From: an uncultured Alphaproteobacteria bacterium
Lineage (GTDB): Bacteria > Pseudomonadota > Alphaproteobacteria > CAAHEQ01 > UBA3637
Direction: 5' to 3'
NCBI GenBank assembly: GCA_944391735.1
Contig: CALXUR010000003.1
Span: 12,287-76,286, forward strand
DNA length: 64,000 nucleotides
In this document: in pieces, positions 1 to 64,000 of the stretch
How positions within the stretch are numbered: position 1 is the first letter of the stretch
How the letters are laid out: every line of letters starts with the position of its first letter
Program-made: the position numbers and the translations under genes
Notes under the pieces: model-generated
Told to the model about the DNA's origin: nothing
The model's database searches: none
Seen by the model: only the letters and a program-made list of their open reading frames with translations

Positions 1-279
1 CATTTCGGTGCCGGTCGGGTAACATTAAGGACGGCTCCTGCCGGTACGGGTATTATCGCGGGTGGTCCGATGCGTGCTGTTTTTGAAGCCATGGGGATTC
101 AAGATGTTGTTGCCAAGTGCACCGGGTCTTCCAATCCGCACAACATGGTTCGCGCTACTTTTGATGCTTTGGACGGGTTGAATTCACCGCGCAGCGTTGC
201 TGCGAAACGCGGGAAAAAAGTCGGCGATATCGTCGGCCGCCGTGATGGTGAGGCTGCTGCCAAAGAAATCGCAGAATAA
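1..279 (+). CDS. rpsE: 30S ribosomal protein S5, C-terminal part (5' end lies outside the window)
   Basis: Frame 1 is open from base 1. The translation ...[39 protein letters not shown]... matches the conserved S5 C-terminus. Confidence 0.85.
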
Positions 280-290
280 GGAATAGAAAC

Positions 291-824
291 ATGAAACTGA
301 ATGAAATTCGTGATAACAAAGGGGCTCGCAAGCAGTCCATGCGTGTTGCGCGCGGCGTTGGTTCCGGCAAAGGCCGGACCGGCGGGCGTGGCTTTAAAGG
401 TCAGAAATCCCGTACGGGTGTTGCCATCAACGGTTTTGAAGGCGGACAAATGCCGGTTTACCGGCGTGCGCCAAAACGGGGGTTCAACAACATTTTCCGT
501 TTGACTTTTGCCGAAATTAACCTCGGTAGAATTCAAAAGGCGATTGACGACAAGATTTTGGCAGCCGATAAAGAAATCAATGCGATTGCTTTAATGGAGG
601 CCGGTCTGATCAAGAACATGCGTGACGGTATTCGTCTGTTAGGTAACGGTGCGTTTTCGTCCAAGGCTGTCATTCGTGTGACGGGTGCGACGAAGTCGGC
701 GGTTGCCGCGGTTGAAAAAGCGGGCGGACAAGTCATTGTCGAGCCGAAAAAAGAGACTGTTTTGAAAAAAGGTGTCAAGACATCTAAAAAAGAAAAAGCG
801 GTCAAGAAAACAAAAAAAGCGTAA
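291..824 (+). CDS. rplO: 50S ribosomal protein L15 with a Lys-rich C-terminal tail
   Basis: N-terminal [20 protein letters not shown] motif typical of L15. It directly follows rpsE with no rpmD (L30) gene in between. Confidence 0.9.
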
Positions 825-843
825 GATAAGGAGAGAGTGAGCA

Positions 844-2181
844 ATGGTATCGTTGTCAGAAAAAATGGCTTCAAAAATGGATTTTTCGGCTTTTTCGAAA
901 GCCAAGGATTTACAAAAAAGGCTGTTGTTCACTCTTTTCGCGTTGATTATTTTCCGGTTAGGGACGTATGTTCCCTTTCCGGGGATTAATCCGCAGGTGT
1001 TGAACGAATTTTTTTCCAGCAACAGCGGTGGGTTAATCGGTATGTTTAATGCCTTTACGGGGGGTGCTTTATCCCGTATGTCTATTTTTGCCCTGAACAT
1101 TATGCCGTATATTTCTGCCTCCATTATCATTCAATTGGGGGCCAGCGTTATTCCTTCTTTATCCGCTTTGAAAAAAGAAGGTGAATCGGGGATGCGGAAA
1201 ATGAATCAGTATACCCGTTATTTAACGATTTTAATCACGGTTGTGCAGGCGTTTTTCATGGCGCGGGCATTGGAGAGCGGTGGTGCGGTTATTATGCCGT
1301 CTCACGCTATGTTTGAATTATCGACGGTTGTATCTCTTTTAGGAGGAACAATGTTTGTCGTCTGGTTGGGAGAGCAAATCACGGCACGGGGCGTCGGTAA
1401 CGGCACATCATTAATTATTACGGTCGGTATCGTGGCGGGTATGCCGTCTGCCTTGTTACGGATTTTTGAAGAAGGCCGGGCAGGGGCTTTGTCGACAGGG
1501 CTTTTGTTGTTTATTATGGCGTTGGTTTTTGCCGTTATTTATATTGTTGTTATGTTTGAACGGGCTCAACGTCGGATTACGATTCAATACCCGAAACGTC
1601 AAATGGGCAACCGCATGATGCAGGGAATCAGCTCTCACCTGCCGTTAAAAATCAATCCGACAGGGGTGATGCCACCGATTTTTGCCAGTGCCATTTTGGC
1701 TATTCCTGTGGCGATTGTTCAATTTTCAAGTCAAAATTCAACATCCGAGTTTGTGACAAAAATGGCAACGCTTTTAACGCCGGGGCAATGGTTGTATATT
1801 GCGGTTTTTGCCTTTTTGATTGTCTTTTTTACATTCTTTTACACCAGTATTCAGCCGCATTCAAATCCGACGGAAATAGCCGATAGTTTAAAGAAGCAAG
1901 GCGGATTTATTGCGGGGATTCGTCCGGGTAAAAATACGGCGGATTATTTGGATTACGTCATTACACGTTTGACTGTTTTGGGTGCTATTTATCTGACGGT
2001 TTTATGTATTTTACCGGAATTTTTAATTGCAACCTTTAAGGTTCCCTTTTTCTTGGGCGGAACGACATTATTGATTGTTGTATCCGTTACGATGGAGACA
2101 ATGACCCAGATACAATCTCATTTGATTGCGCATCAATATGAAGGCTTAATTAAGAAAGCAAAGCTGAAAGGACGGTTATAA
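844..2181 (+). CDS. secY: Preprotein translocase subunit SecY
   Basis: 445 aa polytopic membrane protein with SecY motifs, in the spc operon position. Confidence 0.95.
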   Translation: MVSLSEKMASKMDFSAFSKAKDLQKRLLFTLFALIIFRLGTYVPFPGINPQVLNEFFSSNSGGLIGMFNAFTGGALSRMSIFALNIMPYISASIIIQLGASVIPSLSALKKEGESGMRKMNQYTRYLTILITVVQAFFMARALESGGAVIMPSHAMFELSTVVSLLGGTMFVVWLGEQITARGVGNGTSLIITVGIVAGMPSALLRIFEEGRAGALSTGLLLFIMALVFAVIYIVVMFERAQRRITIQYPKRQMGNRMMQGISSHLPLKINPTGVMPPIFASAILAIPVAIVQFSSQNSTSEFVTKMATLLTPGQWLYIAVFAFLIVFFTFFYTSIQPHSNPTEIADSLKKQGGFIAGIRPGKNTADYLDYVITRLTVLGAIYLTVLCILPEFLIATFKVPFFLGGTTLLIVVSVTMETMTQIQSHLIAHQYEGLIKKAKLKGRL

Positions 2182-2182
2182 A

Positions 2183-2869
2183 ATGGCAGAAAATAAACTT
2201 CCACCGCGGCATATCATTCTGATGGGGCCTCCGGGTAGTGGAAAAGGAACCCAAAGTGCTATTTTATCCGAAAAGTTAGGGATTAACACCTATTCGGCCG
2301 GTGAGTTGTTGAGAGAGGCGACTTTATCCGGGACGCGTGAAGGGAAAGCGATTAAAAAGCTGATTGATAAAGGGAATTTGGTTCCTGCGAAATACATTGT
2401 GAACCGGATTAAGGAAAAGTTGATGGAACCGGAAAATCTGAAAGGGTATATTTTGGATGGGTTTCCTCGGACTTTGGATCAAGCAAAAGTATTTGAAAAA
2501 ATGCAAAAGAAGTCTTATTTCCAAAAGAACAACCTGTGTGTTGATTTGGTCATTCTTTTGCAGGTGCCGGATGATTATGTGATTGAGCGCATCATCGGGC
2601 GCAGTCAATGTGCCAACTGTGGGACATTGTATCATGAAAAATATAAACCGACAAAGGTGTTCGGCGTATGCGATGCCTGTGGCGGAAAAGAATTTACACG
2701 GCGGGCGGACGATACCTATGAAACGGTAGTATCTAGACTCCGCAATTACCGCTCTGTAACGGCTCCGGTTATACCTTACTACGAAGAAAAGGGGCTTTTA
2801 GTGTGCGTTGATGGGACGGGACCCATTGACGTGGTTAGTGAAAAGATAAGAAAAATAGTAGGATACTGA
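2183..2869 (+). CDS. adk: Adenylate kinase with a zinc-binding lid (CxxC...CxxC)
   Basis: GPPGSGKGTQ P-loop. The lid has CANCG...CDACGG. The ATG sits 1 nt after the secY stop. Confidence 0.95.
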   Translation: MAENKLPPRHIILMGPPGSGKGTQSAILSEKLGINTYSAGELLREATLSGTREGKAIKKLIDKGNLVPAKYIVNRIKEKLMEPENLKGYILDGFPRTLDQAKVFEKMQKKSYFQKNNLCVDLVILLQVPDDYVIERIIGRSQCANCGTLYHEKYKPTKVFGVCDACGGKEFTRRADDTYETVVSRLRNYRSVTAPVIPYYEEKGLLVCVDGTGPIDVVSEKIRKIVGY

Positions 2870-2877
2870 ATTCGGGC

Positions 2878-2906
2878 TTGACACCGGACGAAAAATAGAG
2901 TATAAT
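2878..2906 (+). promoter_or_regulatory. Sigma70-type promoter of the rpsM-rpsK-rpoA-rplQ (alpha) operon
   Basis: TTGACA (2878-2883), 17 nt spacer, TATAAT (2901-2906). A perfect consensus, about 78 nt upstream of rpsM. Confidence 0.6.
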
Positions 2907-2984
2907 TCCCGCTCGTTCAGGTGTCCTTAAAAAGGTCTGAGCTTGGTTTTGTATTATTTTTTATAGGTTTAATGGAGAAGTACC

Positions 2985-3362
2985 TTGGCACGTATTGCTG
3001 GTGTAAACATTCCGACGTCTAAATTGGTTGTCATTGGGTTGACATACATTTACGGCATTGGTCGGAAAAAAGCTGAAGAAATCTGCACACAGGTCGGCAT
3101 TCCCGCGAATAAGCGCGTGAGCGATCTGACAGATGAAGAAACGTTGAAAATTCGTGAGTTGATCGATAATTCCTATCATGTGGAAGGGGATTTGCGTCGC
3201 GAAGTTTCGTTAAATATCAAACGTCTGATGGACTTGGGTTGTTATCGTGGGTTGCGTCACCGGAAAGGGTTGCCGGTTCGCGGTCAACGGACACACACGA
3301 ATGCCCGCACACGCAAGGGTAAAGCCATTGCGATTGCCGGTAAGAAGAAAGTCACTAAGTAA
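2985..3362 (+). CDS. rpsM: 30S ribosomal protein S13
   Basis: [10 protein letters not shown]... is a canonical S13 N-terminus. Confidence 0.95.
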
Positions 3363-3382
3363 GGCGGAAAGGATAGATTTCG

Positions 3383-3775
3383 ATGGCTGAAACAAAAACA
3401 GTGCGGACAAAAAACCGCGACAGAAAGAATATCGCAGTGGGCGTTGCTCATGTGAATTCGACTTTTAACAACACAATGATCACAATTACGGACACACAGG
3501 GGAATGCGATTTCCTGGTCTTCGTCGGGATTAAAAGGGTTCAAAGGATCTCGTAAATCGACGCCGTATGCGGCTCAAGTTGCGGCCGATGATGCGGCGCG
3601 TAAAGCGATGGAGCATGGGTTGAAGACAATCGATGTTTATGTAACGGGTCCGGGCACCGGCCGTGAATCGGCTCTGCGTGCTTTCCAAGCTGCCGGATTA
3701 GTGATTACGTCCATTAAGGACATTACTTCTCTGCCGCACAACGGATGCCGTGCGCGGAAACGTCGGAGAGTTTAG
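3383..3775 (+). CDS. rpsK: 30S ribosomal protein S11
   Basis: S11 family sequence. It is followed directly by rpoA, with no rpsD. Confidence 0.95.
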
Positions 3776-3844
3776 TATTTTTCGGAGAAACGGGAAGCGG
3801 CCTGTTTTCCGTTTCTTCATTATCTTAACAAAGGGGATCCTCTT

Positions 3845-4861
3845 ATGATGATACAAAAAAATTGGCAAGAGCTTATTAAACCGGATAAGTGTTCGGATGA
3901 CCAGGTTGTTCCCGGTATGAAAGCCACAATGATTGTGGAGCCGTTGGAGCGTGGATTCGGGACGACACTCGGGAATGCTTTGCGTCGGGTTTTGTTATCC
4001 TCCCTGCAGGGTGGTGCGGTGACGGCGATTAAGATTGCCGGTGTGTTGCATGAATTCTCATCCATTCCGGGTGTGCGGGAAGATGTTACCGAAATTATTT
4101 TAAATATCAAATCTCTTGCCTTAAAAGTGGATGCCGAAGGTCCGCAACGCATTTATTTAAACGCGACGGGACCGGGGGTTGTTACGGCGGCTCAGATTGT
4201 GACAAATCACACGGTGGAAGTGATGAATCCGGATTTGGTGATTTGTACATTAGACAAAGACGCCAGCATTGATATTGAAATGATTGTCAACACGGGTAAA
4301 GGGTATGTTACGGCGGCTCAAAACCGTCCGGAAGATTGCCCGATCGGGTTGTTACCGATTGATTCAATCTATTCACCGGTTAAGTCCGTTGTGTATAAAA
4401 CGGTCAATGCGCGGGTTGGTCAACAAACAGACTATGATAAGTTGTATTTGACGGTTGAGACGAACGGTGTTGTGACGCCGGAAGATGCGGTTGCTTTGGC
4501 GGCGCGTATTTTGCAAGAGCAGTTAAAAGTCTTTATCAACTTTGAAGAACCGGAAGAAGCGACATTAGAGGACAAGATTGCCGATTTACCGTTCAACAAG
4601 AATTTATTGTTGAAAGTGGACGAGTTGGAGTTATCTGTCCGTTCGGCGAACTGTTTGAAAAACGACAACATTATTTACATCGGTGATTTGGTTCAAAAAA
4701 CCGAAGCCGAGATGTTGCGGACTCCGAATTTCGGGCGTAAATCTTTGAATGAGATCAAAGAATTACTTGCGAGTATGGATTTGCATCTGGGTATGCAGGT
4801 TGAAGGATGGCCTCCGGAAGATCTGGAAGAGTTATCCGCAACTGTGGATTCAGAGGCTTAA
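3845..4861 (+). CDS. rpoA: DNA-directed RNA polymerase subunit alpha
   Basis: 338 aa with an alpha NTD and a CTD ([12 protein letters not shown]...). Confidence 0.95.
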
Positions 4862-4985
4862 AGTCAAACCGCCGGGAGTGGTTCCCGGCGTCTGACCTTT
4901 GCATTACCTAAACCGGGTGTGGATGGTCGGTTAACGTTATCGGCTTTGCGCGTTCAAGGCCTAAAAAAAGGAAAGGAAAGATAAC

Positions 4986-5474
4986 ATGCGTCACGGTTTT
5001 AAAAAAAGAACACTTAACAGAAAAATCGCACATCGTCGTGCTTTGTTTGCCAATATGGCAGCGGCGTTGATTAAACACGAGCAAATCAAAACAACTTTAC
5101 CGAAAGCTAAAGAGTTGCGTCCGGTTTTTGAAAAACTGGTTACCAAATCCAAGGAAAATACGCTGCACGTACGTCGTCAGTTGTTGTCTTTCCTGCGCGA
5201 TGAAAAGATGGTTGAAAAATTATTATCCGTCTTGGGACCGCGTTACAAAGAACGCAAAGGTGGCTATGTTCGTGTGTTAAAGGCCGGTTTCCGTTTCGGA
5301 GATTGCGCGCCGATGGCGATTGTTGAATTAGTGGATCGGGATGTGACAGCCAAGGGTCAGGATTCCGGTCAAATCGTTGAAGTGGAGGCCGATGCTCCGG
5401 TCGCCGAAGAAGCACCGAAAACGAAAAAAGCTTCCAAGTCAGCAAAAGCTAAAGAAGAAGCGAAAGCCGAGTAA
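4986..5474 (+). CDS. rplQ: 50S ribosomal protein L17 with a Lys/Ala-rich C-terminal extension
   Basis: [20 protein letters not shown]... is an L17 N-terminus. RBS AAAGGAAAGGAAAG precedes the start. Confidence 0.9.
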
Positions 5475-5494
5475 TTTAGGATAAGGTGGAAAAA

Positions 5495-5524
5495 GGAAGC
5501 GTTTCGGCGCTTCCTTTTTATTTT
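5495..5524 (+). terminator. Rho-independent terminator after rplQ
   Basis: GGAAGCG-tttcgg-CGCTTCC hairpin followed by a T-run. Confidence 0.6.
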
Positions 5525-5536
5525 GAGGGAAAAGAC

Positions 5537-5692
5537 ATGACAGCAAAAACGAAAGAAAGAATAGTTCAAATGTTTGCCGCCCAAAAGATTTACAGAACGG
5601 AGGTGGATCGCCGAAAGATAAAACGTTCGGCTGATAAGCGAAATAAATTAATGACCAGACAACGGAAGAATCAGGAAAAACAATACGCTTAA
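5537..5692 (+). CDS. Hypothetical small, highly basic protein (about 51 aa)
   Basis: ATG preceded by GAGGGA. The gene lies between two intrinsic terminators. Product MTAKTKERIVQMFAAQKIYRTEVDRRKIKRSADKRNKLMTRQRKNQEKQYA. No family recognised. Confidence 0.3.
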   Translation: MTAKTKERIVQMFAAQKIYRTEVDRRKIKRSADKRNKLMTRQRKNQEKQYA

Positions 5693-5719
5693 AAGAGGCT
5701 GTTAAGCCTCTTTTTTTTA
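5692..5719 (+). terminator. Rho-independent terminator
   Basis: AAGAGGCT-gtta-AGCCTCTT hairpin followed by T8. Confidence 0.6.
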
Positions 5720-5870
5720 CCATAAACTGTAACGAAAAAAGGGTCAATAAAAAGTTATAAAAACGTATAACATGGGCGCAGATATGAAGTCAAGAAAAAA
5801 ATGAAATAACAAAAAGACTTCCTGTATGTTGAGGAAAATGGGGGATAAGATGAAAAAATGTAAAAATTAA

Positions 5871-7406
5871 ATGACCATTAAATTTTTACAGGAAAGGGAA
5901 ATGGGAATGAGAAAAAAGGACTTGCGTGTTGTAGGGAAGCCTTCGACAGAGGGGCATTATGTGTTACAGGATCCCCGGGTCAAGCCCGAGGATGACACAT
6001 TTATGAAAGAGACCGAGGATGCCCCGTCATCCGAGAGACGAATTTTAGGTGGAATTGGGGGATCCAGAAAGGGTGATGAATCGGGTCGATCGATGGTGGA
6101 AATGCTGGGTGTGTTGGCCATCATGGGATTGTTGGCTATCGGTGGGATTATGGCTTACCGATACGCTGTTACGAAATATCAAGCAAATGAGACGTTTAAT
6201 GAACTGCGCCGCCGGGTGGTAATTCACTCTCAACAGAGTATAACGGGCACGCCTTTATCTCAGGTGGAAATGGGAGAGACAACGCAAATGGGCTATCCGA
6301 TAGCCGTTGCGCGTGTGGACAGCGGCTTTTTTGAGTTAACATTACAAGACATTGACAAGCGTCTGTGTCAAGAAATGGTTCGGACGGGATGGACGTTGCC
6401 GACACAGACGCGTGTGAACGGTATTGTGGTAGGGACGAATCCGGCGGCTTGCGGGGAAGAGAACGTCCTTGTGTTCCGATTCCAGGCGGAAATGGGAGGA
6501 TGTAAAACGGACGCGGATTGTCCTTGCGGAACGTGCGCAAACGGGACGTGTCAGACGAGTTGCAGCAGCGGGGAAAGCTGCGTTAAAAACTTTGATGACG
6601 GGCAATATGTGTGTTGCCCGGGTGGAAAAGTAGTCGGCAACAGTTGTTGTGAACATCCGGGCGAAAACGGCACGTGTTGTGATGAAAATAGCAAATATTG
6701 TTGTCCGCCCGATAAGCCGTTGTATGCACAAGGAAAATGTTATGACTGTGAGGAACAGTTTGTGATATTCGGTGTGGATACAGCCAATACGGAAACACGA
6801 AACAAATATGTGCAAATTTGTAATCGATGTCAAGATCGATGGGTATCGTCATATCATAATTTCAGATGTTATAAGCCGTGTCCTGAAGGAGAGATAATTG
6901 ATTATACAGGAACTTGCCATACCTGTGATGATTCCTCTTTTTTCAGACTTGACGGCACAGATCCGTCATGGTATCTGAGTGCCGAGGAGTGTTTTAAATG
7001 CCCGGGTGTTCGCTTTGCCGGATCGGGAGATTACGGGCAATGGAGTAATTATGGAACAGGATGTTATAATTGCTATGATCCTGAACAATCTGTTGAATTC
7101 GGAACATATGGAACACCCAGTTACACAGGAGGAAGCCGGAAACATCAAAATGCTTGCGACGCCTGTCCCAACAGACGATCGATTAATGATCTTTATTGTG
7201 CCAAATACTGTGAGGATGGAAAAGTATGGGACAATGTCGGGCAATGCCATGCGTGCGATGAAGAGGCAGATTTTAACGTGCAAGGTGTTCCGGAAAACAA
7301 ATGTGCGTGTCCCGGTGTGCGGTATTTGGACGGCAATATGTGTAAAAAATGTCCCGAAGACCTATCCGCTTTAACACCCGAACAGCAGGCACAATGCGGG
7401 GGATAA
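5871..7406 (+). CDS. Prepilin-type (type IV pilin-like) protein with a large Cys-rich C-terminal region. The true start may be an internal Met.
   Basis: Motif ...GDESG|RSMVEMLGVLAIMGLLAIGG: a cleavage-type Gly, Glu at +5, and a hydrophobic helix. The remaining roughly 400 aa hold more than 50 Cys in CxxC/CC patterns. Confidence 0.6.
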   Translation: MTIKFLQEREMGMRKKDLRVVGKPSTEGHYVLQDPRVKPEDDTFMKETEDAPSSERRILGGIGGSRKGDESGRSMVEMLGVLAIMGLLAIGGIMAYRYAVTKYQANETFNELRRRVVIHSQQSITGTPLSQVEMGETTQMGYPIAVARVDSGFFELTLQDIDKRLCQEMVRTGWTLPTQTRVNGIVVGTNPAACGEENVLVFRFQAEMGGCKTDADCPCGTCANGTCQTSCSSGESCVKNFDDGQYVCCPGGKVVGNSCCEHPGENGTCCDENSKYCCPPDKPLYAQGKCYDCEEQFVIFGVDTANTETRNKYVQICNRCQDRWVSSYHNFRCYKPCPEGEIIDYTGTCHTCDDSSFFRLDGTDPSWYLSAEECFKCPGVRFAGSGDYGQWSNYGTGCYNCYDPEQSVEFGTYGTPSYTGGSRKHQNACDACPNRRSINDLYCAKYCEDGKVWDNVGQCHACDEEADFNVQGVPENKCACPGVRYLDGNMCKKCPEDLSALTPEQQAQCGG

Positions 7407-7443
7407 CAAAAAGAAAGACTGAACAAAAAAACATAAAATCAGC

Positions 7444-7472
7444 TTGATTTTTCTTTGGATTCTTTGTATAAT
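7444..7472 (+). promoter_or_regulatory. Consensus promoter of parC. It predicts a leaderless or near-leaderless mRNA.
   Basis: TTGATT (7444-7449), 17 nt spacer, TATAAT (7467-7472). Only 7 nt separate the -10 box from the ATG at 7480. Confidence 0.5.
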
Positions 7473-7479
7473 CTCATCC

Positions 7480-9714
7480 ATGACAGAAAAACAAAATGAG
7501 ATAAAATCAACGGAAAACATTAAGGAAACGAAGCTGGCCGACGCATTGTCCGAGCGATATTTAGCCTATGCCATGTCAACAATTGTGGCGCGTTCTTTGC
7601 CGGATGTGCGTGACGGTTTGAAACCGGTGCATCGTCGTCTTTTATTTGCCATGCGTCAATTAAAATTAGATCCGGCGACAGGGTTTAAAAAATGTGCGCG
7701 CGTGGTGGGTGATGTGATTGGTAAATACCATCCGCATGGGGATACCTCGGTTTACGAAGCGATGGTTCGTTTGGCGCAGGATTTTGCCGTGCGTTATCCG
7801 TTGGTTGATGGTCAGGGTAACTTTGGCAACATTGACGGAGACAGAGCCGCGGCGATGCGCTATACGGAAGCGCGTTTAACGCCGGTCGCCATGGCTTTAA
7901 TGGACGGTTTGGATGATAACGCCGTTGATTTTGAAAAGACGTATGACGGAGAGGAGGAAGAGCCGAGTGTGATGCCCGCCGCTTTTCCGAATTTGTTGGC
8001 GAACGGATCATCCGGGATTGCCGTCGGTATGGCAACGAACATTCCGCCGCATAATGTTGGGGAAATATGTGATGCGTTGCAATATTTGATTAAACATCCG
8101 GACTGTGAAATTGTGAAGATGCTTGATTTTGTGCAAGGGCCGGATTTTCCGACAGGCGGGATTTTAGCGGAGTCCCGAGCCAACATCATCAAGGCTTATA
8201 CAACAGGGCGCGGTGCGATGAAAGTGCGTGCCAAGTGGGAAAAAGAAGAGTTGTCACACGGGCAGTATCAGATTGTTGTGACGGAAATTCCGTATGGTGT
8301 TCCCAAATCAGACCTGATCATGAAAATTGCCAAGTTGTTATCGGAAAAGAAGTTGCCTTTGTTGGCGGATATACGGGATGAATCGGCGGACAAGGTGCGT
8401 ATTGTCCTGGAACCGAAATCACGAACGGTCGCGCCGGAACAATTAATGGAGCATTTGTTTAAAAACACGGAGTTGCAGATTAACTTCAACTTGAACATGA
8501 ATGTGTTGGATGCGGATCACACGCCTCGGGTGATGAATTTAAAAGAGGTGTTGGCGGCCTTTTTAAAGCATCGGGACGCAGTGTTGGTGCGTCGATCCCG
8601 TTTTCGGTTAGATAAAATCGCGCACCGCATGGAATTATTGCAGGGCTTTTTAATCACCTATTTGAATCTGGACAGGGTTATTGAAATCATCCGCAACGAG
8701 GACGAACCCAAGCCGATTATGATTGAAGAGTTCAGTTTGTCGGAAGTTCAGGTCGAGGCGATTTTGAACATGCGGTTGCGCTCTTTAAGAAAATTGGAAG
8801 AGGCGCAGTTAAAGACCGAATTCGAAAATCTGGCTCTGGAAAAGGCGGGGTTGGAAAACCTGTTATCCGACGAGCAGATACGATTTAAAAAATTGTCCGA
8901 AGAAATCGGCGAAATCAAAAAGCAATTCGGGGCAAAAACGGTTTTAGGGGCGCGGCGCACGCAAATTGCGGAAGCGGTTGTCAGCATTGATGTTCCGATT
9001 GAGGCCATGATTGAGAAAGAACCGATCACCGTTGTTTTATCGAAAAAAGGGTGGATTCGGGCATTAAAAGGTCATACGGAGACGGACGATTTAAAATTCA
9101 AGGAAGGGGACAGTTTGAAGTTGGCTTTAAAGGCCTACACAACGGACAACATCATGTTGTTTGCCTCAAACGGTCGGTTTTACACGATTTTGGGTGATAA
9201 AATCCCGGGCGGTCGCGGTTTTGGGGAGCCGTTGCGGTTATCAATCGATTTACCGGAGGACGCCGACATTGTAACGTTGTTTGTCTGGCAAGCGGATGAA
9301 CAGTTATTGGTTGCCTCTTTGAAAGGAAAAGGATTTATTGTCCGGACGAAAGACATTATTGCCCAGACGCGTTCGGGGAAAATCATTTTGAATTTATCGG
9401 ATGATGACAAAGCTGTTTTATGTCGTCCGGCGGTGGGGGATCACGTTGCCGTTATCGGCACAAACCGAAAGATGATTGTGTTCAAAGCGGCGGAAATTCC
9501 AACGATGACACGCGGTAGTGGTGTCATGTTACAAAAATACGCGGGTGCGGCTTTATCCGACGTTAAATTCTTTAATTTGGAGGAAGGGTTGGCTTTCCCG
9601 TCCGGAAATGGTATTCGGGTTGAACGGAACATAGAGTTGTGGTTGGCCAAACGGGCAAGTGTCGGTAAAATTCCGCCGGTCGGGTTTCCGCGGAGTAATA
9701 AATTCGGGCATTAA
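7480..9714 (+). CDS. parC: DNA topoisomerase IV subunit A
   Basis: GyrA/ParC N-terminal domain ([24 protein letters not shown], active-site region). About 744 aa and no GyrA-box. The track ORF 7444..9714 begins with a TTG inside the promoter. Confidence 0.85.
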   Translation: MTEKQNEIKSTENIKETKLADALSERYLAYAMSTIVARSLPDVRDGLKPVHRRLLFAMRQLKLDPATGFKKCARVVGDVIGKYHPHGDTSVYEAMVRLAQDFAVRYPLVDGQGNFGNIDGDRAAAMRYTEARLTPVAMALMDGLDDNAVDFEKTYDGEEEEPSVMPAAFPNLLANGSSGIAVGMATNIPPHNVGEICDALQYLIKHPDCEIVKMLDFVQGPDFPTGGILAESRANIIKAYTTGRGAMKVRAKWEKEELSHGQYQIVVTEIPYGVPKSDLIMKIAKLLSEKKLPLLADIRDESADKVRIVLEPKSRTVAPEQLMEHLFKNTELQINFNLNMNVLDADHTPRVMNLKEVLAAFLKHRDAVLVRRSRFRLDKIAHRMELLQGFLITYLNLDRVIEIIRNEDEPKPIMIEEFSLSEVQVEAILNMRLRSLRKLEEAQLKTEFENLALEKAGLENLLSDEQIRFKKLSEEIGEIKKQFGAKTVLGARRTQIAEAVVSIDVPIEAMIEKEPITVVLSKKGWIRALKGHTETDDLKFKEGDSLKLALKAYTTDNIMLFASNGRFYTILGDKIPGGRGFGEPLRLSIDLPEDADIVTLFVWQADEQLLVASLKGKGFIVRTKDIIAQTRSGKIILNLSDDDKAVLCRPAVGDHVAVIGTNRKMIVFKAAEIPTMTRGSGVMLQKYAGAALSDVKFFNLEEGLAFPSGNGIRVERNIELWLAKRASVGKIPPVGFPRSNKFGH

Positions 9715-9741
9715 AATCGTCACGTTTTTAAAATACGAATC

Positions 9742-9772
9742 AAAAAAAACGCCTCACTCTGTCGAGTGGGGC
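9742..9772 (-). terminator. Intrinsic terminator for the minus-strand RHS remnant
   Basis: On the minus strand: GCCCCACTC-gaca-GAGTGAGGC hairpin followed by T8. Confidence 0.4.
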
Positions 9773-9778
9773 AAACGA

Positions 9779-10309
9779 TTATCGTTGGCGTTGAGCGTTG
9801 AACGCTTGTCGGAGAAAAGTGGGGCGATTGTTTCCAATTAGAACGATATCGGCAAAAACAGATGCTATTTTGCCGTCTTTGTATTCAACTTTACGAATGA
9901 GGCTGCCATTCGGAGCATAGTTTGTTTTTTGCGACGATTTTCCGTTTTCATCGAATTGAATCCTTTTCTTTATTGTGCCGTCATCATAAAATTCTGTTAT
10001 ACGTCACGGTGTTCCGAGTGAAGAGCACAGGATTGTTCGGATCAATGTATGATTCTTATCAAATGTTTCCCGAGACAGGGGTAATTGGTTGAAACCATAT
10101 TCCGTTTTGGATTTTAATTCCCCCGAGGCATCATATTTCCATTTCGTTTTCAGTTCATTGTTTGAATCATACTGTGTGCGGGATAGAATATGACCGTTTT
10201 GATCGTATTCATTTTTAAAACGACTGAAAGCGTTGTGTCCCGATTTTGTTTTAATATTGCCGTTTTCGTATCGTTCTATGGCTATATTCGATTGAGATGT
10301 ATCTGTCAT
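9779..10309 (-). pseudogene. Fragment of an RHS/YD-repeat protein gene, frameshifted and truncated
   Basis: Two minus-strand frames give consecutive YD repeats (YENGNIKTKSGHN..EYDQNGHIL..YDSNNEL..YDASGELKSKTEY and FYDDGTIKKRIQFDENGKS..YAPNGSLIRKVEYKDGKIAS). Only about 175 aa survive. AT-rich. Confidence 0.55.
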
Positions 10310-10501
10310 ATGATCCTCTGTTTATTAAGCCGATATATTTTGTTTTATATTATAACTATCCCTTTGTTTTATCAAGAAATATTTTTATCAAAGTATACGA
10401 AGAGGCGAAGAGGTTGTGTTTGGGGCAGTACTTTTTTTATTTTTTTAAGCTTGCCTTTTTTTATTCTTTCCTGTAACCTAAAAACAAAGAAGGAGAAAAC
10501 G

Positions 10502-11020
10502 ATGCGGATAAAATCATTATTAAGTATTTTAGGTGTTTTAACGGTATCAACCTCTGTTTGTGCCGCCGGCAACGGAATGGAAATTTTGGGAACATATGAT
10601 GCGTGGACGGCGTATGTGTTTCAGGATAAAGACGGAAAAGTATGTTACATGACCAGTGAGCCGACAAAGTCGCAAGGTAAATATAAAATTCGGGATGATG
10701 TTTTTTTATTTGTGACACATCGGATGGCGGATAAAACGTTTGACGTTGTTAATGTTATGGCCGGCTACACTTATCGCAAAGGATCCAAACCGACATTTAC
10801 GGTTGACAAGAAAAAACCGGTGTCTTTGGTATCTCATGCCGACACGGCATGGACCAAGGACGGTAAAACGGACAGGGTGTTGGTGGATCAGATGCGCAAG
10901 GGGAGCACGGCTGTTTTGAAAGGGACTTCGCAGCGCGGCACATTAACGACGGACACGTTTTCCCTGAAAGGATTTTCCAAAGCCTATCGGGCGATTCAAA
11001 AAGCATGCGGACGTGAATAA
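10502..11020 (+). CDS. Secreted protein, IalB-like (invasion-associated locus B family)
   Basis: RBS AAGGAGAAAAC then ATG. Signal peptide MRIKSLLSILGVLTVSTSVCAA. About 172 aa with a terminal Cys. Family resemblance is weak. Confidence 0.45.
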   Translation: MRIKSLLSILGVLTVSTSVCAAGNGMEILGTYDAWTAYVFQDKDGKVCYMTSEPTKSQGKYKIRDDVFLFVTHRMADKTFDVVNVMAGYTYRKGSKPTFTVDKKKPVSLVSHADTAWTKDGKTDRVLVDQMRKGSTAVLKGTSQRGTLTTDTFSLKGFSKAYRAIQKACGRE

Positions 11021-12082
11021 ATGAAAGAATTAATCGGCCTGAGCTTTGACGCGTTAACGCAGGAGTTGATTGCGATGGGGGAAAAGCCTTTTCGCGCCAA
11101 ACAGTTGTGGCATTGGATTTATAACAAAGGGGAAACGGATTTTTCCAAAATGACAACATTGGCCAAGCCGTTTCAAGCAAAATTGGCGGGATTGTATACG
11201 GTTACGCATCCGAAGATTGTAACCGAACAAACTTCGGTTGACCGAACGCGTAAATGGTTGGTTGAGTTTCAAGACGGAAAACAGGTGGAATGCGTGTATA
11301 TTCCGGAAGCCGACCGGGGGGCGGTGTGTATTTCGACACAGGTCGGTTGCGCCCAGGGATGTCGGTTTTGTCATACCGGAACGCAAAAGATGATGCGCAA
11401 CCTGACGGCAGGGGAAATTGTCGGACAATTCATGACCGCGCGGGACAGTTACGGGGAATGGCCGACGCCGACGGATGAGACGCGTTACCTGTCCAACATT
11501 GTTGTGATGGGAATGGGGGAGCCCCTTTATAACTTTGATCATTTAAAAACGGCTTTGCGGATTTTAATGGACGGTGACGGGATCGCGATTTCCAAGCGAA
11601 AAATCACGGTATCGACGGCCGGTATGGCGGATCATATCCCGGAGTTGGCGGATCTGGGGGTCAAGTTGGCGGTCAGTCTGCACGCGCCGAATGATGATAT
11701 TCGAAATCAAATTATGCCGATTAACCGTAAATTCCCGCTGAAGACTTTGATTGAGGCGTGTAAAGAATATCAACGTCGTTCCGAGCGACGGCAGTTCATC
11801 ACAATGGAATACGTGATGTTAAAAGGGATCAATGATCAGCCGGAACACGCGCGGGAATTGATGGAGCTTGTGAAAGGGTTGGAGGTTAAATTCAATCTGA
11901 TACCGTTCCATTATTGGGACGGTGCACCGTTTGAGCCCAGTAGTAACAATGCGATTCACCGGTTTTCCAAGATATTGGAGGAAAATTGGTTTGCGGCCCC
12001 TATTCGCCGGTCGCGGGGGGAAGACATTATGGCGGCCTGCGGGCAGTTGAAATCCGCAAAAGGCAACATTGACAAGGGGTAA
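11021..12082 (+). CDS. rlmN: 23S rRNA (adenine2503-C2)-methyltransferase, radical SAM
   Basis: CxxxCxxC radical-SAM motif (CAQGCRFCHTG) and overall RlmN similarity. Confidence 0.9.
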   Translation: MKELIGLSFDALTQELIAMGEKPFRAKQLWHWIYNKGETDFSKMTTLAKPFQAKLAGLYTVTHPKIVTEQTSVDRTRKWLVEFQDGKQVECVYIPEADRGAVCISTQVGCAQGCRFCHTGTQKMMRNLTAGEIVGQFMTARDSYGEWPTPTDETRYLSNIVVMGMGEPLYNFDHLKTALRILMDGDGIAISKRKITVSTAGMADHIPELADLGVKLAVSLHAPNDDIRNQIMPINRKFPLKTLIEACKEYQRRSERRQFITMEYVMLKGINDQPEHARELMELVKGLEVKFNLIPFHYWDGAPFEPSSNNAIHRFSKILEENWFAAPIRRSRGEDIMAACGQLKSAKGNIDKG

Positions 12083-12236
12083 GATATCATAAAGAAAAAC
12101 GATTATGAAAATCGTCTTTTATCCGGTTCAGGTTATTATTCAAAATAGAAGAGTGTCACAAAAGTGTCATTTGATTTTTGTATGCGTTTCGGGTATATAA
12201 TAAAACAGTTTTTTTAACAAAATGAGAGGAAATAAA

Positions 12237-13070
12237 ATGAAAACAGGTATTATGTCCGGTAAGAAAGGCTTGATTATGGGCGTTGCGAACGATCACTCCA
12301 TCGCTTGGGGGATTGCGAAAGCATTGGCCGATCAAGGTGCCGAACTAGCGTTCACGTATCAGGGGGAGACATTGGAAAAGCGGGTGCGTCCTTTGGCCGA
12401 ATCCGTCGGTTCCGATATTATGATTCCGTGCGATGTGTTGGATTCCGCTTCGATGGACGCTGCCTTTCGGACAATCAAAGACAAATGGGGCAAGATGGAC
12501 TTTGTGGTTCACGCCATTGCTTTTTCGGACAAGAACGAATTGAAAGGTCGGTATGTGGATACAACCGCCGCTAATTTCAGCAATTCGATGTTGATTTCCT
12601 GTTATTCTTTCACGGATGTTTGCCGTCGTGCCGCCGAATTAATGCCGGACGGCGGGTCATGCCTGACTCTGACATATTTGGGTGCGGAGCGGTATATTCC
12701 GAACTATAACGTCATGGGTGTGGCGAAAGCGGCGTTGGAGGCTTCCATCCACTTTATCGCGTTTGACCTGGGGCATCAAAACATTCGGGTTAACGCCATT
12801 TCCGCGGGGCCGGTTCGGACGTTGGCCGCGGCCGGTATCGGTGACTTCCGCCAGATTTTGGGTTGGACGGAAAACAACTCGGCTTTGTGTCGCAACGTGA
12901 CGATTGAAGACGTTGGCGGAACGGGTCTGTATTTGTGCAGTGATTTAGCATCAGGCGTAACGGGTGAAATCATCCATGTGGATGCGGGATACAGCCGTAA
13001 CGCGATGATTAATCCGAAGAATGCTCAAAAATCCGCGGAATTATTGAGTTCGTTTAAATTATCGGAATAA
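12237..13070 (+). CDS. fabI: Enoyl-[acyl-carrier-protein] reductase (NADH)
   Basis: GLIMGVANDHSIAWGIAK... with Tyr/Lys active-site region. RBS GAGAGGAAATAAA then ATG at 12237. Confidence 0.9.
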   Translation: MKTGIMSGKKGLIMGVANDHSIAWGIAKALADQGAELAFTYQGETLEKRVRPLAESVGSDIMIPCDVLDSASMDAAFRTIKDKWGKMDFVVHAIAFSDKNELKGRYVDTTAANFSNSMLISCYSFTDVCRRAAELMPDGGSCLTLTYLGAERYIPNYNVMGVAKAALEASIHFIAFDLGHQNIRVNAISAGPVRTLAAAGIGDFRQILGWTENNSALCRNVTIEDVGGTGLYLCSDLASGVTGEIIHVDAGYSRNAMINPKNAQKSAELLSSFKLSE

Positions 13071-13092
13071 GTTTCCACAGGCAGGAAAAGCA

Positions 13093-13125
13093 GACGCCCG
13101 TTTTATGACGGGCGTTTGTTTTTGT
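13093..13125. terminator. Hairpin between convergent fabI and murD-like, a likely bidirectional terminator
   Basis: GACGCCCG-ttttatga-CGGGCGT followed by TTGTTTTT. Confidence 0.5.
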
Positions 13126-13145
13126 GAGGGAGGATTCATATAAAA

Positions 13146-14405
13146 CTAAAGATCCGCCCAACGTCTGAAATCGTCTCCCCGTTCCGCAAAATTGGTATAC
13201 ATATTGTAACTGGGTGCCGCGGGGGATAATAAAATGGTGCCTCCCCGAGGGGTCATGTGTTGTGCGATATTAACGGCGGTCGGCATTTCCGATGTAATAC
13301 CGGTTTCGATGCCTGCTGTTTGCGCCATATCGGCCAATTTACTACCTGTATCGGGAAGGGTGACCAAACGGATTCGGTCTTTATGTTCGGCCATATAGGC
13401 GACCAAAGCGGTATAATCCTGTCCCCGATCCAAACCGCCGGCAATCAGCGTGATGGCCTGACCTTTATCAAGGGCTTTCAAGGCGGCGATGGCGGTTTCG
13501 GGGGTTGTTGAGATACTGTCGTCGACATAGGCAATGCCGTTCCGGTGTCCGATGGTTTGCAAGCGATGAGGCAGCGCGTGAAAGGTTTTAAACGCGTCAG
13601 CGCAAGCGGCCGGTTGCAACCCCAACAAGTCGACGACCGTCAAGACGGCGCAAGCGTCTTCGGCGTTGTGCAGACCGGGCAGGGGTAAATCCGATATCGG
13701 AAACAAAGGGAAGGCATCGTTATAGAACCACCCTTTAGAAATATGGATAGCCGATTCGGCGTTGAAATAAACCGCGGAAATATCCGATGTCAAGCGGGAG
13801 GTTTGATCACTTGTCGCATTCAGGACGGCTTGTCGCGCCAATCGAATCATGTGCAATTTATCTTCATAATACCGTTCGTGTGAGGTATGCCACTGGAGAT
13901 GTTCCGGATACAGATTGATTAGAACGCCTATGTCCGGGCGACCGGTTAAATCGGCGCATTGATAACTGGACATTTCGGCGACAATATAATCAGCGTCTGT
14001 ATCGACCAACGTTAACAACGGCACCCCGATATTGCCGCCCAACTCGACAGATTGTCCCAAATGTTTCAAGGTATGCGCCAACAGAGCCGAGGTTGTGCTT
14101 TTGCCTTTGGTGCCTGTTATGGCGATGACATGCGTTGTTTCTTTTTTGTTGGCAAAAAACAGGTTAGTGCCGGAGGTCACTGTAATGCCCTTTTGAACGG
14201 CCTCTTGTATTTCGGGGCGATACAGGCTGACCCCGGGAGATTTGACCAGAACATCACATTTTAAAATATCGGGCGTGTTGGCTTCCTCAATTTCGATTAA
14301 TTTAGCCGTCGGGCAATGATCGGATATAGCTTTCCAGGCGGTTTGACCCTCCTTACCCATACCCCAGATTCCGATTTTTTTATGCTCTAAATTGTGCCAA
14401 TACAT
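13146..14405 (-). CDS. murD: Mur ligase family, MurD-like UDP-N-acetylmuramoylalanine-D-glutamate ligase paralog
   Basis: ITGTKGKSTT P-loop, LGGNIGVPLL, EMSSYQ, LPHRLQ...NGIAYVDDSISTTPETAIAAL, LSPAAPSYNMYTNFAERG: MurD signature blocks. It is not in a dcw cluster context. Confidence 0.8.
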   Translation of the reverse strand: MYWHNLEHKKIGIWGMGKEGQTAWKAISDHCPTAKLIEIEEANTPDILKCDVLVKSPGVSLYRPEIQEAVQKGITVTSGTNLFFANKKETTHVIAITGTKGKSTTSALLAHTLKHLGQSVELGGNIGVPLLTLVDTDADYIVAEMSSYQCADLTGRPDIGVLINLYPEHLQWHTSHERYYEDKLHMIRLARQAVLNATSDQTSRLTSDISAVYFNAESAIHISKGWFYNDAFPLFPISDLPLPGLHNAEDACAVLTVVDLLGLQPAACADAFKTFHALPHRLQTIGHRNGIAYVDDSISTTPETAIAALKALDKGQAITLIAGGLDRGQDYTALVAYMAEHKDRIRLVTLPDTGSKLADMAQTAGIETGITSEMPTAVNIAQHMTPRGGTILLSPAAPSYNMYTNFAERGDDFRRWADL

Positions 14406-15699
14406 TTTCTGCCAGCTCCTTAGGTATTAAATGGGATGCGGCGGGGGTAAATATCAAGCCCTCCGCCGGAAAGGGAACACATGATTTCAATGCGTGAATA
14501 ACGGTGTCGTTTTGCCAATTCGGGCGTGCTGCCAACTGATGAAAAGCCCAGCGGGATTCATCGAATTCGCCGACACATTCAAACGGTTTGTGTCCGGACA
14601 AACCCAACAATTCACGATAGCCTTCAATTTGTTCGGCATCGTTGAGCGGATTGTTTCCGACAAGGCGAATCAAGGTATCTTTATCCATAAACGGTGCCAG
14701 GATTAAAAAGACGAAACGGCATTTATCACAGGTTCCGCACCAACGGTCAAGGCGTTTTGTTTTATCTAATTTAAAAGCTTTGTTACAGCTGGTAAACAGG
14801 GGAAAATAATCGGGGCACAAAGTGGAAAACAGGCGGGCGATATGGGCTTCGGACAGCGGGCGCAAAAGTGAGAAATAGCGAAAGTCCGGGGTTATTGTTT
14901 GTGTTATTTTGAAGAAGTCACGTTCAAAATCCAAAGATTTACTGTATTGATGATTAATGACCAGACTTCCCTGTATCAGGTTGCCGGAACTGGCCGACCG
15001 TTCACAGGACATGACAACATATTTTTTGTCATACAAAACGGCGGCAGCCCACAGGATAAATGCCAAAATGCCGGTAATCGGAACATGACCGTTATACACG
15101 TGTCCGGCGGTATTCAATTCGATCAGGCGCGGATCTATCCGGCGGCTTAAAACAAAAGAGGGCAGACCCGCGCTTTCCATACAATCACGTATCGGGCGCG
15201 GCGCGCCTATGGCGATTGTGGCGGCGGGTAAATCGGTTTGTTTGATGAGCTCAACGGTAACACAGGAATCTTTTCCGCCGCCGACGGGAATCAAGGCATT
15301 ATAGGGTAAACGGAGATCAATCGCCCGGCGTTGTGCGTTTTTATCCGAGGGAAAATGAATTTGACCTTGTAAATTTAAATTGTTTCTGACGGCAAATTCG
15401 CCCAATCCGTTTAAATAAAAACGGTTGAAAAAGGCGGCTTCATCGATGGTCAGCGGTTGCGTTTCCACAATTAGATTTGGGGGCAAAAAGGCCTTATAAT
15501 AACTGATCCCCGCAGCGATATGAAGCAGGTGGAAAATCTGATCCAAAACATATTTTTTGGCGGGGGATAAGTGAAGCGGTGCGTCCGGAAAAATAATTTG
15601 TTCGGAAAAGGTTTCATCGTTATCCACGGCATAGGTCAGAGTTAAAATTCCCGTTTCCGATGAAAAATCAACATTTTTATAATAAAAAGCCTTGCACAA
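14380..15699 (-). CDS. PP-loop (GGGKDS) ATP pyrophosphatase-family protein with a C-terminal CGTCDKC Cys cluster. Function unknown; candidate MurL-like partner of the adjacent MurD-like ligase.
   Basis: VGGGKDSCV PP-loop-like motif near residue 130. The C-terminal CxxCxxC recalls QueC-type zinc sites. The 3' end overlaps the murD-like start by 26 nt, so they form an operon. Confidence 0.45.
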   Translation of the reverse strand: MCKAFYYKNVDFSSETGILTLTYAVDNDETFSEQIIFPDAPLHLSPAKKYVLDQIFHLLHIAAGISYYKAFLPPNLIVETQPLTIDEAAFFNRFYLNGLGEFAVRNNLNLQGQIHFPSDKNAQRRAIDLRLPYNALIPVGGGKDSCVTVELIKQTDLPAATIAIGAPRPIRDCMESAGLPSFVLSRRIDPRLIELNTAGHVYNGHVPITGILAFILWAAAVLYDKKYVVMSCERSASSGNLIQGSLVINHQYSKSLDFERDFFKITQTITPDFRYFSLLRPLSEAHIARLFSTLCPDYFPLFTSCNKAFKLDKTKRLDRWCGTCDKCRFVFLILAPFMDKDTLIRLVGNNPLNDAEQIEGYRELLGLSGHKPFECVGEFDESRWAFHQLAARPNWQNDTVIHALKSCVPFPAEGLIFTPAASHLIPKELAENVLAQFRA

Positions 15700-15778
15700 A
15701 ATCTTTTTTCCTTTTACAATCTGAAATAACGTATATTGTATACATATTTTATCATTTTTTCAAGGGGAGAATGTGTGA

Positions 15779-16443
15779 TGTCTGTTATCTCAAAAATAAA
15801 AACGGCGAATGTGGTTTTTGTGTTATTGATGATTTCTTTGGGGGTTGTAGGATATCTGGCTTTCAGAGATGTGTTTCGAACGCCCGAGGAACAATTGGCG
15901 TATGGGATTGAAATGCTGGATAAAAAACAATATGGAGCGGCTGAACGGGCTTTGTCGAAGGCAACGGACGGCACTTCAAAAGAAACGGTTATTCAAGCGG
16001 CGTGGCGGTTGGGCAATTTATACCGGATCGGCGCGGACGGATTTCCCGTGAACGGTCCGAAAGCCGAGATGTTCTTGGAAAAGGCCGCTTCTTTAGGGTA
16101 TGCGCCGGCGCAATATGAATTGGCTTTGATGTATGACGTGGGGGACAAAATACCCGAAAACAGGCAGAAAGCCGTCGGATGGATGAATTATGCGGCTCAG
16201 GCCGGATTACCGGAGGCTTTATACGGTTTGGGCGTTTGGGCCGAGCGCGGATATATGGGGACACCGGATATGGGTAAGGTTATAACGTTATATAAAGCGG
16301 CGGCGACCAAGGGGCATATTAACGCGATGAAAAGTCTGATTGTTTTATATGGCGACGGGTTCGGCGGTTTTCCGCACAACCTTGAATGGTCGGCATATTG
16401 GTTGAATGAATTAAATAAAAAAGCAGAGGAACAAAAGAAATGA
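15779..16443 (+). CDS. Sel1-repeat (TPR-like) membrane-anchored protein
   Basis: RBS AAGGGGAG. N-terminal TM segment. Repeated AxxxLGxxYxxG Sel1 motifs. Confidence 0.7.
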
Positions 16444-18962
16444 CATTAAAGTATCGGAAAGACTATCAAGCACCACATTATCGGTTGCCGACGACGGAAT
16501 TGGATTTTAAATTGGATCCGACGGATACGATTGTAAAAGCGCGGTTGACGTTTAAAGAATATGACACCCGCCGCCCCTTGGTTTTAAACGGGCAATATAT
16601 GGAGTTATCGGAGATTCGTTTGAATGGGGACGTGTTATCGCGGGATGATTATGCGTTAACGGACAAAACGTTAACGATTTCGCCCGTTAAACCCGATTTC
16701 GTTTTGGAGACAACGGTGCATATCAATCCGGAGGCGAATACGCGTTTGATGGGGCTTTATACGTCGAACGGTATGTTTTGCACACAATGTGAGCCGGAGG
16801 GATTTCGCAGTATCACGTATTATCCGGATCATTCGGATGTGCCGAGTCGGTGGACGGTAACGATTCATGCCGATCGGACAAAATATCCGGTTTTATTGTC
16901 GAACGGGAACAAGGTGAAAGACGAAGGCAACACGGTTGTTTTTGAGGATCCTTTCAATAAACCGAGTTATTTGTTCGCTTTGGTAGCCGGGGATTTAGAT
17001 TCGTTACACGATACGTTTCAGACACTGTCCGGCAAGAGTGTCCGGTTGGGGCTTTATTGTGAAAAAGGAAAAAAGGATCGGTTGGGATGGGCGATGGACG
17101 CTTTGAAAAAGGCAATGGCCTGGGACGAACGCCGGTTCGGATTGGAATATGATTTGGATTCATTCAACATTGTGGCCGTGTCGCATTTTAATGCCGGCGC
17201 GATGGAAAACAAGTCTTTAAACATTTTCAACGACGCGGCATTGTTGGCTTCTCCGGATACGGCGACGGATGCGACGTATGAATATATTGAGCATGTCATC
17301 GCGCACGAATATTTCCATAACTACAGCGGCGATCGGGTAACGCTTCGCAGTTGGTTTGAATTGTCTTTAAAAGAGGGGTTTACGGTCTTTCGGGATCAGG
17401 AATTCGGATATGATGTGCGGTCGCGTGCCGTCGGACGGATTGATGACGCAATCACGTTGCGGTCGTATCAGTTCCCCGAAGATGACGGGCCTTTGTCGCA
17501 CCCGGTTCGTCCGGACGCTTATCATGAAATCGAAAACTTTTATACATTGACGATTTATGAAAAAGGGGCGGAAGTCATCCGGATGCAACAGGCGATTGTA
17601 GGGGATGAAGCTTTCCGGAAGGGGTGTGATATTTATTTCAGCCGATATGACGGGCAGGCGGTTACGATTGACGAGTTTGTCAAAGCGATTGAAGACGGAT
17701 CCGGCGTTGACATGACGCAATTCAAACAATGGTATTCCGTCGCCGGCCGACCGCGGGTCGCCGTTCGGACAAGTTGGCAAGACGGAACGTTCACGGTTCA
17801 ATTGAGTCAGACACACAAAACGTGTCCGACCCCGTTTGTCATTCCATTGAAATACGGATTGGTCGGGGCTGACGGAAAAGATATGCGGACGGGAACATTT
17901 ATTTTAGATCAGGCCGATCAGACTTTTACATTTGATCAGTTGCCTGAAAAGCCGGTGTTATCAATCAATCGGTTCTTTACGTCTCCGGTGGATGTTGACA
18001 TAACCTATACGGATGAGGAACGGTTGCGTTTAATGACGTATGATTCGGATTTATTTAATCGGTATGATGTCGGTCATCAATATGCGTTGGAGGCGATGGC
18101 TGATATGGTTAAAAACAAACGTTTTGAACCGGATATGAAGGTCATTCGGGCATTGGGATCGTATTTGACGCAGCCGGGGTTGGACAAAGCTTTCTTGGCG
18201 CGGGCGATTGTTCTTCCGACGGAGGAAGATTTGGTTGACCGGTTGGATGAAGTTGACATTGAAGCGGTTAAGGAAGCGCGTCGGGTAATGCGGCAGGCTT
18301 TCGCGGACACATACTATGCCGATTTATTACGGTTGTATCGGGAAAACGAAGTATCGGGAGCCTATAAGCCCGATGCCGAATCGGCTGCAAGGCGGGCGGT
18401 GCGAAACGTCGCTTTGGGATATTTGGCTTTGACGTTCCATAAAGATTTGGTTTGGGCGCAATATCAGGCGGCCGATAATTTAACGGACAGGTTATCCGCG
18501 TTAAGTATTTTAGTGAATAATGATTTGGACGACAAAGACGAGGCGTTGGCCGATTTTTACAATCGTTACAAAGGGGACGACCTGGTTTTGAACAAGTGGT
18601 TTGCGATACAGGCGCGTGCTCCGAAAGGCGACGCGTTGGCGGTTGTTAAAGGGTTAATTAATCATCCGGTATTTGATTATAAAAACCCGAACAAAGTGCG
18701 TGCCGTTATCGGGGCGTTTTCGGGAAATCTGGGTGCTTTTAATCGGGCGGACGGCGAAGGCTATCGTTTCTTTGCCGGACAGTGCGCATTGATTGATAAA
18801 TTAAATCCGCACTTGTCGGCGCGGTTGTTGACAGCGTTTTCAAAATATCGCAAGTTTGACGCGACACGGCAGTCGGCGGCGCGTGAGGTTATGACGAACC
18901 TGTTGGCTATTGATGATTTGTCGACGAATGCGCGTGAAACGGTTGAACGGATTATGGCATAG
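16440..18962 (+). CDS. pepN: Aminopeptidase N (M1 family)
   Basis: GAMEN and HEYFHNYSGDRVT (HExxH-x18-E) motifs. 840 aa. Confidence 0.95.
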   Translation: MTLKYRKDYQAPHYRLPTTELDFKLDPTDTIVKARLTFKEYDTRRPLVLNGQYMELSEIRLNGDVLSRDDYALTDKTLTISPVKPDFVLETTVHINPEANTRLMGLYTSNGMFCTQCEPEGFRSITYYPDHSDVPSRWTVTIHADRTKYPVLLSNGNKVKDEGNTVVFEDPFNKPSYLFALVAGDLDSLHDTFQTLSGKSVRLGLYCEKGKKDRLGWAMDALKKAMAWDERRFGLEYDLDSFNIVAVSHFNAGAMENKSLNIFNDAALLASPDTATDATYEYIEHVIAHEYFHNYSGDRVTLRSWFELSLKEGFTVFRDQEFGYDVRSRAVGRIDDAITLRSYQFPEDDGPLSHPVRPDAYHEIENFYTLTIYEKGAEVIRMQQAIVGDEAFRKGCDIYFSRYDGQAVTIDEFVKAIEDGSGVDMTQFKQWYSVAGRPRVAVRTSWQDGTFTVQLSQTHKTCPTPFVIPLKYGLVGADGKDMRTGTFILDQADQTFTFDQLPEKPVLSINRFFTSPVDVDITYTDEERLRLMTYDSDLFNRYDVGHQYALEAMADMVKNKRFEPDMKVIRALGSYLTQPGLDKAFLARAIVLPTEEDLVDRLDEVDIEAVKEARRVMRQAFADTYYADLLRLYRENEVSGAYKPDAESAARRAVRNVALGYLALTFHKDLVWAQYQAADNLTDRLSALSILVNNDLDDKDEALADFYNRYKGDDLVLNKWFAIQARAPKGDALAVVKGLINHPVFDYKNPNKVRAVIGAFSGNLGAFNRADGEGYRFFAGQCALIDKLNPHLSARLLTAFSKYRKFDATRQSAAREVMTNLLAIDDLSTNARETVERIMA

Positions 18963-18971
18963 GGAGGATAC

Positions 18972-19646
18972 ATGGAAAACTTGGAAAAAGTTGTTGCCGA
19001 TTTAAATGTTTTAAACGATCAAGCCCGGTTCGCGGAGGCGTTGGCCGAGGTAGAAAACATCTTAAATCAAGAGCAAGAGGAATCGTCCCTGTATGTGGTT
19101 AAAGGAAACGCTTTGTATGGGCTCGGTCGGTTTGAGGAGGCGTTGGCATCGTATGCGCAGGCGATTGAGGTCGATACGTTTGATGTTCAAGCACGCTGTA
19201 ATTACGGGTCGACGCTCTACACACTCGGTCGGTATGTGGATGCTTTGAATGCTTGTGATGCCGCTATTTTAACGGATGAGACCTTTGCGCCGTCCTATGT
19301 GAACGCGGCGCATTGTCTGGTGGCTTTACGGCATGAGGAAGAGGCCGTTTACGCTTTGCGTCAGGCCTTTGTCTTGGAGCCGAACGACGCGGCTCTGGGG
19401 CGGACGGTTGCGGATATGGCCGCCGACCTGGAAGATTATGACGTTGCGCGGGACACGTATTTTGCCGTGGCGGCGTTGCCGGATGCCGCGCCGGATACGG
19501 CGGAAGCCATTTATCACTTTTTTATGAAAGCCAAAGAAAACGGGGTGGAACGTATCACTTTAATGAAAGATATTGATTTATGGCGTCAAAAATTCGGGCG
19601 GAATCCGGAGGTTTTAAGATTATCCGGTGAGTTGTTAAAGGGATAG
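18972..19646 (+). CDS. TPR repeat protein
   Basis: Tandem TPR-like helical repeats. RBS AGGGAGG. Confidence 0.65.
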   Translation: MENLEKVVADLNVLNDQARFAEALAEVENILNQEQEESSLYVVKGNALYGLGRFEEALASYAQAIEVDTFDVQARCNYGSTLYTLGRYVDALNACDAAILTDETFAPSYVNAAHCLVALRHEEEAVYALRQAFVLEPNDAALGRTVADMAADLEDYDVARDTYFAVAALPDAAPDTAEAIYHFFMKAKENGVERITLMKDIDLWRQKFGRNPEVLRLSGELLKG

Positions 19647-19733
19647 CGGTTCACTTTAAAAGAAAAGATTTGCTTTTTGATTGGAAAAGCTGTATCCTGA
19701 CACAGATTAAACTGTAATAGGAAAGGAAAAAAT

Positions 19734-20216
19734 ATGGCAGGCAGTATTAATAAGGTCACTTTGGTCGGTAATTTGGGGCGGGATCCGGAAATTCGTCACA
19801 CCAATGCCGGACAAAAAATCGTTCACTTATCAGTGGCGACATCAGACACATGGAAAGACAAATCCGGGGAACGTCAAGAACGGACGGAATGGCATCGTGT
19901 TGTCGTATTTAACACCAATTTGGCCGATTTTGCGGAGCGATTCTTAAAAAAAGGGTCAAAGGTTTATGTTGAGGGAGCTTTGCAAACACGTAAATATACA
20001 GATGCTTCCGGACAGGAAAAGTTTACGACGGAAGTTGTTTTGGGTGCTTATCGTGGTGAGTTGGTTCTTTTGGATAATCGTAACTCAAATACAGACATGG
20101 GGATGTCCTCCGATACTTCATCGGCTGCTTCGATGGATAATACGGCTTCTAACGGCTGGGATAGTGCTTCGTCAAGCGGTGAGGCTGGCGGTTTTGATGA
20201 TGAGATTCCGTTTTAG
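19734..20216 (+). CDS. ssb: Single-stranded DNA-binding protein
   Basis: OB-fold N-terminus, Gly/Ser-rich tail ending DDEIPF. Confidence 0.95.
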   Translation: MAGSINKVTLVGNLGRDPEIRHTNAGQKIVHLSVATSDTWKDKSGERQERTEWHRVVVFNTNLADFAERFLKKGSKVYVEGALQTRKYTDASGQEKFTTEVVLGAYRGELVLLDNRNSNTDMGMSSDTSSAASMDNTASNGWDSASSSGEAGGFDDEIPF

Positions 20217-20230
20217 GAGAATTAAAACTA

Positions 20231-20266
20231 AAGAAAGCGGTTCATATTTGAACCGCTTTCTTTTTA
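20231..20266 (+). terminator. Rho-independent terminator after ssb
   Basis: AAGAAAGCGGTTCA-tattt-GAACCGCTTTCTT followed by a T-run. Confidence 0.65.
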
Positions 20267-20433
20267 TTCAATACCGCTTTTAATCATAACACAAAAATGA
20301 ACAATATTTTTTTATACTTTTAAGAAAATTCATAGATTTTATTTTTCCTTTAAAATTTAATAAATTTTTCTTGTCCAACAATCTTTTTCTATGCTATTTA
20401 AGATTCATTATTTTTATATAGAAAGGAAGATTT

Positions 20434-21552
20434 ATGGATAAAAAACAAACCGCTAATCTAAGAAATCAATCTTGTCAAAATGAGTCGGGAAAATCGATGG
20501 TTGAAATGTTGGGTGTCTTGGCTTTGATGGGATTATTGGCTATTCTGGGGGCTAAAGGATATAATATGGCGATGGAACGTGTGGCGTCGACCCGGATTTT
20601 GAATGAAGTCAATCGACGCTCCGTTGTTTACGCACAACAGATGATGAGTCATACCGAACTGTCGGAATTGGATTCGTCAGAGATGCCCGAAACAATAGAA
20701 GGCGGATATGCTTTTTCAGCCCGGCCTTTGGATAACGCTTTTTTTACGATTACCGTTGAAAATGTGGAAAAAGAAGTCTGTGCTCACATGGTTGATTTGA
20801 ATATGAAAACGGCGTTACGGCTACGTGTTGACGGGCAGATTTCCACAGGGGACAGTCAGATTTGCCAAAAAAGCAACGGCACGTTGGAATATACATTTTC
20901 TAAATTGTTAACTCCTTGTGAGGATTGTTTGGATAATATAACGACTTGTTCTTCAAACGCAGATTGTGAGGCAAATTATGAGTGTAAAAACGGCGTTTGC
21001 TCTTGTGCAATTCCATGTGGTGAGGCGTGTTGTTCAAGCGGTGAGACATGTGTTAATGGAGCTTGCTCGGTTGTTCAGGGCTGCACCAGTGATTTAGATT
21101 GTGACAACGGTATTTGTTTTTCGGATGGCGTGTGTGGGTGCCGGAGTTGGCGTGATTGCAATGAGGAATCCTATTGCGTCTGGCAAGATAGAACGCATTA
21201 TACTTGCTCCGGACGAGCCGACATTGCCCCAGGCAGTGATACGGGACCCTTCGGATGGATGGCGTCCAGCGTTACCATGCGTCAGGAAACGGCGGCGGAT
21301 TTTTGTGATAAGTATGGCAAATCTGATCCAACGGCTGTTGAGGTTGGTATATCGAATTTAGATGCAAATGGATCAATGACACCACCCGATTTTTTGGCGT
21401 GGCTTGGTCAAGGGAATTATTGGATTCAAGGAACAGATCCTTGGGGAAAAGGGTCGCGAGCTCTTATCTACATACATCCAAATAAAAAAATGAATTGGGG
21501 TAGTTTTAATTTGGGATATTTTTATAATAAAAATTATGCCCTCTGTCATTGA
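20434..21552 (+). CDS. Prepilin-type pilin-like protein with a Cys-rich C-terminal domain, paralog of 5871..7406
   Basis: ...QNESG|KSMVEMLGVLALMGLLAILGAKGY prepilin-like N-terminus. The C-terminal half is dense in Cys (CEDCLDNITTCSSNADCEANYECKNGVCSC...). Confidence 0.6.
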   Translation: MDKKQTANLRNQSCQNESGKSMVEMLGVLALMGLLAILGAKGYNMAMERVASTRILNEVNRRSVVYAQQMMSHTELSELDSSEMPETIEGGYAFSARPLDNAFFTITVENVEKEVCAHMVDLNMKTALRLRVDGQISTGDSQICQKSNGTLEYTFSKLLTPCEDCLDNITTCSSNADCEANYECKNGVCSCAIPCGEACCSSGETCVNGACSVVQGCTSDLDCDNGICFSDGVCGCRSWRDCNEESYCVWQDRTHYTCSGRADIAPGSDTGPFGWMASSVTMRQETAADFCDKYGKSDPTAVEVGISNLDANGSMTPPDFLAWLGQGNYWIQGTDPWGKGSRALIYIHPNKKMNWGSFNLGYFYNKNYALCH

Positions 21553-21700
21553 TTTTTCAAAGGCTTTTACCCCTTGTTTCCCAAACAGAATGCAAGGGGC
21601 AAAAAAATCCCGAAAAAAGCTTTTTTTGCTTGCGAAAAAAGTGAAAAAATGATACGCTGTTTCCAGTTATTTTTGAAGCGTTGAAAAGGGAATAAAAACA

Positions 21701-24496
21701 ATGACAGAACTGAATGAAACAGCGATCAGCACGGGTGTTGTGGATGTGATGCCGACACCGATTGAAGAGGAAATGCGCAAGTCATACCTTGATTATGCGA
21801 TGAGTGTGATCGTATCACGGGCTTTGCCGGATGTGCGTGACGGGTTAAAGCCGGTTCATCGGCGTATTTTGTTTTCAATGAATGAAAACGGATATGATTA
21901 CAACAAACCGTTCCGTAAATCGGCGCGTATCGTCGGTGATGTTATGGGTAAATACCACCCGCACGGGGACAGTTCGATTTATGAAGCCATGGTGCGGATG
22001 GCTCAAACTTTTTCAATGCGGGTTCCGTTAATTGATTCGCAAGGTAATTTCGGATCGATGGACGGAGACAAAGCGGCCGCGATGCGATACACGGAAGCGC
22101 GTTTGGCGCAGACGGCGCATTGGTTGTTGGAAGACATTGACCGCGATACGGTTGATTTCCGACCGAACTATGATGAAACGTGTCAGGAGCCGGAAGTGTT
22201 ACCGGCGCGGTTCCCGAACCTGTTGGTGAACGGATCGGGCGGTATTGCGGTCGGTATGGCAACAAATATCCCGCCACATAATTTAGGCGAAGTTGTTTCG
22301 GCCTGTATTGCAACGATTGATAATCCCGCTATTACTCCGGAGGAGTTAATGGAGTATGTTCCGGGGCCGGATTTCCCGACGGGGGGCATTATCTTGGGGC
22401 GTGGCGGTGCGCGTTCGGCCTATTTGACGGGGCGCGGGTCGGTTATCATGCGCGGGCGGTGCACGATTGAAGAGATTAAGAAAGACAAGACGGCGATTGT
22501 TGTTTCCGAGATTCCGTATCAGGTCAACAAGGCGCAGATGATCATTCGGATTGCCGAATTGGTTAAAGAAAAAGTCATTGACGGCATATCCGATTTGCGG
22601 GATGAATCCGACCGGCAAGGTGTGCGGGTTGTGATTGAATTGAAAAAAGACGCTTATCCGGATGTGGTTTTAAATCAACTATACAAATATACGCCGCTTC
22701 AGACAAGCTTTGGCATGAACATGTTGGCTCTGAACAACGGGCGGCCGGAATTGATGACATTGAAACAAATGATCGACGCGTTTATTTTGTTCCGCGAGGA
22801 AGTGGTGCGTCGCCGGACGATCTTTGAATTGAACAAAGCGCGAGACAGGGCACATGTGTTGGTTGGTTTGGCGATCGCCGTGGCCAATCTGGACAAGGTG
22901 ATTGAAATGATTAAAACGGCACCTGATCCGATGACGGCCAAGCAACGTTTGATGGAAACGCGGTGGGAAGCGCAGGATGTCGAATCATTAATTGCTTTGA
23001 TTGACGAGCCGGATCGGAAAGTTGAAAACGGTGTCTATATGTTATCCGAGGCGCAGGCCAAGGCTATTTTGGATTTAAAATTAAATCGTTTGACCGGGCT
23101 GGAACGTGATAAAATACATGGAGAAGTGGGTGAATTGGCCGCTTTAATCAAAGGGTATTTGGCGACGTTGGGGTCTCATGAAAAAATCTATGCGATTATT
23201 CGGGAAGAATTGGAAACCTTGAAAGCACAGTATCCGGATGAACGGCGAACCACGATTGAAGATGCCGAGTTTGAGCAGGATATGGAAGATTTAATTCCGC
23301 GCGAACAGATGGTGGTAACGGTTACGAATACGGGTTATATTAAACGGGTGCCTTTGTCAACTTACCGGGCGCAACACCGGGGTGGCAAAGGTCGTTCGGG
23401 GATGAGTACGCGTGATGAGGATACGGTGGCGAATCTGTTTGTGGCGTGTACGCACAGTCCTTTATTGTTTTTCTCGAGCCGTGGTATTGTGTATAAAATT
23501 AAGACCTATCGTTTGCCGGAGGGATCGCCTCAATCATTGGGGAAGGCTTTAATCAATTTATTGCCGCTACAACAAGGGGAAACGATTTCCACGATTTTAA
23601 CTTTACCGGAAACGGAAGAGGAATGCGATAACTTGACCGTTATGTTTGCGACGGCCAGCGGCGGTGTGCGGCGAAATCGGTTGTCAGACTTCTGGCGCGT
23701 CAACCAAAACGGCAAGATTGCCATGAAGTTGGACGAAGGGGATCAATTGATCGGTGTTTCTATTTGCACGGATGAAGATGATATTTTGTTAGCGGCCGCT
23801 CAAGGTAAATGTGTGCGTTTCCCGGTCAGTGATGTGCGGATTTTCGAATCGCGCGCTTCAACGGGCGTTCGGGGAATGAAGTTGAGCGACGGAGACAAAG
23901 TGATTTCGATGTCTGTTATCAAACATGCTAAGGCCGATATTGACAAGCGGGACGCGTATTTAAAGGAGGCTGCGGCTCGACGTCGTGCGGCGGGTGCCTC
24001 GGATGAAAATGAGGCGGTTGAGAGCGAACAATCCGTTAACACGGTTTTAACGCCGGCGGAATTTGACAAGATGGCTGCGGAGGAAGAGTTTATTTTGACT
24101 TTGACATCGGCCGGATACGGCAAGCGTTCCAGCGCGTATGAATACCGTATCACATCGCGCGGCACGTCCGGGGTTGTCAACATCAAAACGGACGAAGGTA
24201 AACGAGCGGCGGATGTTGTGGCGTCCATGCCGGTTCCGGCGGGGTCGCACATTATGCTTGTAACCGACGGCGGAAAGTTAATCCGTATGCGGACGGACGA
24301 TATCCGAATTGCGGGACGGTCGACAATGGGTGTCATTTTGTTCCGTCTGGATAAAAATGAAAAAGTCGTGTCCGCGACATGCATTACGGATATCGGTGAT
24401 GAAACGGCGGAAGATGAAGCGGCGGAGATGAACGCCGGCGCGATTGTTCAGGAATCACAACCTGTTCAAGAATTTGTAACGGAAGAGGAGGTTTAA
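21701..24496 (+). CDS. gyrA: DNA gyrase subunit A
   Basis: 931 aa with the GyrA-box [10 protein letters not shown] and an acidic tail. Confidence 0.95.
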
Positions 24497-24499
24497 CAA

Positions 24500-24775
24500 A
24501 TGTGTCCGTGTCCTTTTTGCACAGCGATAGCTATTTTATTGGCTCCTTTGTTATTCTTTAAACCGACGCGTGCGTGGTTAAAGAAGAAAATAAAAAAACA
24601 CCACGGTTCATGTGATGTGTGTCAACAGGCCGAACATGAAATGCATTTAAAAGAGCATACGGTTTGTCATTGCAACGCATGTCGGGCGGCCGAGAAAAAA
24701 CGTCATGAAAAATCAAAATCCGGCTTGGGAAAAAGACGGACGACTTCTAAAACAAATAAGGGGAAAAAGAAATAA
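24500..24775 (+). CDS. Hypothetical small His/Cys-rich basic protein with an N-terminal hydrophobic segment
   Basis: ATG sits 4 nt after the gyrA stop. Product MCPCPFCTAIAILLAPLLFF...HHGSCDVCQQAEHEMHLKEHTVCHCNACR. Possibly metal-binding. Confidence 0.35.
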   Translation: MCPCPFCTAIAILLAPLLFFKPTRAWLKKKIKKHHGSCDVCQQAEHEMHLKEHTVCHCNACRAAEKKRHEKSKSGLGKRRTTSKTNKGKKK

Positions 24776-24776
24776 A

Positions 24777-24944
24777 ATGAAGAAAAAAATAGGTATTAAA
24801 AAAACAAAAATGAATATTTTTTGGTTATTTTTGGTCGGTGTGCTTGTCGGTGTTATCATCGGGTTGCGGCAGTCTGTGTCCGAGCCGGTGGTTTCGGACG
24901 TGAATCCGGCACAAATAAGTCAAGGAAAGGGGAATCAATCATGA
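24777..24944 (+). CDS. Hypothetical small single-TM protein (55 aa)
   Basis: MKKKIGIKKTKMNIFWLFLVGVLVGVIIGL... The start directly follows the previous stop. The stop overlaps the ppi start (ATGA). Confidence 0.3.
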   Translation: MKKKIGIKKTKMNIFWLFLVGVLVGVIIGLRQSVSEPVVSDVNPAQISQGKGNQS

Positions 24945-25486
24945 AAAAATATTTAGTCGCCCTTTTAATGGGGTTATTTATCACAACAGCAGGAAAGGCA
25001 GAAACAATGGATAAGGATAATTTACTGTATATGGATTTAGATTACGGTCGCGTGGAGATTTTATTAAATCCGGAGATTGCGCCGAATCATGTGGCTCGAA
25101 TCAAGGAGTTAACGCGTCAGGGATTTTATGACGGTGTTAAGTTTCATCGGGTTATTCCCGGGTTTATGGCTCAAACCGGAGATCCGACGGGAACAGGCAT
25201 GGGCGGGTCCGGCAAAAAGTTAAAAGCCGAATTTAATAAAGAACCGCACGTTCGCGGAACGGTATCAATGGCGCGTGCAATGGATCCGGATAGTGCCGAC
25301 AGTCAATTTTTTATTTGTTTTGACGATGCCCGTTTTCTGGACGGACAATATACCGTTTTCGGAAAGGTTATTTCCGGAATGGAATATATTGATATGATTA
25401 AAGCCGGCACGTCCGCCAATAACGGGGCAGTTGCCAATCCGGATATTATCGTTAAAATGCAGGTCGCATCCGACGTTAAAGAATAA
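24941..25486 (+). CDS. ppiA: Periplasmic peptidyl-prolyl cis-trans isomerase (cyclophilin type)
   Basis: Signal peptide. FHRVIPGFMAQTGDP and other cyclophilin motifs. Confidence 0.85.
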   Translation: MKKYLVALLMGLFITTAGKAETMDKDNLLYMDLDYGRVEILLNPEIAPNHVARIKELTRQGFYDGVKFHRVIPGFMAQTGDPTGTGMGGSGKKLKAEFNKEPHVRGTVSMARAMDPDSADSQFFICFDDARFLDGQYTVFGKVISGMEYIDMIKAGTSANNGAVANPDIIVKMQVASDVKE

Positions 25487-25508
25487 GGGATCGATTGTGT
25501 ATTTCGGG

Positions 25509-25539
25509 CTCCCCCTTGCGAGCGGGGGAGTTTTTTTTT
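25509..25539 (+). terminator. Rho-independent terminator after ppi
   Basis: CTCCCCC-ttgcgagc-GGGGGAG followed by T9. Confidence 0.65.
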
Positions 25540-25566
25540 GACAAAAAAGAAAATGTGTGGTATACT
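25538..25566 (+). promoter_or_regulatory. Strong promoter with an extended -10
   Basis: TTGACA, 17 nt spacer, TGgTATACT. It is followed by the AAGGAGG RBS of the 25594 ORF. Confidence 0.6.
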
Positions 25567-25593
25567 GTAATTGTATTGAAAAGGAGGCCGAAC

Positions 25594-25743
25594 ATGACAG
25601 GATTAAAAGTATTGGATTCGATTTTGACGATTGCCGCTGTTTTGGAGGCGGCCTATAAAGCCGGTCAATTTATATCTAAAGCCGTTACACGGAATAATAA
25701 ACCGACGCCGCGGCGAAAAAATTTGGCCTATTGTCGGTCGTAA
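25594..25743 (+). CDS. Hypothetical small protein (49 aa), apparently highly expressed
   Basis: Consensus promoter, perfect RBS, and terminators on both sides. Product MTGLKVLDSILTIAAVLEAAYKAGQFISKAVTRNNKPTPRRKNLAYCRS. Confidence 0.45.
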   Translation: MTGLKVLDSILTIAAVLEAAYKAGQFISKAVTRNNKPTPRRKNLAYCRS

Positions 25744-25756
25744 TAAAAAAAGACAT

Positions 25757-25786
25757 AAAGGGGGATAAGTGCCCCCTTTTTTATTT
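25757..25786 (+). terminator. Rho-independent terminator
   Basis: AAAGGGGG-ataagtg-CCCCCTTT followed by a T-run. Confidence 0.6.
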
Positions 25787-25813
25787 GACTTTCACATTAT
25801 CTTCTGTTAATGT
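25785..25813 (+). promoter_or_regulatory. Candidate promoter of a non-coding transcript
   Basis: TTGACT (25785-25790), 17 nt spacer, TAATGT (25808-25813). Confidence 0.45.
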
Positions 25814-25819
25814 TTCAAC

Positions 25820-25979
25820 CGCAAGCGAGGTGCTTGCAGAGGCTCGAAACCTCTATGACGCTGTCTGCCCAATCGGGCGGATGTCGGGGAATAAGATCCC
25901 TTGGGGTCAAATAACCCGAGCTGTGCGTTATCAGCTTTCGAGCTCCGCCCACCTTGGTCTGTGCCAAGGTGGTTTTTTT
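25820..25979 (+). ncRNA. Candidate structured small RNA of about 160 nt (family unknown), bounded by its own promoter and terminator
   Basis: Several local hairpins (GCAAGC-gaggt-GCTTGC; AGAGG-ctcgaaa-CCTCT; GAGCTG...CAGCT) and a terminal CCACCTTGG-tctgtg-CCAAGGTGG hairpin followed by T7. The overlapping track ORF 25731..26018 runs through two terminators. Confidence 0.35.
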
Positions 25980-26004
25980 AACTTAAAAAATAAAGGAGCA
26001 TATC

Positions 26005-26400
26005 ATGCAAAATTTTAATCAACTATATATCACTCATCTGATCGGACAGGATATCGATCGTATCCGACACGAAATCGCTTTACTTTGTCGCCGTTCCAGA
26101 GTGGAACAAGCCTTAAGCCTTCGTATGGTTGAACAACAAACCGGCGGCGCGGTAACGGCGAAACAGCTGGATAAAATCGAAACGGAACAAAAACAAAAGA
26201 TAAATCTGGATTACTTGTGCTTGTTGGCGCGATCCCTGAATCGCCGGTTACAGGTTACTTTTATTCCGATTGATGAAACAGAGAAACTGACCATCCCTCG
26301 TTCGTGGTTGAAGTCGATGTTCGCTGTGGAACCACCCGTCTGTCAATCGGATGAGTCGACAAAAACGACGACACAACCGACACCCGTCTGTTCGGATTAA
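26005..26400 (+). CDS. XRE-family helix-turn-helix transcriptional regulator
   Basis: HTH-like segment LSLRMVEQQTGGAVTAKQLDKIETEQKQKINLDYLCLLARSL. Confidence 0.55.
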   Translation: MQNFNQLYITHLIGQDIDRIRHEIALLCRRSRVEQALSLRMVEQQTGGAVTAKQLDKIETEQKQKINLDYLCLLARSLNRRLQVTFIPIDETEKLTIPRSWLKSMFAVEPPVCQSDESTKTTTQPTPVCSD

Positions 26401-26469
26401 ATCAACTATCCCCGCCCCTCTCGGGCGGGGATAACGATATCCGATTTTTATGATAAAAAATCAAAATTG

Positions 26470-27204
26470 TTAATACCGAACGGAAATAAAGTAAAGGCCG
26501 GACGCGGGTGCCGTTTCCCCGCCTTGTTTGCGATCGCACGCCTTAAACGCGTGTTTGAAATCATCGACCGTCCATTTGCCACACCCGACATAGGCCAGGC
26601 TGCCGGCTATATTTCGGACTTGATGATATAAAAAGGATCGGGCTTTGATTCGGATGAAAACAAAATCACCCTGACGGGAAACGGTCAATTCATCAATCGT
26701 TTTAACGGGGGATTTGGCTTGACATTGAGCGGCGCGAAACGTGGACAAATCATGCTTGCCAATCAATAAATCGGCGGCCTGTTGCATTTTAACTTCATCC
26801 AACGGATGAACAAACCACCAGACGCGTTGATGATCCAAGGCCGGCGGAAAACGGGTATTTTGAATTTTATACAAATACTCTCGTTGACGGGCACTAAAAC
26901 GCGCATGGAAATCATCGGAAACCGCTTCAACGGATTTGATTGAAATCGGATGGGGACGAACCAAAGCGTTAATTGATTCCCGCAGTTTATACACATTTTG
27001 TTCCGTGGCACAGTCAAAATGCGCAACTTGTCCGACGGCGTGAACACCGGCGTCCGTTCGGCCGCTGCCTTGAACATCTACGGGTTCCCGAACGGCGATT
27101 GATACGGCTTTTTCCAAGACGCTTTGAACGGACAGATGTCCCTCTTGTTTTTGCCATCCGACAAACGGTGTTCCGTCATATTCAACCGTCAATTTATACC
27201 GCAA
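26470..27204 (-). CDS. truA: tRNA pseudouridine(38-40) synthase
   Basis: RYKLTVEYDGTPFVGWQKQ...GRTDAGVHA is a TruA signature. Confidence 0.9.
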   Translation of the reverse strand: MRYKLTVEYDGTPFVGWQKQEGHLSVQSVLEKAVSIAVREPVDVQGSGRTDAGVHAVGQVAHFDCATEQNVYKLRESINALVRPHPISIKSVEAVSDDFHARFSARQREYLYKIQNTRFPPALDHQRVWWFVHPLDEVKMQQAADLLIGKHDLSTFRAAQCQAKSPVKTIDELTVSRQGDFVFIRIKARSFLYHQVRNIAGSLAYVGCGKWTVDDFKHAFKACDRKQGGETAPASGLYFISVRY

Positions 27205-28105
27205 GGCGTGTTCCTTTCGGCAATGTCCACCCTTTCAACAGATCTTCGGCGGGCATGATTTTTTTACCGGCGCGTTGTAAAACCGTCAGGCGCAGAGCTG
27301 TTCCGCCACCACAGGCGATAAGCAGGCGATCATCCAAAACCGTTCCGGGAACGGCATCCGTCCGCGTGGGTTCGACTTCGGCACCGAACACGCGGATTCG
27401 TTCGGAACCGTGCATGAAATAAGCGATTGGAAACGGATTAAAAGCGCGGATATCCCGTTCAATTTGCATAGCCGACTTTGTCCAATCAATTAAGGCTTCT
27501 TCTTTTCTGATTTTATCGGCATAGGTGATTCCGTCGGTCGGTTGGGGGGTCGGGCTGGGCATTTCCGCCAACGTTTTTAACATTAAGTCCGCACCCAGAA
27601 CGGCCAATTGATCATGCAAGTTACCCGCCGTTGTATCCGGTGTAATGGGAACAACGCCTTTTAACAGCATATCGCCGGTATCCAATCCCGCGTCCATTTG
27701 CATAATGGTGATGCCCGATTCGGCGTCTCCGGCCTGAATAGCGCGTTGAATCGGTGCCGCGCCGCGCCAACGGGGCAACAGGGAGGCGTGCACGTTCAGA
27801 CATCCCAAACGGGGGGCATCCAAAACAGCTTGCGGTAAAATCAAACCATAAGCGCACACAACACCGATATCGGCTTTTAACGCGGCGAATTCGGCCTGAA
27901 CCTCAGGTTTGCGCAGACTTATCGGACAACGGACGGGAATACCCAATTGTTCGGCCGTGATTTGAACGGCGGAGGGAGAGAGTTTCAAACCCTTACCGGC
28001 CGGTCGGGGCGGTTGTGTATAGGCGCAAATGACTTCATGTTTGGCCGCAATGGCTTTTAAAACGGTTGCCGCGATATCCGGCGTTCCCATAAACACAACT
28101 TTCAT
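27194..28105 (-). CDS. fmt: Methionyl-tRNA formyltransferase
   Basis: MKVVFMGTPDIA start. Formyltransferase N- and C-domains. Overlaps the def stop. Confidence 0.9.
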   Translation of the reverse strand: MKVVFMGTPDIAATVLKAIAAKHEVICAYTQPPRPAGKGLKLSPSAVQITAEQLGIPVRCPISLRKPEVQAEFAALKADIGVVCAYGLILPQAVLDAPRLGCLNVHASLLPRWRGAAPIQRAIQAGDAESGITIMQMDAGLDTGDMLLKGVVPITPDTTAGNLHDQLAVLGADLMLKTLAEMPSPTPQPTDGITYADKIRKEEALIDWTKSAMQIERDIRAFNPFPIAYFMHGSERIRVFGAEVEPTRTDAVPGTVLDDRLLIACGGGTALRLTVLQRAGKKIMPAEDLLKGWTLPKGTRLAV

Positions 28106-28106
28106 A

Positions 28107-28637
28107 TTATACCTCGGCTTCCTCGGCAAGACGCGCCTCTTTTTTGCGACGCTTTTCCAAATGTTTCAGCAATAATTTACGTTTTAAGGGTGACAAATAA
28201 TCGATAAACAACTTACCGTCCAAGTGGTCGATTTCGTGTTGAAAAGCGACAGCCAAAAGGCCTTCGGCCGTGCGGGTTTGGGGATGTCCGTTTTCATCCA
28301 GATACCGGACGGTGACGCGCGCATGCCGTTCCACATCGGCATATTCGCGCGGAACGGACAGGCACCCTTCGTTATGACAGATCATTTCATCGGATCGATC
28401 AATAATTTCGGGATTAACCAATTTTATGGGATCCGGTTGTTCTCCGCCGCAATCAACAACAACCATGCGGCGCAATTCACCGACCTGGTTACCGGCCAGC
28501 CCGACGCCATGGGTGGCATACATAGTTTCCAACATATCCGCCAACAGTTGTTTAACGGCGGGTGTAACGGCCTGAACCGGCTCTGCTTTTTGCCGCAAAA
28601 CCGGGTGCGGCACTTCCAAGACTTGTAATTTTGACAT
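28107..28637 (-). CDS. def: Peptide deformylase
   Basis: GLAGNQVG, EGCLS and HEIDHL motifs. Start at MSKLQVLEVP. Confidence 0.9.
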   Translation of the reverse strand: MSKLQVLEVPHPVLRQKAEPVQAVTPAVKQLLADMLETMYATHGVGLAGNQVGELRRMVVVDCGGEQPDPIKLVNPEIIDRSDEMICHNEGCLSVPREYADVERHARVTVRYLDENGHPQTRTAEGLLAVAFQHEIDHLDGKLFIDYLSPLKRKLLLKHLEKRRKKEARLAEEAEV

Positions 28638-28702
28638 TTTTTCTTTCCTTTTCCTGTCACCTATTATATAATAAAAAGAGTTCATTTGCAAAGGAGAAAT
28701 TC

Positions 28703-29254
28703 ATGATACGTTTATTTGCGGGGTTGAGCCTGCCGGAAGAAATCAAAAAACAGTTGACAGACCTGCAAAGAAACCTGCCCGGTGCTTTGTGGCGTCCGGC
28801 CGAAAAAATGCATTTGACATTGCGGTTTATCGGGAACCTGGAAGAGCCTTTGGCGGAAGATGTTTTAAAAGAACTGCGCTATATTCGTTTTCCGGCTTTT
28901 CATTATTCTTTAAAAGGAGTCGGGTATTTTGCGCGCGGTGATGTGCCGCACCATATTTGGGTCGGTGTTGATGAAGACAAAGCGATACGCGAATTGCAAG
29001 AAAAAGTGGATCATGCCGTTAAGAAAGCGGGGGCGGGTCAGGAAGATAAATTTAAATTTGTGCCGCATGTGACATTAGGGAAACTGATCGGTTCGGATAT
29101 GGTGGATGTTTTTAAATTTATTCAGGAAAATAACTTGTTTCATTCGGATGTTTTTGAAGCTTCTTCATTCACGTTGTATCAGAGCATTGCGCGTGAGAAT
29201 GGCGAAGGAAAATATTATAAGGAAATTGAAGAGTATCCTTTGATGTTGGTTTAG
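28703..29254 (+). CDS. thpR: RNA 2',3'-cyclic phosphodiesterase / 2'-5' RNA ligase family
   Basis: Two HxT/S motifs (HLTLRF and HVTLGK). RBS AAAGGAG. Confidence 0.8.
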   Translation: MIRLFAGLSLPEEIKKQLTDLQRNLPGALWRPAEKMHLTLRFIGNLEEPLAEDVLKELRYIRFPAFHYSLKGVGYFARGDVPHHIWVGVDEDKAIRELQEKVDHAVKKAGAGQEDKFKFVPHVTLGKLIGSDMVDVFKFIQENNLFHSDVFEASSFTLYQSIARENGEGKYYKEIEEYPLMLV

Positions 29255-29266
29255 GAGGGGTCGCAT

Positions 29267-29410
29267 GCGTCATTTGATAAAGCCTCGTGTTTTACATCCG
29301 GGAGATACTGTCGCAACTATTTCTTTATCCTGGGGCGGGGCCGGATTATATCGAGAGCGTTACGAGCAAGGCAAGAGGCAGTTTGAGGAAGCGTTTGGTT
29401 ATTTTTAGAA
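29267..29410 (+). pseudogene. ldcA: N-terminal remnant (about 47 aa) of an LD-carboxypeptidase (LdcA/MccF family) gene
   Basis: MRHLIKPRVLHPGDTVATISLSWGGAGLYRERYEQGKRQFEEAFGYF then stop. Matches the LdcA N-terminal block (LkpGD.i.vvaPSsg...). The rest of the gene is absent. Confidence 0.45.
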
Positions 29411-29458
29411 CAGAAAACAATTGTTAGTCAGAAAATATATCTTGATCGGATTTCATTT

Positions 29459-30511
29459 TTATCTGCCCCGGGATTGAAGCAGTTTTGCCATAGAAAAGGC
29501 TTTATTATGAATTTGCTGTGTTTCTTTATCTAAAGTGGTATTATCTGTTTTATGAATACCCGTTTTATCCATTAGCTTTTGTTCCATATATGCTTGGATA
29601 CCATATGCATGTGTTTCCGAAGGCAACATCACATATAAATCCTTATAATTTTCAGATGTTTTATTGTCCAAGAGGTCTTCATAAACAGCGATATTTTCAA
29701 TATTACAGTCAAAAATACGGTTAATTAGAGGGTCGTCAAATCTTTTTTGGTGTTGTCGATGGTGTGTCCCCTCATGAAATAAAACGGATACCGCAAAAAA
29801 GTTATCACAATTTTGTAGCCGTTCTTCATTAAAATAAATTTTCCCCTTTTGATAATAGGCAGCATAGATGTGTGTATCTTCAGGCAGTCTATTTTTATGT
29901 TGTTGTGCTTTTTCTTGTTCCGGTGTGAAAAATTCAATTTCGGGTGCGGTTCCATAGATGTGTTTAAAAATTTCAGCGGCTTGTTTTAGTACTTCTTTTT
30001 TTTCCGGTAAAGATGTTTTATTCCAATTTTTTAATTTATTTGTTATTTGAGGTTGGGCGGCAATAAGGGTGGCATAGCTGTCGGCCAACTTTTTTTCATG
30101 ATCCCAAAAACGATTTGGAAAAGTCATTGTAAATAAACATATCCTTAAATTCTTATCATTTTTACGACAAATCCGTATTAAATCATCTAGTGTTTGTCGC
30201 CTTGGGAACAGCGCTTCTAAATAGTCCAATTTCTGTTCTAAAGATAATGTGGTGATTTGAGTCGGAGTTAGCGTTGAAAATTGTTCGACTTTTTGTAATT
30301 TAAGCTGATGATGGAGTCGATAGGTTTGAGCGTAGGTTTGAATTAGTATATTAAAGTCTTGTTGGGATATATTTTCCAACCGATTGTTTTGAATAATTTG
30401 ATTAATGCGTTGTGTATCTTTATCGGAAAAGGGAGTAAAACAGACACTCCCATCAGTATTCATCGTGATTTTACATCGATCCATTAAATCTTCAAATTCA
30501 TTAATATTCAT
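29459..30511 (-). CDS. Hypothetical protein with an HExxH (HEGTHH) zinc-metalloprotease-like motif. Low GC, probably horizontally acquired; candidate secreted effector.
   Basis: 350 aa with no signal peptide. Markedly more AT-rich than its neighbours. LFHEGTHHRQH motif. Lies between the ldcA remnant and the 3' end of a tRNA. Confidence 0.45.
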   Translation of the reverse strand: MNINEFEDLMDRCKITMNTDGSVCFTPFSDKDTQRINQIIQNNRLENISQQDFNILIQTYAQTYRLHHQLKLQKVEQFSTLTPTQITTLSLEQKLDYLEALFPRRQTLDDLIRICRKNDKNLRICLFTMTFPNRFWDHEKKLADSYATLIAAQPQITNKLKNWNKTSLPEKKEVLKQAAEIFKHIYGTAPEIEFFTPEQEKAQQHKNRLPEDTHIYAAYYQKGKIYFNEERLQNCDNFFAVSVLFHEGTHHRQHQKRFDDPLINRIFDCNIENIAVYEDLLDNKTSENYKDLYVMLPSETHAYGIQAYMEQKLMDKTGIHKTDNTTLDKETQQIHNKAFSMAKLLQSRGR

Positions 30512-30669
30512 ATTATTCCTTCCACCAGATGTTCCGAATATAATTATACAGTAAGATGATGGAAAAGTAAACTATATTGATGAGCCGAACGGGAGAGAGG
30601 GCGAATTGATGTTGGAATTGGAAAGTCCGGAGGGCGGATATATAAAAACCCCGTATCAAACGAGGTGTT

Positions 30670-30746
30670 TGGTGGGCCCGGTAGGACTTGAACCCACGAC
30701 CTATCCGTTATGAGCGGACAGCTCTAACCAACTGAGCTACAGGCCC
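30670..30746 (-). tRNA. tRNA with a CAU anticodon: elongator tRNA-Met or lysidine-modified tRNA-Ile2
   Basis: Minus-strand sequence GGGCCTGTAGCTCAGTTGGTTAGAGCTGTCCGCTCATAACGGATAGGTCGTGGGTTCAAGTCCTACCGGGCCCACCA folds as a cloverleaf with CCA encoded. Anticodon loop CUCAUAA. It is not the initiator type. The C4-G69 and C5-G68 pairs are compatible with TilS substrates. Confidence 0.9.
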
Positions 30747-30757
30747 CCATCTCCGGA

Positions 30758-30786
30758 ATCATACAAAAAAAACAGGAAAAAATCAA
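30758..30786 (-). promoter_or_regulatory. Candidate promoter of the CAU tRNA
   Basis: On the minus strand: TTGATT, 17 nt spacer, TATGAT, then 10 nt to the tRNA 5' end. Confidence 0.4.
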
Positions 30787-30923
30787 GTCTTTTTTTTATG
30801 GGTGGTATCTTTCTCATAACAGAATATGTTTTAAGCGGAATAATACGAAAAAAGTGTATTTTTGGGCTTCTAAAAATGGAAAAAGTGTGATATAATCACC
30901 CTTGTCATTAACAAAAGGAGAAT

Positions 30924-31454
30924 ATGAATATGTCTAAAGACTACACATTTAATCCTGGTGATTTCGTTGTTTATCCGGCGCATGGTGTCGGGCAGGTGAC
31001 AGAGATTCAGCAAACCGCCGTTGCCGGTCAAAATTTAGATTTGATTGCCATTAATTTCACAAAAGATAAAATGATGTTGCGTATTCCGTTGGCAAGCGCG
31101 CAAAAAAGCGGATTGCGTCAAATAGCGACACCGGCGATGATGGACGTTGCGGTTCATACATTGCAGGGTAAGGCGAAAGCGAAGCGGGCTCAATGGAGCA
31201 AACGGTCTCAGGAGTATGCGACGAAAATCAACTCCGGTGATCCGGTTGCGGTCGCGGAGGTGTTGCGTGACTTATATAAAAATCCGGCCGTTGCGGAGCA
31301 GACATACAGTGAGCGACAAATTTATGAGCAAGCGTTGGGACGCTTTGTTTCCGAATATGCGATTGTCAATGACATGAATGAGGCCGAGGCTGCCACACGT
31401 TTAGAATCTATCCTGAAAAGCAAATCCGCTTCTGTGAAAGCGGAGGCGAAGTAA
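30924..31454 (+). CDS. carD: CarD/CdnL-family RNA polymerase-binding transcription factor
   Basis: FNPGDFVVYPAHGVGQVTEIQ... is a CarD_CdnL_TRCF N-domain. An extended -10 box (TGaTATAAT, 30888-30896) lies upstream. Confidence 0.8.
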   Translation: MNMSKDYTFNPGDFVVYPAHGVGQVTEIQQTAVAGQNLDLIAINFTKDKMMLRIPLASAQKSGLRQIATPAMMDVAVHTLQGKAKAKRAQWSKRSQEYATKINSGDPVAVAEVLRDLYKNPAVAEQTYSERQIYEQALGRFVSEYAIVNDMNEAEAATRLESILKSKSASVKAEAK

Positions 31455-31460
31455 AGCTTT

Positions 31461-32483
31461 TTGAGGGATAATCAAGGGGGAATTGTGCTGAAAAAAAATC
31501 CGACGCTTTATGCAAGGAATGATACATGTGCCGCTTCAAGGTGGAGCGGCCTTTGTCGTTTTTTAAACAAATACATGCTGATTATCATTGCATTGTTTTT
31601 AGGGTTGTATTTATATGTTTATCCGGACGTTTTGGATAAGATATGGAACAGTCTTCGCGATTATTCGGGGGATTCGGCGTCTAAAATCACATTTGAATCT
31701 TTATTTCAGGCGGTTCTTTTCTTTTTGTTTGCGGCCTATCTGATCCGAAAATTGAAATCATTTTTGGATCGTCGGGTGTTATCTCATGTTGTTATGGATA
31801 TCGGTTCCCGGCACGCCGTTATTTCTCTAATCGGGTATATCGGTTGGTTGTTTATCGGAGTCATGACATTATCAATTGTCGGTATCAACTTAAGAAACCT
31901 GGCCATTGTGTTCGGTGCGTTATCCGTCGGTATTGGTTTCGGCCTTCAGAATGTGGTCAATAATTTTGTATCCGGCTTGGTCATCTTGTTTGAGCGACCG
32001 ATTAAAGAAGGGGATTGGGTTGTGATTAACGGGCAGGAGGGAATTGTCAAGAACATACGCATTCGTTCAACGGAACTGGAAACGTTCGATCGGGCAAACG
32101 TTTTAATTCCAAATGCCGATATTTTATCAAGTAATGTGTTGAATTGGACGCATAACGACATGTATGGTCGTGTTGTTGTAGCGGTCGGGGTATCATATAA
32201 CTCTGATTTGAATCACGTTCGAGACGTTTTATTGCGATGTGCGTCACGGGAGAAGGGGCTTTTAACGAATCCGGAACCTTACGTTTGGATTACATCTTTC
32301 GGAGCCAACAGTATTCATTTTGAGTTGCGTGGTATTACCGACAATGTTATGAACAAAGGAAGTATTCAAAGCCGGTTGATGTTTTCGGTTTTTGAAGCGT
32401 TTGAATCAGAGGGGATTGAAATTCCGCTACCCCAACGAATTGTCTGTGTTAAGCAGGGAGCCGATGATGAAAAACACGATTAA
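31461..32483 (+). CDS. Mechanosensitive ion channel, MscS family. The start codon is uncertain.
   Basis: TM helices followed by the FGLQNVVNNFVSGLVILFERPIKEGDWVVINGQEGIVKNI MscS core. Confidence 0.8.
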   Translation: MRDNQGGIVLKKNPTLYARNDTCAASRWSGLCRFLNKYMLIIIALFLGLYLYVYPDVLDKIWNSLRDYSGDSASKITFESLFQAVLFFLFAAYLIRKLKSFLDRRVLSHVVMDIGSRHAVISLIGYIGWLFIGVMTLSIVGINLRNLAIVFGALSVGIGFGLQNVVNNFVSGLVILFERPIKEGDWVVINGQEGIVKNIRIRSTELETFDRANVLIPNADILSSNVLNWTHNDMYGRVVVAVGVSYNSDLNHVRDVLLRCASREKGLLTNPEPYVWITSFGANSIHFELRGITDNVMNKGSIQSRLMFSVFEAFESEGIEIPLPQRIVCVKQGADDEKHD

Positions 32484-32766
32484 GAGAAGTATTGTGATAG
32501 GTCTGTTCGTTTTGTTGAGTGGTTGCGCAGAGGTGCGACCTTTTGTGGATACTCGTCGGGAAGCCGGGCAGGTGGAGCCGGTGGGACAGTCTCGGCCGGA
32601 GCGTATTGCGGTTTGTTACAACGCTTGGTGGGATGATGATGTTGAAATTTTACGGTTAGCCGAGGCCGAGTGTGCCAAACAAGGAAAACACGCCGTTGCG
32701 GATGGTGTTTCTTATTTTAATTGCCGTCTGGTAACGCCCAGTACCGCTTTTTATAAATGCCAATAA
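32464..32766 (+). CDS. Hypothetical lipoprotein
   Basis: MMKNTIKRSIVIGLFVLLSGC lipobox. About 100 aa. Confidence 0.5.
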   Translation: MMKNTIKRSIVIGLFVLLSGCAEVRPFVDTRREAGQVEPVGQSRPERIAVCYNAWWDDDVEILRLAEAECAKQGKHAVADGVSYFNCRLVTPSTAFYKCQ

Positions 32767-32779
32767 CAGAAGAATCCGT

Positions 32780-33385
32780 TTACGGAAGTGGTATAATCGG
32801 GATACCTTGAAGAGTCAGGTGGCCGTTTCGGGGTTTTAGCAGAAGAGTTTGTGGAGCGTCACTGATAACAAAGTTCAGAAAAGTCATGATTTCCGGCTTG
32901 ATGAACGGGCGAATAAACGACTTTAAGCCGATGGTTTGAGCCGAAAGCTGACCTGTTTCATGTGCGGTATCAATTTCTCCCGAAACATGAAAGGTCAGCA
33001 TATCCAATCGACCCTGCAGAGATCGAATACGAATACTTTTGGAAAACAGATCGGCATCCAACCGTATCGGACTGTCGGACGTTATCGTTGTTAAGGTCAG
33101 GCGTGGTGGCCAAGCCGGCGGAACACGAATATATAAGTCACCCAGTGAAATTGCCTGATGCCCCGACCGATAAAGTGTCAAGCCTTTCAAACGAACGCAG
33201 GCTTGAAACACACAATCCGCACGTGTTGCGCCGTTGGAAGTAATGGCAACCCAAGGCGTATTGAGTGTATCCAGAACGGTGGGGATTCGGTTTATCATCC
33301 TGTATTCCAAAAAACGAAAGGAAGCAAAGATGAAAGAAAAAAGCAAAAGAGAGGCAATTAAGAAGTATTTAACTGATTTTTTCAT
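32780..33385 (-). CDS. Hypothetical membrane-anchored protein
   Basis: ORF with a TM segment (MKKSVKYFLIASLLLFSFIF). The upstream TTG-start extension of the track ORF would overlap the tRNA-Ala promoter, so Met13 is taken as the start. Confidence 0.4.
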   Translation of the reverse strand: MKKSVKYFLIASLLLFSFIFASFRFLEYRMINRIPTVLDTLNTPWVAITSNGATRADCVFQACVRLKGLTLYRSGHQAISLGDLYIRVPPAWPPRLTLTTITSDSPIRLDADLFSKSIRIRSLQGRLDMLTFHVSGEIDTAHETGQLSAQTIGLKSFIRPFIKPEIMTFLNFVISDAPQTLLLKPRNGHLTLQGIPIIPLP

Positions 33386-33414
33386 GAAAGAGAGTATAAA
33401 GTAAAAAAGAGCTC

Positions 33415-33443
33415 TTGACAAGGTGAAAAAAAAAGAGTATAAG
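33415..33443 (+). promoter_or_regulatory. Promoter of tRNA-Ala
   Basis: TTGACA, 17 nt spacer, TATAAG, then 17 nt to the tRNA 5' end. Confidence 0.5.
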
Positions 33444-33460
33444 ATTTCTGTTTTTCTGAT

Positions 33461-33536
<76 letters not shown>

Positions 33537-33542
33537 AATTTA

Positions 33543-33573
33543 AGAGGGTTTGATAAACCCTCTTTTTTATTTT
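33543..33573 (+). terminator. Rho-independent terminator after tRNA-Ala
   Basis: AGAGGGTT-tgat-AAACCCTCT followed by T6. Confidence 0.6.
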
Positions 33574-33657
33574 GGAAGTTAAGCTTTTTTGACAGATCAA
33601 GCTGAAAAGAGATTATTTTTATAAGTCGTTCTATTTAAAATAAAAGATAAAATTTAT

Positions 33658-33686
33658 TTGACTTTGGTATTGAACGAACGTATAAC
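33658..33686 (+). promoter_or_regulatory. Promoter of island gene 33706
   Basis: TTGACT, 17 nt spacer, TATAAC. The same element recurs at 34588-34616. Confidence 0.5.
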
Positions 33687-33705
33687 GGATAAAAAGGGAT
33701 AAGTC

Positions 33706-34158
33706 ATGAAATATATTCTGATTTTAACATTACTGTTGATGAGTGTATCCGCTGGTGCGGTGACAGTTGAGGATATGTCAGAAGCACGAAAGCAAGCAGA
33801 GTTTGAGGCACGTGCGATAGATAAGATTTGTTGGAACGAGGCATTTAAAGATAAGCCGGATACGACAAGAGCTATGTGGGCGGCAGCGGTGCGGAACACA
33901 GACTGCTTATATAAGGAGATAGAAAAACAGGTAAAGCTGGCTTTTTTACCACAGGATCATGAAAAGATGATGGTGTTAATTCATGCAGCCGGTAAAAATA
34001 TAGCGGATATTTACTTTGAGATGCATACCAGTAACCGGTATTGTTACGGGCATTGCGGAACTATGAATAACATCACGCATACGGTGAATGAAATGGAGTT
34101 TTTAATTGGCGTGTTAACAGATTTAATTTTGATGAACAGGATAAAAGACAGTGTATGA
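33706..34158 (+). CDS. Small secreted Cys-containing protein (150 aa), copy 1. Candidate periplasmic immunity protein or lysozyme inhibitor.
   Basis: Signal peptide MKYILILTLLLMSVSAGA. Conserved Cys including CYGHCGTM. Paralogous to 34635..35087. Convergent with a GH108 toxin remnant. Confidence 0.5.
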   Translation: MKYILILTLLLMSVSAGAVTVEDMSEARKQAEFEARAIDKICWNEAFKDKPDTTRAMWAAAVRNTDCLYKEIEKQVKLAFLPQDHEKMMVLIHAAGKNIADIYFEMHTSNRYCYGHCGTMNNITHTVNEMEFLIGVLTDLILMNRIKDSV

Positions 34159-34207
34159 TTATAATAAATATATTTTCGGGAGGGGTTAAACCTCCCGAAT
34201 GAACTAT

Positions 34208-34530
34208 TTACTATTTAATTAAAGATTTTTCAAATCGTTTTTTCCAACCATATCCGAATTTAATTTGATTGGATATGGGTTGTTTTTTTATGTCAGAAAA
34301 ACGTTGTCGGACAATATAATTGTTGACGTCTTTCATTTGTTGAAGAGTTAAATTGTTCAGGGCATTAATAGTTTGAGATCCCATGACACCGTCTTCATCC
34401 ACTTGAAAAGAAGTGAATTGATTAATACCTTGTTGCGCCCATTGGATCGGCTCTGTCAGCGACAACGGCAGGTATTGATTCGCATTAACCGTTAAGGCGG
34501 GTTGCGGAATGGTTGGTTTTGATAGATAAA
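34208..34530 (-). pseudogene. 3' remnant of a GH108/PG_binding_3 toxin gene. Track ORF 34211..34465 covers the C-terminal 84 aa.
   Basis: About 88% DNA identity to the 3' end of 35098..36360. Upstream remnant sequence 34466-34530 (ggtattgattcgcattaaccgttaaggcgggttgcggaatggt) matches an internal part of the full gene near 35943-36010. This indicates an internal deletion. Confidence 0.55.
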
Positions 34531-34587
34531 GCTAAAAAGAAATCGTCTTTATAAACCGGTATATTGAAAATAAAAGATACAAATTAT

Positions 34588-34616
34588 TTGACTTTGATGT
34601 TGAACGAAAGTATAAC
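34588..34616 (+). promoter_or_regulatory. Promoter of island gene 34635, a duplicate of 33658-33686
   Basis: TTGACT, 17 nt spacer, TATAAC. Confidence 0.5.
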
Positions 34617-34634
34617 GGATAAAAAAGGCGAGTC

Positions 34635-35087
34635 ATGAAATATATTCTGATTTTAACATTACTGTTGATGAGTGTATCCGTTGATGCAGCGGAAAAGGAA
34701 GAAGTGTGTGACACGTTGGAATGTGCGAAGGCTCAAGCGCATCACATTGGAAAAACGTGTTGGGATGAGGCGTATAAGGATGATCCGTATTCGACAGCGG
34801 AGATGCGCCGAGCCGATTTTAATGCAAATGATTGCATGTATAAAGCGGTGGAGGAGCAAGTCAGGCAAGCTTTTGAACCGACCGAGCAAGAGCAGGTTTT
34901 AGAATGGATTATGACAGGGTGGCGTGGGGTCAGTCAAACATACTGGATGATTTTTAACAATAATAAATATTGTTACGGTCGTTGTGGAACAATGCAACAT
35001 TTACGAAATACTCCTTTTGAAGCTCAATTTTTAGAGCAGGTTTTGGCTTGGTTAATTCATGCAAATGCAAAGAAAGGGAGTATTTAA
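34635..35087 (+). CDS. Small secreted Cys-containing protein (150 aa), copy 2
   Basis: Same signal peptide as copy 1. CYGRCGTM. Convergent with the intact GH108 toxin gene. Confidence 0.5.
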   Translation: MKYILILTLLLMSVSVDAAEKEEVCDTLECAKAQAHHIGKTCWDEAYKDDPYSTAEMRRADFNANDCMYKAVEEQVRQAFEPTEQEQVLEWIMTGWRGVSQTYWMIFNNNKYCYGRCGTMQHLRNTPFEAQFLEQVLAWLIHANAKKGSI

Positions 35088-35097
35088 CTCCCTTCCT

Positions 35098-36360
35098 TTA
35101 TTTGATAAAGTGACGTTCGCTTCTGGTTGTCAGACCTTTTCGGCGGGTTCCGTATCCGGCTGGGTTTGCGTCAGCGTATTGGTTTATTTGTCCGGAACGT
35201 TGTCGGACAATATAATTGTTGACTTCTTTCATTTGTTGAAGGGTCAAATTATTAAGGGCATTAATGGTTTGTGATCCCATGATGCCGTCTTCATCTACTT
35301 GAAAAGAAGTCAATTGATTAATACCTTGTTGCACCCATTGAATCGGCTCTATCGGAGAATGGTTTGCCAAAAGGTCAAATAAGGTCTTGGCTAACTTTTC
35401 ATTTTTAATTTCTTCAATGCGGTAGGCATCGTAATAATCCATTTTATAAATGGTTGTTGCCTGATCCCTTGTTAAATCCTTAACGGTAGCGGGATATGTT
35501 CTTCCCAAAGTCGGATGGGCCGCTTTAAAACGATTTAATGAACCTTGAATAACACCCATATTGGTCGGTTGATCTATTCTAGTCGGTCTATCTTCATAAC
35601 CGCCCTCTTCCTGATAGACAGATGACAACAGGCGATCAAAACGGGTGGTGGAACCGTAGCCCAAAAGTTCATTCATCTTATCGACCGTCAGGTCATCGGG
35701 GCGCAAAATGCCGGTTCTATCCAAACCGTTATCTCGTTGAAAAGCCGAAATGCCGTCAAACAGTTGTTGGTCGGGATAGGGGGTTATTCCCTCTGACTCC
35801 GGCAGGTAATAGCCCAAGTCGTATAAGGCCTCTTTTGTCGAGATAACGTCTGTGGGAGAGGCGAAAGAGGGGCTGACGGATTGTGTGATAAAAAAGCCCT
35901 GCGCGTCGGTATTGTTATCTGTTAAAAAGTTCGGTTTTATCGGTGGTAACGACGGGTATTGATTTGCATCAACCGTTACGGACGGTTGCGAAATGGTCGG
36001 CTTTTGATAATAATTCGGCGCGGGCAGAGAGTTTAAATCCCGAAAGGCTCGATTTAACAATTTTTCGTTTTCTCGGGCATTTTTTTCGGCACGTTTGCTT
36101 TGGCTTGTTTCTTCCCTATTTTTTTGCTGTGCTTCTTTTTCATCATGGTCTTGTCCGCAGATGCGGTTATAGGGTTTGACATGCTTACCCTTTCGCATAT
36201 GGCCGGGAACGTGAATGAGTTTTTGGCAATGTCCGGATGTGTCGTGTCCTTTGGAACTGAGTTGTCGCTTCGGGATAATTTGTGCCTGTCCCGTGAAAGA
36301 GCTCAGGTTTTGTAATATTTTGGCGATATTGATAAATGCGGTAAGAGATTTTTGATCCAT
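35098..36360 (-). CDS. Polymorphic toxin-like protein: conserved His/Cys-rich N-terminal domain, S/T/P/Q-rich linker, GH108 lysozyme-like domain and PG_binding_3
   Basis: N-terminal GHDTSGHCQKLIHVPGHMRKGKHVKPYNRICGQDHDEKEAQQKN is shared with 38438..38773, 40284..41024 and 36841..37245. The C-terminal half has the EEGGYEDR...DQPTNMGVIQ catalytic block of glycoside hydrolase family 108 and a DEDGIMGSQTINALN PG-binding segment. Start taken as Met18 of the track ORF (RBS AAAGGAAAAGC). Confidence 0.6.
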   Translation of the reverse strand: MDQKSLTAFINIAKILQNLSSFTGQAQIIPKRQLSSKGHDTSGHCQKLIHVPGHMRKGKHVKPYNRICGQDHDEKEAQQKNREETSQSKRAEKNARENEKLLNRAFRDLNSLPAPNYYQKPTISQPSVTVDANQYPSLPPIKPNFLTDNNTDAQGFFITQSVSPSFASPTDVISTKEALYDLGYYLPESEGITPYPDQQLFDGISAFQRDNGLDRTGILRPDDLTVDKMNELLGYGSTTRFDRLLSSVYQEEGGYEDRPTRIDQPTNMGVIQGSLNRFKAAHPTLGRTYPATVKDLTRDQATTIYKMDYYDAYRIEEIKNEKLAKTLFDLLANHSPIEPIQWVQQGINQLTSFQVDEDGIMGSQTINALNNLTLQQMKEVNNYIVRQRSGQINQYADANPAGYGTRRKGLTTRSERHFIK

Positions 36361-36495
36361 GCTTTTCCTTTCAATAAAAAAAGCCCGCCGCAAGAGATTC
36401 CGGACAGGCATAAAAAAATCGGGATATACTTGTCCCGATTAACTAAAAAAAGTATAGCATAAATTAAATGAAAAGTCAAGGAATATTTTCCTATT
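36361..36495. repeat. Conserved 5' leader/promoter element of the toxin genes, copy R1. Other copies: 37261-37388, 38774-38918, 41025-41165.
   Basis: AATAAAAAAGCC(C/T)G(C/T)CG..AGATTCCGGACAGGCATAAAAAAATCGGGATAC recurs immediately upstream of every toxin start codon. R1 and R4 also share AAAAGTCAAGGAATATTTTCCTAT. Confidence 0.6.
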
Positions 36496-36556
36496 TTTGA
36501 TTTGTAAATGACTCCTTTTATATTCGTTGGGAAGAACAACGGGATTAAGAAGAGGG

Positions 36557-36796
36557 CTATTTCGGGTTTACGGGATAGAAACGGCATATTTGTTTTTCTA
36601 TATCCCAAACACCTCGGCCATAGCAAGTGTCTTCATTAACAACGCATTCAGTTCCCCAATCACAGTGCGCAAATATAAATCCCTTGGGACAAATACCACC
36701 CGAGAGACAATCATCCTCCCGTAAATCTATATAAGTCATAAGAGCGACTGTCACTATGGTAAAAACTGTCAAACACATAAAAAAGAAAAACTTCAT
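36557..36796 (-). CDS. Small secreted Cys-rich protein (79 aa, 8 Cys). Candidate immunity protein downstream of the decayed toxin 36841..37245.
   Basis: Signal peptide MKFFFFMCLTVFTIVTVAL. Same strand as the toxin remnant and directly 3' of it. Confidence 0.4.
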   Translation of the reverse strand: MKFFFFMCLTVFTIVTVALMTYIDLREDDCLSGGICPKGFIFAHCDWGTECVVNEDTCYGRGVWDIEKQICRFYPVNPK

Positions 36797-36840
36797 GTTA
36801 AAATGATATCAAGAATTTTTTTTGAAAGCAAGAGTGAAGT

Positions 36841-37245
36841 CTAATATTTCAAAGGTAAGCCTGATGGTCTGAAAATGCCACAGCTTTCACTTAATGTTTT
36901 TCCTTTATTGGCTCCCCGCAATCCGGAAATATTTGCTTTCATGTCAGATAAACTTTCATTAGGACCATATTTAAAAACATCTTTACTTTCTTTTAACAGA
37001 GATAACAGAAGGCCTACTAGGTTACCGTAGACACCCCGTGAACCGGCTTCATAGTTTGCTTTACAGTGAAAGTATTTATCTCCGCCGATAAAATTAGTTT
37101 TATTCATATCATTAAAATTTCGGATGAAATCTTTGAGCGGTGCAAATAGTCCGGTCGTTGTTTTTTCCGCTTGATTTTTTTATTGAGCTTCTTTTTCGTC
37201 GGGTGCTGGCACACCGATTGCATTTCCGATGGGTTCTGTTTCCAT
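36841..37245 (-). pseudogene. Decayed toxin paralog: the N-terminal domain carries an internal in-frame deletion and a CAA-to-TAA nonsense codon (37180-37182). The C-terminal small domain is of unknown function.
   Basis: METEPIGNAIGVPAPDE joins directly to KEAQ(*)KNQAEK, with the central roughly 55 codons missing. The same frame continues into track ORF 36841..37107 (FIGGDKYFHCKANYEAGSRG...). Confidence 0.5.
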
Positions 37246-37478
37246 GATCTTTTTCCTTTCAATAAAAAAGCCCGCCGCAAGAGATTCCGGACAGGCATAA
37301 AAAAATCGGGATACACTTTTATTTTAAAAAACTTGTTTTTTACTTTTGAAATTGATAGAATTGTATAAAGGTTTAAAGAGGATATCTAATGAAATATGTA
37401 TTTGGAATTATTTTGGGATTGTTTTTGGTTTCTTGTCAAACACAAGAACCGGTTCAATTTAAAAATCCGATTTTTTAT
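37195..37478. repeat. Duplicated module of about 285 bp: toxin N-terminus, leader, divergent intergenic region and lipoprotein N-terminus. Second copy at 38725-39008.
   Basis: Near-identical stretches from CGTCG(G/A)GTG..CACCGATTGCATTTCCGATGGGTTCTGTTTCCATGATCTTTTTCC through ...CAATTTAAAAATCCGATTTT. Confidence 0.6.
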
Positions 37479-37772
37479 GAAACACTTTATCCTATTTCCA
37501 AGACGGTTCGGGAGACGCGATTGACACCGACGAAGATATATGTGAATGCATTTATTTCGGAAAAAGAGTGTCGATTGCTAAAGAATACCGAGACCGTTTT
37601 GGAGTTTTCCTGTGAATACGACCATCCGTTCAGCGGGCATTTTTCGGATGTATTTTATCGGTATGTTATTGAAGGGGAGGAATCAAAATATACCAATTGT
37701 TTGATTGTTAGGTTGGAAATGCCCGGTGGAACAGCCTGGTTTTGTATTCACCGAGAAAAACCACAGGATTAA
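37389..37772 (+). CDS. Lipoprotein (127 aa), island-associated. Candidate immunity protein.
   Basis: MKYVFGIILGLFLVSCQTQEPVQFKNPIF lipobox. The N-terminal 30 aa are identical to 38919..39389. Convergent with the lysozyme-like toxin domain gene. Confidence 0.55.
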   Translation: MKYVFGIILGLFLVSCQTQEPVQFKNPIFYETLYPISKTVRETRLTPTKIYVNAFISEKECRLLKNTETVLEFSCEYDHPFSGHFSDVFYRYVIEGEESKYTNCLIVRLEMPGGTAWFCIHREKPQD

Positions 37773-37829
37773 GAATGTGATCGTTGCATATCGACTATTT
37801 GACTACTCGGCTGAAGATATATAGTGCAA

Positions 37830-38773
37830 CTATTTGTTTCTATATTTACAAGGAGAATAAAACCATCCATTGATTAATGGAATTTCCCGTAAAGTATTTC
37901 TGGCCCAATCATTGCGGGTTTTTCCGACCTGATATCTATTTACCTCGTTAATCATTTGAAAAACATTTTTTTTGTTAACGCCCTCAAAGAAAAAATGCCA
38001 TTTTTCAGAATTAAAATTGTGCCCCATATTATATTGCATGTCTAATAAAACCATTTGTAGCGTTCTGGGATATGTTTCAAATGCCGGAAATTTTGATTCT
38101 AATTCAGCTAAGTCATTTCCCAAATGTTCCATTGTTTTATCAATAATTGTGTGTTCGGATAGAGTTAGTTCTTGGGAATGATTTGTTACACGGAAGTCTT
38201 CTGAAGTATAATTTTTTCCAAATATTTTCTGTTTTTGAAAATCCAAGAGTCGTTTATATTCGCCTAGTTTTTGCTCGGTTGTAGCCTCTTTTCCTTGATA
38301 CATCCAGGGGAGTGATATAAAGGTTTTTTGATTCGGAATATATAACCCGCTGGCGGCTGTTATCTTTCCCAATGTATCCAAATAGGCATAATTGATTGAT
38401 CCTTCATGTTTTTTTAGATATGGCCAGTATGCTTGAATTAATTCATCATATTTTCGTTGTTTTTTTTAGATACAGTTTCTTTTTGAGAAAGTGTTTCTTT
38501 GTTAACTTTTTCCGCTTGGTTTTCTTGTTGAGCTTCTTTTTCGTCATGGTCACGGCCACAGGTGCGGTTATAGGCGTTGACGGGTTTGCCTTCGCGGCTA
38601 TGAGCGGGAACATGTATCATTTTTTGACAATGCCCCGATGTGTCGTGTCCGTTTTGAGAATTATCGCTGTTTCCGAACAGAAAAGCGAATAGATTTTGTC
38701 GGTTATTATTGACTTGGTTGTTTTCGTCGAGTGTCGGTACACCGATTGCATTTCCGATGGGTTCTGTTTCCAT
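37830..38773 (-). pseudogene. Toxin paralog split by a frameshift at a T8/A8 homopolymer: N-terminal conserved domain (38438..38773) and T4-lysozyme-like C-terminal domain (37830..38381)
   Basis: The N-domain ORF stops 20 codons after the A8 run. The downstream ORF frame is open from immediately after the run. Inserting one A fuses them. The C-terminal domain has LLDMQYNMG...NRYQVGKTRNDWARNTL, resembling the phage/T4 lysozyme (GH24) C-terminal lobe. Confidence 0.55.
38460..38467. repeat. T8 homopolymer (A8 on the coding strand) at the frameshift site
   Basis: gttg-TTTTTTTT-agat. A +1 slippage restores a roughly 310-aa open reading frame. Confidence 0.6.
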
Positions 38774-38918
38774 GATCTTTTTCCCTTCAATAAAAAAAAG
38801 CCTGCCGCAAGAGATTCCGGACAGGCATAAAAAAATCGGGATACACTTTTATTTTAAAAAACTTGTTTTTTACTTTTGAAATTGATAGAATTGTATAAAG
38901 GTTTAAAGAGGATATCTA

Positions 38919-39389
38919 ATGAAATATGTATTTGGAATTATTTTGGGATTGTTTTTGGTTTCTTGTCAAACACAAGAACCGGTTCAATTTAAAAATCCGA
39001 TTTTTAATAAAAAACTAGAAGCTATTTCCAAAATTCTTAATGATGTAAAAATAACTCCGACAGAAATTATAGATCTAAAGGATCCGGAGGTATTACCGGC
39101 AACGTGTGAGTTATTGTCCGATGAAGGATATCGTATTATTATGAAGTGTGTGCAGCCCTATCGAACAATACCGGTGCAAACGGTGTATTACCGTTTTACA
39201 AATATGGGAAAATATGAACCATTCTATTCGTCAGAAAAAAATCTGTGTGAAATTCATCAGGAGCAATGTGATGATATGGATTTTCAAAATTTTTACTCTT
39301 GGGGTGTTTTTGTCGTTCGATTAAACGATGGGGAGGATTGTGGTCCTCAGATGCCTGAAGACCAACTCCCCGAATGGTTGATCAGGTAA
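38919..39389 (+). CDS. Lipoprotein (156 aa), island-associated. Candidate immunity protein.
   Basis: Lipobox LVSC. The C-terminal roughly 90 aa (ATCELLSDEGYRIIMKCVQPYRTIPVQTVYYRFTNMGKYEPFYSSEKNLCEIHQEQCDDMDFQNFYSWGVFVVRLNDGEDCGPQ) are identical to 39445..39912. Confidence 0.55.
   Translation: MKYVFGIILGLFLVSCQTQEPVQFKNPIFNKKLEAISKILNDVKITPTEIIDLKDPEVLPATCELLSDEGYRIIMKCVQPYRTIPVQTVYYRFTNMGKYEPFYSSEKNLCEIHQEQCDDMDFQNFYSWGVFVVRLNDGEDCGPQMPEDQLPEWLIR
39081..39350. repeat. 270-bp direct repeat at near-100% identity. Second copy at 39610-39879.
   Basis: Identical from GATCCGGAGGTATTACCGGCAACGTGTGAG through GAGGATTGTGGTCCTCAG. It encodes the shared C-terminal part of the two lipoproteins. Confidence 0.6.
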
Positions 39390-39444
39390 ATGTTATCTTC
39401 TATTTTATGATTGAGGTAATTATATAAAGTTTTAAAGAGAGTAT

Positions 39445-39912
39445 TTGATGAAGCATGTGTTCGGGGTTATTTTGAGTGTGTTCTTGGTTGCTTGTCAAAC
39501 GCAAGAAGCGGTTCAATTTAAAAACCCGGTTTTTAATAGAAAGTTGGCATCAAATGTGAGTATGGATTACGATATTGTGATAACGCCGAGAATCATGGTC
39601 ACTTTAAATGATCCGGAGGTATTACCGGCAACGTGTGAGTTATTGTCCGATGAAGGATATCGTATTATTATGAAGTGTGTGCAGCCCTATCGAACAATAC
39701 CGGTGCAAACGGTGTATTACCGTTTTACAAATATGGGAAAATATGAACCATTCTATTCGTCAGAAAAAAATCTGTGTGAAATTCATCAGGAGCAATGTGA
39801 TGATATGGATTTTCAAAATTTTTACTCTTGGGGTGTTTTTGTCGTTCGATTAAACGATGGGGAGGATTGTGGTCCTCAGGCACCTAAGGACCAACTTCCC
39901 GAATGGTTTTGA
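39445..39912 (+). CDS. Lipoprotein (155 aa), tandem paralog of 38919..39389 with a divergent N-terminal third
   Basis: MMKHVFGVILSVFLVACQTQEAVQFKNPVF lipobox. The C-terminus is identical to the upstream paralog. Confidence 0.55.
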   Translation: MMKHVFGVILSVFLVACQTQEAVQFKNPVFNRKLASNVSMDYDIVITPRIMVTLNDPEVLPATCELLSDEGYRIIMKCVQPYRTIPVQTVYYRFTNMGKYEPFYSSEKNLCEIHQEQCDDMDFQNFYSWGVFVVRLNDGEDCGPQAPKDQLPEWF

Positions 39913-39936
39913 TTATACTATTTTTATTTTTTTGTT

Positions 39937-40251
39937 TTAAAGAGTAAAAGCTAAATATATATTCAACCCGATAAAATACAAAAGCGGATAACTTAATATT
40001 ATAACGGATTGCCACGGTTGTTGGTGATGACGCAGTCGTGCATACCATAAACAAAGGATAATCAGTATTGCTTCGGTTAAGTTGACTACAGTATAGTTAA
40101 GGGGATGATGATACATCCAACCTAAATTATCCGCTTGCCAGGGTATTTCCGGATTGGCAATATCTTGGAAACACCCGATAAAGAGAAAGCCTGTCAGAAA
40201 GATATTAAAAGCGGCAAGTAAAAAAAATAGAATGCGTTGAATATATTTCAT
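39937..40251 (-). CDS. Small polytopic membrane protein (104 aa). Candidate immunity protein directly downstream of the Tlde1-like toxin.
   Basis: Three predicted TM segments. Same strand as 40284..41024, 32 nt downstream. Confidence 0.45.
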   Translation of the reverse strand: MKYIQRILFFLLAAFNIFLTGFLFIGCFQDIANPEIPWQADNLGWMYHHPLNYTVVNLTEAILIILCLWYARLRHHQQPWQSVIILSYPLLYFIGLNIYLAFTL

Positions 40252-40283
40252 AATATTAATACTATCATCTTTTAAAAAAATGT

Positions 40284-41024
40284 CTAGTATTTAACTTGAA
40301 CAATAACATCATATCCATTATTTTGAAACCATTTTGCAAAATCAGCCATTGCCTTTGTTAGATCAATACATCCGGCAGAACCTGGCGTTAAGCCTCCATG
40401 AATAGAAAAATTATTTCTTCCATATAGATTAGTATCATTCGCTGGTGTTAACCAAATGCGTTGTTCTCCCCATGCAGCTGTTCCACCTCTCCACTGTCCG
40501 CCACCTATTGAAGACTTAAATTTTTGCCATGCTCCCAAATTTTCCCACTTTTGAAAATCGCTGATTTTTGCAACATAATTGTCTTCGGGAAGTGGACCAT
40601 AATTTTTTAAATCCTGATAATTTGGATGTTGAAAGCCCGGTCGTCCGGATACACCTTTCCATTCCTTAATAATTTCTCCATTTTCGTGCAGGGTAAGACT
40701 TTTACCATTAAAAGATAAATACTGCCCATTTTTTAGGTTTAATGGAGTATTCCATTGTGTATATGGATTATTTTTTTGTTGAGCCTCTTTTTCGTCGTGG
40801 TTACGGCCGCAGATGCGTTCATAGGCGTTGACGGGTTTGCCTTCGCGGCTATGAGCGGGAACATGTATCATTTTTTGACAATGCCCCGATGTGTCGTGTC
40901 CGTTTTGAGAATTGTCGCTGTTTCCGAACAGAAAAGCGAATAGATTTTGTTGACTGTTATTTCTCGGATTGTTTTCGTCGGGTGCTGGCACACCGATTGC
41001 ATTTCCGATGGATTGTGTTTCCAT
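40284..41024 (-). CDS. Polymorphic toxin-like protein: conserved His/Cys-rich N-terminal domain and Tlde1/DUF2778-like (YkuD L,D-transpeptidase-fold) C-terminal domain
   Basis: N-terminus METQSIGNAIGVPAPDENN...NGHDTSGHCQKMIHVPAHSREGKPVNAYERICGRNHDEKEAQQKN. C-terminus has ...GRPGFQHPNYQDLKNYGPLPEDNYV and FSIHGGLTPGSAGCIDL (His...SxGC catalytic motif of the YkuD/Tlde1 family). Confidence 0.6.
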   Translation of the reverse strand: METQSIGNAIGVPAPDENNPRNNSQQNLFAFLFGNSDNSQNGHDTSGHCQKMIHVPAHSREGKPVNAYERICGRNHDEKEAQQKNNPYTQWNTPLNLKNGQYLSFNGKSLTLHENGEIIKEWKGVSGRPGFQHPNYQDLKNYGPLPEDNYVAKISDFQKWENLGAWQKFKSSIGGGQWRGGTAAWGEQRIWLTPANDTNLYGRNNFSIHGGLTPGSAGCIDLTKAMADFAKWFQNNGYDVIVQVKY

Positions 41025-41242
41025 GGTCTTTTTCCTTTCAATAAAAAAGCCTGTCGGATCAGATTCCGAACAGGCATTAAAAAAATCGGGATACATTTAT
41101 CCCGATTAACTGAAAGATATCATATCATAAATCAGATTAAAAGTCAAGGAATATTTTCCTATAAATAGAAATATTTTCTTTATTGACTTTTGTCGGGAGG
41201 CGTGAAATACTGAACGAAAGTTGACGATGAAAGGAGAAGGTT

Positions 41243-41887
41243 ATGAAAAAAGTGTTGCTTGGAATCGGATGTTTATTGTTGGGGGCATGTTGTCATTCTT
41301 TACCGGGACAGTTACCGGAAGAGGTTGTATTTGAAAATGTGGATGAGGGGGCTCAGGTCGTTTATATGCCGACCTCGGGCGTTTGGACGCGGGGCGGTAT
41401 GGCGGACGATCGGATTGTTTGCACGCGTCATGTGTCATCCGGAACCGGCAGTTATTCGGAATACGTTTGTTCGGGGCAGCGTTTCGGTTTATCTTCAACA
41501 CAAGAATTTGTTTTGAAGGGCAGGCTTATCGGATACAGTGCGCATACGTTTAAATTTTATGAAACGGTTTTTCGGAACGGTTCTTTTGACACGCGGGAAT
41601 TAACGGTGTCGGCGGTTCAGGATTTGTTTCCCGACATGCGGATTGTGCCCGTATCCGATGTTAAAAAAGGCATTTTAACCGTTCGGCGGTGTGGCAGGGA
41701 TACGGAAGATGTTTTAATTGTGAATGATACGCCCGCCGATTTTTATCGTTATTCGTTTGATCCGCCGGTTAATGCCGGAACGCCGTTTAAATCCATTTTA
41801 ACCATGTCGGCACCTCAAACGGTTGTGCTGTCTCATTTTGATGAGGATACACCGGACTACCCGGCGTTAAGAATACGGATTCAATAA
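41243..41887 (+). CDS. Lipoprotein (214 aa), core-like GC. Divergent from the toxin leader copy R4.
   Basis: MKKVLLGIGCLLLGAC lipobox. Confidence 0.5.
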   Translation: MKKVLLGIGCLLLGACCHSLPGQLPEEVVFENVDEGAQVVYMPTSGVWTRGGMADDRIVCTRHVSSGTGSYSEYVCSGQRFGLSSTQEFVLKGRLIGYSAHTFKFYETVFRNGSFDTRELTVSAVQDLFPDMRIVPVSDVKKGILTVRRCGRDTEDVLIVNDTPADFYRYSFDPPVNAGTPFKSILTMSAPQTVVLSHFDEDTPDYPALRIRIQ

Positions 41888-41919
41888 AAGAGAGTCGGAG
41901 TTAGTTTTCGAGTATCGGA

Positions 41920-43035
41920 CTAAAGCGTGTCATCAGATGGAACGGGGTGGTATTGTCCGCCGGACAAAGGTTGGGAAACACCGGTTGTGTCCGGAAAGGT
42001 AATCGGCAGTTCCATTAGGGAGCGCACCGCCAAAAACGCGTATCCGGCGGCGTCCAGATTATAGTTCGGCATATCCGCTTCCGCAATGGTTTCCGTATTG
42101 TTGCCGAGGGCTTGCTTTAACCACAATACCAACGTCGGATTTAAGGTTCCGCCGCCCGTTAAAATCCATTTAACCGGTTTATCGGGCAAGAAAGCCTGAG
42201 CCCGAACGATACTTTGAACGATAAAAGCCGTCAACGTAGCCGCTCCATCGGCGGGCGAACACCCTTCGACCTGTTCCAAAAGAGGGGTGAAATCGTCTCG
42301 ATCCAAAGTTTTAGGAGGTGGTTGAAGAAGGTAAGGTGTTTTCAGTAAATAATCCAGCAATCTTTGATTGACAGTGCCTTTGGCGGCCCATTGTCCATCG
42401 AAATCCATATCCATGCCGGCATGGCGACGAAGCCAGCGATCCAGAAGCAGACATCCGACGCCGATATCAAAAGCGCGCAGTTCGCCCAACTGTCCGATGA
42501 ATGTGAGGGTTGAAATCCCGCTGAGCGATACAATGCACAGAGGCTTGGGTTGTGTTCGCGTGACAGCCTCCAGGAATGTCGGTAAGACGGGACCGCCCGT
42601 TCCGCCGGCTTTCAAGTCCGTTTGAATGAAACGGTCAATAACCGGAATCTGTAATTTTCGGGCAAGTGTATCGCTGTGTCCCAGGCTGATATCCAATCGA
42701 TCTGCGGTGTGGTGGCGCACGGAATGACCGGAATAACCGCAAATATCGATATGTGGAACATGCCGTGCTGTTTTATTAATCAATTCTTGCGCGACGGCAA
42801 GATGTTCCGCCGTGATACGGTCATCTAATGATTTTAACAGGTTCATGTCCGTGAAATCTTCGGGATATGACAGCTTTAAAATATCATCTCGTAATTCCGG
42901 CGAATAAGGGCGCGTTAGCGTCAGAGGTTCTTCCAAAATATCCAAGCCGTCCGTTTTCAAAATACAGGCGTCGATATAGACGGCGGATGAATCCGAATAA
43001 ATACCGAGAGCTGTTTCAGGTTCCAATGTTTTCAT
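41920..43035 (-). CDS. anmK: Anhydro-N-acetylmuramic acid kinase
   Basis: 371 aa ASKHA-fold sequence with AnmK blocks (DIGVGCLLLDRW, LTGGGT). Confidence 0.8.
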   Translation of the reverse strand: MKTLEPETALGIYSDSSAVYIDACILKTDGLDILEEPLTLTRPYSPELRDDILKLSYPEDFTDMNLLKSLDDRITAEHLAVAQELINKTARHVPHIDICGYSGHSVRHHTADRLDISLGHSDTLARKLQIPVIDRFIQTDLKAGGTGGPVLPTFLEAVTRTQPKPLCIVSLSGISTLTFIGQLGELRAFDIGVGCLLLDRWLRRHAGMDMDFDGQWAAKGTVNQRLLDYLLKTPYLLQPPPKTLDRDDFTPLLEQVEGCSPADGAATLTAFIVQSIVRAQAFLPDKPVKWILTGGGTLNPTLVLWLKQALGNNTETIAEADMPNYNLDAAGYAFLAVRSLMELPITFPDTTGVSQPLSGGQYHPVPSDDTL

Positions 43036-43038
43036 GTA

Positions 43039-43785
43039 TTATCCTTTGAATGGTGTTGGTAGTGTATCTTGAGCTTCTTCAATACGGTCATACAACTCAT
43101 CCAGAAAAGCGCGACGATGTAATCCCGGCTGAATTGGTTTTAAAAACCGCACGGTAACCGTTCCCGGATATTTGATAATTTTATTTTTGGGCCAGCAATA
43201 GCCACTGTTCAGGGCAACCGGAACAACGGGAACGTTGCATTGTTCATACAGGAACGCGACGCCGGGGCTATACGGTTTTTTTGTTCCCGGTTTTGTCCGA
43301 GTTCCTTCCGGGAAAATAATCAGATTCATGCCCTCTGCTAAATGTTTTTGAACACCGGCCAGCATTTTCCGCATTGTTTTCGCGCCGCCCTTTCGATCAA
43401 TGGGGATACACCCGACCTTTAAAAAATACAATCCCGCGAGAGGAATCAGCATCAGTTCGCGTTTCAAAACATAAAAAGTATTGGGGATGATGTGATGGAA
43501 AATGGTTGTTTCCAATGCCGACTGATGTTTGGAGGCCACGATATAGCCGTTTTCTTTCGGTAAATTTTCAAGGCCTTCAAACCGTATTTTGACACCACAG
43601 AAAAACCGCAATAACGCGTTGGCCAATCGTGTCCAGTAAATCGGAAAATACAAAGCAATGCGGCGCGGCATAAACAGTGTCGGAATCATCACGAAGAACA
43701 GAAACAGCGTGATGAGGTAAAAAACAAGTGTGAACAAAGCGGAACGTATCAGATTAATCATGAATAAAGCACCATATCCTTTCAA
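43039..43785 (-). CDS. plsC: 1-acyl-sn-glycerol-3-phosphate acyltransferase
   Basis: HQSALE (HxxxxD-type) and FPEGTRT motifs. Confidence 0.8.
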   Translation of the reverse strand: MKGYGALFMINLIRSALFTLVFYLITLFLFFVMIPTLFMPRRIALYFPIYWTRLANALLRFFCGVKIRFEGLENLPKENGYIVASKHQSALETTIFHHIIPNTFYVLKRELMLIPLAGLYFLKVGCIPIDRKGGAKTMRKMLAGVQKHLAEGMNLIIFPEGTRTKPGTKKPYSPGVAFLYEQCNVPVVPVALNSGYCWPKNKIIKYPGTVTVRFLKPIQPGLHRRAFLDELYDRIEEAQDTLPTPFKG

Positions 43786-44359
43786 TTAACTTTTGCAAAT
43801 GTGTCGCGATAAATTTGTGATATTCGACGAATAAAAGCCATGCGTAGCGCGTGCGTACCCATTCAACGGAATTATCAAACGATTTCGGAAAAACGGGCAG
43901 CGGGATGATTTTCAGATTCGGATTTTGGTTCAGAACTTCAAAAATACTGCGAGGCATGTGGTAAAAGCTGGTGACCAACAGGACGGATCGGATATTTTTG
44001 GTATGAATCCAATCCGCTGTTTCCCGTGCGTTGCCACGTGTATCCTCCGCCTCATATCCCAATGTGACATTTTCGGCTAATTCCTCCGGCAGGGAACGGA
44101 TTAAATCGGGGGGTTGCACCGCTTTGTTGACCCCGGAAATCAACAAATTTTTGGCATAATTTTCTTTTAACAGTTCCAACGCGGTGTTGATTCTGTCCCC
44201 GCCGCCGGTCAGAACAACGATGGCGTCTGTCGGTTCTGCCGGTGTAAAACGAAAACTGAGAGCATAAAGGCTGAACAAGCCGAATCCGATAATCCAAACG
44301 CTTAATCCGATGATAAAGACGTAGGAGGAAAGCAGGGGCGTCAGTTTCTTTTTCTTCAT
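43754..44359 (-). CDS. DUF218 / YdcF (ElyC)-like membrane-anchored protein
   Basis: VVLTGGGDR...LISG...TRGNARE...LLVTSFYHMPR pattern. Confidence 0.6.
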   Translation of the reverse strand: MKKKKLTPLLSSYVFIIGLSVWIIGFGLFSLYALSFRFTPAEPTDAIVVLTGGGDRINTALELLKENYAKNLLISGVNKAVQPPDLIRSLPEELAENVTLGYEAEDTRGNARETADWIHTKNIRSVLLVTSFYHMPRSIFEVLNQNPNLKIIPLPVFPKSFDNSVEWVRTRYAWLLFVEYHKFIATHLQKLIERIWCFIHD

Positions 44360-45249
44360 TACAGAAATCGTTTCAGATAGACCATAACCGTTTTAAAAGT
44401 TGTCAGAAAGGCCAGAACGGAAAGAGCAAAGGGAACACTTAATAAAACACCCCATTGCACCGCGGAGAGGGTTGGTTTCAGGATGAAATCAAAGGAGGCT
44501 CCCTGAATAAAAAATGACACGCCCGCCATAATCGGCAGTGTCAGGAAAAAACCGAACAAACTGCCCGTCAGTGTTAATTGAAAGCTGCGGCCGGCATATT
44601 GTTGCGTAACATATAGATCACCGGCCCCCATCATATGGACAAGCGCGATGACCGGTTCATGGACGGTCAGGCTGGTGCGGGTCGCATAGATAACCGTGAA
44701 TGCGGCCGTCAGTGTCAATAAGACAAGAATAAAGCCGATCAGTTTGATAATGCCGGAAGAAATACGTAACAACGGATTCAACCAAATACGATGACTATCC
44801 AACACGGCGGCCGGCACTTGGGCGGCCAGATCCGTTTTTATTTGAGCCACATCCAGATTGCCGTTCGGATCCACGGTGACATCAATTAATTTCGGTAAAG
44901 GTAATTCCGTTACGATTGCATTTTCCCCCAGCCAGGGTGTCATCAGGTCTCCCATTTGGCGATCGGATAAGACTGTCGCGCCCAAGATACCTTCACTGGA
45001 ACGCAAAATTGTCAGGGTTGTTTCAATTTCACGATCGACTTTTTCCCCGCGTGCGACGCCTGATTCGGTGTAAGTGGGAATTTGAACGGTCAAAGAGCCG
45101 GAAACGGTTCGTTGCCAACGTGTTACGGACGAATATGTTGTCATGCCGGCCGCCAAAATCAAAACAGCGATGAATGTCATCAGCATGCTCATCCACGGTA
45201 AAAACAGCCGCGCCGGATCGGTTGCAAAAAAGATATTTGATTTAGTCAT
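44359..45249 (-). CDS. ftsX: Cell division ABC transporter permease FtsX-like
   Basis: Four-TM FtsX topology. Overlaps ftsE. Confidence 0.8.
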   Translation of the reverse strand: MTKSNIFFATDPARLFLPWMSMLMTFIAVLILAAGMTTYSSVTRWQRTVSGSLTVQIPTYTESGVARGEKVDREIETTLTILRSSEGILGATVLSDRQMGDLMTPWLGENAIVTELPLPKLIDVTVDPNGNLDVAQIKTDLAAQVPAAVLDSHRIWLNPLLRISSGIIKLIGFILVLLTLTAAFTVIYATRTSLTVHEPVIALVHMMGAGDLYVTQQYAGRSFQLTLTGSLFGFFLTLPIMAGVSFFIQGASFDFILKPTLSAVQWGVLLSVPFALSVLAFLTTFKTVMVYLKRFL

Positions 45250-45988
45250 TGCCTGTCCCCCGATTAAATAGTTTTGAGGCCATGTCTTTATACTGGTTCG
45301 GTTGAATAACGCTTAACCGGCCTTTTTCCAAATGTAGCCGGGGAAAATTAAAGTGTTTGATCAGTCCTTCATTATGGGTGGCGATAACAACTGTTGTGCC
45401 CAGTTTATTAAGTTCCAGAAACAAATGTAGCAATCTTTTGGCCATAATGTCATCCACGTTTCCCGTCGGTTCGTCGGCCATCAAAAGCGTCGGTCGATTA
45501 ATAACGGCACGGGCGATGGCAACGCGTTGTTTTTCTCCGCCGGACAATTCGGGCGGATAGGCGCGCATTTGGTGTTCCAGGCCGACCCAAACCAACAGTT
45601 CCGAAACATGCCGCCGGATTTCCGATTCTTTGGCTCCGGCGATGCGTAGAGGAAGAGCCACGTTGTCAAACGCCGTCAAATGATCCAACAGGCGGAAATC
45701 CTGAAACACGACACCCATTTGCCGTCGGATGCGGGCTTTGGCCGCCCGTGTCAGCTCGTCAACGGCGTAACCGAACAGACGGACGCGTCCTTTTGTCGGA
45801 AGATGATAAAGATACAGCAGACTCAGCAAAGATGTTTTACCGGCACCGCTTTCACCCGTCATAAAATAGAACGAACCGGGATCCAGTGTGAACTGAATAT
45901 CTTTCAAAACCTCCGGTCCCGAATCGTATCGGAACGAAACGCCGTTAAATTCGGCGACGGGAGATGACAATTTATTTTGCGTGGCCAT
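45242..45988 (-). CDS. ftsE: Cell division ATP-binding protein FtsE
   Basis: Walker A GESGAGKTS, ABC signature LSGGEKQR and Walker B. Confidence 0.9.
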   Translation of the reverse strand: MATQNKLSSPVAEFNGVSFRYDSGPEVLKDIQFTLDPGSFYFMTGESGAGKTSLLSLLYLYHLPTKGRVRLFGYAVDELTRAAKARIRRQMGVVFQDFRLLDHLTAFDNVALPLRIAGAKESEIRRHVSELLVWVGLEHQMRAYPPELSGGEKQRVAIARAVINRPTLLMADEPTGNVDDIMAKRLLHLFLELNKLGTTVVIATHNEGLIKHFNFPRLHLEKGRLSVIQPNQYKDMASKLFNRGTGND

Positions 45989-46073
45989 TTTTAATCCTTA
46001 TCAAAATAGTTGTATCTTTTTTTGAAATCGTATATATTACATTTACACTATTTTTTTGAAAAGGGAAAGACAA

Positions 46074-47354
46074 ATGTTTATCATATGCCCAAAATGTTCT
46101 GCAAAGTATCGACTTCCGGATGATATTGATCTGAAAGAAGGGCAAAAATTGAAATGTTCCGCCTGCGGTTTGGTTTTTGAAAAAGGGCAGGAGGCACCTT
46201 TTGTATTAGAGCGACCGGAATCTTCTGTCCCGGATCAGGGGATATCGACCGAGGAGAGTAAACCTCAGAATAATCCGCCCCCCGAATGGACGGCACCGGA
46301 ATATGTGTCCGGCGGGCAATCCAGCGCGGAACCGGCCGTTTCGGATGATGAAGTTTTCAGAACGCCGATGTTCGACCGTGCCATAGCGGTGGGCAATCGG
46401 GAGGCGGCCGGCTTGAACGTGTCCCCCGCATCATTCGGTCGTTCCGGAGATATTATACCGGAGGCTTTTGTTCCGGTCGAATCGTCGTCTCCCAAGACGT
46501 CGAAAAAAAGCGGTTTGATTTTAGTTGTCATTTATTTAGTGGCTATTATCGGTTTTTGTTGCGCGGCGTGGCATTATCGTGACATGTTGATGCCGGCATT
46601 TTATTCTTTTATGCCGCGGCCGACGAATGAACGTGCCATTCGTCCCGTTGTTCGAGAAGATGTCCCGGTGACGAAAAAGGATTCTAAACCGGTTGAAAAA
46701 TCCGCCGTTGTTCAGCTGGAAAAGAAAAAAAGTCCTGATGAGGCGATTCCCGTAAAAGGGGAAACGGTTGTTTCGGATCAATCGGAGCGGGGGATGGAAG
46801 AAGTCGTTAAAACCGTTCCGGTGGAAACCATTGTTATTGAACCTGTTGCTTTACCGGCGGAACCTGTTCCTGTTAATCCGGCAGAGGCGGGGGCGGTAGT
46901 TGGAGCGGCGGTATCCGCCCAACCGGTTATTGATCGTGCGGTCGATGTTTCGGACAAGTCGGGTGCGGTGCAAAAGAGGGAAGACACAGTCGATTCAACA
47001 CAAGCGGAGCCTCAACCGGTTTTTGACGCGGAGCCGTTGTTTGACATGGTTGCCGAACCGGTGCCGACTGCGTCCGAGAATGAATTAAGTATTCAAGATG
47101 TTCATTTTCGGATTGTTCCCGATGAGGGAGCCGGGGAACAGTTATTGGTTGAAGGAACGTTGCGGAACACCGCCTCTGACAGTCGGAGTATTCCTGTTTT
47201 AACGGCGACCGTTTGGAGTGGAAACAGTCAGATTTTAGGGCAGAAAAAGGTGCATGTAACGCAAGAGCAAATCGGCGCGGGACAAATCGTGTCTTTTTAT
47301 ACAAGTTTCACGCCGGCACCGGTGGGAGCCAGTCATGTTGATGTCACTTTTTAG
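46074..47354 (+). CDS. MJ0042-type zinc-ribbon protein with a central TM segment and a DUF3426-like C-terminal domain
   Basis: ICPKCSAKY...CSACG N-terminal zinc ribbon. Pro/Glu-rich linker. Divergent from ftsEX. RBS AAAGGGAAAGACAA then ATG at 46074. Confidence 0.6.
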   Translation: MFIICPKCSAKYRLPDDIDLKEGQKLKCSACGLVFEKGQEAPFVLERPESSVPDQGISTEESKPQNNPPPEWTAPEYVSGGQSSAEPAVSDDEVFRTPMFDRAIAVGNREAAGLNVSPASFGRSGDIIPEAFVPVESSSPKTSKKSGLILVVIYLVAIIGFCCAAWHYRDMLMPAFYSFMPRPTNERAIRPVVREDVPVTKKDSKPVEKSAVVQLEKKKSPDEAIPVKGETVVSDQSERGMEEVVKTVPVETIVIEPVALPAEPVPVNPAEAGAVVGAAVSAQPVIDRAVDVSDKSGAVQKREDTVDSTQAEPQPVFDAEPLFDMVAEPVPTASENELSIQDVHFRIVPDEGAGEQLLVEGTLRNTASDSRSIPVLTATVWSGNSQILGQKKVHVTQEQIGAGQIVSFYTSFTPAPVGASHVDVTF

Positions 47355-47360
47355 AGGTGT

Positions 47361-48086
47361 TTGATGAAATTGGGCGTGATATTTATTTTTGGGTGGATGA
47401 CGGTGGCGGAGATTGCTTTGGCGGCGTGTCCTGCCGGAGATGATGTGTCGCGTTCCCAAGGTATATCGGCGGCTATTCCCGTTTATGAATCGTGTGCTTT
47501 ACGGCAGAATGATGATGAAACGCAATTATATCTGGCTCAACTGTATGATCGGGGGCAATCCGGTGTTTCCCGGAATATTCAGCGGGCGTTGTTATTTTAT
47601 CATTTGAGTGCGGAAAATGGTAATGCGACGGCTCAAGTCGGGTTATCCAAGTTGTTGACACGTTTGGATGATGATGAGGCGACGCGGCCGGAAATTCGGG
47701 CGTATATGGAAAAGATAGAAGGACAGTTGAAAAACCGCGGGCAAACATCTTTTAAGGGACAGATGTTACATCCTTATACATTATTGTTGTTGGCGGCGGA
47801 AAAGCCGGCGTCAAAATGGTTTTATCCGACGACAGTAACCAGTGATCCGGAGGCGCTGCGTCTTTTAAAGAAATATGATATAACGCCGGACAAAAAAGAA
47901 GCGTCCTATGCCGAAGCGACGGCTTGGAAACAGCGAAAAATGTTGGATATGGCACGTGATGTTTTTTCGGTATCGGAATACAATTCTTTTTATGACAGAT
48001 TGTATCCGGCACAGGGGGGACCGGATGCGTTTGCGCGATCACAGGCGATAAATGAGTTAAAGGAAAAATTGGAATCGGGAAAATAA
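47361..48086 (+). CDS. Secreted Sel1-repeat protein
   Basis: Signal peptide MMKLGVIFIFGWMTVAEIALA. Sel1-like AQLYDRGQSGVSRNIQRALLFYHLSAENGNATAQVGL. Confidence 0.5.
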   Translation: MMKLGVIFIFGWMTVAEIALAACPAGDDVSRSQGISAAIPVYESCALRQNDDETQLYLAQLYDRGQSGVSRNIQRALLFYHLSAENGNATAQVGLSKLLTRLDDDEATRPEIRAYMEKIEGQLKNRGQTSFKGQMLHPYTLLLLAAEKPASKWFYPTTVTSDPEALRLLKKYDITPDKKEASYAEATAWKQRKMLDMARDVFSVSEYNSFYDRLYPAQGGPDAFARSQAINELKEKLESGK

Positions 48087-49397
48087 ATGAAAATTTATAT
48101 AAAAACCTTTGGTTGTCAGATGAACATGTATGACTCCGCGCGTATGCGGGATGCTTTGAGTGTTCTGGGATATCAGGAAACGGATCAAAAAGAAGACGCA
48201 GACATTTTGTTGTTGAATACATGTCATATTCGGGAAAAAGCGTCCGAAAAGCTATTTTCCGAAATCGGGCGGATGAATGAGGTCAAACAAGTCCGGAAAG
48301 CGCGGGGACTGGACACATTATTAATTGTGGCAGGATGTGTGGTGCAAGCCGGCGGAGAGGAATTATTGCGTCGCGCCCACGCGGTTGACATTGCCGTCGG
48401 ACCTCAAAATTATCATCGGTTACCGGAGTTGGTAACGAAATTCGACCGAAAGAAAGGACGTGTGGTTGTGGCGGATTTTCCGGCAGAATCCAAGTTTGAT
48501 TTTTTGCCGGAAACGCGGGCGGGCGGCGCTTCTTGTTTTTTAGCCGTTCAAGAAGGGTGTGATCATTTTTGTTCTTATTGCGTTGTGCCGTATACGCGGG
48601 GGTGCGAATACTCCCGACCTGCCGATGAGATATTAGCCGAAGCGCGGCGTCTGGTGGAAACGGGAGCCAAGGAAATTATGTTATTGGGGCAGAATGTGAA
48701 CGGGTGGCATGGCGACGGCGCGCGGGATCTGGGGGATGTGATTCGCATGATGGCCGATATTCCGGGATTAATGCGGATCCGATACACGACATCCTATCCC
48801 TCTGAAATGACAGATAATATTATCACGGCGCATCGGGATGTGCCGCAATTGATGCCGTATATTCATTTACCGATTCAATCGGGGAGTGATGGTGTGTTAA
48901 AAGCAATGAATCGGCAATACACGGTTAAAGAGTATTTGGATATTGTTGATCGTTTTCGGTCGGTTCGTCCGGATATTGCGATTTCATCCGATTTTATTGT
49001 CGGGTTTCCGGGGGAAACGGATGCGGATTTTGAAGGGACGATGGATATCGTTCGGCGTGTTCAATATGCCAGTTCATTTTCCTTTAAGTTCAGCCCTCGT
49101 CCGGGAACGCCTGCCAGTTTAATGAAAAACCAAATTAAGGAGGCTGTTAAAACGGATCGCCTGATGCGACTTCAGGCGTTATTGTTGGATCAGCAAAAAG
49201 CTTTTAATGCAGCCACCGTCGGCAAGACGTTGGATGTTTTAATGATTGAAAAGGGAAAGGAGCAAGGGCAACTGTCCGGTTACACCCCTTATTTGCAAAA
49301 CACGCATGTTGCTTTGGATCAATCCTGTTTGGGGCAAATTGTAACGGTTCGGATAACCGGTGCGACGGCAACGTCTTTGTCGGGTGAGGTTGTTTGA
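48087..49397 (+). CDS. miaB: tRNA-2-methylthio-N6-dimethylallyladenosine synthase
   Basis: KIYIKTFGCQMNMYDS MTTase N-domain, radical SAM CxxxCxxC, TRAM domain. Confidence 0.9.
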   Translation: MKIYIKTFGCQMNMYDSARMRDALSVLGYQETDQKEDADILLLNTCHIREKASEKLFSEIGRMNEVKQVRKARGLDTLLIVAGCVVQAGGEELLRRAHAVDIAVGPQNYHRLPELVTKFDRKKGRVVVADFPAESKFDFLPETRAGGASCFLAVQEGCDHFCSYCVVPYTRGCEYSRPADEILAEARRLVETGAKEIMLLGQNVNGWHGDGARDLGDVIRMMADIPGLMRIRYTTSYPSEMTDNIITAHRDVPQLMPYIHLPIQSGSDGVLKAMNRQYTVKEYLDIVDRFRSVRPDIAISSDFIVGFPGETDADFEGTMDIVRRVQYASSFSFKFSPRPGTPASLMKNQIKEAVKTDRLMRLQALLLDQQKAFNAATVGKTLDVLMIEKGKEQGQLSGYTPYLQNTHVALDQSCLGQIVTVRITGATATSLSGEVV

Positions 49398-49419
49398 TGT
49401 GAGGCCGTATGTTTAAAAG

Positions 49420-49441
49420 TCCCCTCTCGGCCGAGAGGGGA
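49420..49441. terminator. Perfect palindromic hairpin between convergent miaB and the DMT transporter gene
   Basis: TCCCCTCTCGG CCGAGAGGGGA. Confidence 0.6.
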
Positions 49442-49450
49442 TGTTGATAT

Positions 49451-50368
49451 CTATTTCTTTTGAGAGGCGGTGGTCTGATGTCGGCTGACAATATAGACGC
49501 CGGCAATGACGGCCAGGCCACCGATGATTTGAGGCCACCCGATCGTTGTTCCCAATAAAAGTGCGGCGCCGCTCATACTGAAAACCGGTTGCAGATAATA
49601 AATAATGCCCGTTTTAACGGTTCCGATACGGCTGAGGGCGTTGTTCCAGGCCAGATACGCCAATACGGAATTGAAGATACCCAGATAAATGAAAATGGAA
49701 TAATCTGTCATGGAAAAATGTTTCCATTCCGTCGGCGGTGTCAGGCTGAAAAAGAAGGGAGCCAAAATCAGGACGCCGATGATAACCGTAGCGCAGAGTA
49801 AGGTTGTTTGGGGCAAATCAGGCGGTCTTTTATATTGAAGAAAGCTGTAAACCGCGAAACAAAAAGCGTTCAGGAGCATCCAAAAATCGCCGGATTTCCA
49901 GGGGATACCGCCTAAATCACCCCAATGTCCTTTTGTGATGATCGTGAAAACACCGAGAAGGGCGATTAAAATGCCTATGATTTGACCGATTTGAACGGGC
50001 GTTTTTAAAAAGACGGCGGACAAAATGACCAAAAAAACAGGACCCAACAGGTTTAAAAGACTCATGTTGACGGCATCGATCGTATGGCCGGCCAGATAAA
50101 TTAAGGTGTTGTCCAAGACAATGCCCGACAGAGCCAGGCCGATAATCCATATCCCGTGTTTTAATAAGAAATCTTTTTGAGCGATCAAATTTTTCCAAGC
50201 AAAAGGCAATAAAATAAGTAAAGCGAAGAACCAGCGGCCGAAAGCAAATTCAACCGGTGTCAGATCCGTTGCGAAATGTTGGGCGATCAGGACGTTTAAG
50301 CTCCAGAAAAAGACGGCTGTCAGTGCTAAAAGATAGCCGCTTAATGTTTGTTTGTCGGAAATAAACAT
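49451..50368 (-). CDS. EamA/DMT-family transporter
   Basis: Ten-TM protein with two EamA-like halves. RBS AGGAGG before the ATG at 50368. Confidence 0.7.
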   Translation of the reverse strand: MFISDKQTLSGYLLALTAVFFWSLNVLIAQHFATDLTPVEFAFGRWFFALLILLPFAWKNLIAQKDFLLKHGIWIIGLALSGIVLDNTLIYLAGHTIDAVNMSLLNLLGPVFLVILSAVFLKTPVQIGQIIGILIALLGVFTIITKGHWGDLGGIPWKSGDFWMLLNAFCFAVYSFLQYKRPPDLPQTTLLCATVIIGVLILAPFFFSLTPPTEWKHFSMTDYSIFIYLGIFNSVLAYLAWNNALSRIGTVKTGIIYYLQPVFSMSGAALLLGTTIGWPQIIGGLAVIAGVYIVSRHQTTASQKK

Positions 50369-50432
50369 GATATAATATCCTCCTGTTTTTATATAGGATA
50401 AAAAAAGAGATGGCAAAAGCGTCAAAAGTATA

Positions 50433-51578
50433 TCAAATGGCTTTGTGTGTTAATGCCCAAGCGTTTTCTTGACGTTCAAAGGTTTCTTCGCGTCCGTCTT
50501 CCCAACGCAAAACCATCAGGGTCGGCGTTTGATACATAATCGTAGCGCGTTCTTGTGTGCTTTGGCGTTTGAACCGATTGAACCCGTCCGGAATCAGATT
50601 ATCCAGATAGTCATCATGCTTCAGATACAGGCTGCCCGCAGGCAGATGTTCATCCGTGCATTCTTTACGATAGATAAAGTCAAGGGTGGCCTGATCCACA
50701 AGTTGCACCCGCGGATTATTCAGTTGCATTTGATGCAGCAGATCGCATCGGTTACCAGACAAGGCGTCCGTTTGAGAAATTCCGAATCGTTCCAAAAAAC
50801 GAGCCGATGTTTTTTTGCGGTTATCTTTTATGGCTTGGTAATAAGCGGGGCTGTTTGTGCGGTGTCGCCGCAGTGTCATCAACGGTTCATTGATCATAGA
50901 CAGATGGCCGCCGGCAAAAATAATCTGACGCCAAAAATCATAATCTTCCGAACTGATAAATGCTTCGTTATAACGGATATGATGATTTTGGATGAAGTCG
51001 CGGCGAACAACGGCCAGGTTTGTAAAATAATTTCCCAGATTCATCAAAACATCCAATCGTTTTTTAGGAACCCAGTTGTTGGGAACGGGCGATGTTGTTT
51101 TTGTATAGGTAGCGTTGACGGCCGTGATATCAGGGTGGTTTTCCAAATAGGCAACAGATTTTTCCAGGCGTGTCGGAAGGGATATATCGTCGCTGTCCAT
51201 AATAGCAATATATTTTCCCCGTGCGGCATCGTTTCCTTTATTTCGTGAATAGGAAATCCCTTTATTTTGGGGATTACGCAACAATATGATTCGATTGTCT
51301 TTATCGGCGTAAGCGGCCAAAACCGCCGATGAATCATCCGTTGACCCGTCATCGACGATAATAAATTCAAAGTCGGTGAAAGTTTGATTTAAGATAGATT
51401 CTATGGCACGCGGCAACAGATCCGCGCGGTTATAGGTCGGCATGACAACGGATACCGTCGGCGGTATCAACCGACGTTTTATGCCGCGACGAACGGTGGG
51501 GTGTATTATTATTGTCAGACAAATAGCAATCGTTATGAGAAAAATAACGGAGCCAATCTGTTTGATTGTCAGTCGCAT
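50433..51578 (-). CDS. Family 2 glycosyltransferase with an N-terminal TM anchor
   Basis: VVMPTYNRADLLPRAIESILNQTFTDFEFIIVDDGSTDDS is the GT2 DxD-containing N-terminus. Confidence 0.75.
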   Translation of the reverse strand: MRLTIKQIGSVIFLITIAICLTIIIHPTVRRGIKRRLIPPTVSVVMPTYNRADLLPRAIESILNQTFTDFEFIIVDDGSTDDSSAVLAAYADKDNRIILLRNPQNKGISYSRNKGNDAARGKYIAIMDSDDISLPTRLEKSVAYLENHPDITAVNATYTKTTSPVPNNWVPKKRLDVLMNLGNYFTNLAVVRRDFIQNHHIRYNEAFISSEDYDFWRQIIFAGGHLSMINEPLMTLRRHRTNSPAYYQAIKDNRKKTSARFLERFGISQTDALSGNRCDLLHQMQLNNPRVQLVDQATLDFIYRKECTDEHLPAGSLYLKHDDYLDNLIPDGFNRFKRQSTQERATIMYQTPTLMVLRWEDGREETFERQENAWALTHKAI

Positions 51579-51579
51579 G

Positions 51580-52158
51580 TTACGCCTTTCCGGCCGTTCC
51601 CGATAAACGATAAGCGTCTATTCCGACGGATTTTAATGCTTCCCGCCATCTATCCGCGTAGGGCGTATGGAACAAAATCTGATTATCTGCCGGAACCGTT
51701 AACCAGGTGTTGCTCATTAATTCATCTTCCAATTGACCGCGGCGCCATGTGGCGCATCCCAAAATCAGTAAAAACTCTTTCGGTCCCCGTTTTCCGGCAA
51801 TATCCCGCAAGATTTCCTGAGTTGTGGTCAGTGAAACATCCGCCGATATCGGTTGTGTCATTAAGCCGGTATAATCAGGCGAATGTAAAATAAAACCGCG
51901 CGCCGCTTGAACAGGCCCCCCAAGCAACAGGGGCGGTAATTTGATATCCGGCACGGGAATGTGCATCTGCATTAAAATTTCTTGAAAGAACAAACGTTCG
52001 GCGGGTTGGTTGATGACAAGCCCTTGCGCACCGTCTTCTTCGGTGTGTCTAAAAATATAAACGACTTTTCTGTCAAAACGGGCGTCTTCCATTCCCGGGA
52101 CGGCAACTAAAAACTGTCCCGTTAATGGAATGAATGATGGCATTTTGTTATCGTTCAT
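51580..52158 (-). CDS. YqgE/AlgH family protein (UPF0301)
   Basis: LTGQFLVAVPGMED..F..VVYIFRHTEEDGAQGLVINQP pattern. Confidence 0.75.
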   Translation of the reverse strand: MNDNKMPSFIPLTGQFLVAVPGMEDARFDRKVVYIFRHTEEDGAQGLVINQPAERLFFQEILMQMHIPVPDIKLPPLLLGGPVQAARGFILHSPDYTGLMTQPISADVSLTTTQEILRDIAGKRGPKEFLLILGCATWRRGQLEDELMSNTWLTVPADNQILFHTPYADRWREALKSVGIDAYRLSGTAGKA

Positions 52159-52510
52159 TTTTTTCGTCGTCGTCGAAATTTTCCACGATACCGCTTAAAT
52201 CCGAATTGTTTTCTTCCATTTCCTCTGAATCTTCCAGGATATCCAATCCGTCCGATCCGATTTCTTCATCGGCCAGGGGGACATCCTCCGTCATTTGCAA
52301 CAAGGCTTCCTCATCCAGATTTTCATCATCAATTTTGGGTGCCGCTTTTTTGGCCAGTTTCATCAGTTGTTTTGTTTTGGCTTCTTCATATGTATCCAAA
52401 GAATATTGTTCACCGCATTTGGGACAAACAAAAGTTTCTTTCCGCATATCATAGAAAAAGGCACCGCATTTCGTGCATTTTCGTTTCAGACCCCATTCAG
52501 GTTTTGTCAT
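52148..52510 (-). CDS. Zinc-ribbon protein of the FYDLN_acid family (TIGR02300-like) with an acidic C-terminus
   Basis: KCTKCGAFFYDM...VCPKCG followed by an Asp/Glu-rich tail. RBS GGAGG 5 nt before the ATG at 52510. The track ORF extension to 52810 is non-coding leader. Confidence 0.6.
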   Translation of the reverse strand: MTKPEWGLKRKCTKCGAFFYDMRKETFVCPKCGEQYSLDTYEEAKTKQLMKLAKKAAPKIDDENLDEEALLQMTEDVPLADEEIGSDGLDILEDSEEMEENNSDLSGIVENFDDDEKNER

Positions 52511-52789
52511 TTTTTCCTCCATACTGTCAAAGTCTTTTATGAGCGTTTTACACATTCTGGAGCCGTTGTCAATAAAAAAATGAATAGAGGAATGAAAAAA
52601 GGCGGAGCGGGAGGCTGTATTTAATGATTGCAATTGCGGATAAAATATGCTATATAGGGGGTGTCTGCCGGGGGACGGCGGATACGGTTCCGGAGCACAC
52701 CTATCCGGTTCCGGCGGAAAATCGGGTGTGATTAAGTCCGCAAAGTTTTGCTTTGACGGCCAATTAGAATAATTTTTTAGGAATATTAT

Positions 52790-54571
52790 ATGAATAAAAC
52801 AGAAAACCAAATGCCGGGCGTATCCGAAGATTTTGGCGCATTGCTTGATGAATTTATGGGAAAGGGTGCCCTTCAGGGGAAAGTTGTTTCCGGTAAAGTC
52901 GTTGGTTTTGATGATGACGTGGTCATTGTTGACGTTGGTTTAAAATCCGAAGGACGCATTCCGTTGTCCGAATGCGGTGCTCAGGAGTTACATGTCGGTG
53001 ACATGATTGAAGTGTTCATTGATCGTTATGAAGACAAAAACGGAAATGCCGTTTTATCCCGCGAAAAAGCGCGTCGGGAAGAAGCCTGGGGCGATTTGGA
53101 AAAGGCGATGGAAAAAGGCGAGCATGTGACCGGAACGATTTTCGGGCGTGTCAAAGGTGGTTTTACGGTCGATTTGAACGGTGCTACGGCGTTCCTGCCG
53201 GGCAGCCAGATTGACGTTCGTCCGATTCGCGATATGACACCGTTGATGGGAATTCCTCAACCGTTTGCTTTATTGAAAATGGACAAATTACGCGGTAACA
53301 TCGTTGTGTCCCGTCGGGCGGTTTTGGAAGAAACACGTGCCGAACAGCGTTCCGAAATCATTAAAAACCTAACCGAAGGGCAAGTTGTGGAAGGAACGGT
53401 CAAGAACATTACGGATTATGGTGCCTTTATTGATTTGGGCGGTGTTGACGGGTTGTTGCATGTGACGGATATTTCCTGGAAGCGCGTGACGAATCCGGCC
53501 GAGGTTTTATCTGTCGGTCAAACGATCAAGGTTCAAATTATCAAGTTCAACACGGATACGGGTCGTATTTCTCTGGGCATGAAGCAACTGGAAAATGATC
53601 CGTGGGTCGGTATTAACGATCGTTTCCCCGTTGGAACGGTCTTAAAAGGAAAAATCAGCAATATCACGGATTACGGTGCGTTCATTGAAATTGCTCCGGG
53701 GATCGAAGGTTTGGTGCATGTTTCCGAAATGAGTTGGACGAAAAAGAATGTTCACCCGAGCAAAATCGTTGCGATGAGCCAGGAAGTGGATGTGATTATT
53801 TTGGATGTTGATGAATCCAAACGCCGCATTTCTTTGGGTATGAAACAGCTGCAGGAAAACCCGTGGAAGACTTTTGCCGAAACGCATAACGTCGGTGATG
53901 TTATCGAAGGTGAAATCAAGAATATGATTGAATTCGGTATCTTTATTGCTTTGACGGATGATTTGGACGGCATGATTCACACATCGGATCTGTCTTGGGA
54001 CAAGTCGGGTGAAGAAGCGATCAAAGATTACAAGAAAGGTATGGTTATCAAAGCCAAAATCTTGGATATTGATGTTGAAAAAGAACGGATTTCTTTGGGC
54101 GTAAAGCAATTATCCGAAGATCCTTTTGCCGGTGTTTCCGAAACACTTAAGAAAGGTGCCGTTGTGACAGGCGTTGTTTCCGCGATTGAAGAAAACGGAA
54201 TTGAAGTTGATGTCAATGGCATTAAAGGGTATATCAAACGTTCTGATTTATCACGGGATCGGTCGGAGCAGAAAACAGAACGCTTTGCCATCGGTGAAAA
54301 AGTCGATGCTAAAGTAACTTTGTTTGATGCCAAGACACGCAAGTTGAACCTGTCTATCAAAGCGCGTGAAGTGGATGAGGAAAAACAGGCGATGGAAGAA
54401 TTCGGTTCGACATCCGCAGGGGCTTCTTTGGGGGATATTTTAGGTGCCGCTTTGGCCAAGAAAGCCAAAAAGGCGACGAAAAAAGAAGACTCTGAAGAAA
54501 AACCGGCCAAGAAAAAAGCTACGGCTAAGAAAGCCAAAGCCGATGACGAGGCGGAAAAAACGGAAGAGTAA
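52790..54571 (+). CDS. rpsA: 30S ribosomal protein S1
   Basis: Six S1 domains. 593 aa. Confidence 0.95.
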   Translation: MNKTENQMPGVSEDFGALLDEFMGKGALQGKVVSGKVVGFDDDVVIVDVGLKSEGRIPLSECGAQELHVGDMIEVFIDRYEDKNGNAVLSREKARREEAWGDLEKAMEKGEHVTGTIFGRVKGGFTVDLNGATAFLPGSQIDVRPIRDMTPLMGIPQPFALLKMDKLRGNIVVSRRAVLEETRAEQRSEIIKNLTEGQVVEGTVKNITDYGAFIDLGGVDGLLHVTDISWKRVTNPAEVLSVGQTIKVQIIKFNTDTGRISLGMKQLENDPWVGINDRFPVGTVLKGKISNITDYGAFIEIAPGIEGLVHVSEMSWTKKNVHPSKIVAMSQEVDVIILDVDESKRRISLGMKQLQENPWKTFAETHNVGDVIEGEIKNMIEFGIFIALTDDLDGMIHTSDLSWDKSGEEAIKDYKKGMVIKAKILDIDVEKERISLGVKQLSEDPFAGVSETLKKGAVVTGVVSAIEENGIEVDVNGIKGYIKRSDLSRDRSEQKTERFAIGEKVDAKVTLFDAKTRKLNLSIKAREVDEEKQAMEEFGSTSAGASLGDILGAALAKKAKKATKKEDSEEKPAKKKATAKKAKADDEAEKTEE

Positions 54572-54589
54572 TCGACGGTTGATTCCAAG

Positions 54590-54619
54590 AAAGCGCGCTA
54601 TTTCGGCGCGCTTTTTTTT
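54590..54619 (+). terminator. Rho-independent terminator after rpsA
   Basis: AAAGCGCGC-tatttcg-GCGCGCTTT followed by T8. Confidence 0.7.
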
Positions 54620-54650
54620 GTTGACAAGAGCGGATTTGAATGATACGTTG

Positions 54651-54686
54651 GGTGACATAGATTGATTTAAGAGGTTAATATATGAC
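54651..54686. repeat. 36-bp direct repeat GGTGACATAGATTGATTTAAGAGGTTAATATATGAC, copy 1. Copy 2 at 54717-54752 carries the real start codon of 54748.
   Basis: Exact duplication 66 bp apart. It includes the GAGG RBS and the ATG. Confidence 0.7.
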
Positions 54687-54747
54687 TATCCGGAATGATA
54701 TCTGAAACAGGTTTAAGGTGACATAGATTGATTTAAGAGGTTAATAT

Positions 54748-55410
54748 ATGACGGATATAATGCATAAAAGTATTTCACAAGATGAATCCGGAAGAACGTT
54801 GACGGAACTTTTGGTTGTTTTGGTCCTTATGGGATTTTTATCTTTAGCCTTTATTCGCGGATATGTGTGGGCTATGGATATGTATCACGCCAGTGAAACA
54901 ATGAATGAAATGGAAGTTCGGGCGACGACGTTGGCGACTTTGTATGGTCGGGAAGGTTGGCCCGCTGTGGGAACGGATGTTACGCTTGAAGAATTCGGCA
55001 ATGTAACGAATCATGGTTATCCGATTAAGATGACAACCTATAATGACGGTATGTTTGTGTTTGCCGTTTCGGATGTGCCGGTTAAAGTTTGCGAAAAGAT
55101 TTTGCGAGATTGGCGCATGGTTGAATGGTTGATGGTGGATGAAAACAGTGATGATCCGATCGGACCTGAACCCGGGGGAATCGGTAGTGAAGATAACTAC
55201 TATGATTTTTCAAATCCCAATCACGACCTGTGTTCCAGGTTTGCAAAGGCCGATGAAGAGAATAATGGTCAGCCGACCGTAAAAATGTATTTCTGGTTTC
55301 ATAGGGAATTAGACCTGTGTCAGGGCGATAACTGCGGCACGACGCCGGGTGGAGACGAACCCGATCAAGAGGATCAAGGGGGCACCGAAGGCGACGGAGG
55401 AACCGTATAA
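54748..55410 (+). CDS. Prepilin-type pilin-like protein (220 aa), third paralog
   Basis: ...QDESG|RTLTELLVVLVLMGFLSLAFIRGY prepilin-like N-terminus. Acidic Gly-rich C-terminus. Confidence 0.55.
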   Translation: MTDIMHKSISQDESGRTLTELLVVLVLMGFLSLAFIRGYVWAMDMYHASETMNEMEVRATTLATLYGREGWPAVGTDVTLEEFGNVTNHGYPIKMTTYNDGMFVFAVSDVPVKVCEKILRDWRMVEWLMVDENSDDPIGPEPGGIGSEDNYYDFSNPNHDLCSRFAKADEENNGQPTVKMYFWFHRELDLCQGDNCGTTPGGDEPDQEDQGGTEGDGGTV

Positions 55411-55535
55411 TGGGCAAGATTGTTATCTGCATTATCGGGATGTGTTTTTTGGTTGCTTGCGGTCGCGTATCCAAGCCGGTTCCGCCGGAAGGGAATATAT
55501 ACCCTTATCCCTATGTTGTAACACAGGATCCCTAG
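55410..55535 (+). CDS. Hypothetical small lipoprotein (41 aa), translationally coupled to the pilin-like gene (TAATG overlap)
   Basis: MGKIVICIIGMCFLVACGRVSKPVPPEGNIYPYPYVVTQDP with lipobox LVAC. Confidence 0.35.
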   Translation: MGKIVICIIGMCFLVACGRVSKPVPPEGNIYPYPYVVTQDP

Positions 55536-55554
55536 CGAATGGGTTTCCAATCAA

Positions 55555-55582
55555 AAATCCCCGGATGAAACGCCGGGGATTT
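55555..55582. terminator. 10-bp perfect hairpin. It works as an intrinsic terminator for the minus-strand gene 55601..56209, with the T-run on the minus strand.
   Basis: AAATCCCCGG-atgaaacg-CCGGGGATTT. Confidence 0.45.
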
Positions 55583-55600
55583 GATGTGTCCGGATTGACC

Positions 55601-56209
55601 TTATTCTTGAACAAAGACGGATTTGGGTTCGCCGCATAAAGGGCATGTCCAATCATCCGGCAGTTCTTCAAAGGGAATATCTCCGTCATACACATAGCCG
55701 CAAACGGTGCAAACCCATTTTTTTGATTCTGTCATTTTATTCTCCTTTCTTTTTCTGTTTTGATAGTCCGCATAAATCAGAGCCGGTGCCATAGAGCCGG
55801 GTTCGACGGCCTGAACATCACATAACAAGACCCAATGCGTAGCGGTTTCGATTCTCTGTGTGATGACAAGTGTCATATAAGCGGAAGCCTGATTCAAAAC
55901 CGGCAGGTTTTGATATAAATGATAAGGAACATTTTTCCATTTGTCCGTTGTTTTGGATGATTGCATACCGAAGTTTCGGATGACATCATCCGGCGTATCA
56001 ACCGGCAGGACGGACAGGGACAATTTTTGGGATATCAGGACATTTTCACAGGTAAATGAGCTTTTCCCCAAAGAGATCATAATTTGGGCGGGCGAAGCTT
56101 CAATCACCATCACGGCATCAATACAACTTCCGATTAAACGGTCTTGCGTGTCGCGGGCACCTGTTACATACAGTCCATGGGAAATTTTAAAAAGGGCGTC
56201 TAAATTCAT
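55601..56209 (-). CDS. Flavin reductase-like domain fused to a C-terminal rubredoxin
   Basis: C-terminal [13 protein letters not shown]...DDWTCPLCG rubredoxin CxxCG...CPxCG pair. RBS GGAGG before the Met at 56209. Confidence 0.75.
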
Positions 56210-56320
56210 CCTGTCCTCCATTCTGATTTAAGATAACGTAAAACGGGATAAAGTGCAACTTTTTTATTGAAAAAGAAATAAAAGTGCCTATAATGCATAT
56301 ATTCAGTAAAAGGGATAAAA

Positions 56321-56917
56321 ATGAAAAAATATAAGATGATTACTGTTTTTGCCGGTGCGGCGGCGTCTATTTCATCGGTGCACCATGCCCCGATGCGTCG
56401 AACCGGAGAATTGTTGGCCGAACACGGTATTACCGTTGTTTTCGGGATCGGGGACGAAGGCATGATGGGCAGTATGTTCCAAGGGGTTCGTAATAAAAAC
56501 GGACAGGTTGTCGGTATCACAACGTTAAAATTGTTGGAATTGCAATGTAAGGATCCGTCGGTTTTCCGGTTGGGTGAGATAAAAATTGTCCCGAATTTGT
56601 CGCGGCGGAAAATGGATATGTTTCAAATGGGGGACGCGGTTTTAATCGGACCGGGCGGTTGGGGGACAATTGATGAGTTTTCCGAATACGCGGTTTTGAT
56701 TCAAACGGGTGAAGTCAAGAAAAAACCGATGATTTTTCTGAACTATAATGATTTTTGGAAGCCTTTTCAAGAATTGATGTTGAACATGTTGCAAGAAGGC
56801 ACTTTGAACCAGGATAAAGTGGATTTTGTGGAGTTTATTGACCATCCGGATGAAATTTTTGAAGCCTTGGAAAAGGTTCAAAATCGTTTGGATGCGAAAG
56901 AAAAGGAATCGGTGTAA
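56321..56917 (+). CDS. LOG-family (TIGR00730) nucleotide-binding protein, putative cytokinin riboside 5'-monophosphate phosphoribohydrolase-like
   Basis: GIGDEGMMGS...GPGGWGTIDEF resembles the LOG GGGxGLMG...PGGxGTxEE motifs. Confidence 0.7.
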   Translation: MKKYKMITVFAGAAASISSVHHAPMRRTGELLAEHGITVVFGIGDEGMMGSMFQGVRNKNGQVVGITTLKLLELQCKDPSVFRLGEIKIVPNLSRRKMDMFQMGDAVLIGPGGWGTIDEFSEYAVLIQTGEVKKKPMIFLNYNDFWKPFQELMLNMLQEGTLNQDKVDFVEFIDHPDEIFEALEKVQNRLDAKEKESV

Positions 56918-56927
56918 TACCAACGAA

Positions 56928-57464
56928 TCAAGCGCGCGGTTTGCATCCGCAATATTTTTGAGAATAGAGCCCTTTTTCCTTTGTCAGACGGGCTCTTTTT
57001 TCTTCTCCGCCGTTTTTACGCCAGTTGGTCGTATCATAGGGAATATGCTCTTCCTCTGCCGCTTTTAGGCCGGCGCGGCAAACTTGGTCAAAATCTTTAT
57101 AGCGTGAAATACCAAGGACGGATGAAAAGCGGGTAAAGCCGTTCTCCCGCGCGTAATGTGCCGCCTCTTTCAAGCGGATGAAAAAGCAAATATCACACCT
57201 TTTTCCGCGTTCCGGTTCGGTTTCCAACCCTTGGGTTGCGTGTGTCCATGTTCCCGGATCATAGGGCAATTCTATGAATGGAACGCCCAATTCATCACAT
57301 ATCCGTTTATTTTCGTTTTTGCGTTTTTCGTATTCATCTTTCGGGCGGATATTGGGATTATAAAATAAAACGGTAAAATCCGTTTTCGCCTCATATAAAT
57401 CCCGTATAACGCCGACAGAACAGGGCGCGCAGCAGGATAACAGCAATAACCTATCTTTTGTCAT
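56928..57464 (-). CDS. queH: Epoxyqueuosine reductase QueH (DUF208)
   Basis: LLLLSCCAPCS...FYNPNI...RCDICF signature. Confidence 0.8.
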   Translation of the reverse strand: MTKDRLLLLSCCAPCSVGVIRDLYEAKTDFTVLFYNPNIRPKDEYEKRKNENKRICDELGVPFIELPYDPGTWTHATQGLETEPERGKRCDICFFIRLKEAAHYARENGFTRFSSVLGISRYKDFDQVCRAGLKAAEEEHIPYDTTNWRKNGGEEKRARLTKEKGLYSQKYCGCKPRA

Positions 57465-57542
57465 GGAAACAGTATATCGAAAAACAGAGTGAAATGCAAT
57501 AAGAAGTTGACAAGGATATGAAATCTTGATAGGCTCGGGCTT

Positions 57543-57992
57543 ATGTCAAAACTCATAGAATTGTATTTACAAATTTTTCATTTTTGGATGCGCTTTCCCG
57601 AAAAAGTGCGTTATCTGTTGGTTGGCGGATATAACACGGTTATTTCATATGCGTTGTATGCATTGTTTTTGTGGATGTCCGACAGTCACCATCCGCAGGC
57701 GGCTTTGTTCGCTTCCTTTTTAATATCGTCGATTAACAGTTATTGGACGCAAAAGATTTATGTGTTCGGAACCAGAGGAAACTATGGTCGGGAATATGTG
57801 CGCTGTCTTTTTTCATGGGGGATCAGTTATCTGATGAATGTCTGCCTGTTGCAGTTTTTTCTATGGCTGAATTGGAATCCCTATGTTGCTCAATTTTTAG
57901 CATTGGCGTTGGTGACGGTTAACAGTTACCTGATGTTGAAATATATTGCTTTTCAAAATCATAAAAGGGGAAATCATGTTCGCGACCTATAA
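57543..57992 (+). CDS. GtrA-family membrane protein
   Basis: RYLLVGGYNTVISYALYALF GtrA-like motif. Four TM segments. Confidence 0.65.
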   Translation: MSKLIELYLQIFHFWMRFPEKVRYLLVGGYNTVISYALYALFLWMSDSHHPQAALFASFLISSINSYWTQKIYVFGTRGNYGREYVRCLFSWGISYLMNVCLLQFFLWLNWNPYVAQFLALALVTVNSYLMLKYIAFQNHKRGNHVRDL

Positions 57993-59892
57993 GCGTGTTT
58001 TTTGGTTATCGGCGTTGATGAGCGTCTTTGTTTTTGCTCCTTTTTACGTGACGGGATTTTCGACGGATGTATGGACGCATTTGATTCGGATTCGGGAATG
58101 GGTAGCGGCCGGTTTCCCGTGGCGGGAGCAGTTGTTAATGTCCTATAATTTCCCGTTCGGAGATGAAATGCATTGGACCAGACCGTTGGACATTATCGGC
58201 TATATTTTTGCGTGGCCGTTTATTCCCGGATGGGGATTGAAAAGAGCTCTGGAAATCATGGCGGCTTTTACACCGATTTTGTTTTTAATTGTCGGTGTGC
58301 GAGGATTCTTTTTCGGATTACGTGGTTATTTAACGCCACGGATGGCTTTTCTGGCTTTTTGGCTTTTTTTCTGGGGTATCGGATACGGGTGGGGACAATC
58401 CTTGCCGGGGTATTTTGATCAACATGTGTTTCATTTCGCGTTGTTATTATGGTGTATCGGTTTGATTTTAAGAAGCTTCCGGGTTAAAGAAAACGCAGGG
58501 TGTTTGGTGTGGAGTGGTATTTTAGGGGCAATCGGAACATGGATAACGGCCGACTTTTTTGTTAACTTATATATTTTATCGCTTCCTTTTGCGCTTGGGT
58601 GGCTGATACGTAATATGTCGTTAAAGCCTCTATTGCTCTTTTTCGGCAGTTACACACTTGTGTTGGGTGGTGTTATGTTGTTTGATCATCCGATAGGCGG
58701 TTTTTTCAGTCTTGATTTATATCGGCCGTCTTTGATTCATGTGATAATCGGGGCGATGACGTGTTTGGCTGTCGGCGTATTGATGTTTTTATTTCGATAT
58801 GTTCGGTCGACGTGTTTCCGGCGTTTGATTTATGGCACGTTGATATGTTTGAGTGTCGGTCTCTTTTTGATTTTGGTTTTTGGTGATGTGTTCATGCGGC
58901 CGCCGTATGACCTGTGGATGTATCACACATGGGTTAAACATGTCAGTGAAATGCAACCTTTATGGTCCAGTTGGAATGAATTATTGGAATACACGATTTT
59001 ACCGTTCATTTTGGCAATCGGTATGATGGTGTGGGTGATTCGCCGATACCGTTCTCCTTTAATGCCGTTGGTCGTAATCGGTGCCGCGGGAACGATTATA
59101 TACGCTTGTGTAATGGCATTTCATGTGCGTGTCGGTATTAGCCAGATGGCATTTTTTGTTTATTTAGGTGCCGCTTTTTTGAATCTTGTTTTTTTCCCGC
59201 GGGAGAAATCTTTTAAAATCTCCTTTTTATTTGTGGTCTTTTATTTAATTTTTATGGGAACGCATTTAAAAGGGAATGAAATTTTAACACGTATCAAAAC
59301 ATGGGGTGTTCAACATTATTTGGAAATGTATAAAAAGGACAACACAATTGACGTGCCGGAATATCTGAAACCGTTATTTGAAAATGCCGTTCGGGAAGAA
59401 ATGAAAAATAATCGGTCTGAAACAGCCGAAAAACCGAAAGAGGAAGTTCCCGAAAAACAGGATTTTAAGTGTGTTTCAAATGAAAAAATATGGGATGTTA
59501 TTCGTCAGGACGCCTCAAACGGCGCGTTGTTTACGGATATTTTTTCGGCACCTCAATTGGTTTGGGAAACGGGGAAGCCGACTTTGGGCGGGCCGTATCA
59601 TACAAATGTAGCGGGGATTACCGATTTGTTTTCTATTCAAACGGATCGTCCGCCGTATCATCGGGCGCGGGCACTTTTGAAAAAACATCAAGTGACGCAG
59701 TTATACTTGTTTCATCCGTCCTGTCAATCTGTTTTATTTGAAAAAAATGGCGGTAAAACAGAGCCGTATACAAAGAATATGTTTCATTTCGCCGTGTATC
59801 ATGAAACCGAAGACATGCCGGATTGGGTTCGATTGGAATATGAAGATCCCGCAACGCATATTAAAATTTTTCGTGTTGAACCGGTAAAATGA
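57976..59892 (+). CDS. Large polytopic membrane protein, possibly a GT-C-fold glycosyltransferase
   Basis: More than 12 TM helices then a soluble C-terminal domain. Adjacent to and overlapping the GtrA-like gene. RBS AAGGGG before the ATG at 57976. Confidence 0.4.
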   Translation: MFATYKRVFWLSALMSVFVFAPFYVTGFSTDVWTHLIRIREWVAAGFPWREQLLMSYNFPFGDEMHWTRPLDIIGYIFAWPFIPGWGLKRALEIMAAFTPILFLIVGVRGFFFGLRGYLTPRMAFLAFWLFFWGIGYGWGQSLPGYFDQHVFHFALLLWCIGLILRSFRVKENAGCLVWSGILGAIGTWITADFFVNLYILSLPFALGWLIRNMSLKPLLLFFGSYTLVLGGVMLFDHPIGGFFSLDLYRPSLIHVIIGAMTCLAVGVLMFLFRYVRSTCFRRLIYGTLICLSVGLFLILVFGDVFMRPPYDLWMYHTWVKHVSEMQPLWSSWNELLEYTILPFILAIGMMVWVIRRYRSPLMPLVVIGAAGTIIYACVMAFHVRVGISQMAFFVYLGAAFLNLVFFPREKSFKISFLFVVFYLIFMGTHLKGNEILTRIKTWGVQHYLEMYKKDNTIDVPEYLKPLFENAVREEMKNNRSETAEKPKEEVPEKQDFKCVSNEKIWDVIRQDASNGALFTDIFSAPQLVWETGKPTLGGPYHTNVAGITDLFSIQTDRPPYHRARALLKKHQVTQLYLFHPSCQSVLFEKNGGKTEPYTKNMFHFAVYHETEDMPDWVRLEYEDPATHIKIFRVEPVK

Positions 59893-59899
59893 GGGAATG

Positions 59900-60577
59900 T
59901 TAGAGCAGTTGCTCCCTGACTTTAGGTAAACGATGTTTTAAGGCGTATGTATTAAGGAAAAACCCTGTCAGATTCAATCCGTTTTGGATATCGGCGTCCG
60001 TGGCCGGTGCATTTTGCCAGATAAAGCGGGGAAGGGGCAGGAGTTTGTCATGATAGGGGAGGCCTTTTTCCCGACTGACCGCCCGACCCGTTCGGGGGGA
60101 AATATAGGCTAAATCGTTTTTATCTCCACCGCCGGCGCAACAGGACGTATCCAACCCGAAACCGACGGCACTTAAAAAAATCATTTCCAAGCGGACATAG
60201 TGCTTCATGAAATCAGGTGTTTCCAAAATATCTAAAAAGGCGAAAACAGCATCATATAAATCGGGAAAAGCCTGTCTTTCCGGTAAAAGATCGTCCACCA
60301 GGGCGCAAAGAGACGCCAGACAAGCCAATCGTTTTGCATCATCCAGGAATCGGATGGAAAAAGGGCAAATTTCCTCCAAATAAAAAGTTCCCAGTTGTTC
60401 AGCCAGGCGCGCTTGCCAACGGGCGGCGACAAACGTTCCCGTTTCGGGAGGTATTTTTTTTTGATAAACACCTAGGAAACGCCCGTTTTCCCGTGTCAGC
60501 AAGCTGACAATATATGATTTTTCCCCCAATTTACGGGCGGATAGGACAAGTGCTTTGTCCGTTTTAAAATCAGGCAT
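59900..60577 (-). CDS. recO: DNA repair protein RecO
   Basis: OB-fold N-terminus. CxxC...CxxC-like zinc region (SCCAGGG...). Confidence 0.8.
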   Translation of the reverse strand: MPDFKTDKALVLSARKLGEKSYIVSLLTRENGRFLGVYQKKIPPETGTFVAARWQARLAEQLGTFYLEEICPFSIRFLDDAKRLACLASLCALVDDLLPERQAFPDLYDAVFAFLDILETPDFMKHYVRLEMIFLSAVGFGLDTSCCAGGGDKNDLAYISPRTGRAVSREKGLPYHDKLLPLPRFIWQNAPATDADIQNGLNLTGFFLNTYALKHRLPKVREQLL

Positions 60578-61469
60578 TGAAATTCAAACCCCAATCGGTG
60601 TATTGTCCCGGATCTTCAGACCAATTTTCTTTGACCTTAACAAACAGAAACAAATGCACGGGTCTTTCGAACAGGCGGCTCATATCCCGGCGGGCAAGTT
60701 CGCCGATCTTTTTAATCATACTTCCTTTTTTGCCGAGAACGATGGATTTTTGTCCGGTTCGTTCGACATAAATCGTTTGTTCAATACGAATGCCGTTTTT
60801 TTGCTCCTGAAAACGGGTTGTTTCAACCGCCAGTGTATAGGGTAGCTCTTGTTGCAAATTCATGAACAGTTTTTCCCGTGTGATTTCGGCCGCAAACAAC
60901 CGGTTCGGCAAATCTGACAGTTGATCACCCGGAAACATCCACATACCCTTGGGGGCGCGGTGGGCTAAATATTGTTTTAACTCGGCGATATTTTCACCTG
61001 TTTCGGCAGAAACCATAAAGGTGTCCGTGAAAATATTTGCTTGGTTTAGCTCGGCGATTAAAGGTAATAATTTTCCTTTTGAAACCAAATCGATTTTATT
61101 CAGCACCAAAATTGTTTTTTGTTTATTTTGAGCCAGACTGTCAACGATGGTTCGGGTGTTTTTATCTATACCTTTGGCCGCGTCGACAACCAATAAACGC
61201 AGGTCGGATTCTTCGGATTCCGTCCAAGCCGAGGCGACCATGGCTCGGTCTAACCGTCGGGAGGGCTTGAATATGCCCGGTGTGTCGACTAAAATAATTT
61301 GACTTTCACCCTCAACGAAAATCCCCCGAATTCGGGAACGTGTGGTTTGCACCTTGGGTGAAACGATGGATACTTTTGCACCGACCAATCGATTGACCAA
61401 GGTTGATTTTCCCGCGTTCGGCGCGCCTAAAACCGCGGCGAATGCGAAATGTTGTCGGTTAATATCCAT
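60570..61469 (-). CDS. era: GTPase Era
   Basis: G1 GAPNAGKST, G3 DTPG, G4 NKID and a KH domain. Confidence 0.95.
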   Translation of the reverse strand: MDINRQHFAFAAVLGAPNAGKSTLVNRLVGAKVSIVSPKVQTTRSRIRGIFVEGESQIILVDTPGIFKPSRRLDRAMVASAWTESEESDLRLLVVDAAKGIDKNTRTIVDSLAQNKQKTILVLNKIDLVSKGKLLPLIAELNQANIFTDTFMVSAETGENIAELKQYLAHRAPKGMWMFPGDQLSDLPNRLFAAEITREKLFMNLQQELPYTLAVETTRFQEQKNGIRIEQTIYVERTGQKSIVLGKKGSMIKKIGELARRDMSRLFERPVHLFLFVKVKENWSEDPGQYTDWGLNFNA

Positions 61470-62097
61470 GCATACATGTCTCCATAAAAACTTGAGCCGC
61501 TTGTTGTTCCGCCTCTTTTTTGGAATGTCCGCGTCCCGTAACCGTGTGCGGACCGGCAGATAATATGACGGTGAAAACAGGGTGATGATCCGGACCGCTT
61601 TGGTCCGTCAATTTATAAACGGGTAATTCTTTAAAGTGTTTTTGCGTCCATTCTTGAACGGCCGATTTCGGATCTTGCGGTGCACGTTGTTTAGATAAGA
61701 GCAACGGTGTCCAGATGGGGGCCATGAACTGTTTAACGGCATCCAATCCGGCATCCAAATATAAGGCACCGAGGACGGATTCACACACGTCCGACAAGAC
61801 AGATGTATTATGCCGCAGTTCGTTTTCCGATGTTTTTAAAAGGGCGGGTAACCCGATTTGCTCGGCAACTTCAGCCAATGTTTCTTCCCGCACCAAGGCA
61901 ACAAAGCGTTTAGCCAAATCGCCTTCTTTTTCATCGGGAAAGGCATCATATAACATTTCCGCGACGACAATGCCGACAACTCTGTCCCCTAAAAACTCAA
62001 GTCGCTCATACCCCGCGGGACGCCCTTTGTGTGCCAGTTGAAGGGCTTGATCCAGCAATTTTTTATTATGAAATAAGTCTGCTAATTTTTGCATCAT
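61459..62097 (-). CDS. rnc: Ribonuclease III
   Basis: ERLEFLGDRV catalytic signature and a dsRBD. Confidence 0.9.
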   Translation of the reverse strand: MMQKLADLFHNKKLLDQALQLAHKGRPAGYERLEFLGDRVVGIVVAEMLYDAFPDEKEGDLAKRFVALVREETLAEVAEQIGLPALLKTSENELRHNTSVLSDVCESVLGALYLDAGLDAVKQFMAPIWTPLLLSKQRAPQDPKSAVQEWTQKHFKELPVYKLTDQSGPDHHPVFTVILSAGPHTVTGRGHSKKEAEQQAAQVFMETCMHGY

Positions 62098-62834
62098 CAG
62101 ACAAGTCCTTTAAAAAAACGTTCTAAACGCAGAGAATCGCCCCATTTCCAGAATTGCCAGAAAGCACCTGTCCCGTTGTTTGAATAAAAAATAAATCGTG
62201 CTTTTCCCTCCAGATTTTGAGCCGGGACAAATCCGAAAATACGGCTGTCGGATGAGTTATCCCGATTGTCTCCCATCATAAAATAATGATTTTCGGGAAC
62301 GGTAAAGACATCTGTATCATCCAGTATTTTGTTATCTCCCTGTTCATAAATCAGATGTTGAACCCCATTCGGGAGTGTTTCCAGGTATTTTGTATAATGG
62401 ACAAGGCCTTCCACTTCAACGACCCAGTCTTCTTCGGCGATTTTTTCACGCTCGACCAATTTATCGTTAATATAGAGGCGGCCGCCGGCCATTTGAATGC
62501 GATCCCCCGGCAGGCCGATGACACGCTTGATGTAATCTGTTTTGTTGTCCGTCGGCAGTTTAAAAATAACGATATCACCCCGTTGCGGTTCATCGGCAAA
62601 AATGCGTCCGCGCGGAACAAGGGGAACGGAGAGAGGGAAAGAATGACGGGAGTAGCCGTAATCGTATTTTGAAACAAAAAGATAATCTCCGATCAAGAGT
62701 GTCGGAACCATGGAGCTGGACGGAATATTATACGGCTCAAAAATCAAAGATCGGATGGCCAAGGCGATTAAAAGAGCCCAAAAAAGACCGCGGACATTTG
62801 ACCAGAAGGTGTCTTTCTTTTTTTTCTTTTCCAT
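62097..62834 (-). CDS. lepB: Signal peptidase I
   Basis: SSSMVPTL (Ser box), GDNRDNSSDSR and a Lys box. Confidence 0.9.
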   Translation of the reverse strand: MEKKKKKDTFWSNVRGLFWALLIALAIRSLIFEPYNIPSSSMVPTLLIGDYLFVSKYDYGYSRHSFPLSVPLVPRGRIFADEPQRGDIVIFKLPTDNKTDYIKRVIGLPGDRIQMAGGRLYINDKLVEREKIAEEDWVVEVEGLVHYTKYLETLPNGVQHLIYEQGDNKILDDTDVFTVPENHYFMMGDNRDNSSDSRIFGFVPAQNLEGKARFIFYSNNGTGAFWQFWKWGDSLRLERFFKGLV

Positions 62835-62885
62835 TTGAAATTTTATCCTTTATCTGTTATGATGATTCAATGAATCATGTTATAG

Positions 62886-64000
<1,115 letters not shown>

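Follow-up and report, generated by a model that had tools for sequence, protein, structure and literature searches.

The lipoprotein genes of this island pair with toxin genes by convergence and not by divergence: a lipoprotein belongs to the toxin it points towards, and the 311-bp repeat within the island is the meeting point, back-to-back, of two constant 5′ arms. The island is low in GC, spans about 33.5-41.9 kb of the 64,000-nucleotide stretch analysed (the window, a metagenome scaffold from an uncultured alphaproteobacterium) and is bounded by tRNA-Ala and anmK. The best overall explanation, which we consider probable, is that it is a chromosomal polymorphic-toxin/immunity locus of cell-wall-attacking toxins and protective lipoproteins. 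We compared it with related loci in strains L002, L007, L008, L010, and L011 and with more distant loci in L004-L006, L012, L015, and L016, the sequences being short-read metagenome assemblies throughout. The island edge at tRNA-Ala(CGC) (33461..33536, plus strand; ARAGORN and Rfam) lies at the same tRNA-Ala in L002, L004, and L008, and a flank block at 40770-47000, which contains a 214-aa lipoprotein gene, is 98% identical between related loci.

Toxins and their 5′ control module

Four minus-strand toxins of 134-420 aa share a promoter, a two-hairpin leader, and a Cys/His-rich N-domain of about 90 aa, and end in GH108, SAA-like, GH24-like, or Tlde1 domains. We infer their toxicity and their export; none carries a signal peptide, and no secretion system was found among the scanned window proteins. 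Toxin 1 (35098..36360, 420 aa from MDQKS) joins the N-domain to PG_binding_1 and a GH108 muramidase domain (Pfam PF05838, PF01471) and scores 57 bits against the NCBIfam holin-associated N-acetylmuramidase, far under the curated cut-off of 240. A C-terminal remnant of a GH108-type toxin (34211..34465, minus strand; PG_binding_3, Pfam PF09374, E 1.5e-6) is 91% identical at 34300-34457 to the intact toxin 3′ end at 35196-35353. Toxin 2 (36841..37245) is SAA-like (lipocone; Pfam SAA, E 5e-14) and degenerate: the read-through frame and allele comparison reveal a deleted N-domain core and an in-frame TAA at 37182-37180, the intact allele being P0015. Toxin 4 (40284..41024, 246 aa) carries the N-domain and an L,D-transpeptidase-like Tlde1 domain (Pfam PF10908, 36.5 bits against a cut-off of 30.1).

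Toxin 3 (Tox3; 37830..38773) joins the N-domain to what may be a distant GH24/T4-lysozyme-like domain. It lies in two frames (ORFs 38438-38773 and 37830-38381) split, by poly-A comparison between alleles, at an A8 run at 38460-38467; L004 and L010 have intact orthologs of 307 aa and 314 aa, respectively. No entry of Pfam or PDB matched Tox3 directly. Its tentative GH24 assignment comes from the relatives P0020 and P0023, which are above the Pfam Phage_lysozyme threshold, and from a weak match of the family profile (motif EG..Y.D..G..T.G.G) to T4 lysozyme and gp5 lysozyme, its only matches in PDB (E 0.002).

The N-domain was found in 14 representative clusters among 1.84 billion (16 matches less two rejected as spurious). 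Of the 12 proteins retrieved, all but P0021, a 116-aa N-domain protein without a C-terminal domain, continue into an SAA-like, Tlde1/YkuD, GH24-like, or GH108 domain. The full 5′ control module of Toxin 1 (36361..36479, minus strand) was delineated by a promoter/terminator scan, a leader collection, and a consensus fold supported by compensatory changes. It comprises a predicted promoter, TTGACT-17-TATACT at 36479-36451, two terminator-like hairpins each with U7 (36440-36417 and 36409-36383), and then a ribosome-binding site. Toxin 4 has the same full module (41025..41147, minus strand), with a predicted promoter TTGACT-17-TATGAT at 41147-41119, hairpins at 41107-41084 and 41075-41049, and a ribosome-binding site.

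The toxins often decay while their partner genes remain intact. Tox3 carries a frameshift in both the window and L007 and an internal deletion in L011; a second GH24-like toxin (type 2) has an internal deletion in L008 and L010; a stop codon interrupts the SAA-like toxin in the window and L002; and the GH108 toxin is split in L002.

Lipoproteins and the two repeats

The lipoproteins are one family with two subtypes. In each, a constant 5′ module made up of the upstream region, the lipobox signal peptide, and some 30 conserved residues precedes a variable C-terminal part of beta-sheet structure. The family has 12 database matches, and its invariant residues include three aligned Cys. The 127-aa lipoprotein (37389..37772, plus strand; lipobox LVSC), a candidate immunity protein for the convergent Tox3, is 100% identical across four strains. 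It had been described as sharing only the N-terminal module, which is too narrow: family-conserved residues reach about residue 50, and the three Cys align family-wide. Past that point, the 127-type and 155-type align at E 0.056 over 19 columns in hhalign, below statistical support. Models of both have five long beta-strands at corresponding positions; Foldseek matched neither to a solved immunity protein or lysozyme inhibitor (best E 0.15-0.28), and no Pfam or NCBIfam match was obtained. The 155-type is represented by a 156-aa lipoprotein (w156; 38919..39389, plus strand; family alignment), which is 99% identical to L010_154, and by the tandem 154/155-aa lipoprotein w155 (39448..39912, plus strand). 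The 156-aa protein is an orphan immunity candidate for the type-2 GH24-like toxin, which is absent from the window.

Self-alignment of the island recovered both repeats of the original prediction at their coordinates, and for neither can the match be due to chance. The module said to be present twice at about 285 bp is where it was placed and is slightly longer, about 311 bp by self-BLAST and pairwise alignment: the copies at 37193..37501 and 38721..39031 are 95.2% identical over 311 bp, and their single indel, of 2 nt, falls in an A-run. Identity is near-perfect from 37264 to 37482 and is then lost within about 35 nt. On the toxin side, this joint holds the first ~17 codons and a leader with neither the promoter nor the 5′ half of hairpin 1; on the other side, it holds about 70 bp of intergenic DNA and the first ~37 lipoprotein codons.

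The second repeat, at 39081..39350 (within the 156-aa gene) and 39610..39879, both on the plus strand, is identical at 270/270 positions in pairwise alignment, as predicted. It is a maximal exact match, with mismatches directly at both edges, embedded in a 499-bp ungapped alignment (38881-39379 against 39410-39908) of 87% identity, whose 65 mismatches all lie outside the exact tract, 5′ (38886-39080) and 3′ (39351-39368). The shared 90 aa are internal and not C-terminal, as had been stated, and the last 13 and 11 residues differ (QMPEDQLPEWLIR and QAPKDQLPEWF). The predicted domain swapping is borne out, as the lipoprotein alleles are mosaics. Identity by quarters and protein 3′ ends show that w155 equals L007_155 in its 5′ half and w156 across the internal 270 bp, and is again like L007_155 at its 3′ end (1.00/0.96/0.68/0.74 against L007_155; 0.75/0.83/1.0/0.89 against w156). 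The second copy, by alignment and allele comparison, looks like a gene-conversion patch inside the gene, with the 156-aa gene as source and its neighbor as recipient.

We think it improbable that the repeats, especially the 270-bp tract, are a short-read assembly artifact created by a path switch between paralogs or co-existing strains. The window is a metagenome scaffold, the exact 270-bp identity and the exact mosaic w155 protein occur in this scaffold only, with no independent replicate, and the exact stretches of 35-60 nt shared by A-type and B-type alleles could allow a switch in a de Bruijn graph. However, the tandem lipoprotein pair recurs in independent assemblies of other samples, L007 (ERZ16268180) and L010 (ERZ24773545), as does the toxin-5′/lipoprotein-5′ joint, and the tandem junction at 39351-39447 is unique sequence. 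Internal conversion patches among tandem immunity paralogs are, moreover, documented (PMC9484751).

Synteny and the pairing of toxins with partners

As predicted for a toxin island with modules shuffled by recombination, module order differs from strain to strain, and the related loci place the reshuffling at the conserved toxin 5′ ends. Read from the anmK side, with genes other than toxins given by protein length, the order is 214 / Tlde1,104,155,156 / Tox3,127 / SAA,79 / GH108,150 / remnant,150 in the window; 214 / SAA,79 / Tlde1,104,155 / GH108,151,150 in L002; 214 / Tox3,127 / SAA,79 / Tlde1,104,155,157 in L007; 214 / type-2 GH24,155 / GH108,150 in L008; 214 / type-2 GH24,154,155 / Tox3,127 in L010; 214 / Tox3 remnant,127,143 in L011; and 221 / Tox3,125 in L004, another species. 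What stays constant is the convergent pairing. The 127-type is tail-to-tail with Tox3 or its remnant in the window, L004, L005, L006, L007, L010, and L011, and the 155-type is tail-to-tail with the second GH24-like toxin, at a 3-nt gap, in L008 and L010. Such GH24-like toxin/lipoprotein pairs overlap by up to 16 nt or are separated by up to 71 nt (L004, L005, L006 with a remnant, L008, L010, L015, and L016), and the pairs are present in L015 and L016 although the toxins there lack the N-domain. Homology between L010 and the window stops 2 nt past the stop codon of the 155 gene (39914), a point in favor of orphan status for the 155-type genes here. The 214-aa lipoprotein (41243..41887, plus strand) was rejected as a cassette component: it adjoins anmK in the window and in the six related loci that cover this end of the island (L002, L004, L007, L008, L010, and L011), whichever toxin follows.

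The other toxins also have a small envelope-located partner, which we infer to be the immunity protein of the toxin it follows. The 150-aa secreted protein at 34635..35087 (plus strand) is convergent with Toxin 1 at a 10-nt gap, and its gene stays beside the GH108 toxin in L002 and L008. A second 150-aa protein with a signal peptide (33706..34158, plus strand), tail-to-tail with the toxin remnant, is a candidate orphan immunity protein for a GH108-type toxin; the two genes share their upstream region and first 17 codons (33587-33758 and 34517-34687, 87%). Downstream of Toxin 2, a 79-aa membrane-anchored protein with six Cys (36557..36796, minus strand) is the candidate for SAA-like immunity, and its gene lies directly 3′ of the SAA-like toxin in L002 (94% aa identity) and L007 (99%). 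The candidate for Tlde1 immunity is a 104-aa multi-pass membrane protein (39937..40251, minus strand), co-directional with and directly downstream of Tlde1, with which it stays in L002 and L007.

It is possible, but doubtful, that the 155/156 lipoproteins are not orphans and instead belong to the Tlde1 module, perhaps working with the 104-aa protein as an accessory or second immunity factor. In the window, L002, and L007, Tlde1 and the 104-aa gene form an unbroken run with a 155-type lipoprotein gene, and L012, from a different lineage, has Tlde1, a 121-aa membrane protein unrelated in sequence to the 104-aa protein, and then a convergent 127-type lipoprotein. Nevertheless, the 155-type abuts the type-2 toxin without Tlde1 in L008 and L010, the L011 155-type gene lies beside the 127 gene without Tlde1, and L005 and L006 have the 121-aa membrane gene but no Tlde1 with it, the neighboring lipoproteins being ones that pair with Tox3. 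The lipoprotein family overall tracks GH24-like genes, including those without the N-domain.

Still less probable is that the GH24-like genes and lipoproteins are a phage-derived lysis/superinfection-exclusion pair and the island a graveyard of phage muramidases. GH108 and GH24 are typical endolysin folds, and the GH24/pesticin-like gene of L015, which has two lipoprotein paralogs convergent with it, lies just 3′ of a gene for a phage nozzle protein (Pfam Phage_nozzle, E 6e-9). However, the window and related loci lack phage structural, holin, and integrase genes, the same N-domain also precedes Tlde1 and SAA-like domains, both of them domains of interbacterial toxins, and orphan arrays and C-terminal remnants are hallmarks of polymorphic toxin loci.

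The original prediction gave each toxin a divergent lipoprotein across a shared regulatory region. That the two form a cognate unit under one bidirectional region is very unlikely. In its favor, the pairs SAA/127, Tox3/156, and Tlde1/214 are divergent in the window, with weak promoter-like sites on both strands of the 70-bp spacer in the promoter scan and back-to-back candidates at 41147 (minus strand) and 41183 (plus strand). Against it, the arrangement holds for only three of the four toxins, the gene upstream of GH108 being the co-directional 79-aa gene, the leader collection and promoter scan found no canonical toxin promoter in the 311-bp joint, and synteny contradicts the unit: the 214-aa lipoprotein faces Tlde1, SAA-like, Tox3, or type-2 GH24-like toxins, the 155-type faces Tox3 in some strains and GH108 in others, and opposite the 127-type lies the SAA-like toxin, a core gene, or a further lipoprotein gene.

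Proposed mechanism and known systems

In the proposed scheme, each toxin gene opens with a predicted sigma-70 promoter and a leader that folds into two terminator-like hairpins, followed by the N-domain and a variable C-terminal domain that would attack the cell wall. Partners would be co-directional for the SAA-like toxin (79 aa) and Tlde1 (104 aa) and convergent for GH108 (150 aa) and the GH24-like toxins (lipoproteins, with the 127-type matched to Tox3 and the 155-type to the second GH24-like toxin). As toxin and lipoprotein lie tail-to-tail, two constant 5′ modules would flank matched variable halves, and adjoining cassettes would put two constant arms back-to-back, as in the 311-bp repeat. 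Homologous recombination within these arms would then reorder, replace, and delete cassettes between strains. In the window, Tlde1 and the 104-aa gene have probably displaced the type-2 GH24-like toxin and thereby left two 155-type lipoprotein genes as orphan immunity genes.

Rhs/CDI and MafB/MafI systems combine a constant N-terminus, a variable C-terminal toxin, and a downstream immunity gene, with C-terminal remnants accompanied by orphan immunity genes. Koskiniemi et al. in 2014 reportedly described the Rhs/CDI orphan toxin-immunity cassettes, and Jamet et al. in 2015 are said to have described those of Neisseria MafB/MafI. The remnant at 34211-34465 with the orphan immunity candidate at 33706-34158 resembles them. 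However, the island toxins are small, lack Rhs/YD, haemagglutinin-repeat, and MafB_N domains, and have their own promoter and full N-domain per cassette. Pesticin/Pim and other GH24-like antibacterial muramidases have a T4-lysozyme-like killing domain that acts in the periplasm and a periplasm-facing immunity protein. The L015 homolog has a weak Pfam Pesticin match (E 4e-4), but no FyuA-binding or translocation domain is present here, and the island lipoprotein has no sequence or fold match to solved structures.

In the Vibrio cholerae T6SS, homologous recombination in a conserved 5′ stretch lets an incoming effector/immunity pair take the place of the resident effector, whose immunity gene stays behind (Kirchberger et al. 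2017, PMC5361080). Displacement through conserved 5′ sequence and strain-variable orphan immunity arrays are common to both. However, the window yielded no T6SS genes, the constant part here is a short undescribed N-domain with promoter and leader, and several immunity candidates are convergent with the toxin and have their own constant 5′ module. The T7SS immunity paralogs esaG and tipC recombine through conserved sequence blocks (Garrett et al. 2022, PMC9484751) and, as in the island, form tandem non-identical paralogs with high-identity blocks, mosaic alleles, and copy gain or loss. Here, by contrast, the locus is Gram-negative and its immunity candidates are lipoproteins, whose genes are conserved in a block at the 5′ end (signal peptide) and lie tail-to-tail with the toxin.

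Toxin 4, above the Pfam threshold, resembles Tlde1 of the Salmonella T6SS L,D-transpeptidase-like effector system Tlde1/Tldi1 (PMC9638812), but there is no PAAR, VgrG, or T6SS context here, and its downstream partner is a multi-pass membrane protein with no wider family or relatives detected. For the prok-SAA lipocone toxins, an adjacent immunity domain has been described in which four cysteines are absolutely conserved (Burroughs, Aravind and co-workers 2025, PMC12419801). Downstream of Toxin 2, likewise, comes the small membrane-anchored 79-aa protein, Cys-rich and possibly the counterpart of that domain. The 79-aa protein has six Cys; the SAA-like domain here is, moreover, fused to the undescribed Cys/His N-domain and degenerate in the window.

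Finally, the island lipoproteins behave like immunity genes, as originally predicted. The type of locus is already familiar in bacterial warfare, whereas the protein families that compose this island are undescribed.

Pairing of lipoprotein and toxin genes

The window belongs to a 175-kb metagenomic scaffold (ENA ERZ28613925 scaffold_72) in which the GC content drops from ~46% to 36-40% within ~33.5-41.9 kb. This island is bounded on one side by a tRNA-Ala(CGC) gene (33461-33536) and on the other by the gene for a 214-aa lipoprotein adjoining anmK. The ORFs scanned outside it matched core genes (SecY, two members of the DNA topoisomerase/gyrase A family [PF00521], M1 peptidase, ribosomal protein S1, CarD, MscS, AnmK, and an FtsE-like ABC ATPase). 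The flanking tRNA prompted us to consider integration of the island, a reading we rejected for want of an integrase and of a direct repeat of the tRNA end.

Related loci in other assemblies were collected by exact-protein look-ups and two collection scans, and their gene orders were read from the anmK side, with toxins designated by C-terminal type and the other genes by protein length in amino acids. The window reads 214 / Tlde1, 104, 155, 156 / Tox3, 127 / SAA, 79 / GH108, 150 / GH108 remnant, 150 / tRNA, where Tox3 is a GH24-like toxin gene. The order is 214 / SAA, 79 / Tlde1, 104, 155 / GH108, 151, 150 in L002 and L003, 214 / Tox3, 127 / SAA, 79 / Tlde1, 104, 155, 157 in L007, and 214 / type-2 GH24-like toxin, 155 / GH108, 150 in L008 (NCBI MAG GCA_963636545.1), type 2 being a second GH24-like subtype absent from the window. 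L010 has 214 / type-2 GH24-like toxin, 154, 155 / Tox3, 127; L011 has 214 / Tox3 remnant, 127, 143; and L004, from a different species (“uncultured Alphaproteobacteria bacterium”), has 221 / intact Tox3 of 307 aa, 125 / tRNA-Ala. Module order varies among these loci, and the recombinational shuffling of immunity-like lipoprotein genes proposed in the original prediction does occur.

The same prediction had assigned to each toxin the lipoprotein gene transcribed divergently from it. Synteny contradicts this and pairs the lipoproteins with the muramidase gene on which they converge. The 127-type lipoprotein gene always lies tail-to-tail with Tox3, with a 57-nt gap in the window and overlaps of 7 nt in L004 and 16 nt in L005, and in L006 it overlaps a C-terminal remnant of Tox3 by 4 nt. 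The 155-type gene is tail-to-tail with the type-2 toxin gene in L008 and L010, with a 3-nt gap. These gene orders therefore place the 127-type with Tox3 and the 155-type with the second GH24-like subtype. They also show that the 214-aa lipoprotein, which had been counted among the divergent partners, belongs to the flank: the toxin opposite it is of four different kinds depending on the strain, and its gene lies within a flank block of 98% identity (40770-47000). A lipoprotein of 214-221 aa adjoining anmK is kept across species (L002, L004, L007, L008, L010, and L011), and no family match was found for it. Its gene has a promoter-like site (TTGACT-17-AATACT, 41183-41211), back-to-back with whichever toxin promoter adjoins.

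The window encodes two lipoproteins of the 155/156 type, w155 (39448-39912, plus strand) and w156 (38919-39389, plus strand), without a type-2 toxin. L010 (2-2546) is collinear with window positions 37372-39914 and the collinearity ends 2 nt past the 155 stop codon; from there L010 continues into the type-2 toxin gene and the window into the 104-aa gene and Tlde1. Given this end point and the pairing in L008 and L010, the two genes are best read as putative orphan immunity genes whose toxin was displaced by the Tlde1 and 104-aa module. We read the same process here as in V. cholerae T6SS clusters, where the toxin is displaced and the immunity gene left (PMC5361080).

Other toxins also travel with an adjacent partner. 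A 79-aa Cys-rich membrane-anchored gene is kept downstream of the SAA-like toxin in three strains, and a convergent 150-aa secreted protein is kept with the GH108 toxin. Across strains and species, SAA and 79, Tlde1 and 104, GH108 and 150, Tox3 and 127, and type-2 GH24 and 155 co-travel, and we infer that the partner genes provide immunity. Orphans and remnants occur as well: besides 155/156, a GH108 C-terminal remnant (34211-34465, PG_binding_3) lies between the two 150-aa paralogues, tail-to-tail with the distal one (33706-34158). Both paralogues begin alike, in the upstream region and the first 17 codons with the signal peptide (33587-33758 versus 34517-34687, 87% over 172 bp; region 33587-35087), and then diverge, which is the same constant-5′/variable-3′ architecture as in the lipoproteins. 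L006 (ENA ERZ28637120 scaffold_280, 7052-9870) carries five lipoprotein paralogues, a 121-aa membrane protein, and the Tox3 remnant but no intact toxin, and is a pure array of putative orphan immunity genes. Its intergenic segments are repeated among themselves. The 104-aa membrane protein had no family match, and its homolog search returned a single cluster at 98% identity and no wider family. In L012 (AUXO018521271.1, 465-1783), from a different lineage, a Tlde1 gene, a gene for a 121-aa membrane protein, and a convergent 127-type lipoprotein gene repeat the gene order of the window; the 121-aa protein shows no similarity to the 104-aa protein.

Constant and variable parts of the proteins

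The 127- and 155-type lipoproteins form a small family (12 database matches). The lipoboxes of the window's lipoproteins, read from the translations against [LVI][ASTVI][GAS]C, are LVS|C in the 127- and 156-aa proteins, LVA|C in the 155-aa protein, and LGA|C in the 214-aa protein. The 127- and 155-subtypes share the lipobox signal peptide, ~30 conserved residues (E..F.NP.F...L......TP..I), and three aligned Cys. AlphaFold models of the 127-aa (pLDDT 66) and 156-aa (pLDDT 80) proteins each contain five long beta-strands at matching positions. Profile-profile comparison of the subtype C-termini (hhalign) was not significant (E 0.056); we therefore do not claim full-length homology between the subtypes, only a shared N-module, Cys spacing, and predicted strand order. 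Foldseek against the PDB found no solved structure matching the models (best E 0.15 for the 127-aa and 0.28 for the 156-aa protein). With no Pfam/NCBIfam or PDB fold match, the lipoproteins were not placed in the MliC/PliC, PliG, Ivy, Pim, or Tsi folds. Pfam/NCBIfam searches likewise gave nothing useful for the lipoproteins, the 79-, 104-, 150-, and 214-aa proteins, or Tox3.

Scanning JGI metagenomes with the lipoprotein family identified five loci. GH24-like genes lacking the Cys/His N-terminal domain of the island toxins are also tail-to-tail with lipoprotein genes, in the more distant contigs L015 and L016. In L015 (JGI contig Ga0209064_1000260, 4938-9032), a GH24/pesticin-like gene of this kind is convergent with two tandem lipoprotein paralogues, with a phage nozzle (T7 gp12-like) gene shortly upstream of the pair. 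Because of this neighbor, the muramidase/lipoprotein pair may be of phage origin or may act in superinfection exclusion.

On the toxin side, four minus-strand genes of the island share an N-terminal region of ~90 aa and differ in their C-termini by alignment and Pfam. The core of this N-domain is GHDTSGHCQKxIHVPxHxRxGKxVxxYxRxCGxxHDEKEAQQ. The N-terminal region is joined to PG_binding_1 and a GH108 C-terminus in toxin 1 (35098-36360), an SAA-like C-terminus in toxin 2 (36841-37245), a C-terminal domain without annotation of its own in Tox3 (37830-38773), and a Tlde1 C-terminus in toxin 4 (40284-41024). One N-terminal region is thus joined to unrelated GH108, SAA-like, GH24-like, and Tlde1/YkuD C-termini, as in polymorphic toxins. 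Toxin 4 scores 36.5 bits against PF10908 (cut-off 30.1), and the relative P0019 also matches YkuD. Tox3 itself has no direct Pfam or PDB match. Two of its aligned relatives exceed the Phage_lysozyme PF00959 cut-off of 22.3 bits (P0020, 27.7; P0023, 22.9), the only PDB matches of its family profile are weak ones to T4 and gp5 lysozymes (E 0.002), and it contains the catalytic Glu...Asp...Thr-type motif HEGSINYAYLDTLGKITAASG (GH24 form EG..Y.D..G..T.G.G). Judged by their domain content, all four C-termini would target peptidoglycan or lipid-linked precursors, and the proteins are probably toxic.

The N-domain is rare. Searched exhaustively with HMMER, 1.84 billion representative proteins yielded 16 matches; two were rejected as spurious, one a TPR protein and the other a protein of 934 aa matched in eight short stretches, which leaves 14 representative clusters. 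All 12 proteins whose sequences were retrieved have the domain fused to an SAA-like, Tlde1/YkuD, GH24-like, or GH108 domain, except for a 116-aa protein with no C-terminal domain. A word-indexed homolog search gave two proteins, the JGI metagenome scan none. Neither Pfam, NCBIfam, nor the PDB held a match, and the PDB profile search was empty even at E 10.

None of the toxins has a signal peptide. No recognized secretion or trafficking domain and no linkage to a secretion system was found here: the 64-kb window has no T6SS genes, and the window proteins scanned, which are housekeeping, showed no secretion system. Among the related loci, only L005 has T4SS genes nearby. There (ENA ERZ27241663 k141_70308, 8001-16372), a Tox3-type toxin whose N-domain is reduced to the Cys/His core adjoins a tRNA-Ala(GGC) together with its lipoprotein; beyond them lie genes for a VirB11-like ATPase and for a protein of 2156 aa that combines a TrbI/VirB10 domain with long Gly/Val-rich repeats. 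These T4SS-like genes are the sole hint of a secretion machine near such a locus, and delivery of the toxins is presumed from sequence and synteny.

Putative leader control and toxin decay

Two complete toxin 5′ modules are present on the minus strand (36383-36479 and 41049-41147), with promoters at 36479-36451 and 41147-41119; two further copies (37270-37318 and 38800-38848) lack the promoter. The promoter is near-consensus and sigma-70-like (TTGACT-17-TATACT or TATGAT) and is preceded by TG. The leader that follows contains a first hairpin (ATCGGGA...TCCCGAT) ending in U7 and a second of ~8-10 bp ending in U6-U8, after which comes the ribosome-binding site. This pair of hairpins recurs in the folds of nine non-identical full leaders (window, L002, L004, L007, L008, and L010), with compensatory double changes in three pairs of hairpin 2 across strains and species. 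Two hairpins with U-tracts between promoter and start codon have the structure of an attenuator leader. This suggests a transcription-attenuating leader, with termination predicted at the hairpins and attenuation or antitermination control of toxin expression. Rfam at gathering thresholds found only the two tRNAs in the whole window and no leader match, which leaves the leader outside the known RNA families. An integron/attC-like reading of the hairpins was rejected: they are sited between a strong promoter and a ribosome-binding site, a U-tract follows each of them on the coding strand alone, and their covariation is that of an RNA. Upstream of Tlde1 in L007 (~2125-2190), the -10 box of the promoter runs straight into the 3′ half of hairpin 2, a fusion that removes both terminator hairpins and makes a natural “leader-less” variant of the toxin control region.

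Disruption is common among the toxins, but across strains the partner genes are intact. In the window (TCT+A8, 38460-38467, minus strand) and in L007 (TCTG+A7, ~4100), a poly-A tract puts Tox3 out of frame; L010 has one base more (TCTG+A8, ~1100) and an intact 314-aa protein. The two out-of-frame alleles differ by a G/A substitution, and both keep the slippery heptamer A_AAA_AAC in the zero frame, where a -1 slip would restore full Tox3. The split could be a pseudogene, an on/off switch set by tract length, or programmed frameshifting. In L011, Tox3 has an internal deletion, as has the type-2 toxin in L008 and L010, and the GH108 toxin is split in L002. The SAA-like alleles (window 37180-37245; L002 10001-10591; L007 2554-2958; and the intact allele P0015) show all four combinations of an N-domain deletion that removes the Cys/His core and an in-frame TAA (EKEAQ*), and so imply that recombination took place, or mutations recurred, in a stretch of a few tens of bases where the N-domain ends.

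Repeats, mosaic alleles, and cassette exchange

In self-comparison, the rest of the 64-kb window contained no further copy of any island segment. Within the island, the predicted 270-bp repeat is exact: 39081-39350 and 39610-39879 agree at 270/270 positions and form a maximal exact match. It sits in a 499-bp ungapped alignment of 87% identity (38881-39379 versus 39410-39908), all 65 mismatches of which fall outside it. The second repeat, put at ~285 bp, is indeed present twice but measures 311 bp (37193-37501 versus 38721-39031; 95.2% identity with one 2-nt indel). It is near-perfect over 37264-37482 and then decays within ~35 nt.

Toxin and lipoprotein genes converge, each with a constant 5′ module, so that constant modules flank matched variable halves. 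Where cassettes abut, their constant arms stand back-to-back, and the 311-bp repeat is exactly such a joint. It contains toxin codons 1-17, a truncated leader without promoter and without the 5′ arm of hairpin 1, a ~70-bp spacer, and lipoprotein codons 1-37. A promoterless joint is also found in L007 (SAA/127) and L010 (Tox3/155); the joints of L002 and L008 keep the full promoter.

The 270-bp tract appears to be an internal patch in w155. This gene equals the 155-type gene of L007 over the first 176 nt (identity by quarters 1.00, 0.96, 0.68, and 0.74), equals its neighbor w156 across the tract, and resembles the L007 gene again at the 3′ end (PQAP.DQLPEWF). Several further combinations of signal peptide, second segment, and C-terminal type occur in other alleles, much as tandem T7SS immunity paralogues recombine through conserved blocks (PMC9484751). 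Less probably, the exact tract comes from a switch of path in the assembly graph at stretches of 35-60 nt shared by alleles. Assemblies from other samples (L007 and L010) also contain the joints and the tandem pair of lipoprotein genes, but this scaffold is the only one on record with the mosaic w155 protein.

Taken as a whole, the locus appears to be of the polymorphic-toxin/orphan-immunity type, for which the shuffling first flagged is otherwise expected behavior; the features that stand out are the undescribed N-domain, the leader with its two putative terminators, and the new family of lipoproteins that goes with GH24-like muramidases. We put forward, as a tentative and rather doubtful proposal, that an uncultured alphaproteobacterial lineage has here a polymorphic toxin system not described before. 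The ~35-residue Cys/His core (HD.SGHC....HV..H.R.G..V..Y.R.CG..H) would be the sole constant part of the proteins and would specify the export route. The tail-to-tail arrangement of toxin and lipoprotein genes, each with a constant 5′ module, would be a selected design: as the constant arms bracket matched variable halves, a double crossover would swap toxin specificity and antidote as one unit. Expression would be gated twice, by the tandem terminators of the leader, which one strain has lost through a precise deletion, and by the poly-A tract (A_AAA_AAC), whose length would turn the GH24-like toxin on or off between strains.

For this locus, the analysis corrects the pairing logic, as a lipoprotein goes with the muramidase gene on which it converges and 155/156 are treated as orphans. 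It adds a rare toxin N-domain and, both in toxin islands and in a prophage, a new family of lipoproteins that accompanies GH24-like muramidases. The island is a natural, compact case of cassette exchange with homology arms on both sides, in which toxins are repeatedly inactivated across strains while the putative antidotes remain intact.

Follow-up and report, generated by a model that had tools for sequence, protein, structure and literature searches.

Introduction

Pesticin of Yersinia pestis is a bacteriocin with a T4-lysozyme-like muramidase domain (PF16754), and Pim is the periplasmic immunity protein that goes with it. Simple-sequence-repeat contingency loci, as found in Haemophilus, Neisseria and Campylobacter, undergo phase variation through slipped-strand events, and A/T runs of 7–8 nt are short for a locus of this type. 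Polymorphic toxin systems have been described as comprising arrays of alternative or orphan toxin–immunity cassettes (Zhang et al, 2012, as cited in PMC12419801), and toxin tips of the prok-SAA type are already known amongst them (PMC12419801). In the type VII secretion system (T7SS) of group B streptococci slip-strand truncations are seen in essC, within a G-tract, and in esaA, within an A-tract (PMC9900821). Disrupted bacterial genes that contain A/T runs may be restored by transcriptional slippage, with counter-selection of slippage-prone runs typically seen from 9 nt (PMC1088944).

Here we describe a toxin-like gene from an uncultured gut alphaproteobacterium, in a 64-kb stretch of DNA that is referred to below as the window. 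The gene is on the minus strand and its reading frame is interrupted in a homopolymer, for which a preliminary description of the sequence had offered three explanations: a phase-variable switch, a very recent inactivating mutation or a sequencing error. Comparison with related strains favours an inactivating mutation, whatever its age, and we put the probability that a genuine, heritable −1 frameshift has inactivated the toxin while the immunity gene was kept at roughly 0.7. In functional terms the closest analogue of the locus would seem to be pesticin with Pim.

Results

A toxin-like gene split at a run of eight adenines

The break in the reading frame lies, as had been reported, at an A8 run of Lys codons (38467..38460, minus strand; T8 on the plus strand), where the minus strand reads GTA TCT AAA AAA AAC AAC GAA AAT ATG ATG AAT TAA. 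The upstream open reading frame (38773..38438, minus strand) encodes 111 residues, covering the N-terminal region and the linker, and ends in ...SKKNNENMMN*, the last eight residues (..KNNENMMN*) being out of frame. Its stop codon begins 20 nt past the run, after six sense codons, and not 20 codons past it as was first stated. The downstream frame, which encodes a T4-lysozyme/pesticin-like domain (37830..38465, minus strand), is open from inside the run, in agreement with the earlier account of an open frame past it. In this −1 frame a TAA at 38468..38466 reaches into the first bases of the run, and thereafter the frame stays open to its stop codon at 37830..37832. Addition of one A to the run gives a protein of 314 residues (about 310 had been predicted) with the junction ...TVSKKKQRKYDELIQAYWPYLKKHEGSINYAYLDTLGK... 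exactly as foreseen, while with A7 or A10 in place of A8 the frame is still broken. The proposed reading with nine adenines thus restores the frame, but the natural in-frame allele of the relatives is not A9; it is a G followed by eight adenines (G+A8, encoding SEKKQRK).

Eighteen relatives came out of a search with the restored protein, and 12 of them (272–318 residues) are continuous across the junction with the same architecture, which is also that of intact homologues of 302–318 residues. The same species also has the intact 314-residue protein (P0027 and P0028, on the two contigs L013 and L016). Since 12 full-length homologues bridge the junction and intact alleles of 314 residues occur within the species, the split is a true frameshift and not two chance open reading frames. 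A functional split into two genes was considered and rejected, as the earliest possible start in the lysozyme frame, a TTG at 38381, is 3′ of the codon for the catalytic Glu. In annotation the two open reading frames should be merged into one frameshifted pseudogene instead of being listed as two genes. Runs of this kind are not rare in the window, which holds 16 A/T runs of at least 8 nt; the coding strand of the gene is 40% A and 27 of its 28 Lys codons are AAA.

Architecture and relation to T4 lysozyme and pesticin

The protein has three parts: an N-terminal Cys/His domain, a helical linker rich in Lys, Glu and Gln, and a C-terminal domain of ~200 residues. Within the last of these the putative catalytic motif E124-x8-D133-x5-T139 (HEGSINYAYLDTLGKIT; 38358..38405, minus strand) aligns with E/D/T both in T4 lysozyme and in the lysozyme domain of T4 gp5 (GH24, PF00959). 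All three residues are invariant in 15 homologues and their spacing is that of T4 lysozyme. An AlphaFold2 model of the C-terminal domain (pLDDT 89.4, pTM 0.80) was compared with the PDB using Foldseek, where the best 50 matches were all to T4 lysozyme or pesticin with probabilities of 0.98–1.00, TM-scores of 0.46–0.53 when normalised to the query and of up to 0.67 for T4 lysozyme when normalised to the target, and E-values of only 0.03–0.07. The best match was to pesticin (4arm_A; E 0.027, probability 0.99), and a model of the full-length protein gave the same result. The modelled fold is the two-lobed one of T4 lysozyme, from which the protein differs in an identity of only ~12–16%, in an insertion of ~40–50 residues between the lobes and in a context of toxins and not of a phage endolysin.

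A profile of the family matches the T4 gp5 lysozyme domain (7cn7_A) and T4 lysozyme with an E-value of 1e-3, aligned on the E/D/T motif, whereas hhalign of the same profile against the sequence of T4 lysozyme alone gives a probability of only 24%, though the alignment is again on the catalytic motif. The restored 314-residue fusion had no match at E≤0.1 in a Pfam scan and lies below the thresholds of PF16754 and PF00959, the gathering threshold being the measure for the latter; phmmer of the C-terminal domain against the PDB sequences returned only noise. Two paralogues with the same N-terminal domain, P0044 (27.7 bits) and P0051 (22.9 bits), do pass PF00959 (cut-off 22.3), and P0051 also weakly matches PF16754; their link to the query is indirect, through P0018, which matches the query with an E-value of 2.3e-27 and aligns with both. 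The homologues, the family profile and the Foldseek matches together support the initial view of a toxin-like protein that joins a conserved N-terminal domain to a T4-lysozyme-like C-terminal domain. The assignment of the latter is supported by the modelled fold and by the motif, at a level short of formal Pfam membership. It would seem likely that the intact protein is a toxin, which presumably acts as a muramidase on the periplasmic peptidoglycan of a competitor.

As in pesticin, a non-catalytic N-terminal module precedes a T4-lysozyme-like toxin domain that would need to reach the periplasm. The N-terminal domain is, however, unrelated to that of pesticin; it is without a Pfam match, a receptor-binding or translocation domain like that of pesticin is not detectable, and the gene is part of a chromosomal array of several cassettes and not of a plasmid.

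The shared N-terminal domain and its leader

The Cys/His core of the N-terminal domain (NGHDTSGHCQKMIHVPAHSREGKPVNAYNRTCGRDHDEKEAQQ; 38507..38653, minus strand) has no match in Pfam. In the homologues a variable N-terminus is followed by an invariant core, HD-SGHC...HV...R...Y-R-CG--H, which forms a motif of ~50 residues with two Cys and four His. The domain is rare. A HMMER scan of 1.84 billion clustered proteins gave 21 cluster representatives at E<1e-3, a count that includes at least one false positive (P0047, a TPR protein) and corresponds to about 14–21 protein clusters, and a word-indexed homology search with the domain alone retrieved only the query and one fragment. The family is apparently confined to Alphaproteobacteria of the gut or rumen. 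In the N-terminal 100 residues, which are without a Pfam match, none of the trafficking domains PAAR, RHS, LXG, MuF or TPS is present and neither is a signal peptide; inspection of the protein sequence shows no hydrophobic signal. The neighbouring genes are housekeeping in character (AnmK, an acyltransferase, MscS, CarD) with no secretion system amongst them. We presume the domain to be a trafficking or export module.

Some 20 nt 5′ of the ATG the leader is able to form a hairpin (GCCTGTCCGG..CCGGCAGGC; 38792..38826, minus strand) that is followed by a U8 run. The hairpin is part of a 5′ module that is repeated in every cassette, and the length of its T-run, T6 to T8, depends on the strain. 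An Rfam scan of the whole window gave two tRNAs only, with no match for the structured leader. The N-terminal domain and this leader are the only parts of the locus that may be new.

A toxin array with a candidate immunity gene

Four cassettes on the minus strand, between 35.1 and 41.1 kb, have the leader and the N-terminal domain in common and differ in their C-terminal tips. The first (35098..36360) is intact, is equivalent to P0043 (420 residues) and joins the N-terminal domain to PG_binding_1 and GH108 domains. The second (36841..37245), with a serum-amyloid-A-like (PF00277) toxin tip, is degraded, having suffered an in-frame deletion of 195 nt that removes the core of the N-terminal domain as well as a CAA>TAA nonsense mutation. 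The third is the frameshifted lysozyme-like cassette (37830..38773), and the fourth (40284..41024), in which the N-terminal domain is followed by a Tlde1/YkuD-like domain, is intact and equivalent to P0017 (246 residues). Alternative C-terminal tips on one conserved N-terminal region are found both in the four cassettes of the window and across the family.

In its organisation the locus is an array of the polymorphic-toxin type, in which some cassettes are orphans or in decay. In common with the described systems, a conserved 5′ module of leader and N-terminal domain is joined to variable tips, each cassette adjoins a small gene for a lipoprotein or membrane protein, the order of the cassettes varies between strains, and truncated or orphan copies are common. 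It differs from them in being without a known trafficking domain and in the motif of its N-terminal domain, which is undescribed. Amongst the GTDB species-representative genomes, related loci come from metagenome-assembled genomes of uncultured Alphaproteobacteria, some of them from yak rumen.

Directly downstream of the lysozyme-like toxin, and convergent with it, is a gene for a lipoprotein of 127 residues (37389..37772, plus strand). A lipoprotein gene is found at this place in every locus examined. Amongst the same-species loci the protein is 100% identical in the ten others that cover the whole gene, the exception being L016, in which it is rearranged, while in ten loci of other lineages, where it is also downstream of the toxin, the identity is 31–69%. 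The position is as expected for an immunity gene and we take the lipoprotein as the candidate cognate immunity protein, which would face the periplasm; an adjoining gene with a periplasm-facing product is a further likeness to pesticin and Pim.

Tract alleles in related strains

Exact-sequence look-ups brought the same-species set to 12 contigs, 11 of them in addition to the window and with flanks that are 98–99% identical to it. This set is small, is derived from protein-cluster look-ups and may include related samples, and as consensus sequences the contigs hide any heterogeneity within a sample. Three forms of the tract are seen. G+A8 (9 nt), between TCT and CAACG, is in frame and is present in four contigs (L001, L013, L016 and L017). 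G+A7 (8 nt) is a −1 allele and is present in six (L014, L015, L018, L019, L020 and L022), which represent six samples drawn from three or more accession series. The third form, A8 lacking the G (8 nt), is likewise −1 and is present in the window (L012) and in L021, an independent Logan assembly of ERR4096481 that may share the biological sample of the window. An exact-flank scan of JGI metagenome contigs for further alleles gave 0 matches. The comparison between related strains that had been suggested beforehand thus yields lengths of 8 and 9 nt only across the 12 contigs, with a state that follows haplotype.

Within the gene the state of the tract is fully linked to flanking SNPs, 52–57 nt away, and to the haplotype of the whole gene. 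All of the −1 alleles have 38524G/38519C, and all of the in-frame alleles have A/T at these positions. The G+A7 allele is a single haplotype across its six samples, and the A8 allele also has just one haplotype, to which six SNPs are private. Such linkage points to mutation having occurred once or twice, with stable inheritance thereafter; as both −1 alleles share 38524G/38519C, two separate −1 events and one event with a subsequent G>A change and recombination are inseparable. L014 and L015 differ by ~2% in their flanks and have identical frameshifted cassettes, which shows that the G+A7 allele has persisted or been transferred rather than flickered.

Other homopolymers provide a control. The second A8 run of the gene (37966..37973) is invariant in 12 of the 12 contigs, and its A7, A6 and T6 runs do not differ in length between any of the contigs that include them. 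In ~29 kb of pairwise-aligned housekeeping flank, which holds five runs of 7 and nine runs of 6, no indels were found against five other contigs.

The fully intact protein is encoded in just two of the same-species contigs, L013 and L016. The remaining two with G+A8 carry other lesions, L001 a deletion of 98 nt and L017 two deletions. The deletions in both are located in the repeated N-terminal domain and could be artefacts of assembly. Outside the species, the orthologue is intact in L006–L009, has nonsense codons in L002–L005 and L011, and is without its N-terminal domain in L010. The longest run in the orthologous linkers of six other lineages is A7, and it is at other positions.

Discussion

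The reading that we favour is that of a stable loss of the toxin by mutation. The ancestral linker tract, GAAAAAAAA (Glu-Lys-Lys), has become AAAAAAAA in the strain of the window with the net loss of one base, so that translation would end seven codons after the lesion and before the toxin domain. With no start codon in the lysozyme frame 5′ of the codon for E124, the strain would be expected to make no active toxin while retaining its immunity protein. The mutation would have hit an A-rich weak point on one or two occasions within the species and have been stably inherited since, and it would be one of many routes of inactivation in a widespread decay of these cassettes. The presence of the A8 allele in L021, that of G+A7 in six samples and the linkage to haplotype all favour the option of an inactivating mutation that the preliminary description had listed. 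Amongst the sampled contigs knockout alleles are the commonest, with six of G+A7 and two of A8 against four of G+A8. The loss of the toxin was presumably neutral or favoured, giving an ‘immune non-producer’.

Three observations sit less easily with this reading. As had been noted for the window, no further disabling mutation is seen downstream, and in the −1 alleles generally the 633 nt of the lysozyme domain are without a secondary lesion, which would fit either a recent loss or a gene that is still used. The tract is ‘off’ in eight of the 12 contigs and ‘on’ in four, and a switch between the two states would look alike. Finally, simple slippage on G+A8 would not produce the A8 of the window, which lacks the G; this allele requires either that the G was lost or that there were two steps.

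The first two of these raise the possibility of a slipped-strand contingency switch, in which the toxin would be toggled reversibly and at high frequency, on at 9 nt and off at 8 nt, with immunity constant. Like a contingency locus, the gene has a homopolymer within its open reading frame that sets the frame, and the break is exactly in that homopolymer; both the 8- and the 9-nt state, and no others, occur in the species; the ‘off’ alleles carry no second lesion in the lysozyme domain; and the immunity gene has been kept intact throughout. There is also a precedent for slip-strand truncation in toxin-secretion loci in the type VII system of group B streptococci (PMC9900821). There, too, one-base losses from homopolymers truncate parts of an interbacterial-toxin system in some strains, and here as there either regulation or plain loss may be at work, although it is the genes of the machinery that are hit and not a toxin tip, in another phylum and another secretion system. 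Against a switch, the state of the tract is tied to haplotype, each state looks monophyletic and the six samples with G+A7 share one haplotype, whereas in a contingency locus variation in length would be uncoupled from haplotype. Similarly, the repeat would be maintained in orthologues, and here the run is not conserved in those of other species, in which the longest linker run, A7, is elsewhere. The G+A7 allele leaves merely an A7 run from which to revert, runs of A7–A8 being short by the general standard of such loci, and the A8 run of equal length in the same gene does not vary between the contigs. In other lineages the gene has been lost by deletion or nonsense mutation, which are irreversible. 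With the SNP linkage, only two lengths, an invariant control run and no conservation of the tract, we consider the phase-variable switch that was first suggested to be unlikely. An elaborated form, in which a contingency switch turns the muramidase toxin off and on under constant immunity and slippage of RNA polymerase possibly provides a leaky rescue, appears improbable too; were it true, it would represent phase-variable interbacterial weaponry in an uncultured gut alphaproteobacterium, in a toxin system with an undescribed Cys/His N-terminal domain.

The undamaged lysozyme domain of the ‘off’ alleles would also be accounted for if the frameshift were rescued by recoding, either with RNA polymerase adding an A at the A8/T8 run or with the ribosome shifting by −1 on A_AAA_AAC, to give a low level of full-length toxin. 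A −1 shift, or one additional A in the mRNA, does restore the frame exactly. The slippery heptamer is in phase (0 frame) in both −1 alleles, having been created by the deletion, and transcriptional slippage is able to restore disrupted bacterial genes with A/T runs (PMC1088944). The run is, however, of 8 nt, and selection against slippage-prone runs typically begins at 9 nt (PMC1088944). Of the features of a programmed frameshift only the slippery site in phase is found: no stimulatory structure follows the site, the next 90 nt having a folding energy of −9.7 kcal/mol (z = 0.07), and with the orthologues and the ancestral allele in frame the frameshift is not conserved as a feature of decoding. 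The heptamer AAAAAAC also occurs in the window at chance frequency, 51 times against an expectation of 53. Recoding is an unlikely explanation.

An error of sequencing or assembly, with a true tract of 9 nt and an intact gene, might be suspected of a metagenome scaffold (ENA ERZ28613925, scaffold_72) at a homopolymer, the classical place for indel errors, but is very improbable given that the A8 allele with the same private haplotype is found in the independently built Logan assembly L021 (ERR4096481), that the related −1 allele G+A7 is found in six samples, that the ~29 kb of aligned flank is free of indels against five other contigs and the remaining runs of the gene agree between the 12 contigs, and that a miscounted G+A8 would give G+A7 and not A8 without the G.

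In the favoured reading of a heritable loss the frameshift itself is ordinary, the removal of one base from an A-rich run of Lys codons having disabled one redundant cassette, and the lesion is a familiar homopolymer indel pseudogene. The locus would nonetheless be a natural and clear-cut case of an ‘immune non-producer’, a pattern that is expected from the dynamics of bacteriocin-type competition. More interesting than the frameshift, as a by-product of its analysis, is the array of cell-envelope toxins (T4-lysozyme-like, GH108, Tlde1-like and prok-SAA) to which the gene belongs, and if the shared N-terminal domain marks a new route of delivery for them a dedicated study of it would be worthwhile.

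Variation of the array among strains

Comparison of the array (35.1-41.2 kb of the window) with five contigs of the same species (L001, L013, L014, L016 and L017) showed that strains vary in both the content and the order of their cassettes. The lysozyme cassette, which is third in the window, comes first in L014, L015 and L017, and a second lysozyme-type cassette occupies the place of the window's Tlde1 in L001 and L013. In L016 the 5' end of a paralogous lipoprotein has been substituted for that of the candidate immunity gene of the lysozyme cassette.

Strain L001 also carries deletions of 21 nt and 98 nt in two different paralogous N-domains, at ~4240 and ~6190 of its contig (syntenic window positions ~40866 and ~38636). 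Since both start at the identical point, ...GACACATCG|GGGCATTGT, they suggest that the repeated N-domains have recombined with each other or that the deletions are artefacts of assembly. The β-hairpin core of the N-domain (hHVxxYTRxxGxxVxxYxR) is also found as tandem repeats in three unrelated proteins (P0053, P0055 and P0058), one of which has a U-box/RING domain. This motif may represent a small module of wider distribution.

The cassette leader

A leader on the minus strand precedes the cassettes, with full copies upstream of two intact cassettes (41022..41147 and 36355..36479) and partial copies upstream of the broken lysozyme (38771..38866) and serum-amyloid-A-like (SAA; ~37250..37350) cassettes. 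Upstream of each intact cassette is a strong sigma-70-like promoter, TTGACT-17-TATGAT or TATACT, followed on its 3' side by two tandem terminator-like elements, each a hairpin plus U-run, and a long-range stem encloses both hairpins and covers the Shine-Dalgarno region. The fold of 41022..41118 has an energy of -34.1 kcal/mol (z = -5.7). The lysozyme and SAA cassettes, both broken in the window, are without the promoter and without the left arm of hairpin 1. No match for the leader was found in Rfam; it may be of the attenuator type. The T-run 3' of hairpin 2 (38792..38799 and its equivalents at other cassettes) ranges from T6 to T8 across strains and paralogues, and is the sole further homopolymer observed to vary in length within the compared regions.

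The serum-amyloid-A-like cassette

The SAA-like toxin tip (PF00277, E 5e-14) belongs to a cassette of this bacterial array (36841..37245, minus strand) that is degraded in the window through an in-frame 195-nt deletion of the N-domain core and a CAA>TAA stop. Intact SAA-type versions of 213-219 aa are present in other strains (P0015 and P0016). Directly downstream, a gene for a small Cys-rich membrane protein of 79 aa (36557..36796, minus strand) may encode the immunity protein of this cassette, by comparison with PMC12419801.

Surroundings and lipoprotein genes

The toxin/lipoprotein array is placed between tRNA-Ala(CGC) (33461..33536, plus strand), at its edge, and tRNA-Met (30670..30746, minus strand), near it; its flanking genes are MscS/CarD to one side and AnmK to the opposite side. 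The local GC content drops to 36-37%, compared with about 45-49% elsewhere.

Paralogous lipoprotein genes with a near-identical signal peptide, MKYVFGIILGLFLVSCQTQEPVQFKNPIF, lie on the plus strand at 33706..34158, 34635..35087, 38919..39389 and 39445..39912, and a tandem pair among them also has near-identical C-terminal halves. These genes probably constitute a pool of immunity genes that outnumbers the toxin cassettes.

Follow-up and report, generated by a model that had tools for sequence, protein, structure and literature searches.

Organization of the toxin gene and its downstream neighbor

The analyzed window, the whole 64-kb stretch of DNA, carries two open reading frames (ORFs) in tandem on the minus strand, 40284..41024 and 39937..40251, both of which lie where the initial annotation had placed them. 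The first is a predicted toxin gene whose 246-residue product consists of an N-terminal carrier domain and a C-terminal Tlde1/DUF2778 domain. The second begins 32 nt past the toxin stop codon, with no obvious Shine–Dalgarno sequence in front of it, and encodes a 104-residue protein with three transmembrane (TM) helices, the predicted cognate immunity protein. The toxin has 106 homologs, most of which carry the Pfam family PF10908, and an identical protein is found on the ENA scaffold ONAT22-1_SAMEA6814560 scaffold_72.

A longer toxin ORF would start at 41096. We prefer the start at 41024 (METQ...), because it is used by nine of ten strain variants and has an AGGA-type ribosome-binding site 8 nt upstream, and because the extension overlaps a structured leader that is conserved 5' of the paralogous toxin genes. 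This leader contains two hairpin-plus-U-run elements before the ribosome-binding site (41107-41084 and 41075-41049, minus strand), as seen by RNA folding (−29.9 kcal/mol, z = −4.5). It is preceded by a promoter-like site, TTGACT-17-TATGAT, located by consensus scan at 41147-41119 on the minus strand. Leaders of other species share this layout but are built from other stem sequences, and the toxin leaders have no match in Rfam.

The C-terminal domain belongs to the Tlde1/DUF2778 family

The C-terminal catalytic domain comprises residues ~98-246 (40287..40733, minus strand), as delimited by model confidence, structural comparison and profile alignment to the Tlde1a structure 7UMA. It matches PF10908 (Tlde1_dom) with E = 7.7e-9 and 36.5 bits, above the cut-off of 30.1, over profile positions 13-109 of 120. 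A phmmer search of the PDB with the single toxin sequence gave no relevant match, and a family profile was therefore needed; this profile matches Tlde1a (7UMA) with E = 1.6e-6, spanning residues 4-163 of 174. In the AlphaFold2 model the domain has a pLDDT above 90, and the best Foldseek matches are Tlde1a structures (7uo8/7uma; E = 8e-8, ~1e-7, TM-score normalized to the target 0.62, 24-26% identity), followed by YkuD (E = 1e-4) and LdtMt2 (E = 6e-4). Profile, structure and comparison thus agree with the initial assignment, and the C-terminal domain of 40284..41024 is confirmed as a Tlde1/DUF2778 domain, with a match far beyond chance.

The His...SxGC arrangement noted in the initial annotation is indeed present in FSIHGGLTPGSAGCIDL, residues 206-222 of the product. 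The complete active-site set is kept: R203, H209 (40398-40400), S216, G218, and C219 (40368-40370), all encoded on the minus strand. The profile alignment to 7UMA equates these residues with R115, H121, S128, G130, and C131 of Tlde1a, and their positions are nearly invariant in an alignment with 66 relatives (alignment A1). Substitutions at the same five positions abolish the toxicity of Tlde1a, the loss in S128A being ascribed to misfolding (PMC9638812).

An unusual aspartate in the GPxPEG segment

The segment GPLPEDNYV, which had been taken as characteristic of the family, is found at residues 143-151, but it departs from the family in one residue, where an Asp seen in no relative replaces an otherwise invariant Gly. 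Residue 148 (codon 40581-40583, minus strand) is Asp in the window and Gly in 66 of 67 related loci, in nine of ten strain variants and in Tlde1a, so that the GPxPEG segment, whose invariant Gly is a matter of family conservation and not of a formal definition, reads GPLPED. This change bears on activity, not on homology. Because Asp148 replaces a conserved Gly, the toxin of the window is possibly weakened or dead, and this copy may be attenuated.

Taken to its end, such an attenuation would make the locus a decaying cassette, with a Tlde1 domain inactivated by G148D and the three-TM gene persisting as an orphan-like immunity gene. Asp148 is unique among the 67 loci and ten strain variants; the invariant motif that it disrupts is also altered, by G143D, in two further variants, while the remainder of the C-terminal domain is almost invariant; and two of the four toxin genes of the surrounding island are already broken. 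Against this, the toxin ORF is intact with every catalytic residue kept, its promoter and leader are intact, and the equivalent of G148 is not among the positions mutated in PMC9638812. We consider a decaying cassette rather unlikely; it is compatible with our best explanation for the family as a whole and would alter the role of the window copy.

A three-TM protein is encoded directly downstream

The three TM helices reported for the 104-residue protein are supported by hydrophobic segments at residues ~7-25, 53-73, and 83-101. The N-terminus is predicted to lie inside, followed by a periplasmic loop at ~28-52 and a cytoplasmic loop of basic character at ~72-82, and the protein would end without a C-terminal tail. 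The periplasmic loop bears the motif PW-x-[DE]-x-[LM]-GW. A directly downstream, same-strand multi-TM ORF of 100-130 residues is present in 63 of the 65 loci of full-length relatives, with three TM segments in 54 and two in nine, and the gaps are mostly shorter than 35 nt. Several loci (L005, L006, L063, L065, and L066) have additional TM genes in tandem, or fragments of toxin C-termini that each have a TM gene behind them.

The 104-residue protein belongs to cluster B of these partners, whose members share a conserved motif in the extracytoplasmic loop. With a cluster-B HMM built without it, the protein reaches 18.1 bits, where 2000 segment-preserving shuffles reach at most 9.2 bits. A word-based search finds only one cluster, 98% identical, and BLASTP detects no similarity to the 123-residue partner of the closest toxin (in L002). 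Pfam at E ≤ 0.1 gives only a sub-threshold match to DMT_6, NCBIfam and PHROG give none, and the profiles of Tldi1 (DUF2195), Imm16 (DUF2750), and Imm57 do not match the protein. Comparison of the partner clusters with hhalign links B to C and is negative for B with A and for B with D; a single immunity family for all TM partners was therefore rejected. The closest toxins, with 63% identity and the same N-terminal domain, pair with TM proteins of cluster D. Because cluster D has no detectable homology to cluster B, the partners are united by position and topology and not as one demonstrable family.

The order of effector and then immunity gene, as initially proposed, is strongly supported by the recurrence of the downstream ORF and by the exchange of the Tlde1 domain and the TM gene as a cassette described below. 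By this sequence-based argument, the three-TM protein most likely protects the producer.

The N-terminal carrier domain

The N-terminal domain covers residues 1-85 (40770..41024, minus strand) and is shared with three paralogous toxin genes of the island (repeat families D2/D5/D6). Its invariant core, C49-x8-H58-x13-C72-x3-H76 (40797-40880, minus strand; alignment A3), is a module of ~30 residues whose Cys/His motif we infer to be of zinc type. Model confidence is low across the domain (pLDDT 50-60), and a β-hairpin is predicted at residues 51-71.

No match covering the domain is found in Pfam, NCBIfam, or PHROG, and a word-based search with its profile gives ten matches. In an exhaustive search of 1.84e9 proteins, with representative clusters taken at E ≤ 1e-3, the domain is found in 19 clusters, 17 of which are credible; cluster P0119 is a false positive (TPR), and cluster P0124 keeps the hairpin motif and lacks the Cys/His ligands. 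Its fusion partners are exclusively cell-wall-related domains and SAA-like domains of unknown activity. No relationship to MuF was found: there is no PF04233 match, and hhalign gives a probability of 0.2% against the MuF zinc motif.

The toxin has no signal peptide, membrane anchor, or hydrophobic signal segment in the N-terminal domain, nor did Pfam, NCBIfam, PHROGs, and hydropathy reveal a recognized trafficking domain or secretion signal on it. T6SS structural genes, Hcp, VgrG, PAAR, and secretion genes are absent from the 64 kb, where a survey of the window's 30 largest ORFs, extended to the L001 gene table, showed housekeeping genes only. The fusion to a rare N-terminal domain, which had been singled out at the start, is indeed the notable part of the locus, given that it stands outside any secretion-system context.

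Cassette exchange within a probable polymorphic toxin island

The toxin gene is part of a low-GC island at ~33.5-41.9 kb that adjoins a tRNA-Ala gene in the DNA of a gut alphaproteobacterium. This tRNA, at 33461, is the sole match of the Rfam scan, where it is scored as a tmRNA-like match. Four minus-strand genes of the island share the one N-terminal domain and end in GH108 plus PG_binding, GH24-like lysozyme, SAA-like, and Tlde1 domains, respectively, and the N-terminal domain heads the same kinds of C-termini, and further ones, elsewhere. The GH108 sibling matches the endolysin PHROG 315 and, below the cut-off, an NCBIfam holin-associated muramidase. A sibling toxin gene at 38773..37830 is broken by a frameshift, and the SAA-like gene is broken by a deletion and a nonsense codon. 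The SAA-like remnant (37244..36841, minus strand) is followed on the same strand by a 79-residue ORF, TM/Cys-rich, at 36557..36796, which has a homolog in another toxin locus. Contrary to what had been stated, the Tlde1 toxin is thus not the only toxin here with a small same-strand ORF downstream.

Comparison with the sister strain L089 by blastn delimits an exchangeable cassette. The window matches L089 at 99% from 45000 to 40770, is unmatched from 40769 to 39915, and is collinear again from 39914 at 91%. The 99% identity runs to the end of the N-terminal domain and is followed by a differing C-terminus; in place of the cassette, which consists of the Tlde1 C-terminal domain and the three-TM gene (39915..40769, minus strand), L089 has a block at 8256-8901 encoding a frameshifted GH24-like lysozyme C-terminus. 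The C-terminal domain and the TM gene therefore form a replacement unit between strains. The locus combines a constant N-terminal domain, alternative C-termini, cassette exchange, and orphan modules, as in polymorphic toxins, and overall we consider it likely that the pair is a module of a polymorphic toxin island.

Two lipoprotein genes on the plus strand (38919-39389 and 39445-39912) are convergent to the toxin gene. They have the lipoboxes LVSC and LVAC, and their C-terminal parts are 96% identical. These lipoproteins could be the true Tlde1 immunity proteins, leaving another role to the three-TM protein: the characterized Tldi1 of Salmonella is a Sec-exported periplasmic protein, the genes adjoin the cassette, and in L011 a homolog follows the toxin and TM genes in the same orientation. 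However, both genes are kept unchanged in L089, where they directly follow the lysozyme C-terminus that stands in place of the Tlde1 domain. Homologs are found in only one of ~90 related loci scanned (L011), where the homolog is directly adjacent to the 3' end of a lysozyme toxin gene that converges on it. The TM gene, in contrast, accompanies nearly every relative. An immunity role of the lipoproteins toward Tlde1 is thus very improbable, and the two genes probably confer immunity to the lysozyme-type toxin that was displaced.

No support for a phage link, and improbable alternative roles

No phage genes are present in the 64-kb window. The phage collection contributed two unannotated 'Bacteriophage sp.' fecal contigs, one of which was opened (L091) and has no recognizable phage context. 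IMG/VR holds 12 relatives that are mostly stand-alone toxins; their downstream ORFs, where present, show a single hydrophobic segment at the N-terminus or none at all, and no MuF motif occurs in any of the 12. Because these relatives are mostly stand-alone and lack this motif, a link of the toxin to phages is not supported.

These observations also bear on a holin–endolysin-like arrangement, in which a signal-less muralytic enzyme in the cytoplasm would be released by a three-TM protein that permeabilizes the membrane, leading to autolysis or to phage- or GTA-type lysis. Class I holins have three TM domains, an N-out/C-in orientation and a charged, hydrophilic C-terminal tail. A protein of 104 residues with three TM helices resembles them, the enzyme has no signal peptide, and the siblings carry endolysin-type domains, including those of the GH108 protein described above. 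The topology and the tail differ, however: the median tail of 36 partners is 0 residues long, and the basic character of both the N-terminus and loop 2 points to an N-in/C-out orientation, opposite to that of class I holins. In addition, the conserved part of the protein is an acidic, Cys-containing extracytoplasmic loop, no holin family is matched in Pfam, NCBIfam, or PHROGs, and tandem TM genes, remnants of toxin fragments with TM genes and cassette swapping are hallmarks of toxin–immunity loci. Together with the lack of phage genes nearby, this makes a holin–endolysin pair very improbable. It is more improbable still that the gene encodes a housekeeping L,D-transpeptidase for the cell's own 3-3 cross-linking, as the YkuD superfamily fold and a sub-threshold YkuD Pfam match might suggest, given the missing signal peptide and membrane anchor, an H-x9-C spacing and best sequence and fold matches that point to the toxin family Tlde1 and not to Ldts, the place of the domain among four alternative C-termini that share an N-terminal domain within a low-GC island, and the absence of the Tlde1 domain from the 99%-identical sister strain.

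Proposed mode of action

Returning to the toxin–immunity module, we infer an enzymatic activity, a periplasmic site of action, neutralization by the TM protein and a delivery route as follows. The N-terminal domain would specify export or delivery of the toxin. By homology to Salmonella Tlde1a, the C-terminal domain would act in the periplasm of the target as a Cys/His L,D-carboxypeptidase or L,D-transpeptidase-exchange enzyme. Tetrapeptide stems would be trimmed or re-decorated and the wall deprived of cross-link donors, with division arrest and lysis as the outcome. In the producer, the three-TM protein would capture the toxin at the outer surface of the inner membrane and inhibit it, with the conserved periplasmic loop between TM1 and TM2 predicted to do the binding and so to give cognate immunity.

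Xanthomonas-type T4SS effectors (X-Tfe), which like the toxins of the island are mostly peptidoglycan hydrolases with lipoprotein immunity genes (X-Tfi) alongside, carry a C-terminal XVIPCD signal. In the window, the conserved module is N-terminal and no T4SS genes are found, and we treat the likeness as a lead only. A VirD4/TraG-like gene is located ~7 kb from a homologous toxin in L002/L003. Beyond this, the C-x8-H-x13-C-x3-H module might mark a new delivery route, independent of T6SS, Rhs, and MuF, for cell-wall-targeting polymorphic toxins of uncultured gut Alphaproteobacteria. The genes might be under a conserved tandem-terminator leader, i.e., under conditional antitermination, and the three-TM proteins might form a new class of membrane-embedded L,D-peptidase inhibitors acting via a short disulfide-bonded periplasmic loop. 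This extended proposal is tentative, and we hold it to be doubtful as a whole.

Relation to known toxin–immunity systems

The best-characterized counterpart is Tlde1a/Tldi1a of Salmonella Typhimurium (Tae5/Tai5; 7UMA, 7UO3, 7UO8), which has the same Pfam domain PF10908 and is the best fold match. Tlde1a shares with the window toxin the R...H-x6-S-x-G-C arrangement and the 10-residue His–Cys spacing, and it is encoded in a bicistron with a protective partner, as is predicted for the window toxin. In contrast, the sequence identity is only ~25%, and ~9 residues of the capping insert are missing from the window family in the profile alignment. Tlde1a is a stand-alone protein of 173 residues encoded in a T6SS cluster, whereas the window domain forms the C-terminal part of a fusion to an unrelated N-terminal domain, with no T6SS nearby. 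Tldi1a is a periplasmic DUF2195 protein encoded upstream, whereas the partner in the window has three TM helices, is encoded downstream and has no DUF2195 match.

In a third DUF2778 family (Tae7/Tai7, later Tlde1c), the immunity proteins reportedly contain at least one TM domain, as does the candidate immunity protein here. The window pair resembles the Tai7 type in its features, a small TM protein bicistronic with the toxin in almost all loci. In Rhs–DUF2778 fusions, DUF2778 is the C-terminal toxin of polymorphic proteins, as in the window. The Tae7 and Rhs–DUF2778 examples come from Enterobacteriaceae, Burkholderiaceae, and Pseudomonas and are tied to T6SS, Hcp, or PAAR, whereas the carrier in the window is neither Rhs nor PAAR. 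DUF2778 is widespread in proteobacteria; the superfamily has been reported in alpha-, beta-, and gammaproteobacteria, in polymorphic-toxin cassettes and, for one family, with TM immunity proteins (bioRxiv 10.1101/2020.02.18.954545). Since the literature already describes both membrane-embedded immunity in one DUF2778 family and polymorphic toxins of the L,D-peptidase kind, the toxin/TM pair itself is not new; the enzyme-then-TM order noted initially stands, while the surprise attached to it is smaller. Unlike the pairing of enzyme and immunity, the short zinc-motif carrier domain and the route by which the toxin would be delivered are without precedent.

A MuF-type N-terminal part (PF04233 or HPNC[RK]C) is found on many of the closest relatives of the Tlde1 domain in Alphaproteobacteria of gut and rumen. 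Downstream of these toxins comes a three-TM gene like that of the window, in some cases one for a cluster-B homolog of the window protein. MuF toxins have PF04233 and a prophage context, both of which are lacking in the window. Jamet et al. 2017 (PMC5576092) make no mention of peptidoglycan-targeting or DUF2778 C-termini in MuF toxins.

Work on Tlde1-type enzymes has dealt with T6SS cargo of enteric pathogens. The same enzyme is a common exchangeable warhead among uncultured Alphaproteobacteria of gut and rumen, Ca. Enterousia being one of them, where it sits on MuF-type carriers or on the rare zinc-motif carrier. The analysis also points to a putative export route in an abundant but unstudied gut lineage. 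The near-universal pairing of toxin and three-TM protein offers a large natural set for studying how a peptidoglycan-editing enzyme can be inhibited by a membrane protein with a loop of ~25 residues, and it allows membrane proteins of 100-130 residues annotated as "hypothetical" to be given a functional label as a family.

Organization of the gene pair

The toxin gene (40284..41024, minus strand) codes for 246 residues, and its stop codon lies 32 nt from the start of the gene for a 104-aa protein (39937..40251, minus strand). The longest toxin ORF in a mechanical ORF call reaches 41096. Judged from the sequence, the true start is the ATG at 41024 and not 41096, since nine of ten toxin strain variants begin with METQ or METEP, an AGGA-type ribosome-binding site precedes this ATG, and the 41024–41096 extension overlaps a structured leader that paralogous genes also keep upstream. 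The window is contained in a 175-kb ENA metagenome scaffold (ONAT22-1_SAMEA6814560 scaffold_72), with housekeeping genes in the flanks (SecY, RpoA, ParC, GyrA, PepN, Fmt, AnmK, PlsC-like, FtsEX, MiaB, S1, Era, RecO, and LepB).

The C-terminal domain

Pfam assigns Tlde1_dom (DUF2778, PF10908) to toxin residues ~131–236 (155–260 of the 270-aa ORF) with E = 7.7e-9 and 36.5 bits, over the gathering score of 30.1; the match to YkuD is below threshold. A PDB search with the single toxin sequence found nothing. A profile of 66 relatives matches essentially the whole chain of Tlde1a, the Salmonella T6SS effector (PDB 7UMA/7UO8; E = 1.6e-6). In the AlphaFold2 model, pLDDT exceeds 90 from residue ~90 to the C-terminus, and Tlde1a entries occupy the top three Foldseek ranks (E~1e-7, target TM 0.62, identity 24–26%), followed by Bacillus subtilis YkuD and mycobacterial L,D-transpeptidases. 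Both the family search and the structural comparison thus agree with the initial annotation of a DUF2778/Tlde1 domain.

The proposed His...SxGC catalytic arrangement is correct and specific, because Arg203, His209, Ser216, Gly218, and Cys219 align in the profile with Arg115, His121, Ser128, Gly130, and Cys131 of Tlde1a and are nearly invariant across relatives. The 10-residue spacing between His and Cys is that of the Tlde1 type. Substitution at each of these five Tlde1a positions abolishes toxicity, a loss that the authors put down to misfolding in the case of S128A (PMC9638812).

The GPLPEDNYV segment, also cited as characteristic, is present but deviates at one residue. Position 148 (codon 40581–40583) is Asp. 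Of 67 related loci, 66 have Gly there, as do nine of ten strain variants (95–98% identity) and Tlde1a (IPEGNY). The remaining C-terminal domain is almost invariant among the ten strain variants. A Gly-to-Asp change recurs in the otherwise invariant GPxPEG motif, as G148D here and as G143D in two further strain variants (P0128 and P0132), and could weaken the toxin in some strains. Inactivation of the window's copy is a real, if rather improbable, possibility.

The membrane partner

Hydropathy places three hydrophobic segments in the 104-aa protein (7–25, 53–73, and 83–101), as expected for the three transmembrane helices originally described. A scan of species-representative genomes gave 286 relatives, and 80 loci were kept and examined. 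These belong mostly to MAGs of gut and rumen Alphaproteobacteria, Ca. Enterousia among them, with a minority from Magnetospirillum, Cupriavidus, Aquitalea, Pseudoalteromonas, Chondromyces, and one acidobacterial MAG. Among the 65 full-length toxins from these and other loci fetched by then, the next same-strand downstream ORF has three predicted TM segments in 54 loci, two in nine, and none in only two. The TM ORFs measure about 100–130 aa and the gap to the toxin is usually <35 nt. This comparison strongly supports the effector-then-immunity order proposed for the window, a multi-TM ORF lying directly 3' of the toxin in 63 of 65 loci.

By sequence, the partners form clusters A (n = 28), B (n = 17, including the window's protein), C (n = 7), and D (n = 3). 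Iterative search joins B and C, with no matches from shuffled controls. Against a cluster-B HMM built without it, the window's protein scores 18.1 bits; 2000 segment-preserving shuffles reach 9.2 bits at most. Conservation in cluster B lies in the TM1–TM2 loop (C...CPWG-E-MGW-W..P..Y), of which the window's partner retains PW-x-D-x-LGW-x-Y..P..Y and lacks the second Cys. Clusters A and D have no detectable homology to B, so the partners are united by position and topology, not as one demonstrable family.

Where the three segments of a partner are separate, both the N-terminal stretch and loop 2 are short and basic, with hardly any acidic residues; loop 1 (~22 aa on average) is acidic and bears the cysteines, and the median C-terminal tail is 0 aa long. 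This pattern predicts an N-in/C-out topology, unlike that of a class I holin, and puts loop 1 in the periplasm, where it would be well placed to encounter a toxin acting there.

Exchange of the cassette in a sister strain

The toxin P0008, which a sister strain encodes at the corresponding chromosomal position (L089), has an N-domain 96% identical to that of the window's toxin and a different C-terminus. The two strains match at 99% from 45000 to 40770 of the window, have no correspondence across 40769–39915, and are again collinear from 39914 at 91%. On the left, the match breaks off where the N-domain ends (...EKEAQQKN|NPYTQW). The stretch without a match consists precisely of the Tlde1 domain and the 3-TM gene, indicating that both move as one unit; the replacement block in L089 codes only for a frameshifted GH24-like lysozyme C-terminus. 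The effector with its membrane partner is confirmed as an observation and supported as interpreted. We read the pair as a Tlde1-type polymorphic-toxin cassette, a C-terminal domain with its immunity gene, on an uncharacterised carrier domain of a gut alphaproteobacterium.

Two convergent lipoprotein genes (38919–39389 and 39445–39912) are kept in place beside the lysozyme version in L089. In L011, the one related locus where a homologue was found, that gene directly adjoins the 3' end of a lysozyme toxin in convergent orientation. The two genes are best read as putative immunity genes of the lysozyme-type C-terminus, orphaned in the window strain. Divergent from the Tlde1 toxin gene, a 214-aa predicted lipoprotein (41243–41887, plus strand) has no family match; a 36%-identical homologue from a different organism (L005, 2489–3133) lies ~1.9 kb upstream of the N-domain toxin P0006, on the same strand.

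The DUF2778 superfamily is spread over alpha-, beta-, and gamma-proteobacteria in three families. Rhs-DUF2778 fusions are on record, and neighborhoods with T1SS, T2SS, T4SS, and T5SS genes have suggested recruitment into polymorphic-toxin cassettes (bioRxiv 10.1101/2020.02.18.954545). In the third family, the immunity proteins carry at least one TM domain (same source), so the pairing of toxin and membrane immunity has precedent. In a partial coverage of the literature, where absence is indicative only, we found no description of Tlde1 fused to this N-domain, of MuF–Tlde1 fusions, or of the conserved-loop 3-TM family; the MuF paper mentions neither peptidoglycan nor transpeptidase (PMC5576092). 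The enzyme and the polymorphic-toxin logic are already known.

The N-domain carrier

The N-domain has an invariant core, C49-x8-H58-x13-C72-x3-H76, together with invariant Val55, Arg60, Tyr68, Arg70, and Gly73; AlphaFold2 models a β-hairpin at this core with modest confidence. No model in Pfam, NCBIfam, or PHROG covers it. Searched exhaustively with HMMER, 1.84 billion cluster representatives yielded 19 proteins at E<=1e-3, one of them a TPR false positive and another retaining the hairpin motif only. The C-termini carried are Tlde1, phage-type lysozyme, PG_binding with GH108, PG_binding with other domains, and a serum-amyloid-A-like (SAA-like) domain; all except the last are cell-wall directed. 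Most gut-alphaproteobacterial relatives of the Tlde1 domain instead bear a MuF-type N-terminal part (PF04233 or an HPNC[RK]C motif), unrelated to the N-domain by profile comparison.

The toxin lacks a hydrophobic signal segment, and the window contains no secretion-system genes. A VirD4/TraG-like gene ~7 kb from a toxin homologue in two related loci (L002/L003) is a weak lead to the delivery route.

The toxin island

The N-domain and leader are common to four minus-strand genes: the intact Tlde1 (41024..40284) and PG_binding_1–GH108 (36360..35098) toxins, a GH24-like lysozyme toxin (38773..37830), and an SAA-like (PF00277) remnant (37244..36841). The lysozyme gene is frameshifted near 38444–38447 into 111-aa and 183-aa ORFs; its L089 orthologue (10048–10992) is intact, with 314 aa. 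The remnant has an internally deleted N-domain (PAPDE|KEAQ) followed by an in-frame TAA. Intact N-domain–SAA fusions occur in other samples (P0014, P0118, P0120, and P0123).

Upstream of each N-domain toxin gene we observe a sigma-70-like promoter and a leader, at 41147–41025, 36494–36361, 38861–38774, and 37332–37245 (all minus strand) and, in other loci, at L009 ~3270–3397 and L011 ~3530–3658 and ~6683–6800 (minus strand). Directly 5' of the ribosome-binding site, the leader has two hairpin plus U-run elements resembling intrinsic terminators (fold z = −4.5). This layout recurs in other species with differing stem sequences, the loop of hairpin 2 keeping GGAAT, and the toxin leaders have no Rfam match. 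The arrangement suggests that the toxin genes may be regulated by conditional termination or antitermination.

The Tlde1 gene is not, as had been stated, the sole toxin gene with a small same-strand gene downstream. Downstream of the SAA-like remnant lies a 79-aa ORF (36557..36796, minus strand) that the source record leaves unannotated; its product has a TM helix at the N-terminus and is Cys-rich at the C-terminus (CxxGxCxxG...C.W...C). Toxin locus L005 (7393–7683) holds a homologue with 51% identity, and a further immunity or accessory role is likely for this ORF.

The low-GC toxin stretch (33500–41900; 35–41% against 45–49%) is bounded by tRNA-Ala(CGC) (33461–33536, plus strand) and anmK, consistent with a tRNA-associated genomic island. 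A 127-aa lipoprotein (37389–37772) is the convergent partner of the lysozyme toxin (37830–38773). For the GH108 toxin, the immunity genes are probably those of the duplicated 150-aa signal-peptide proteins (33706–34158 and 34635–35087), which lie convergent to it. Related loci (L005 6310–7408, L006 7148–9089, and L063/L065/L066 ~4790–5850) contain small multi-TM genes in tandem arrays, together with short toxin C-terminal fragments that keep HGG..GSAGC, each preceding a TM gene of its own. Such sets are orphan remnants of toxin C-termini with their immunity genes, as is typical of polymorphic toxin loci.
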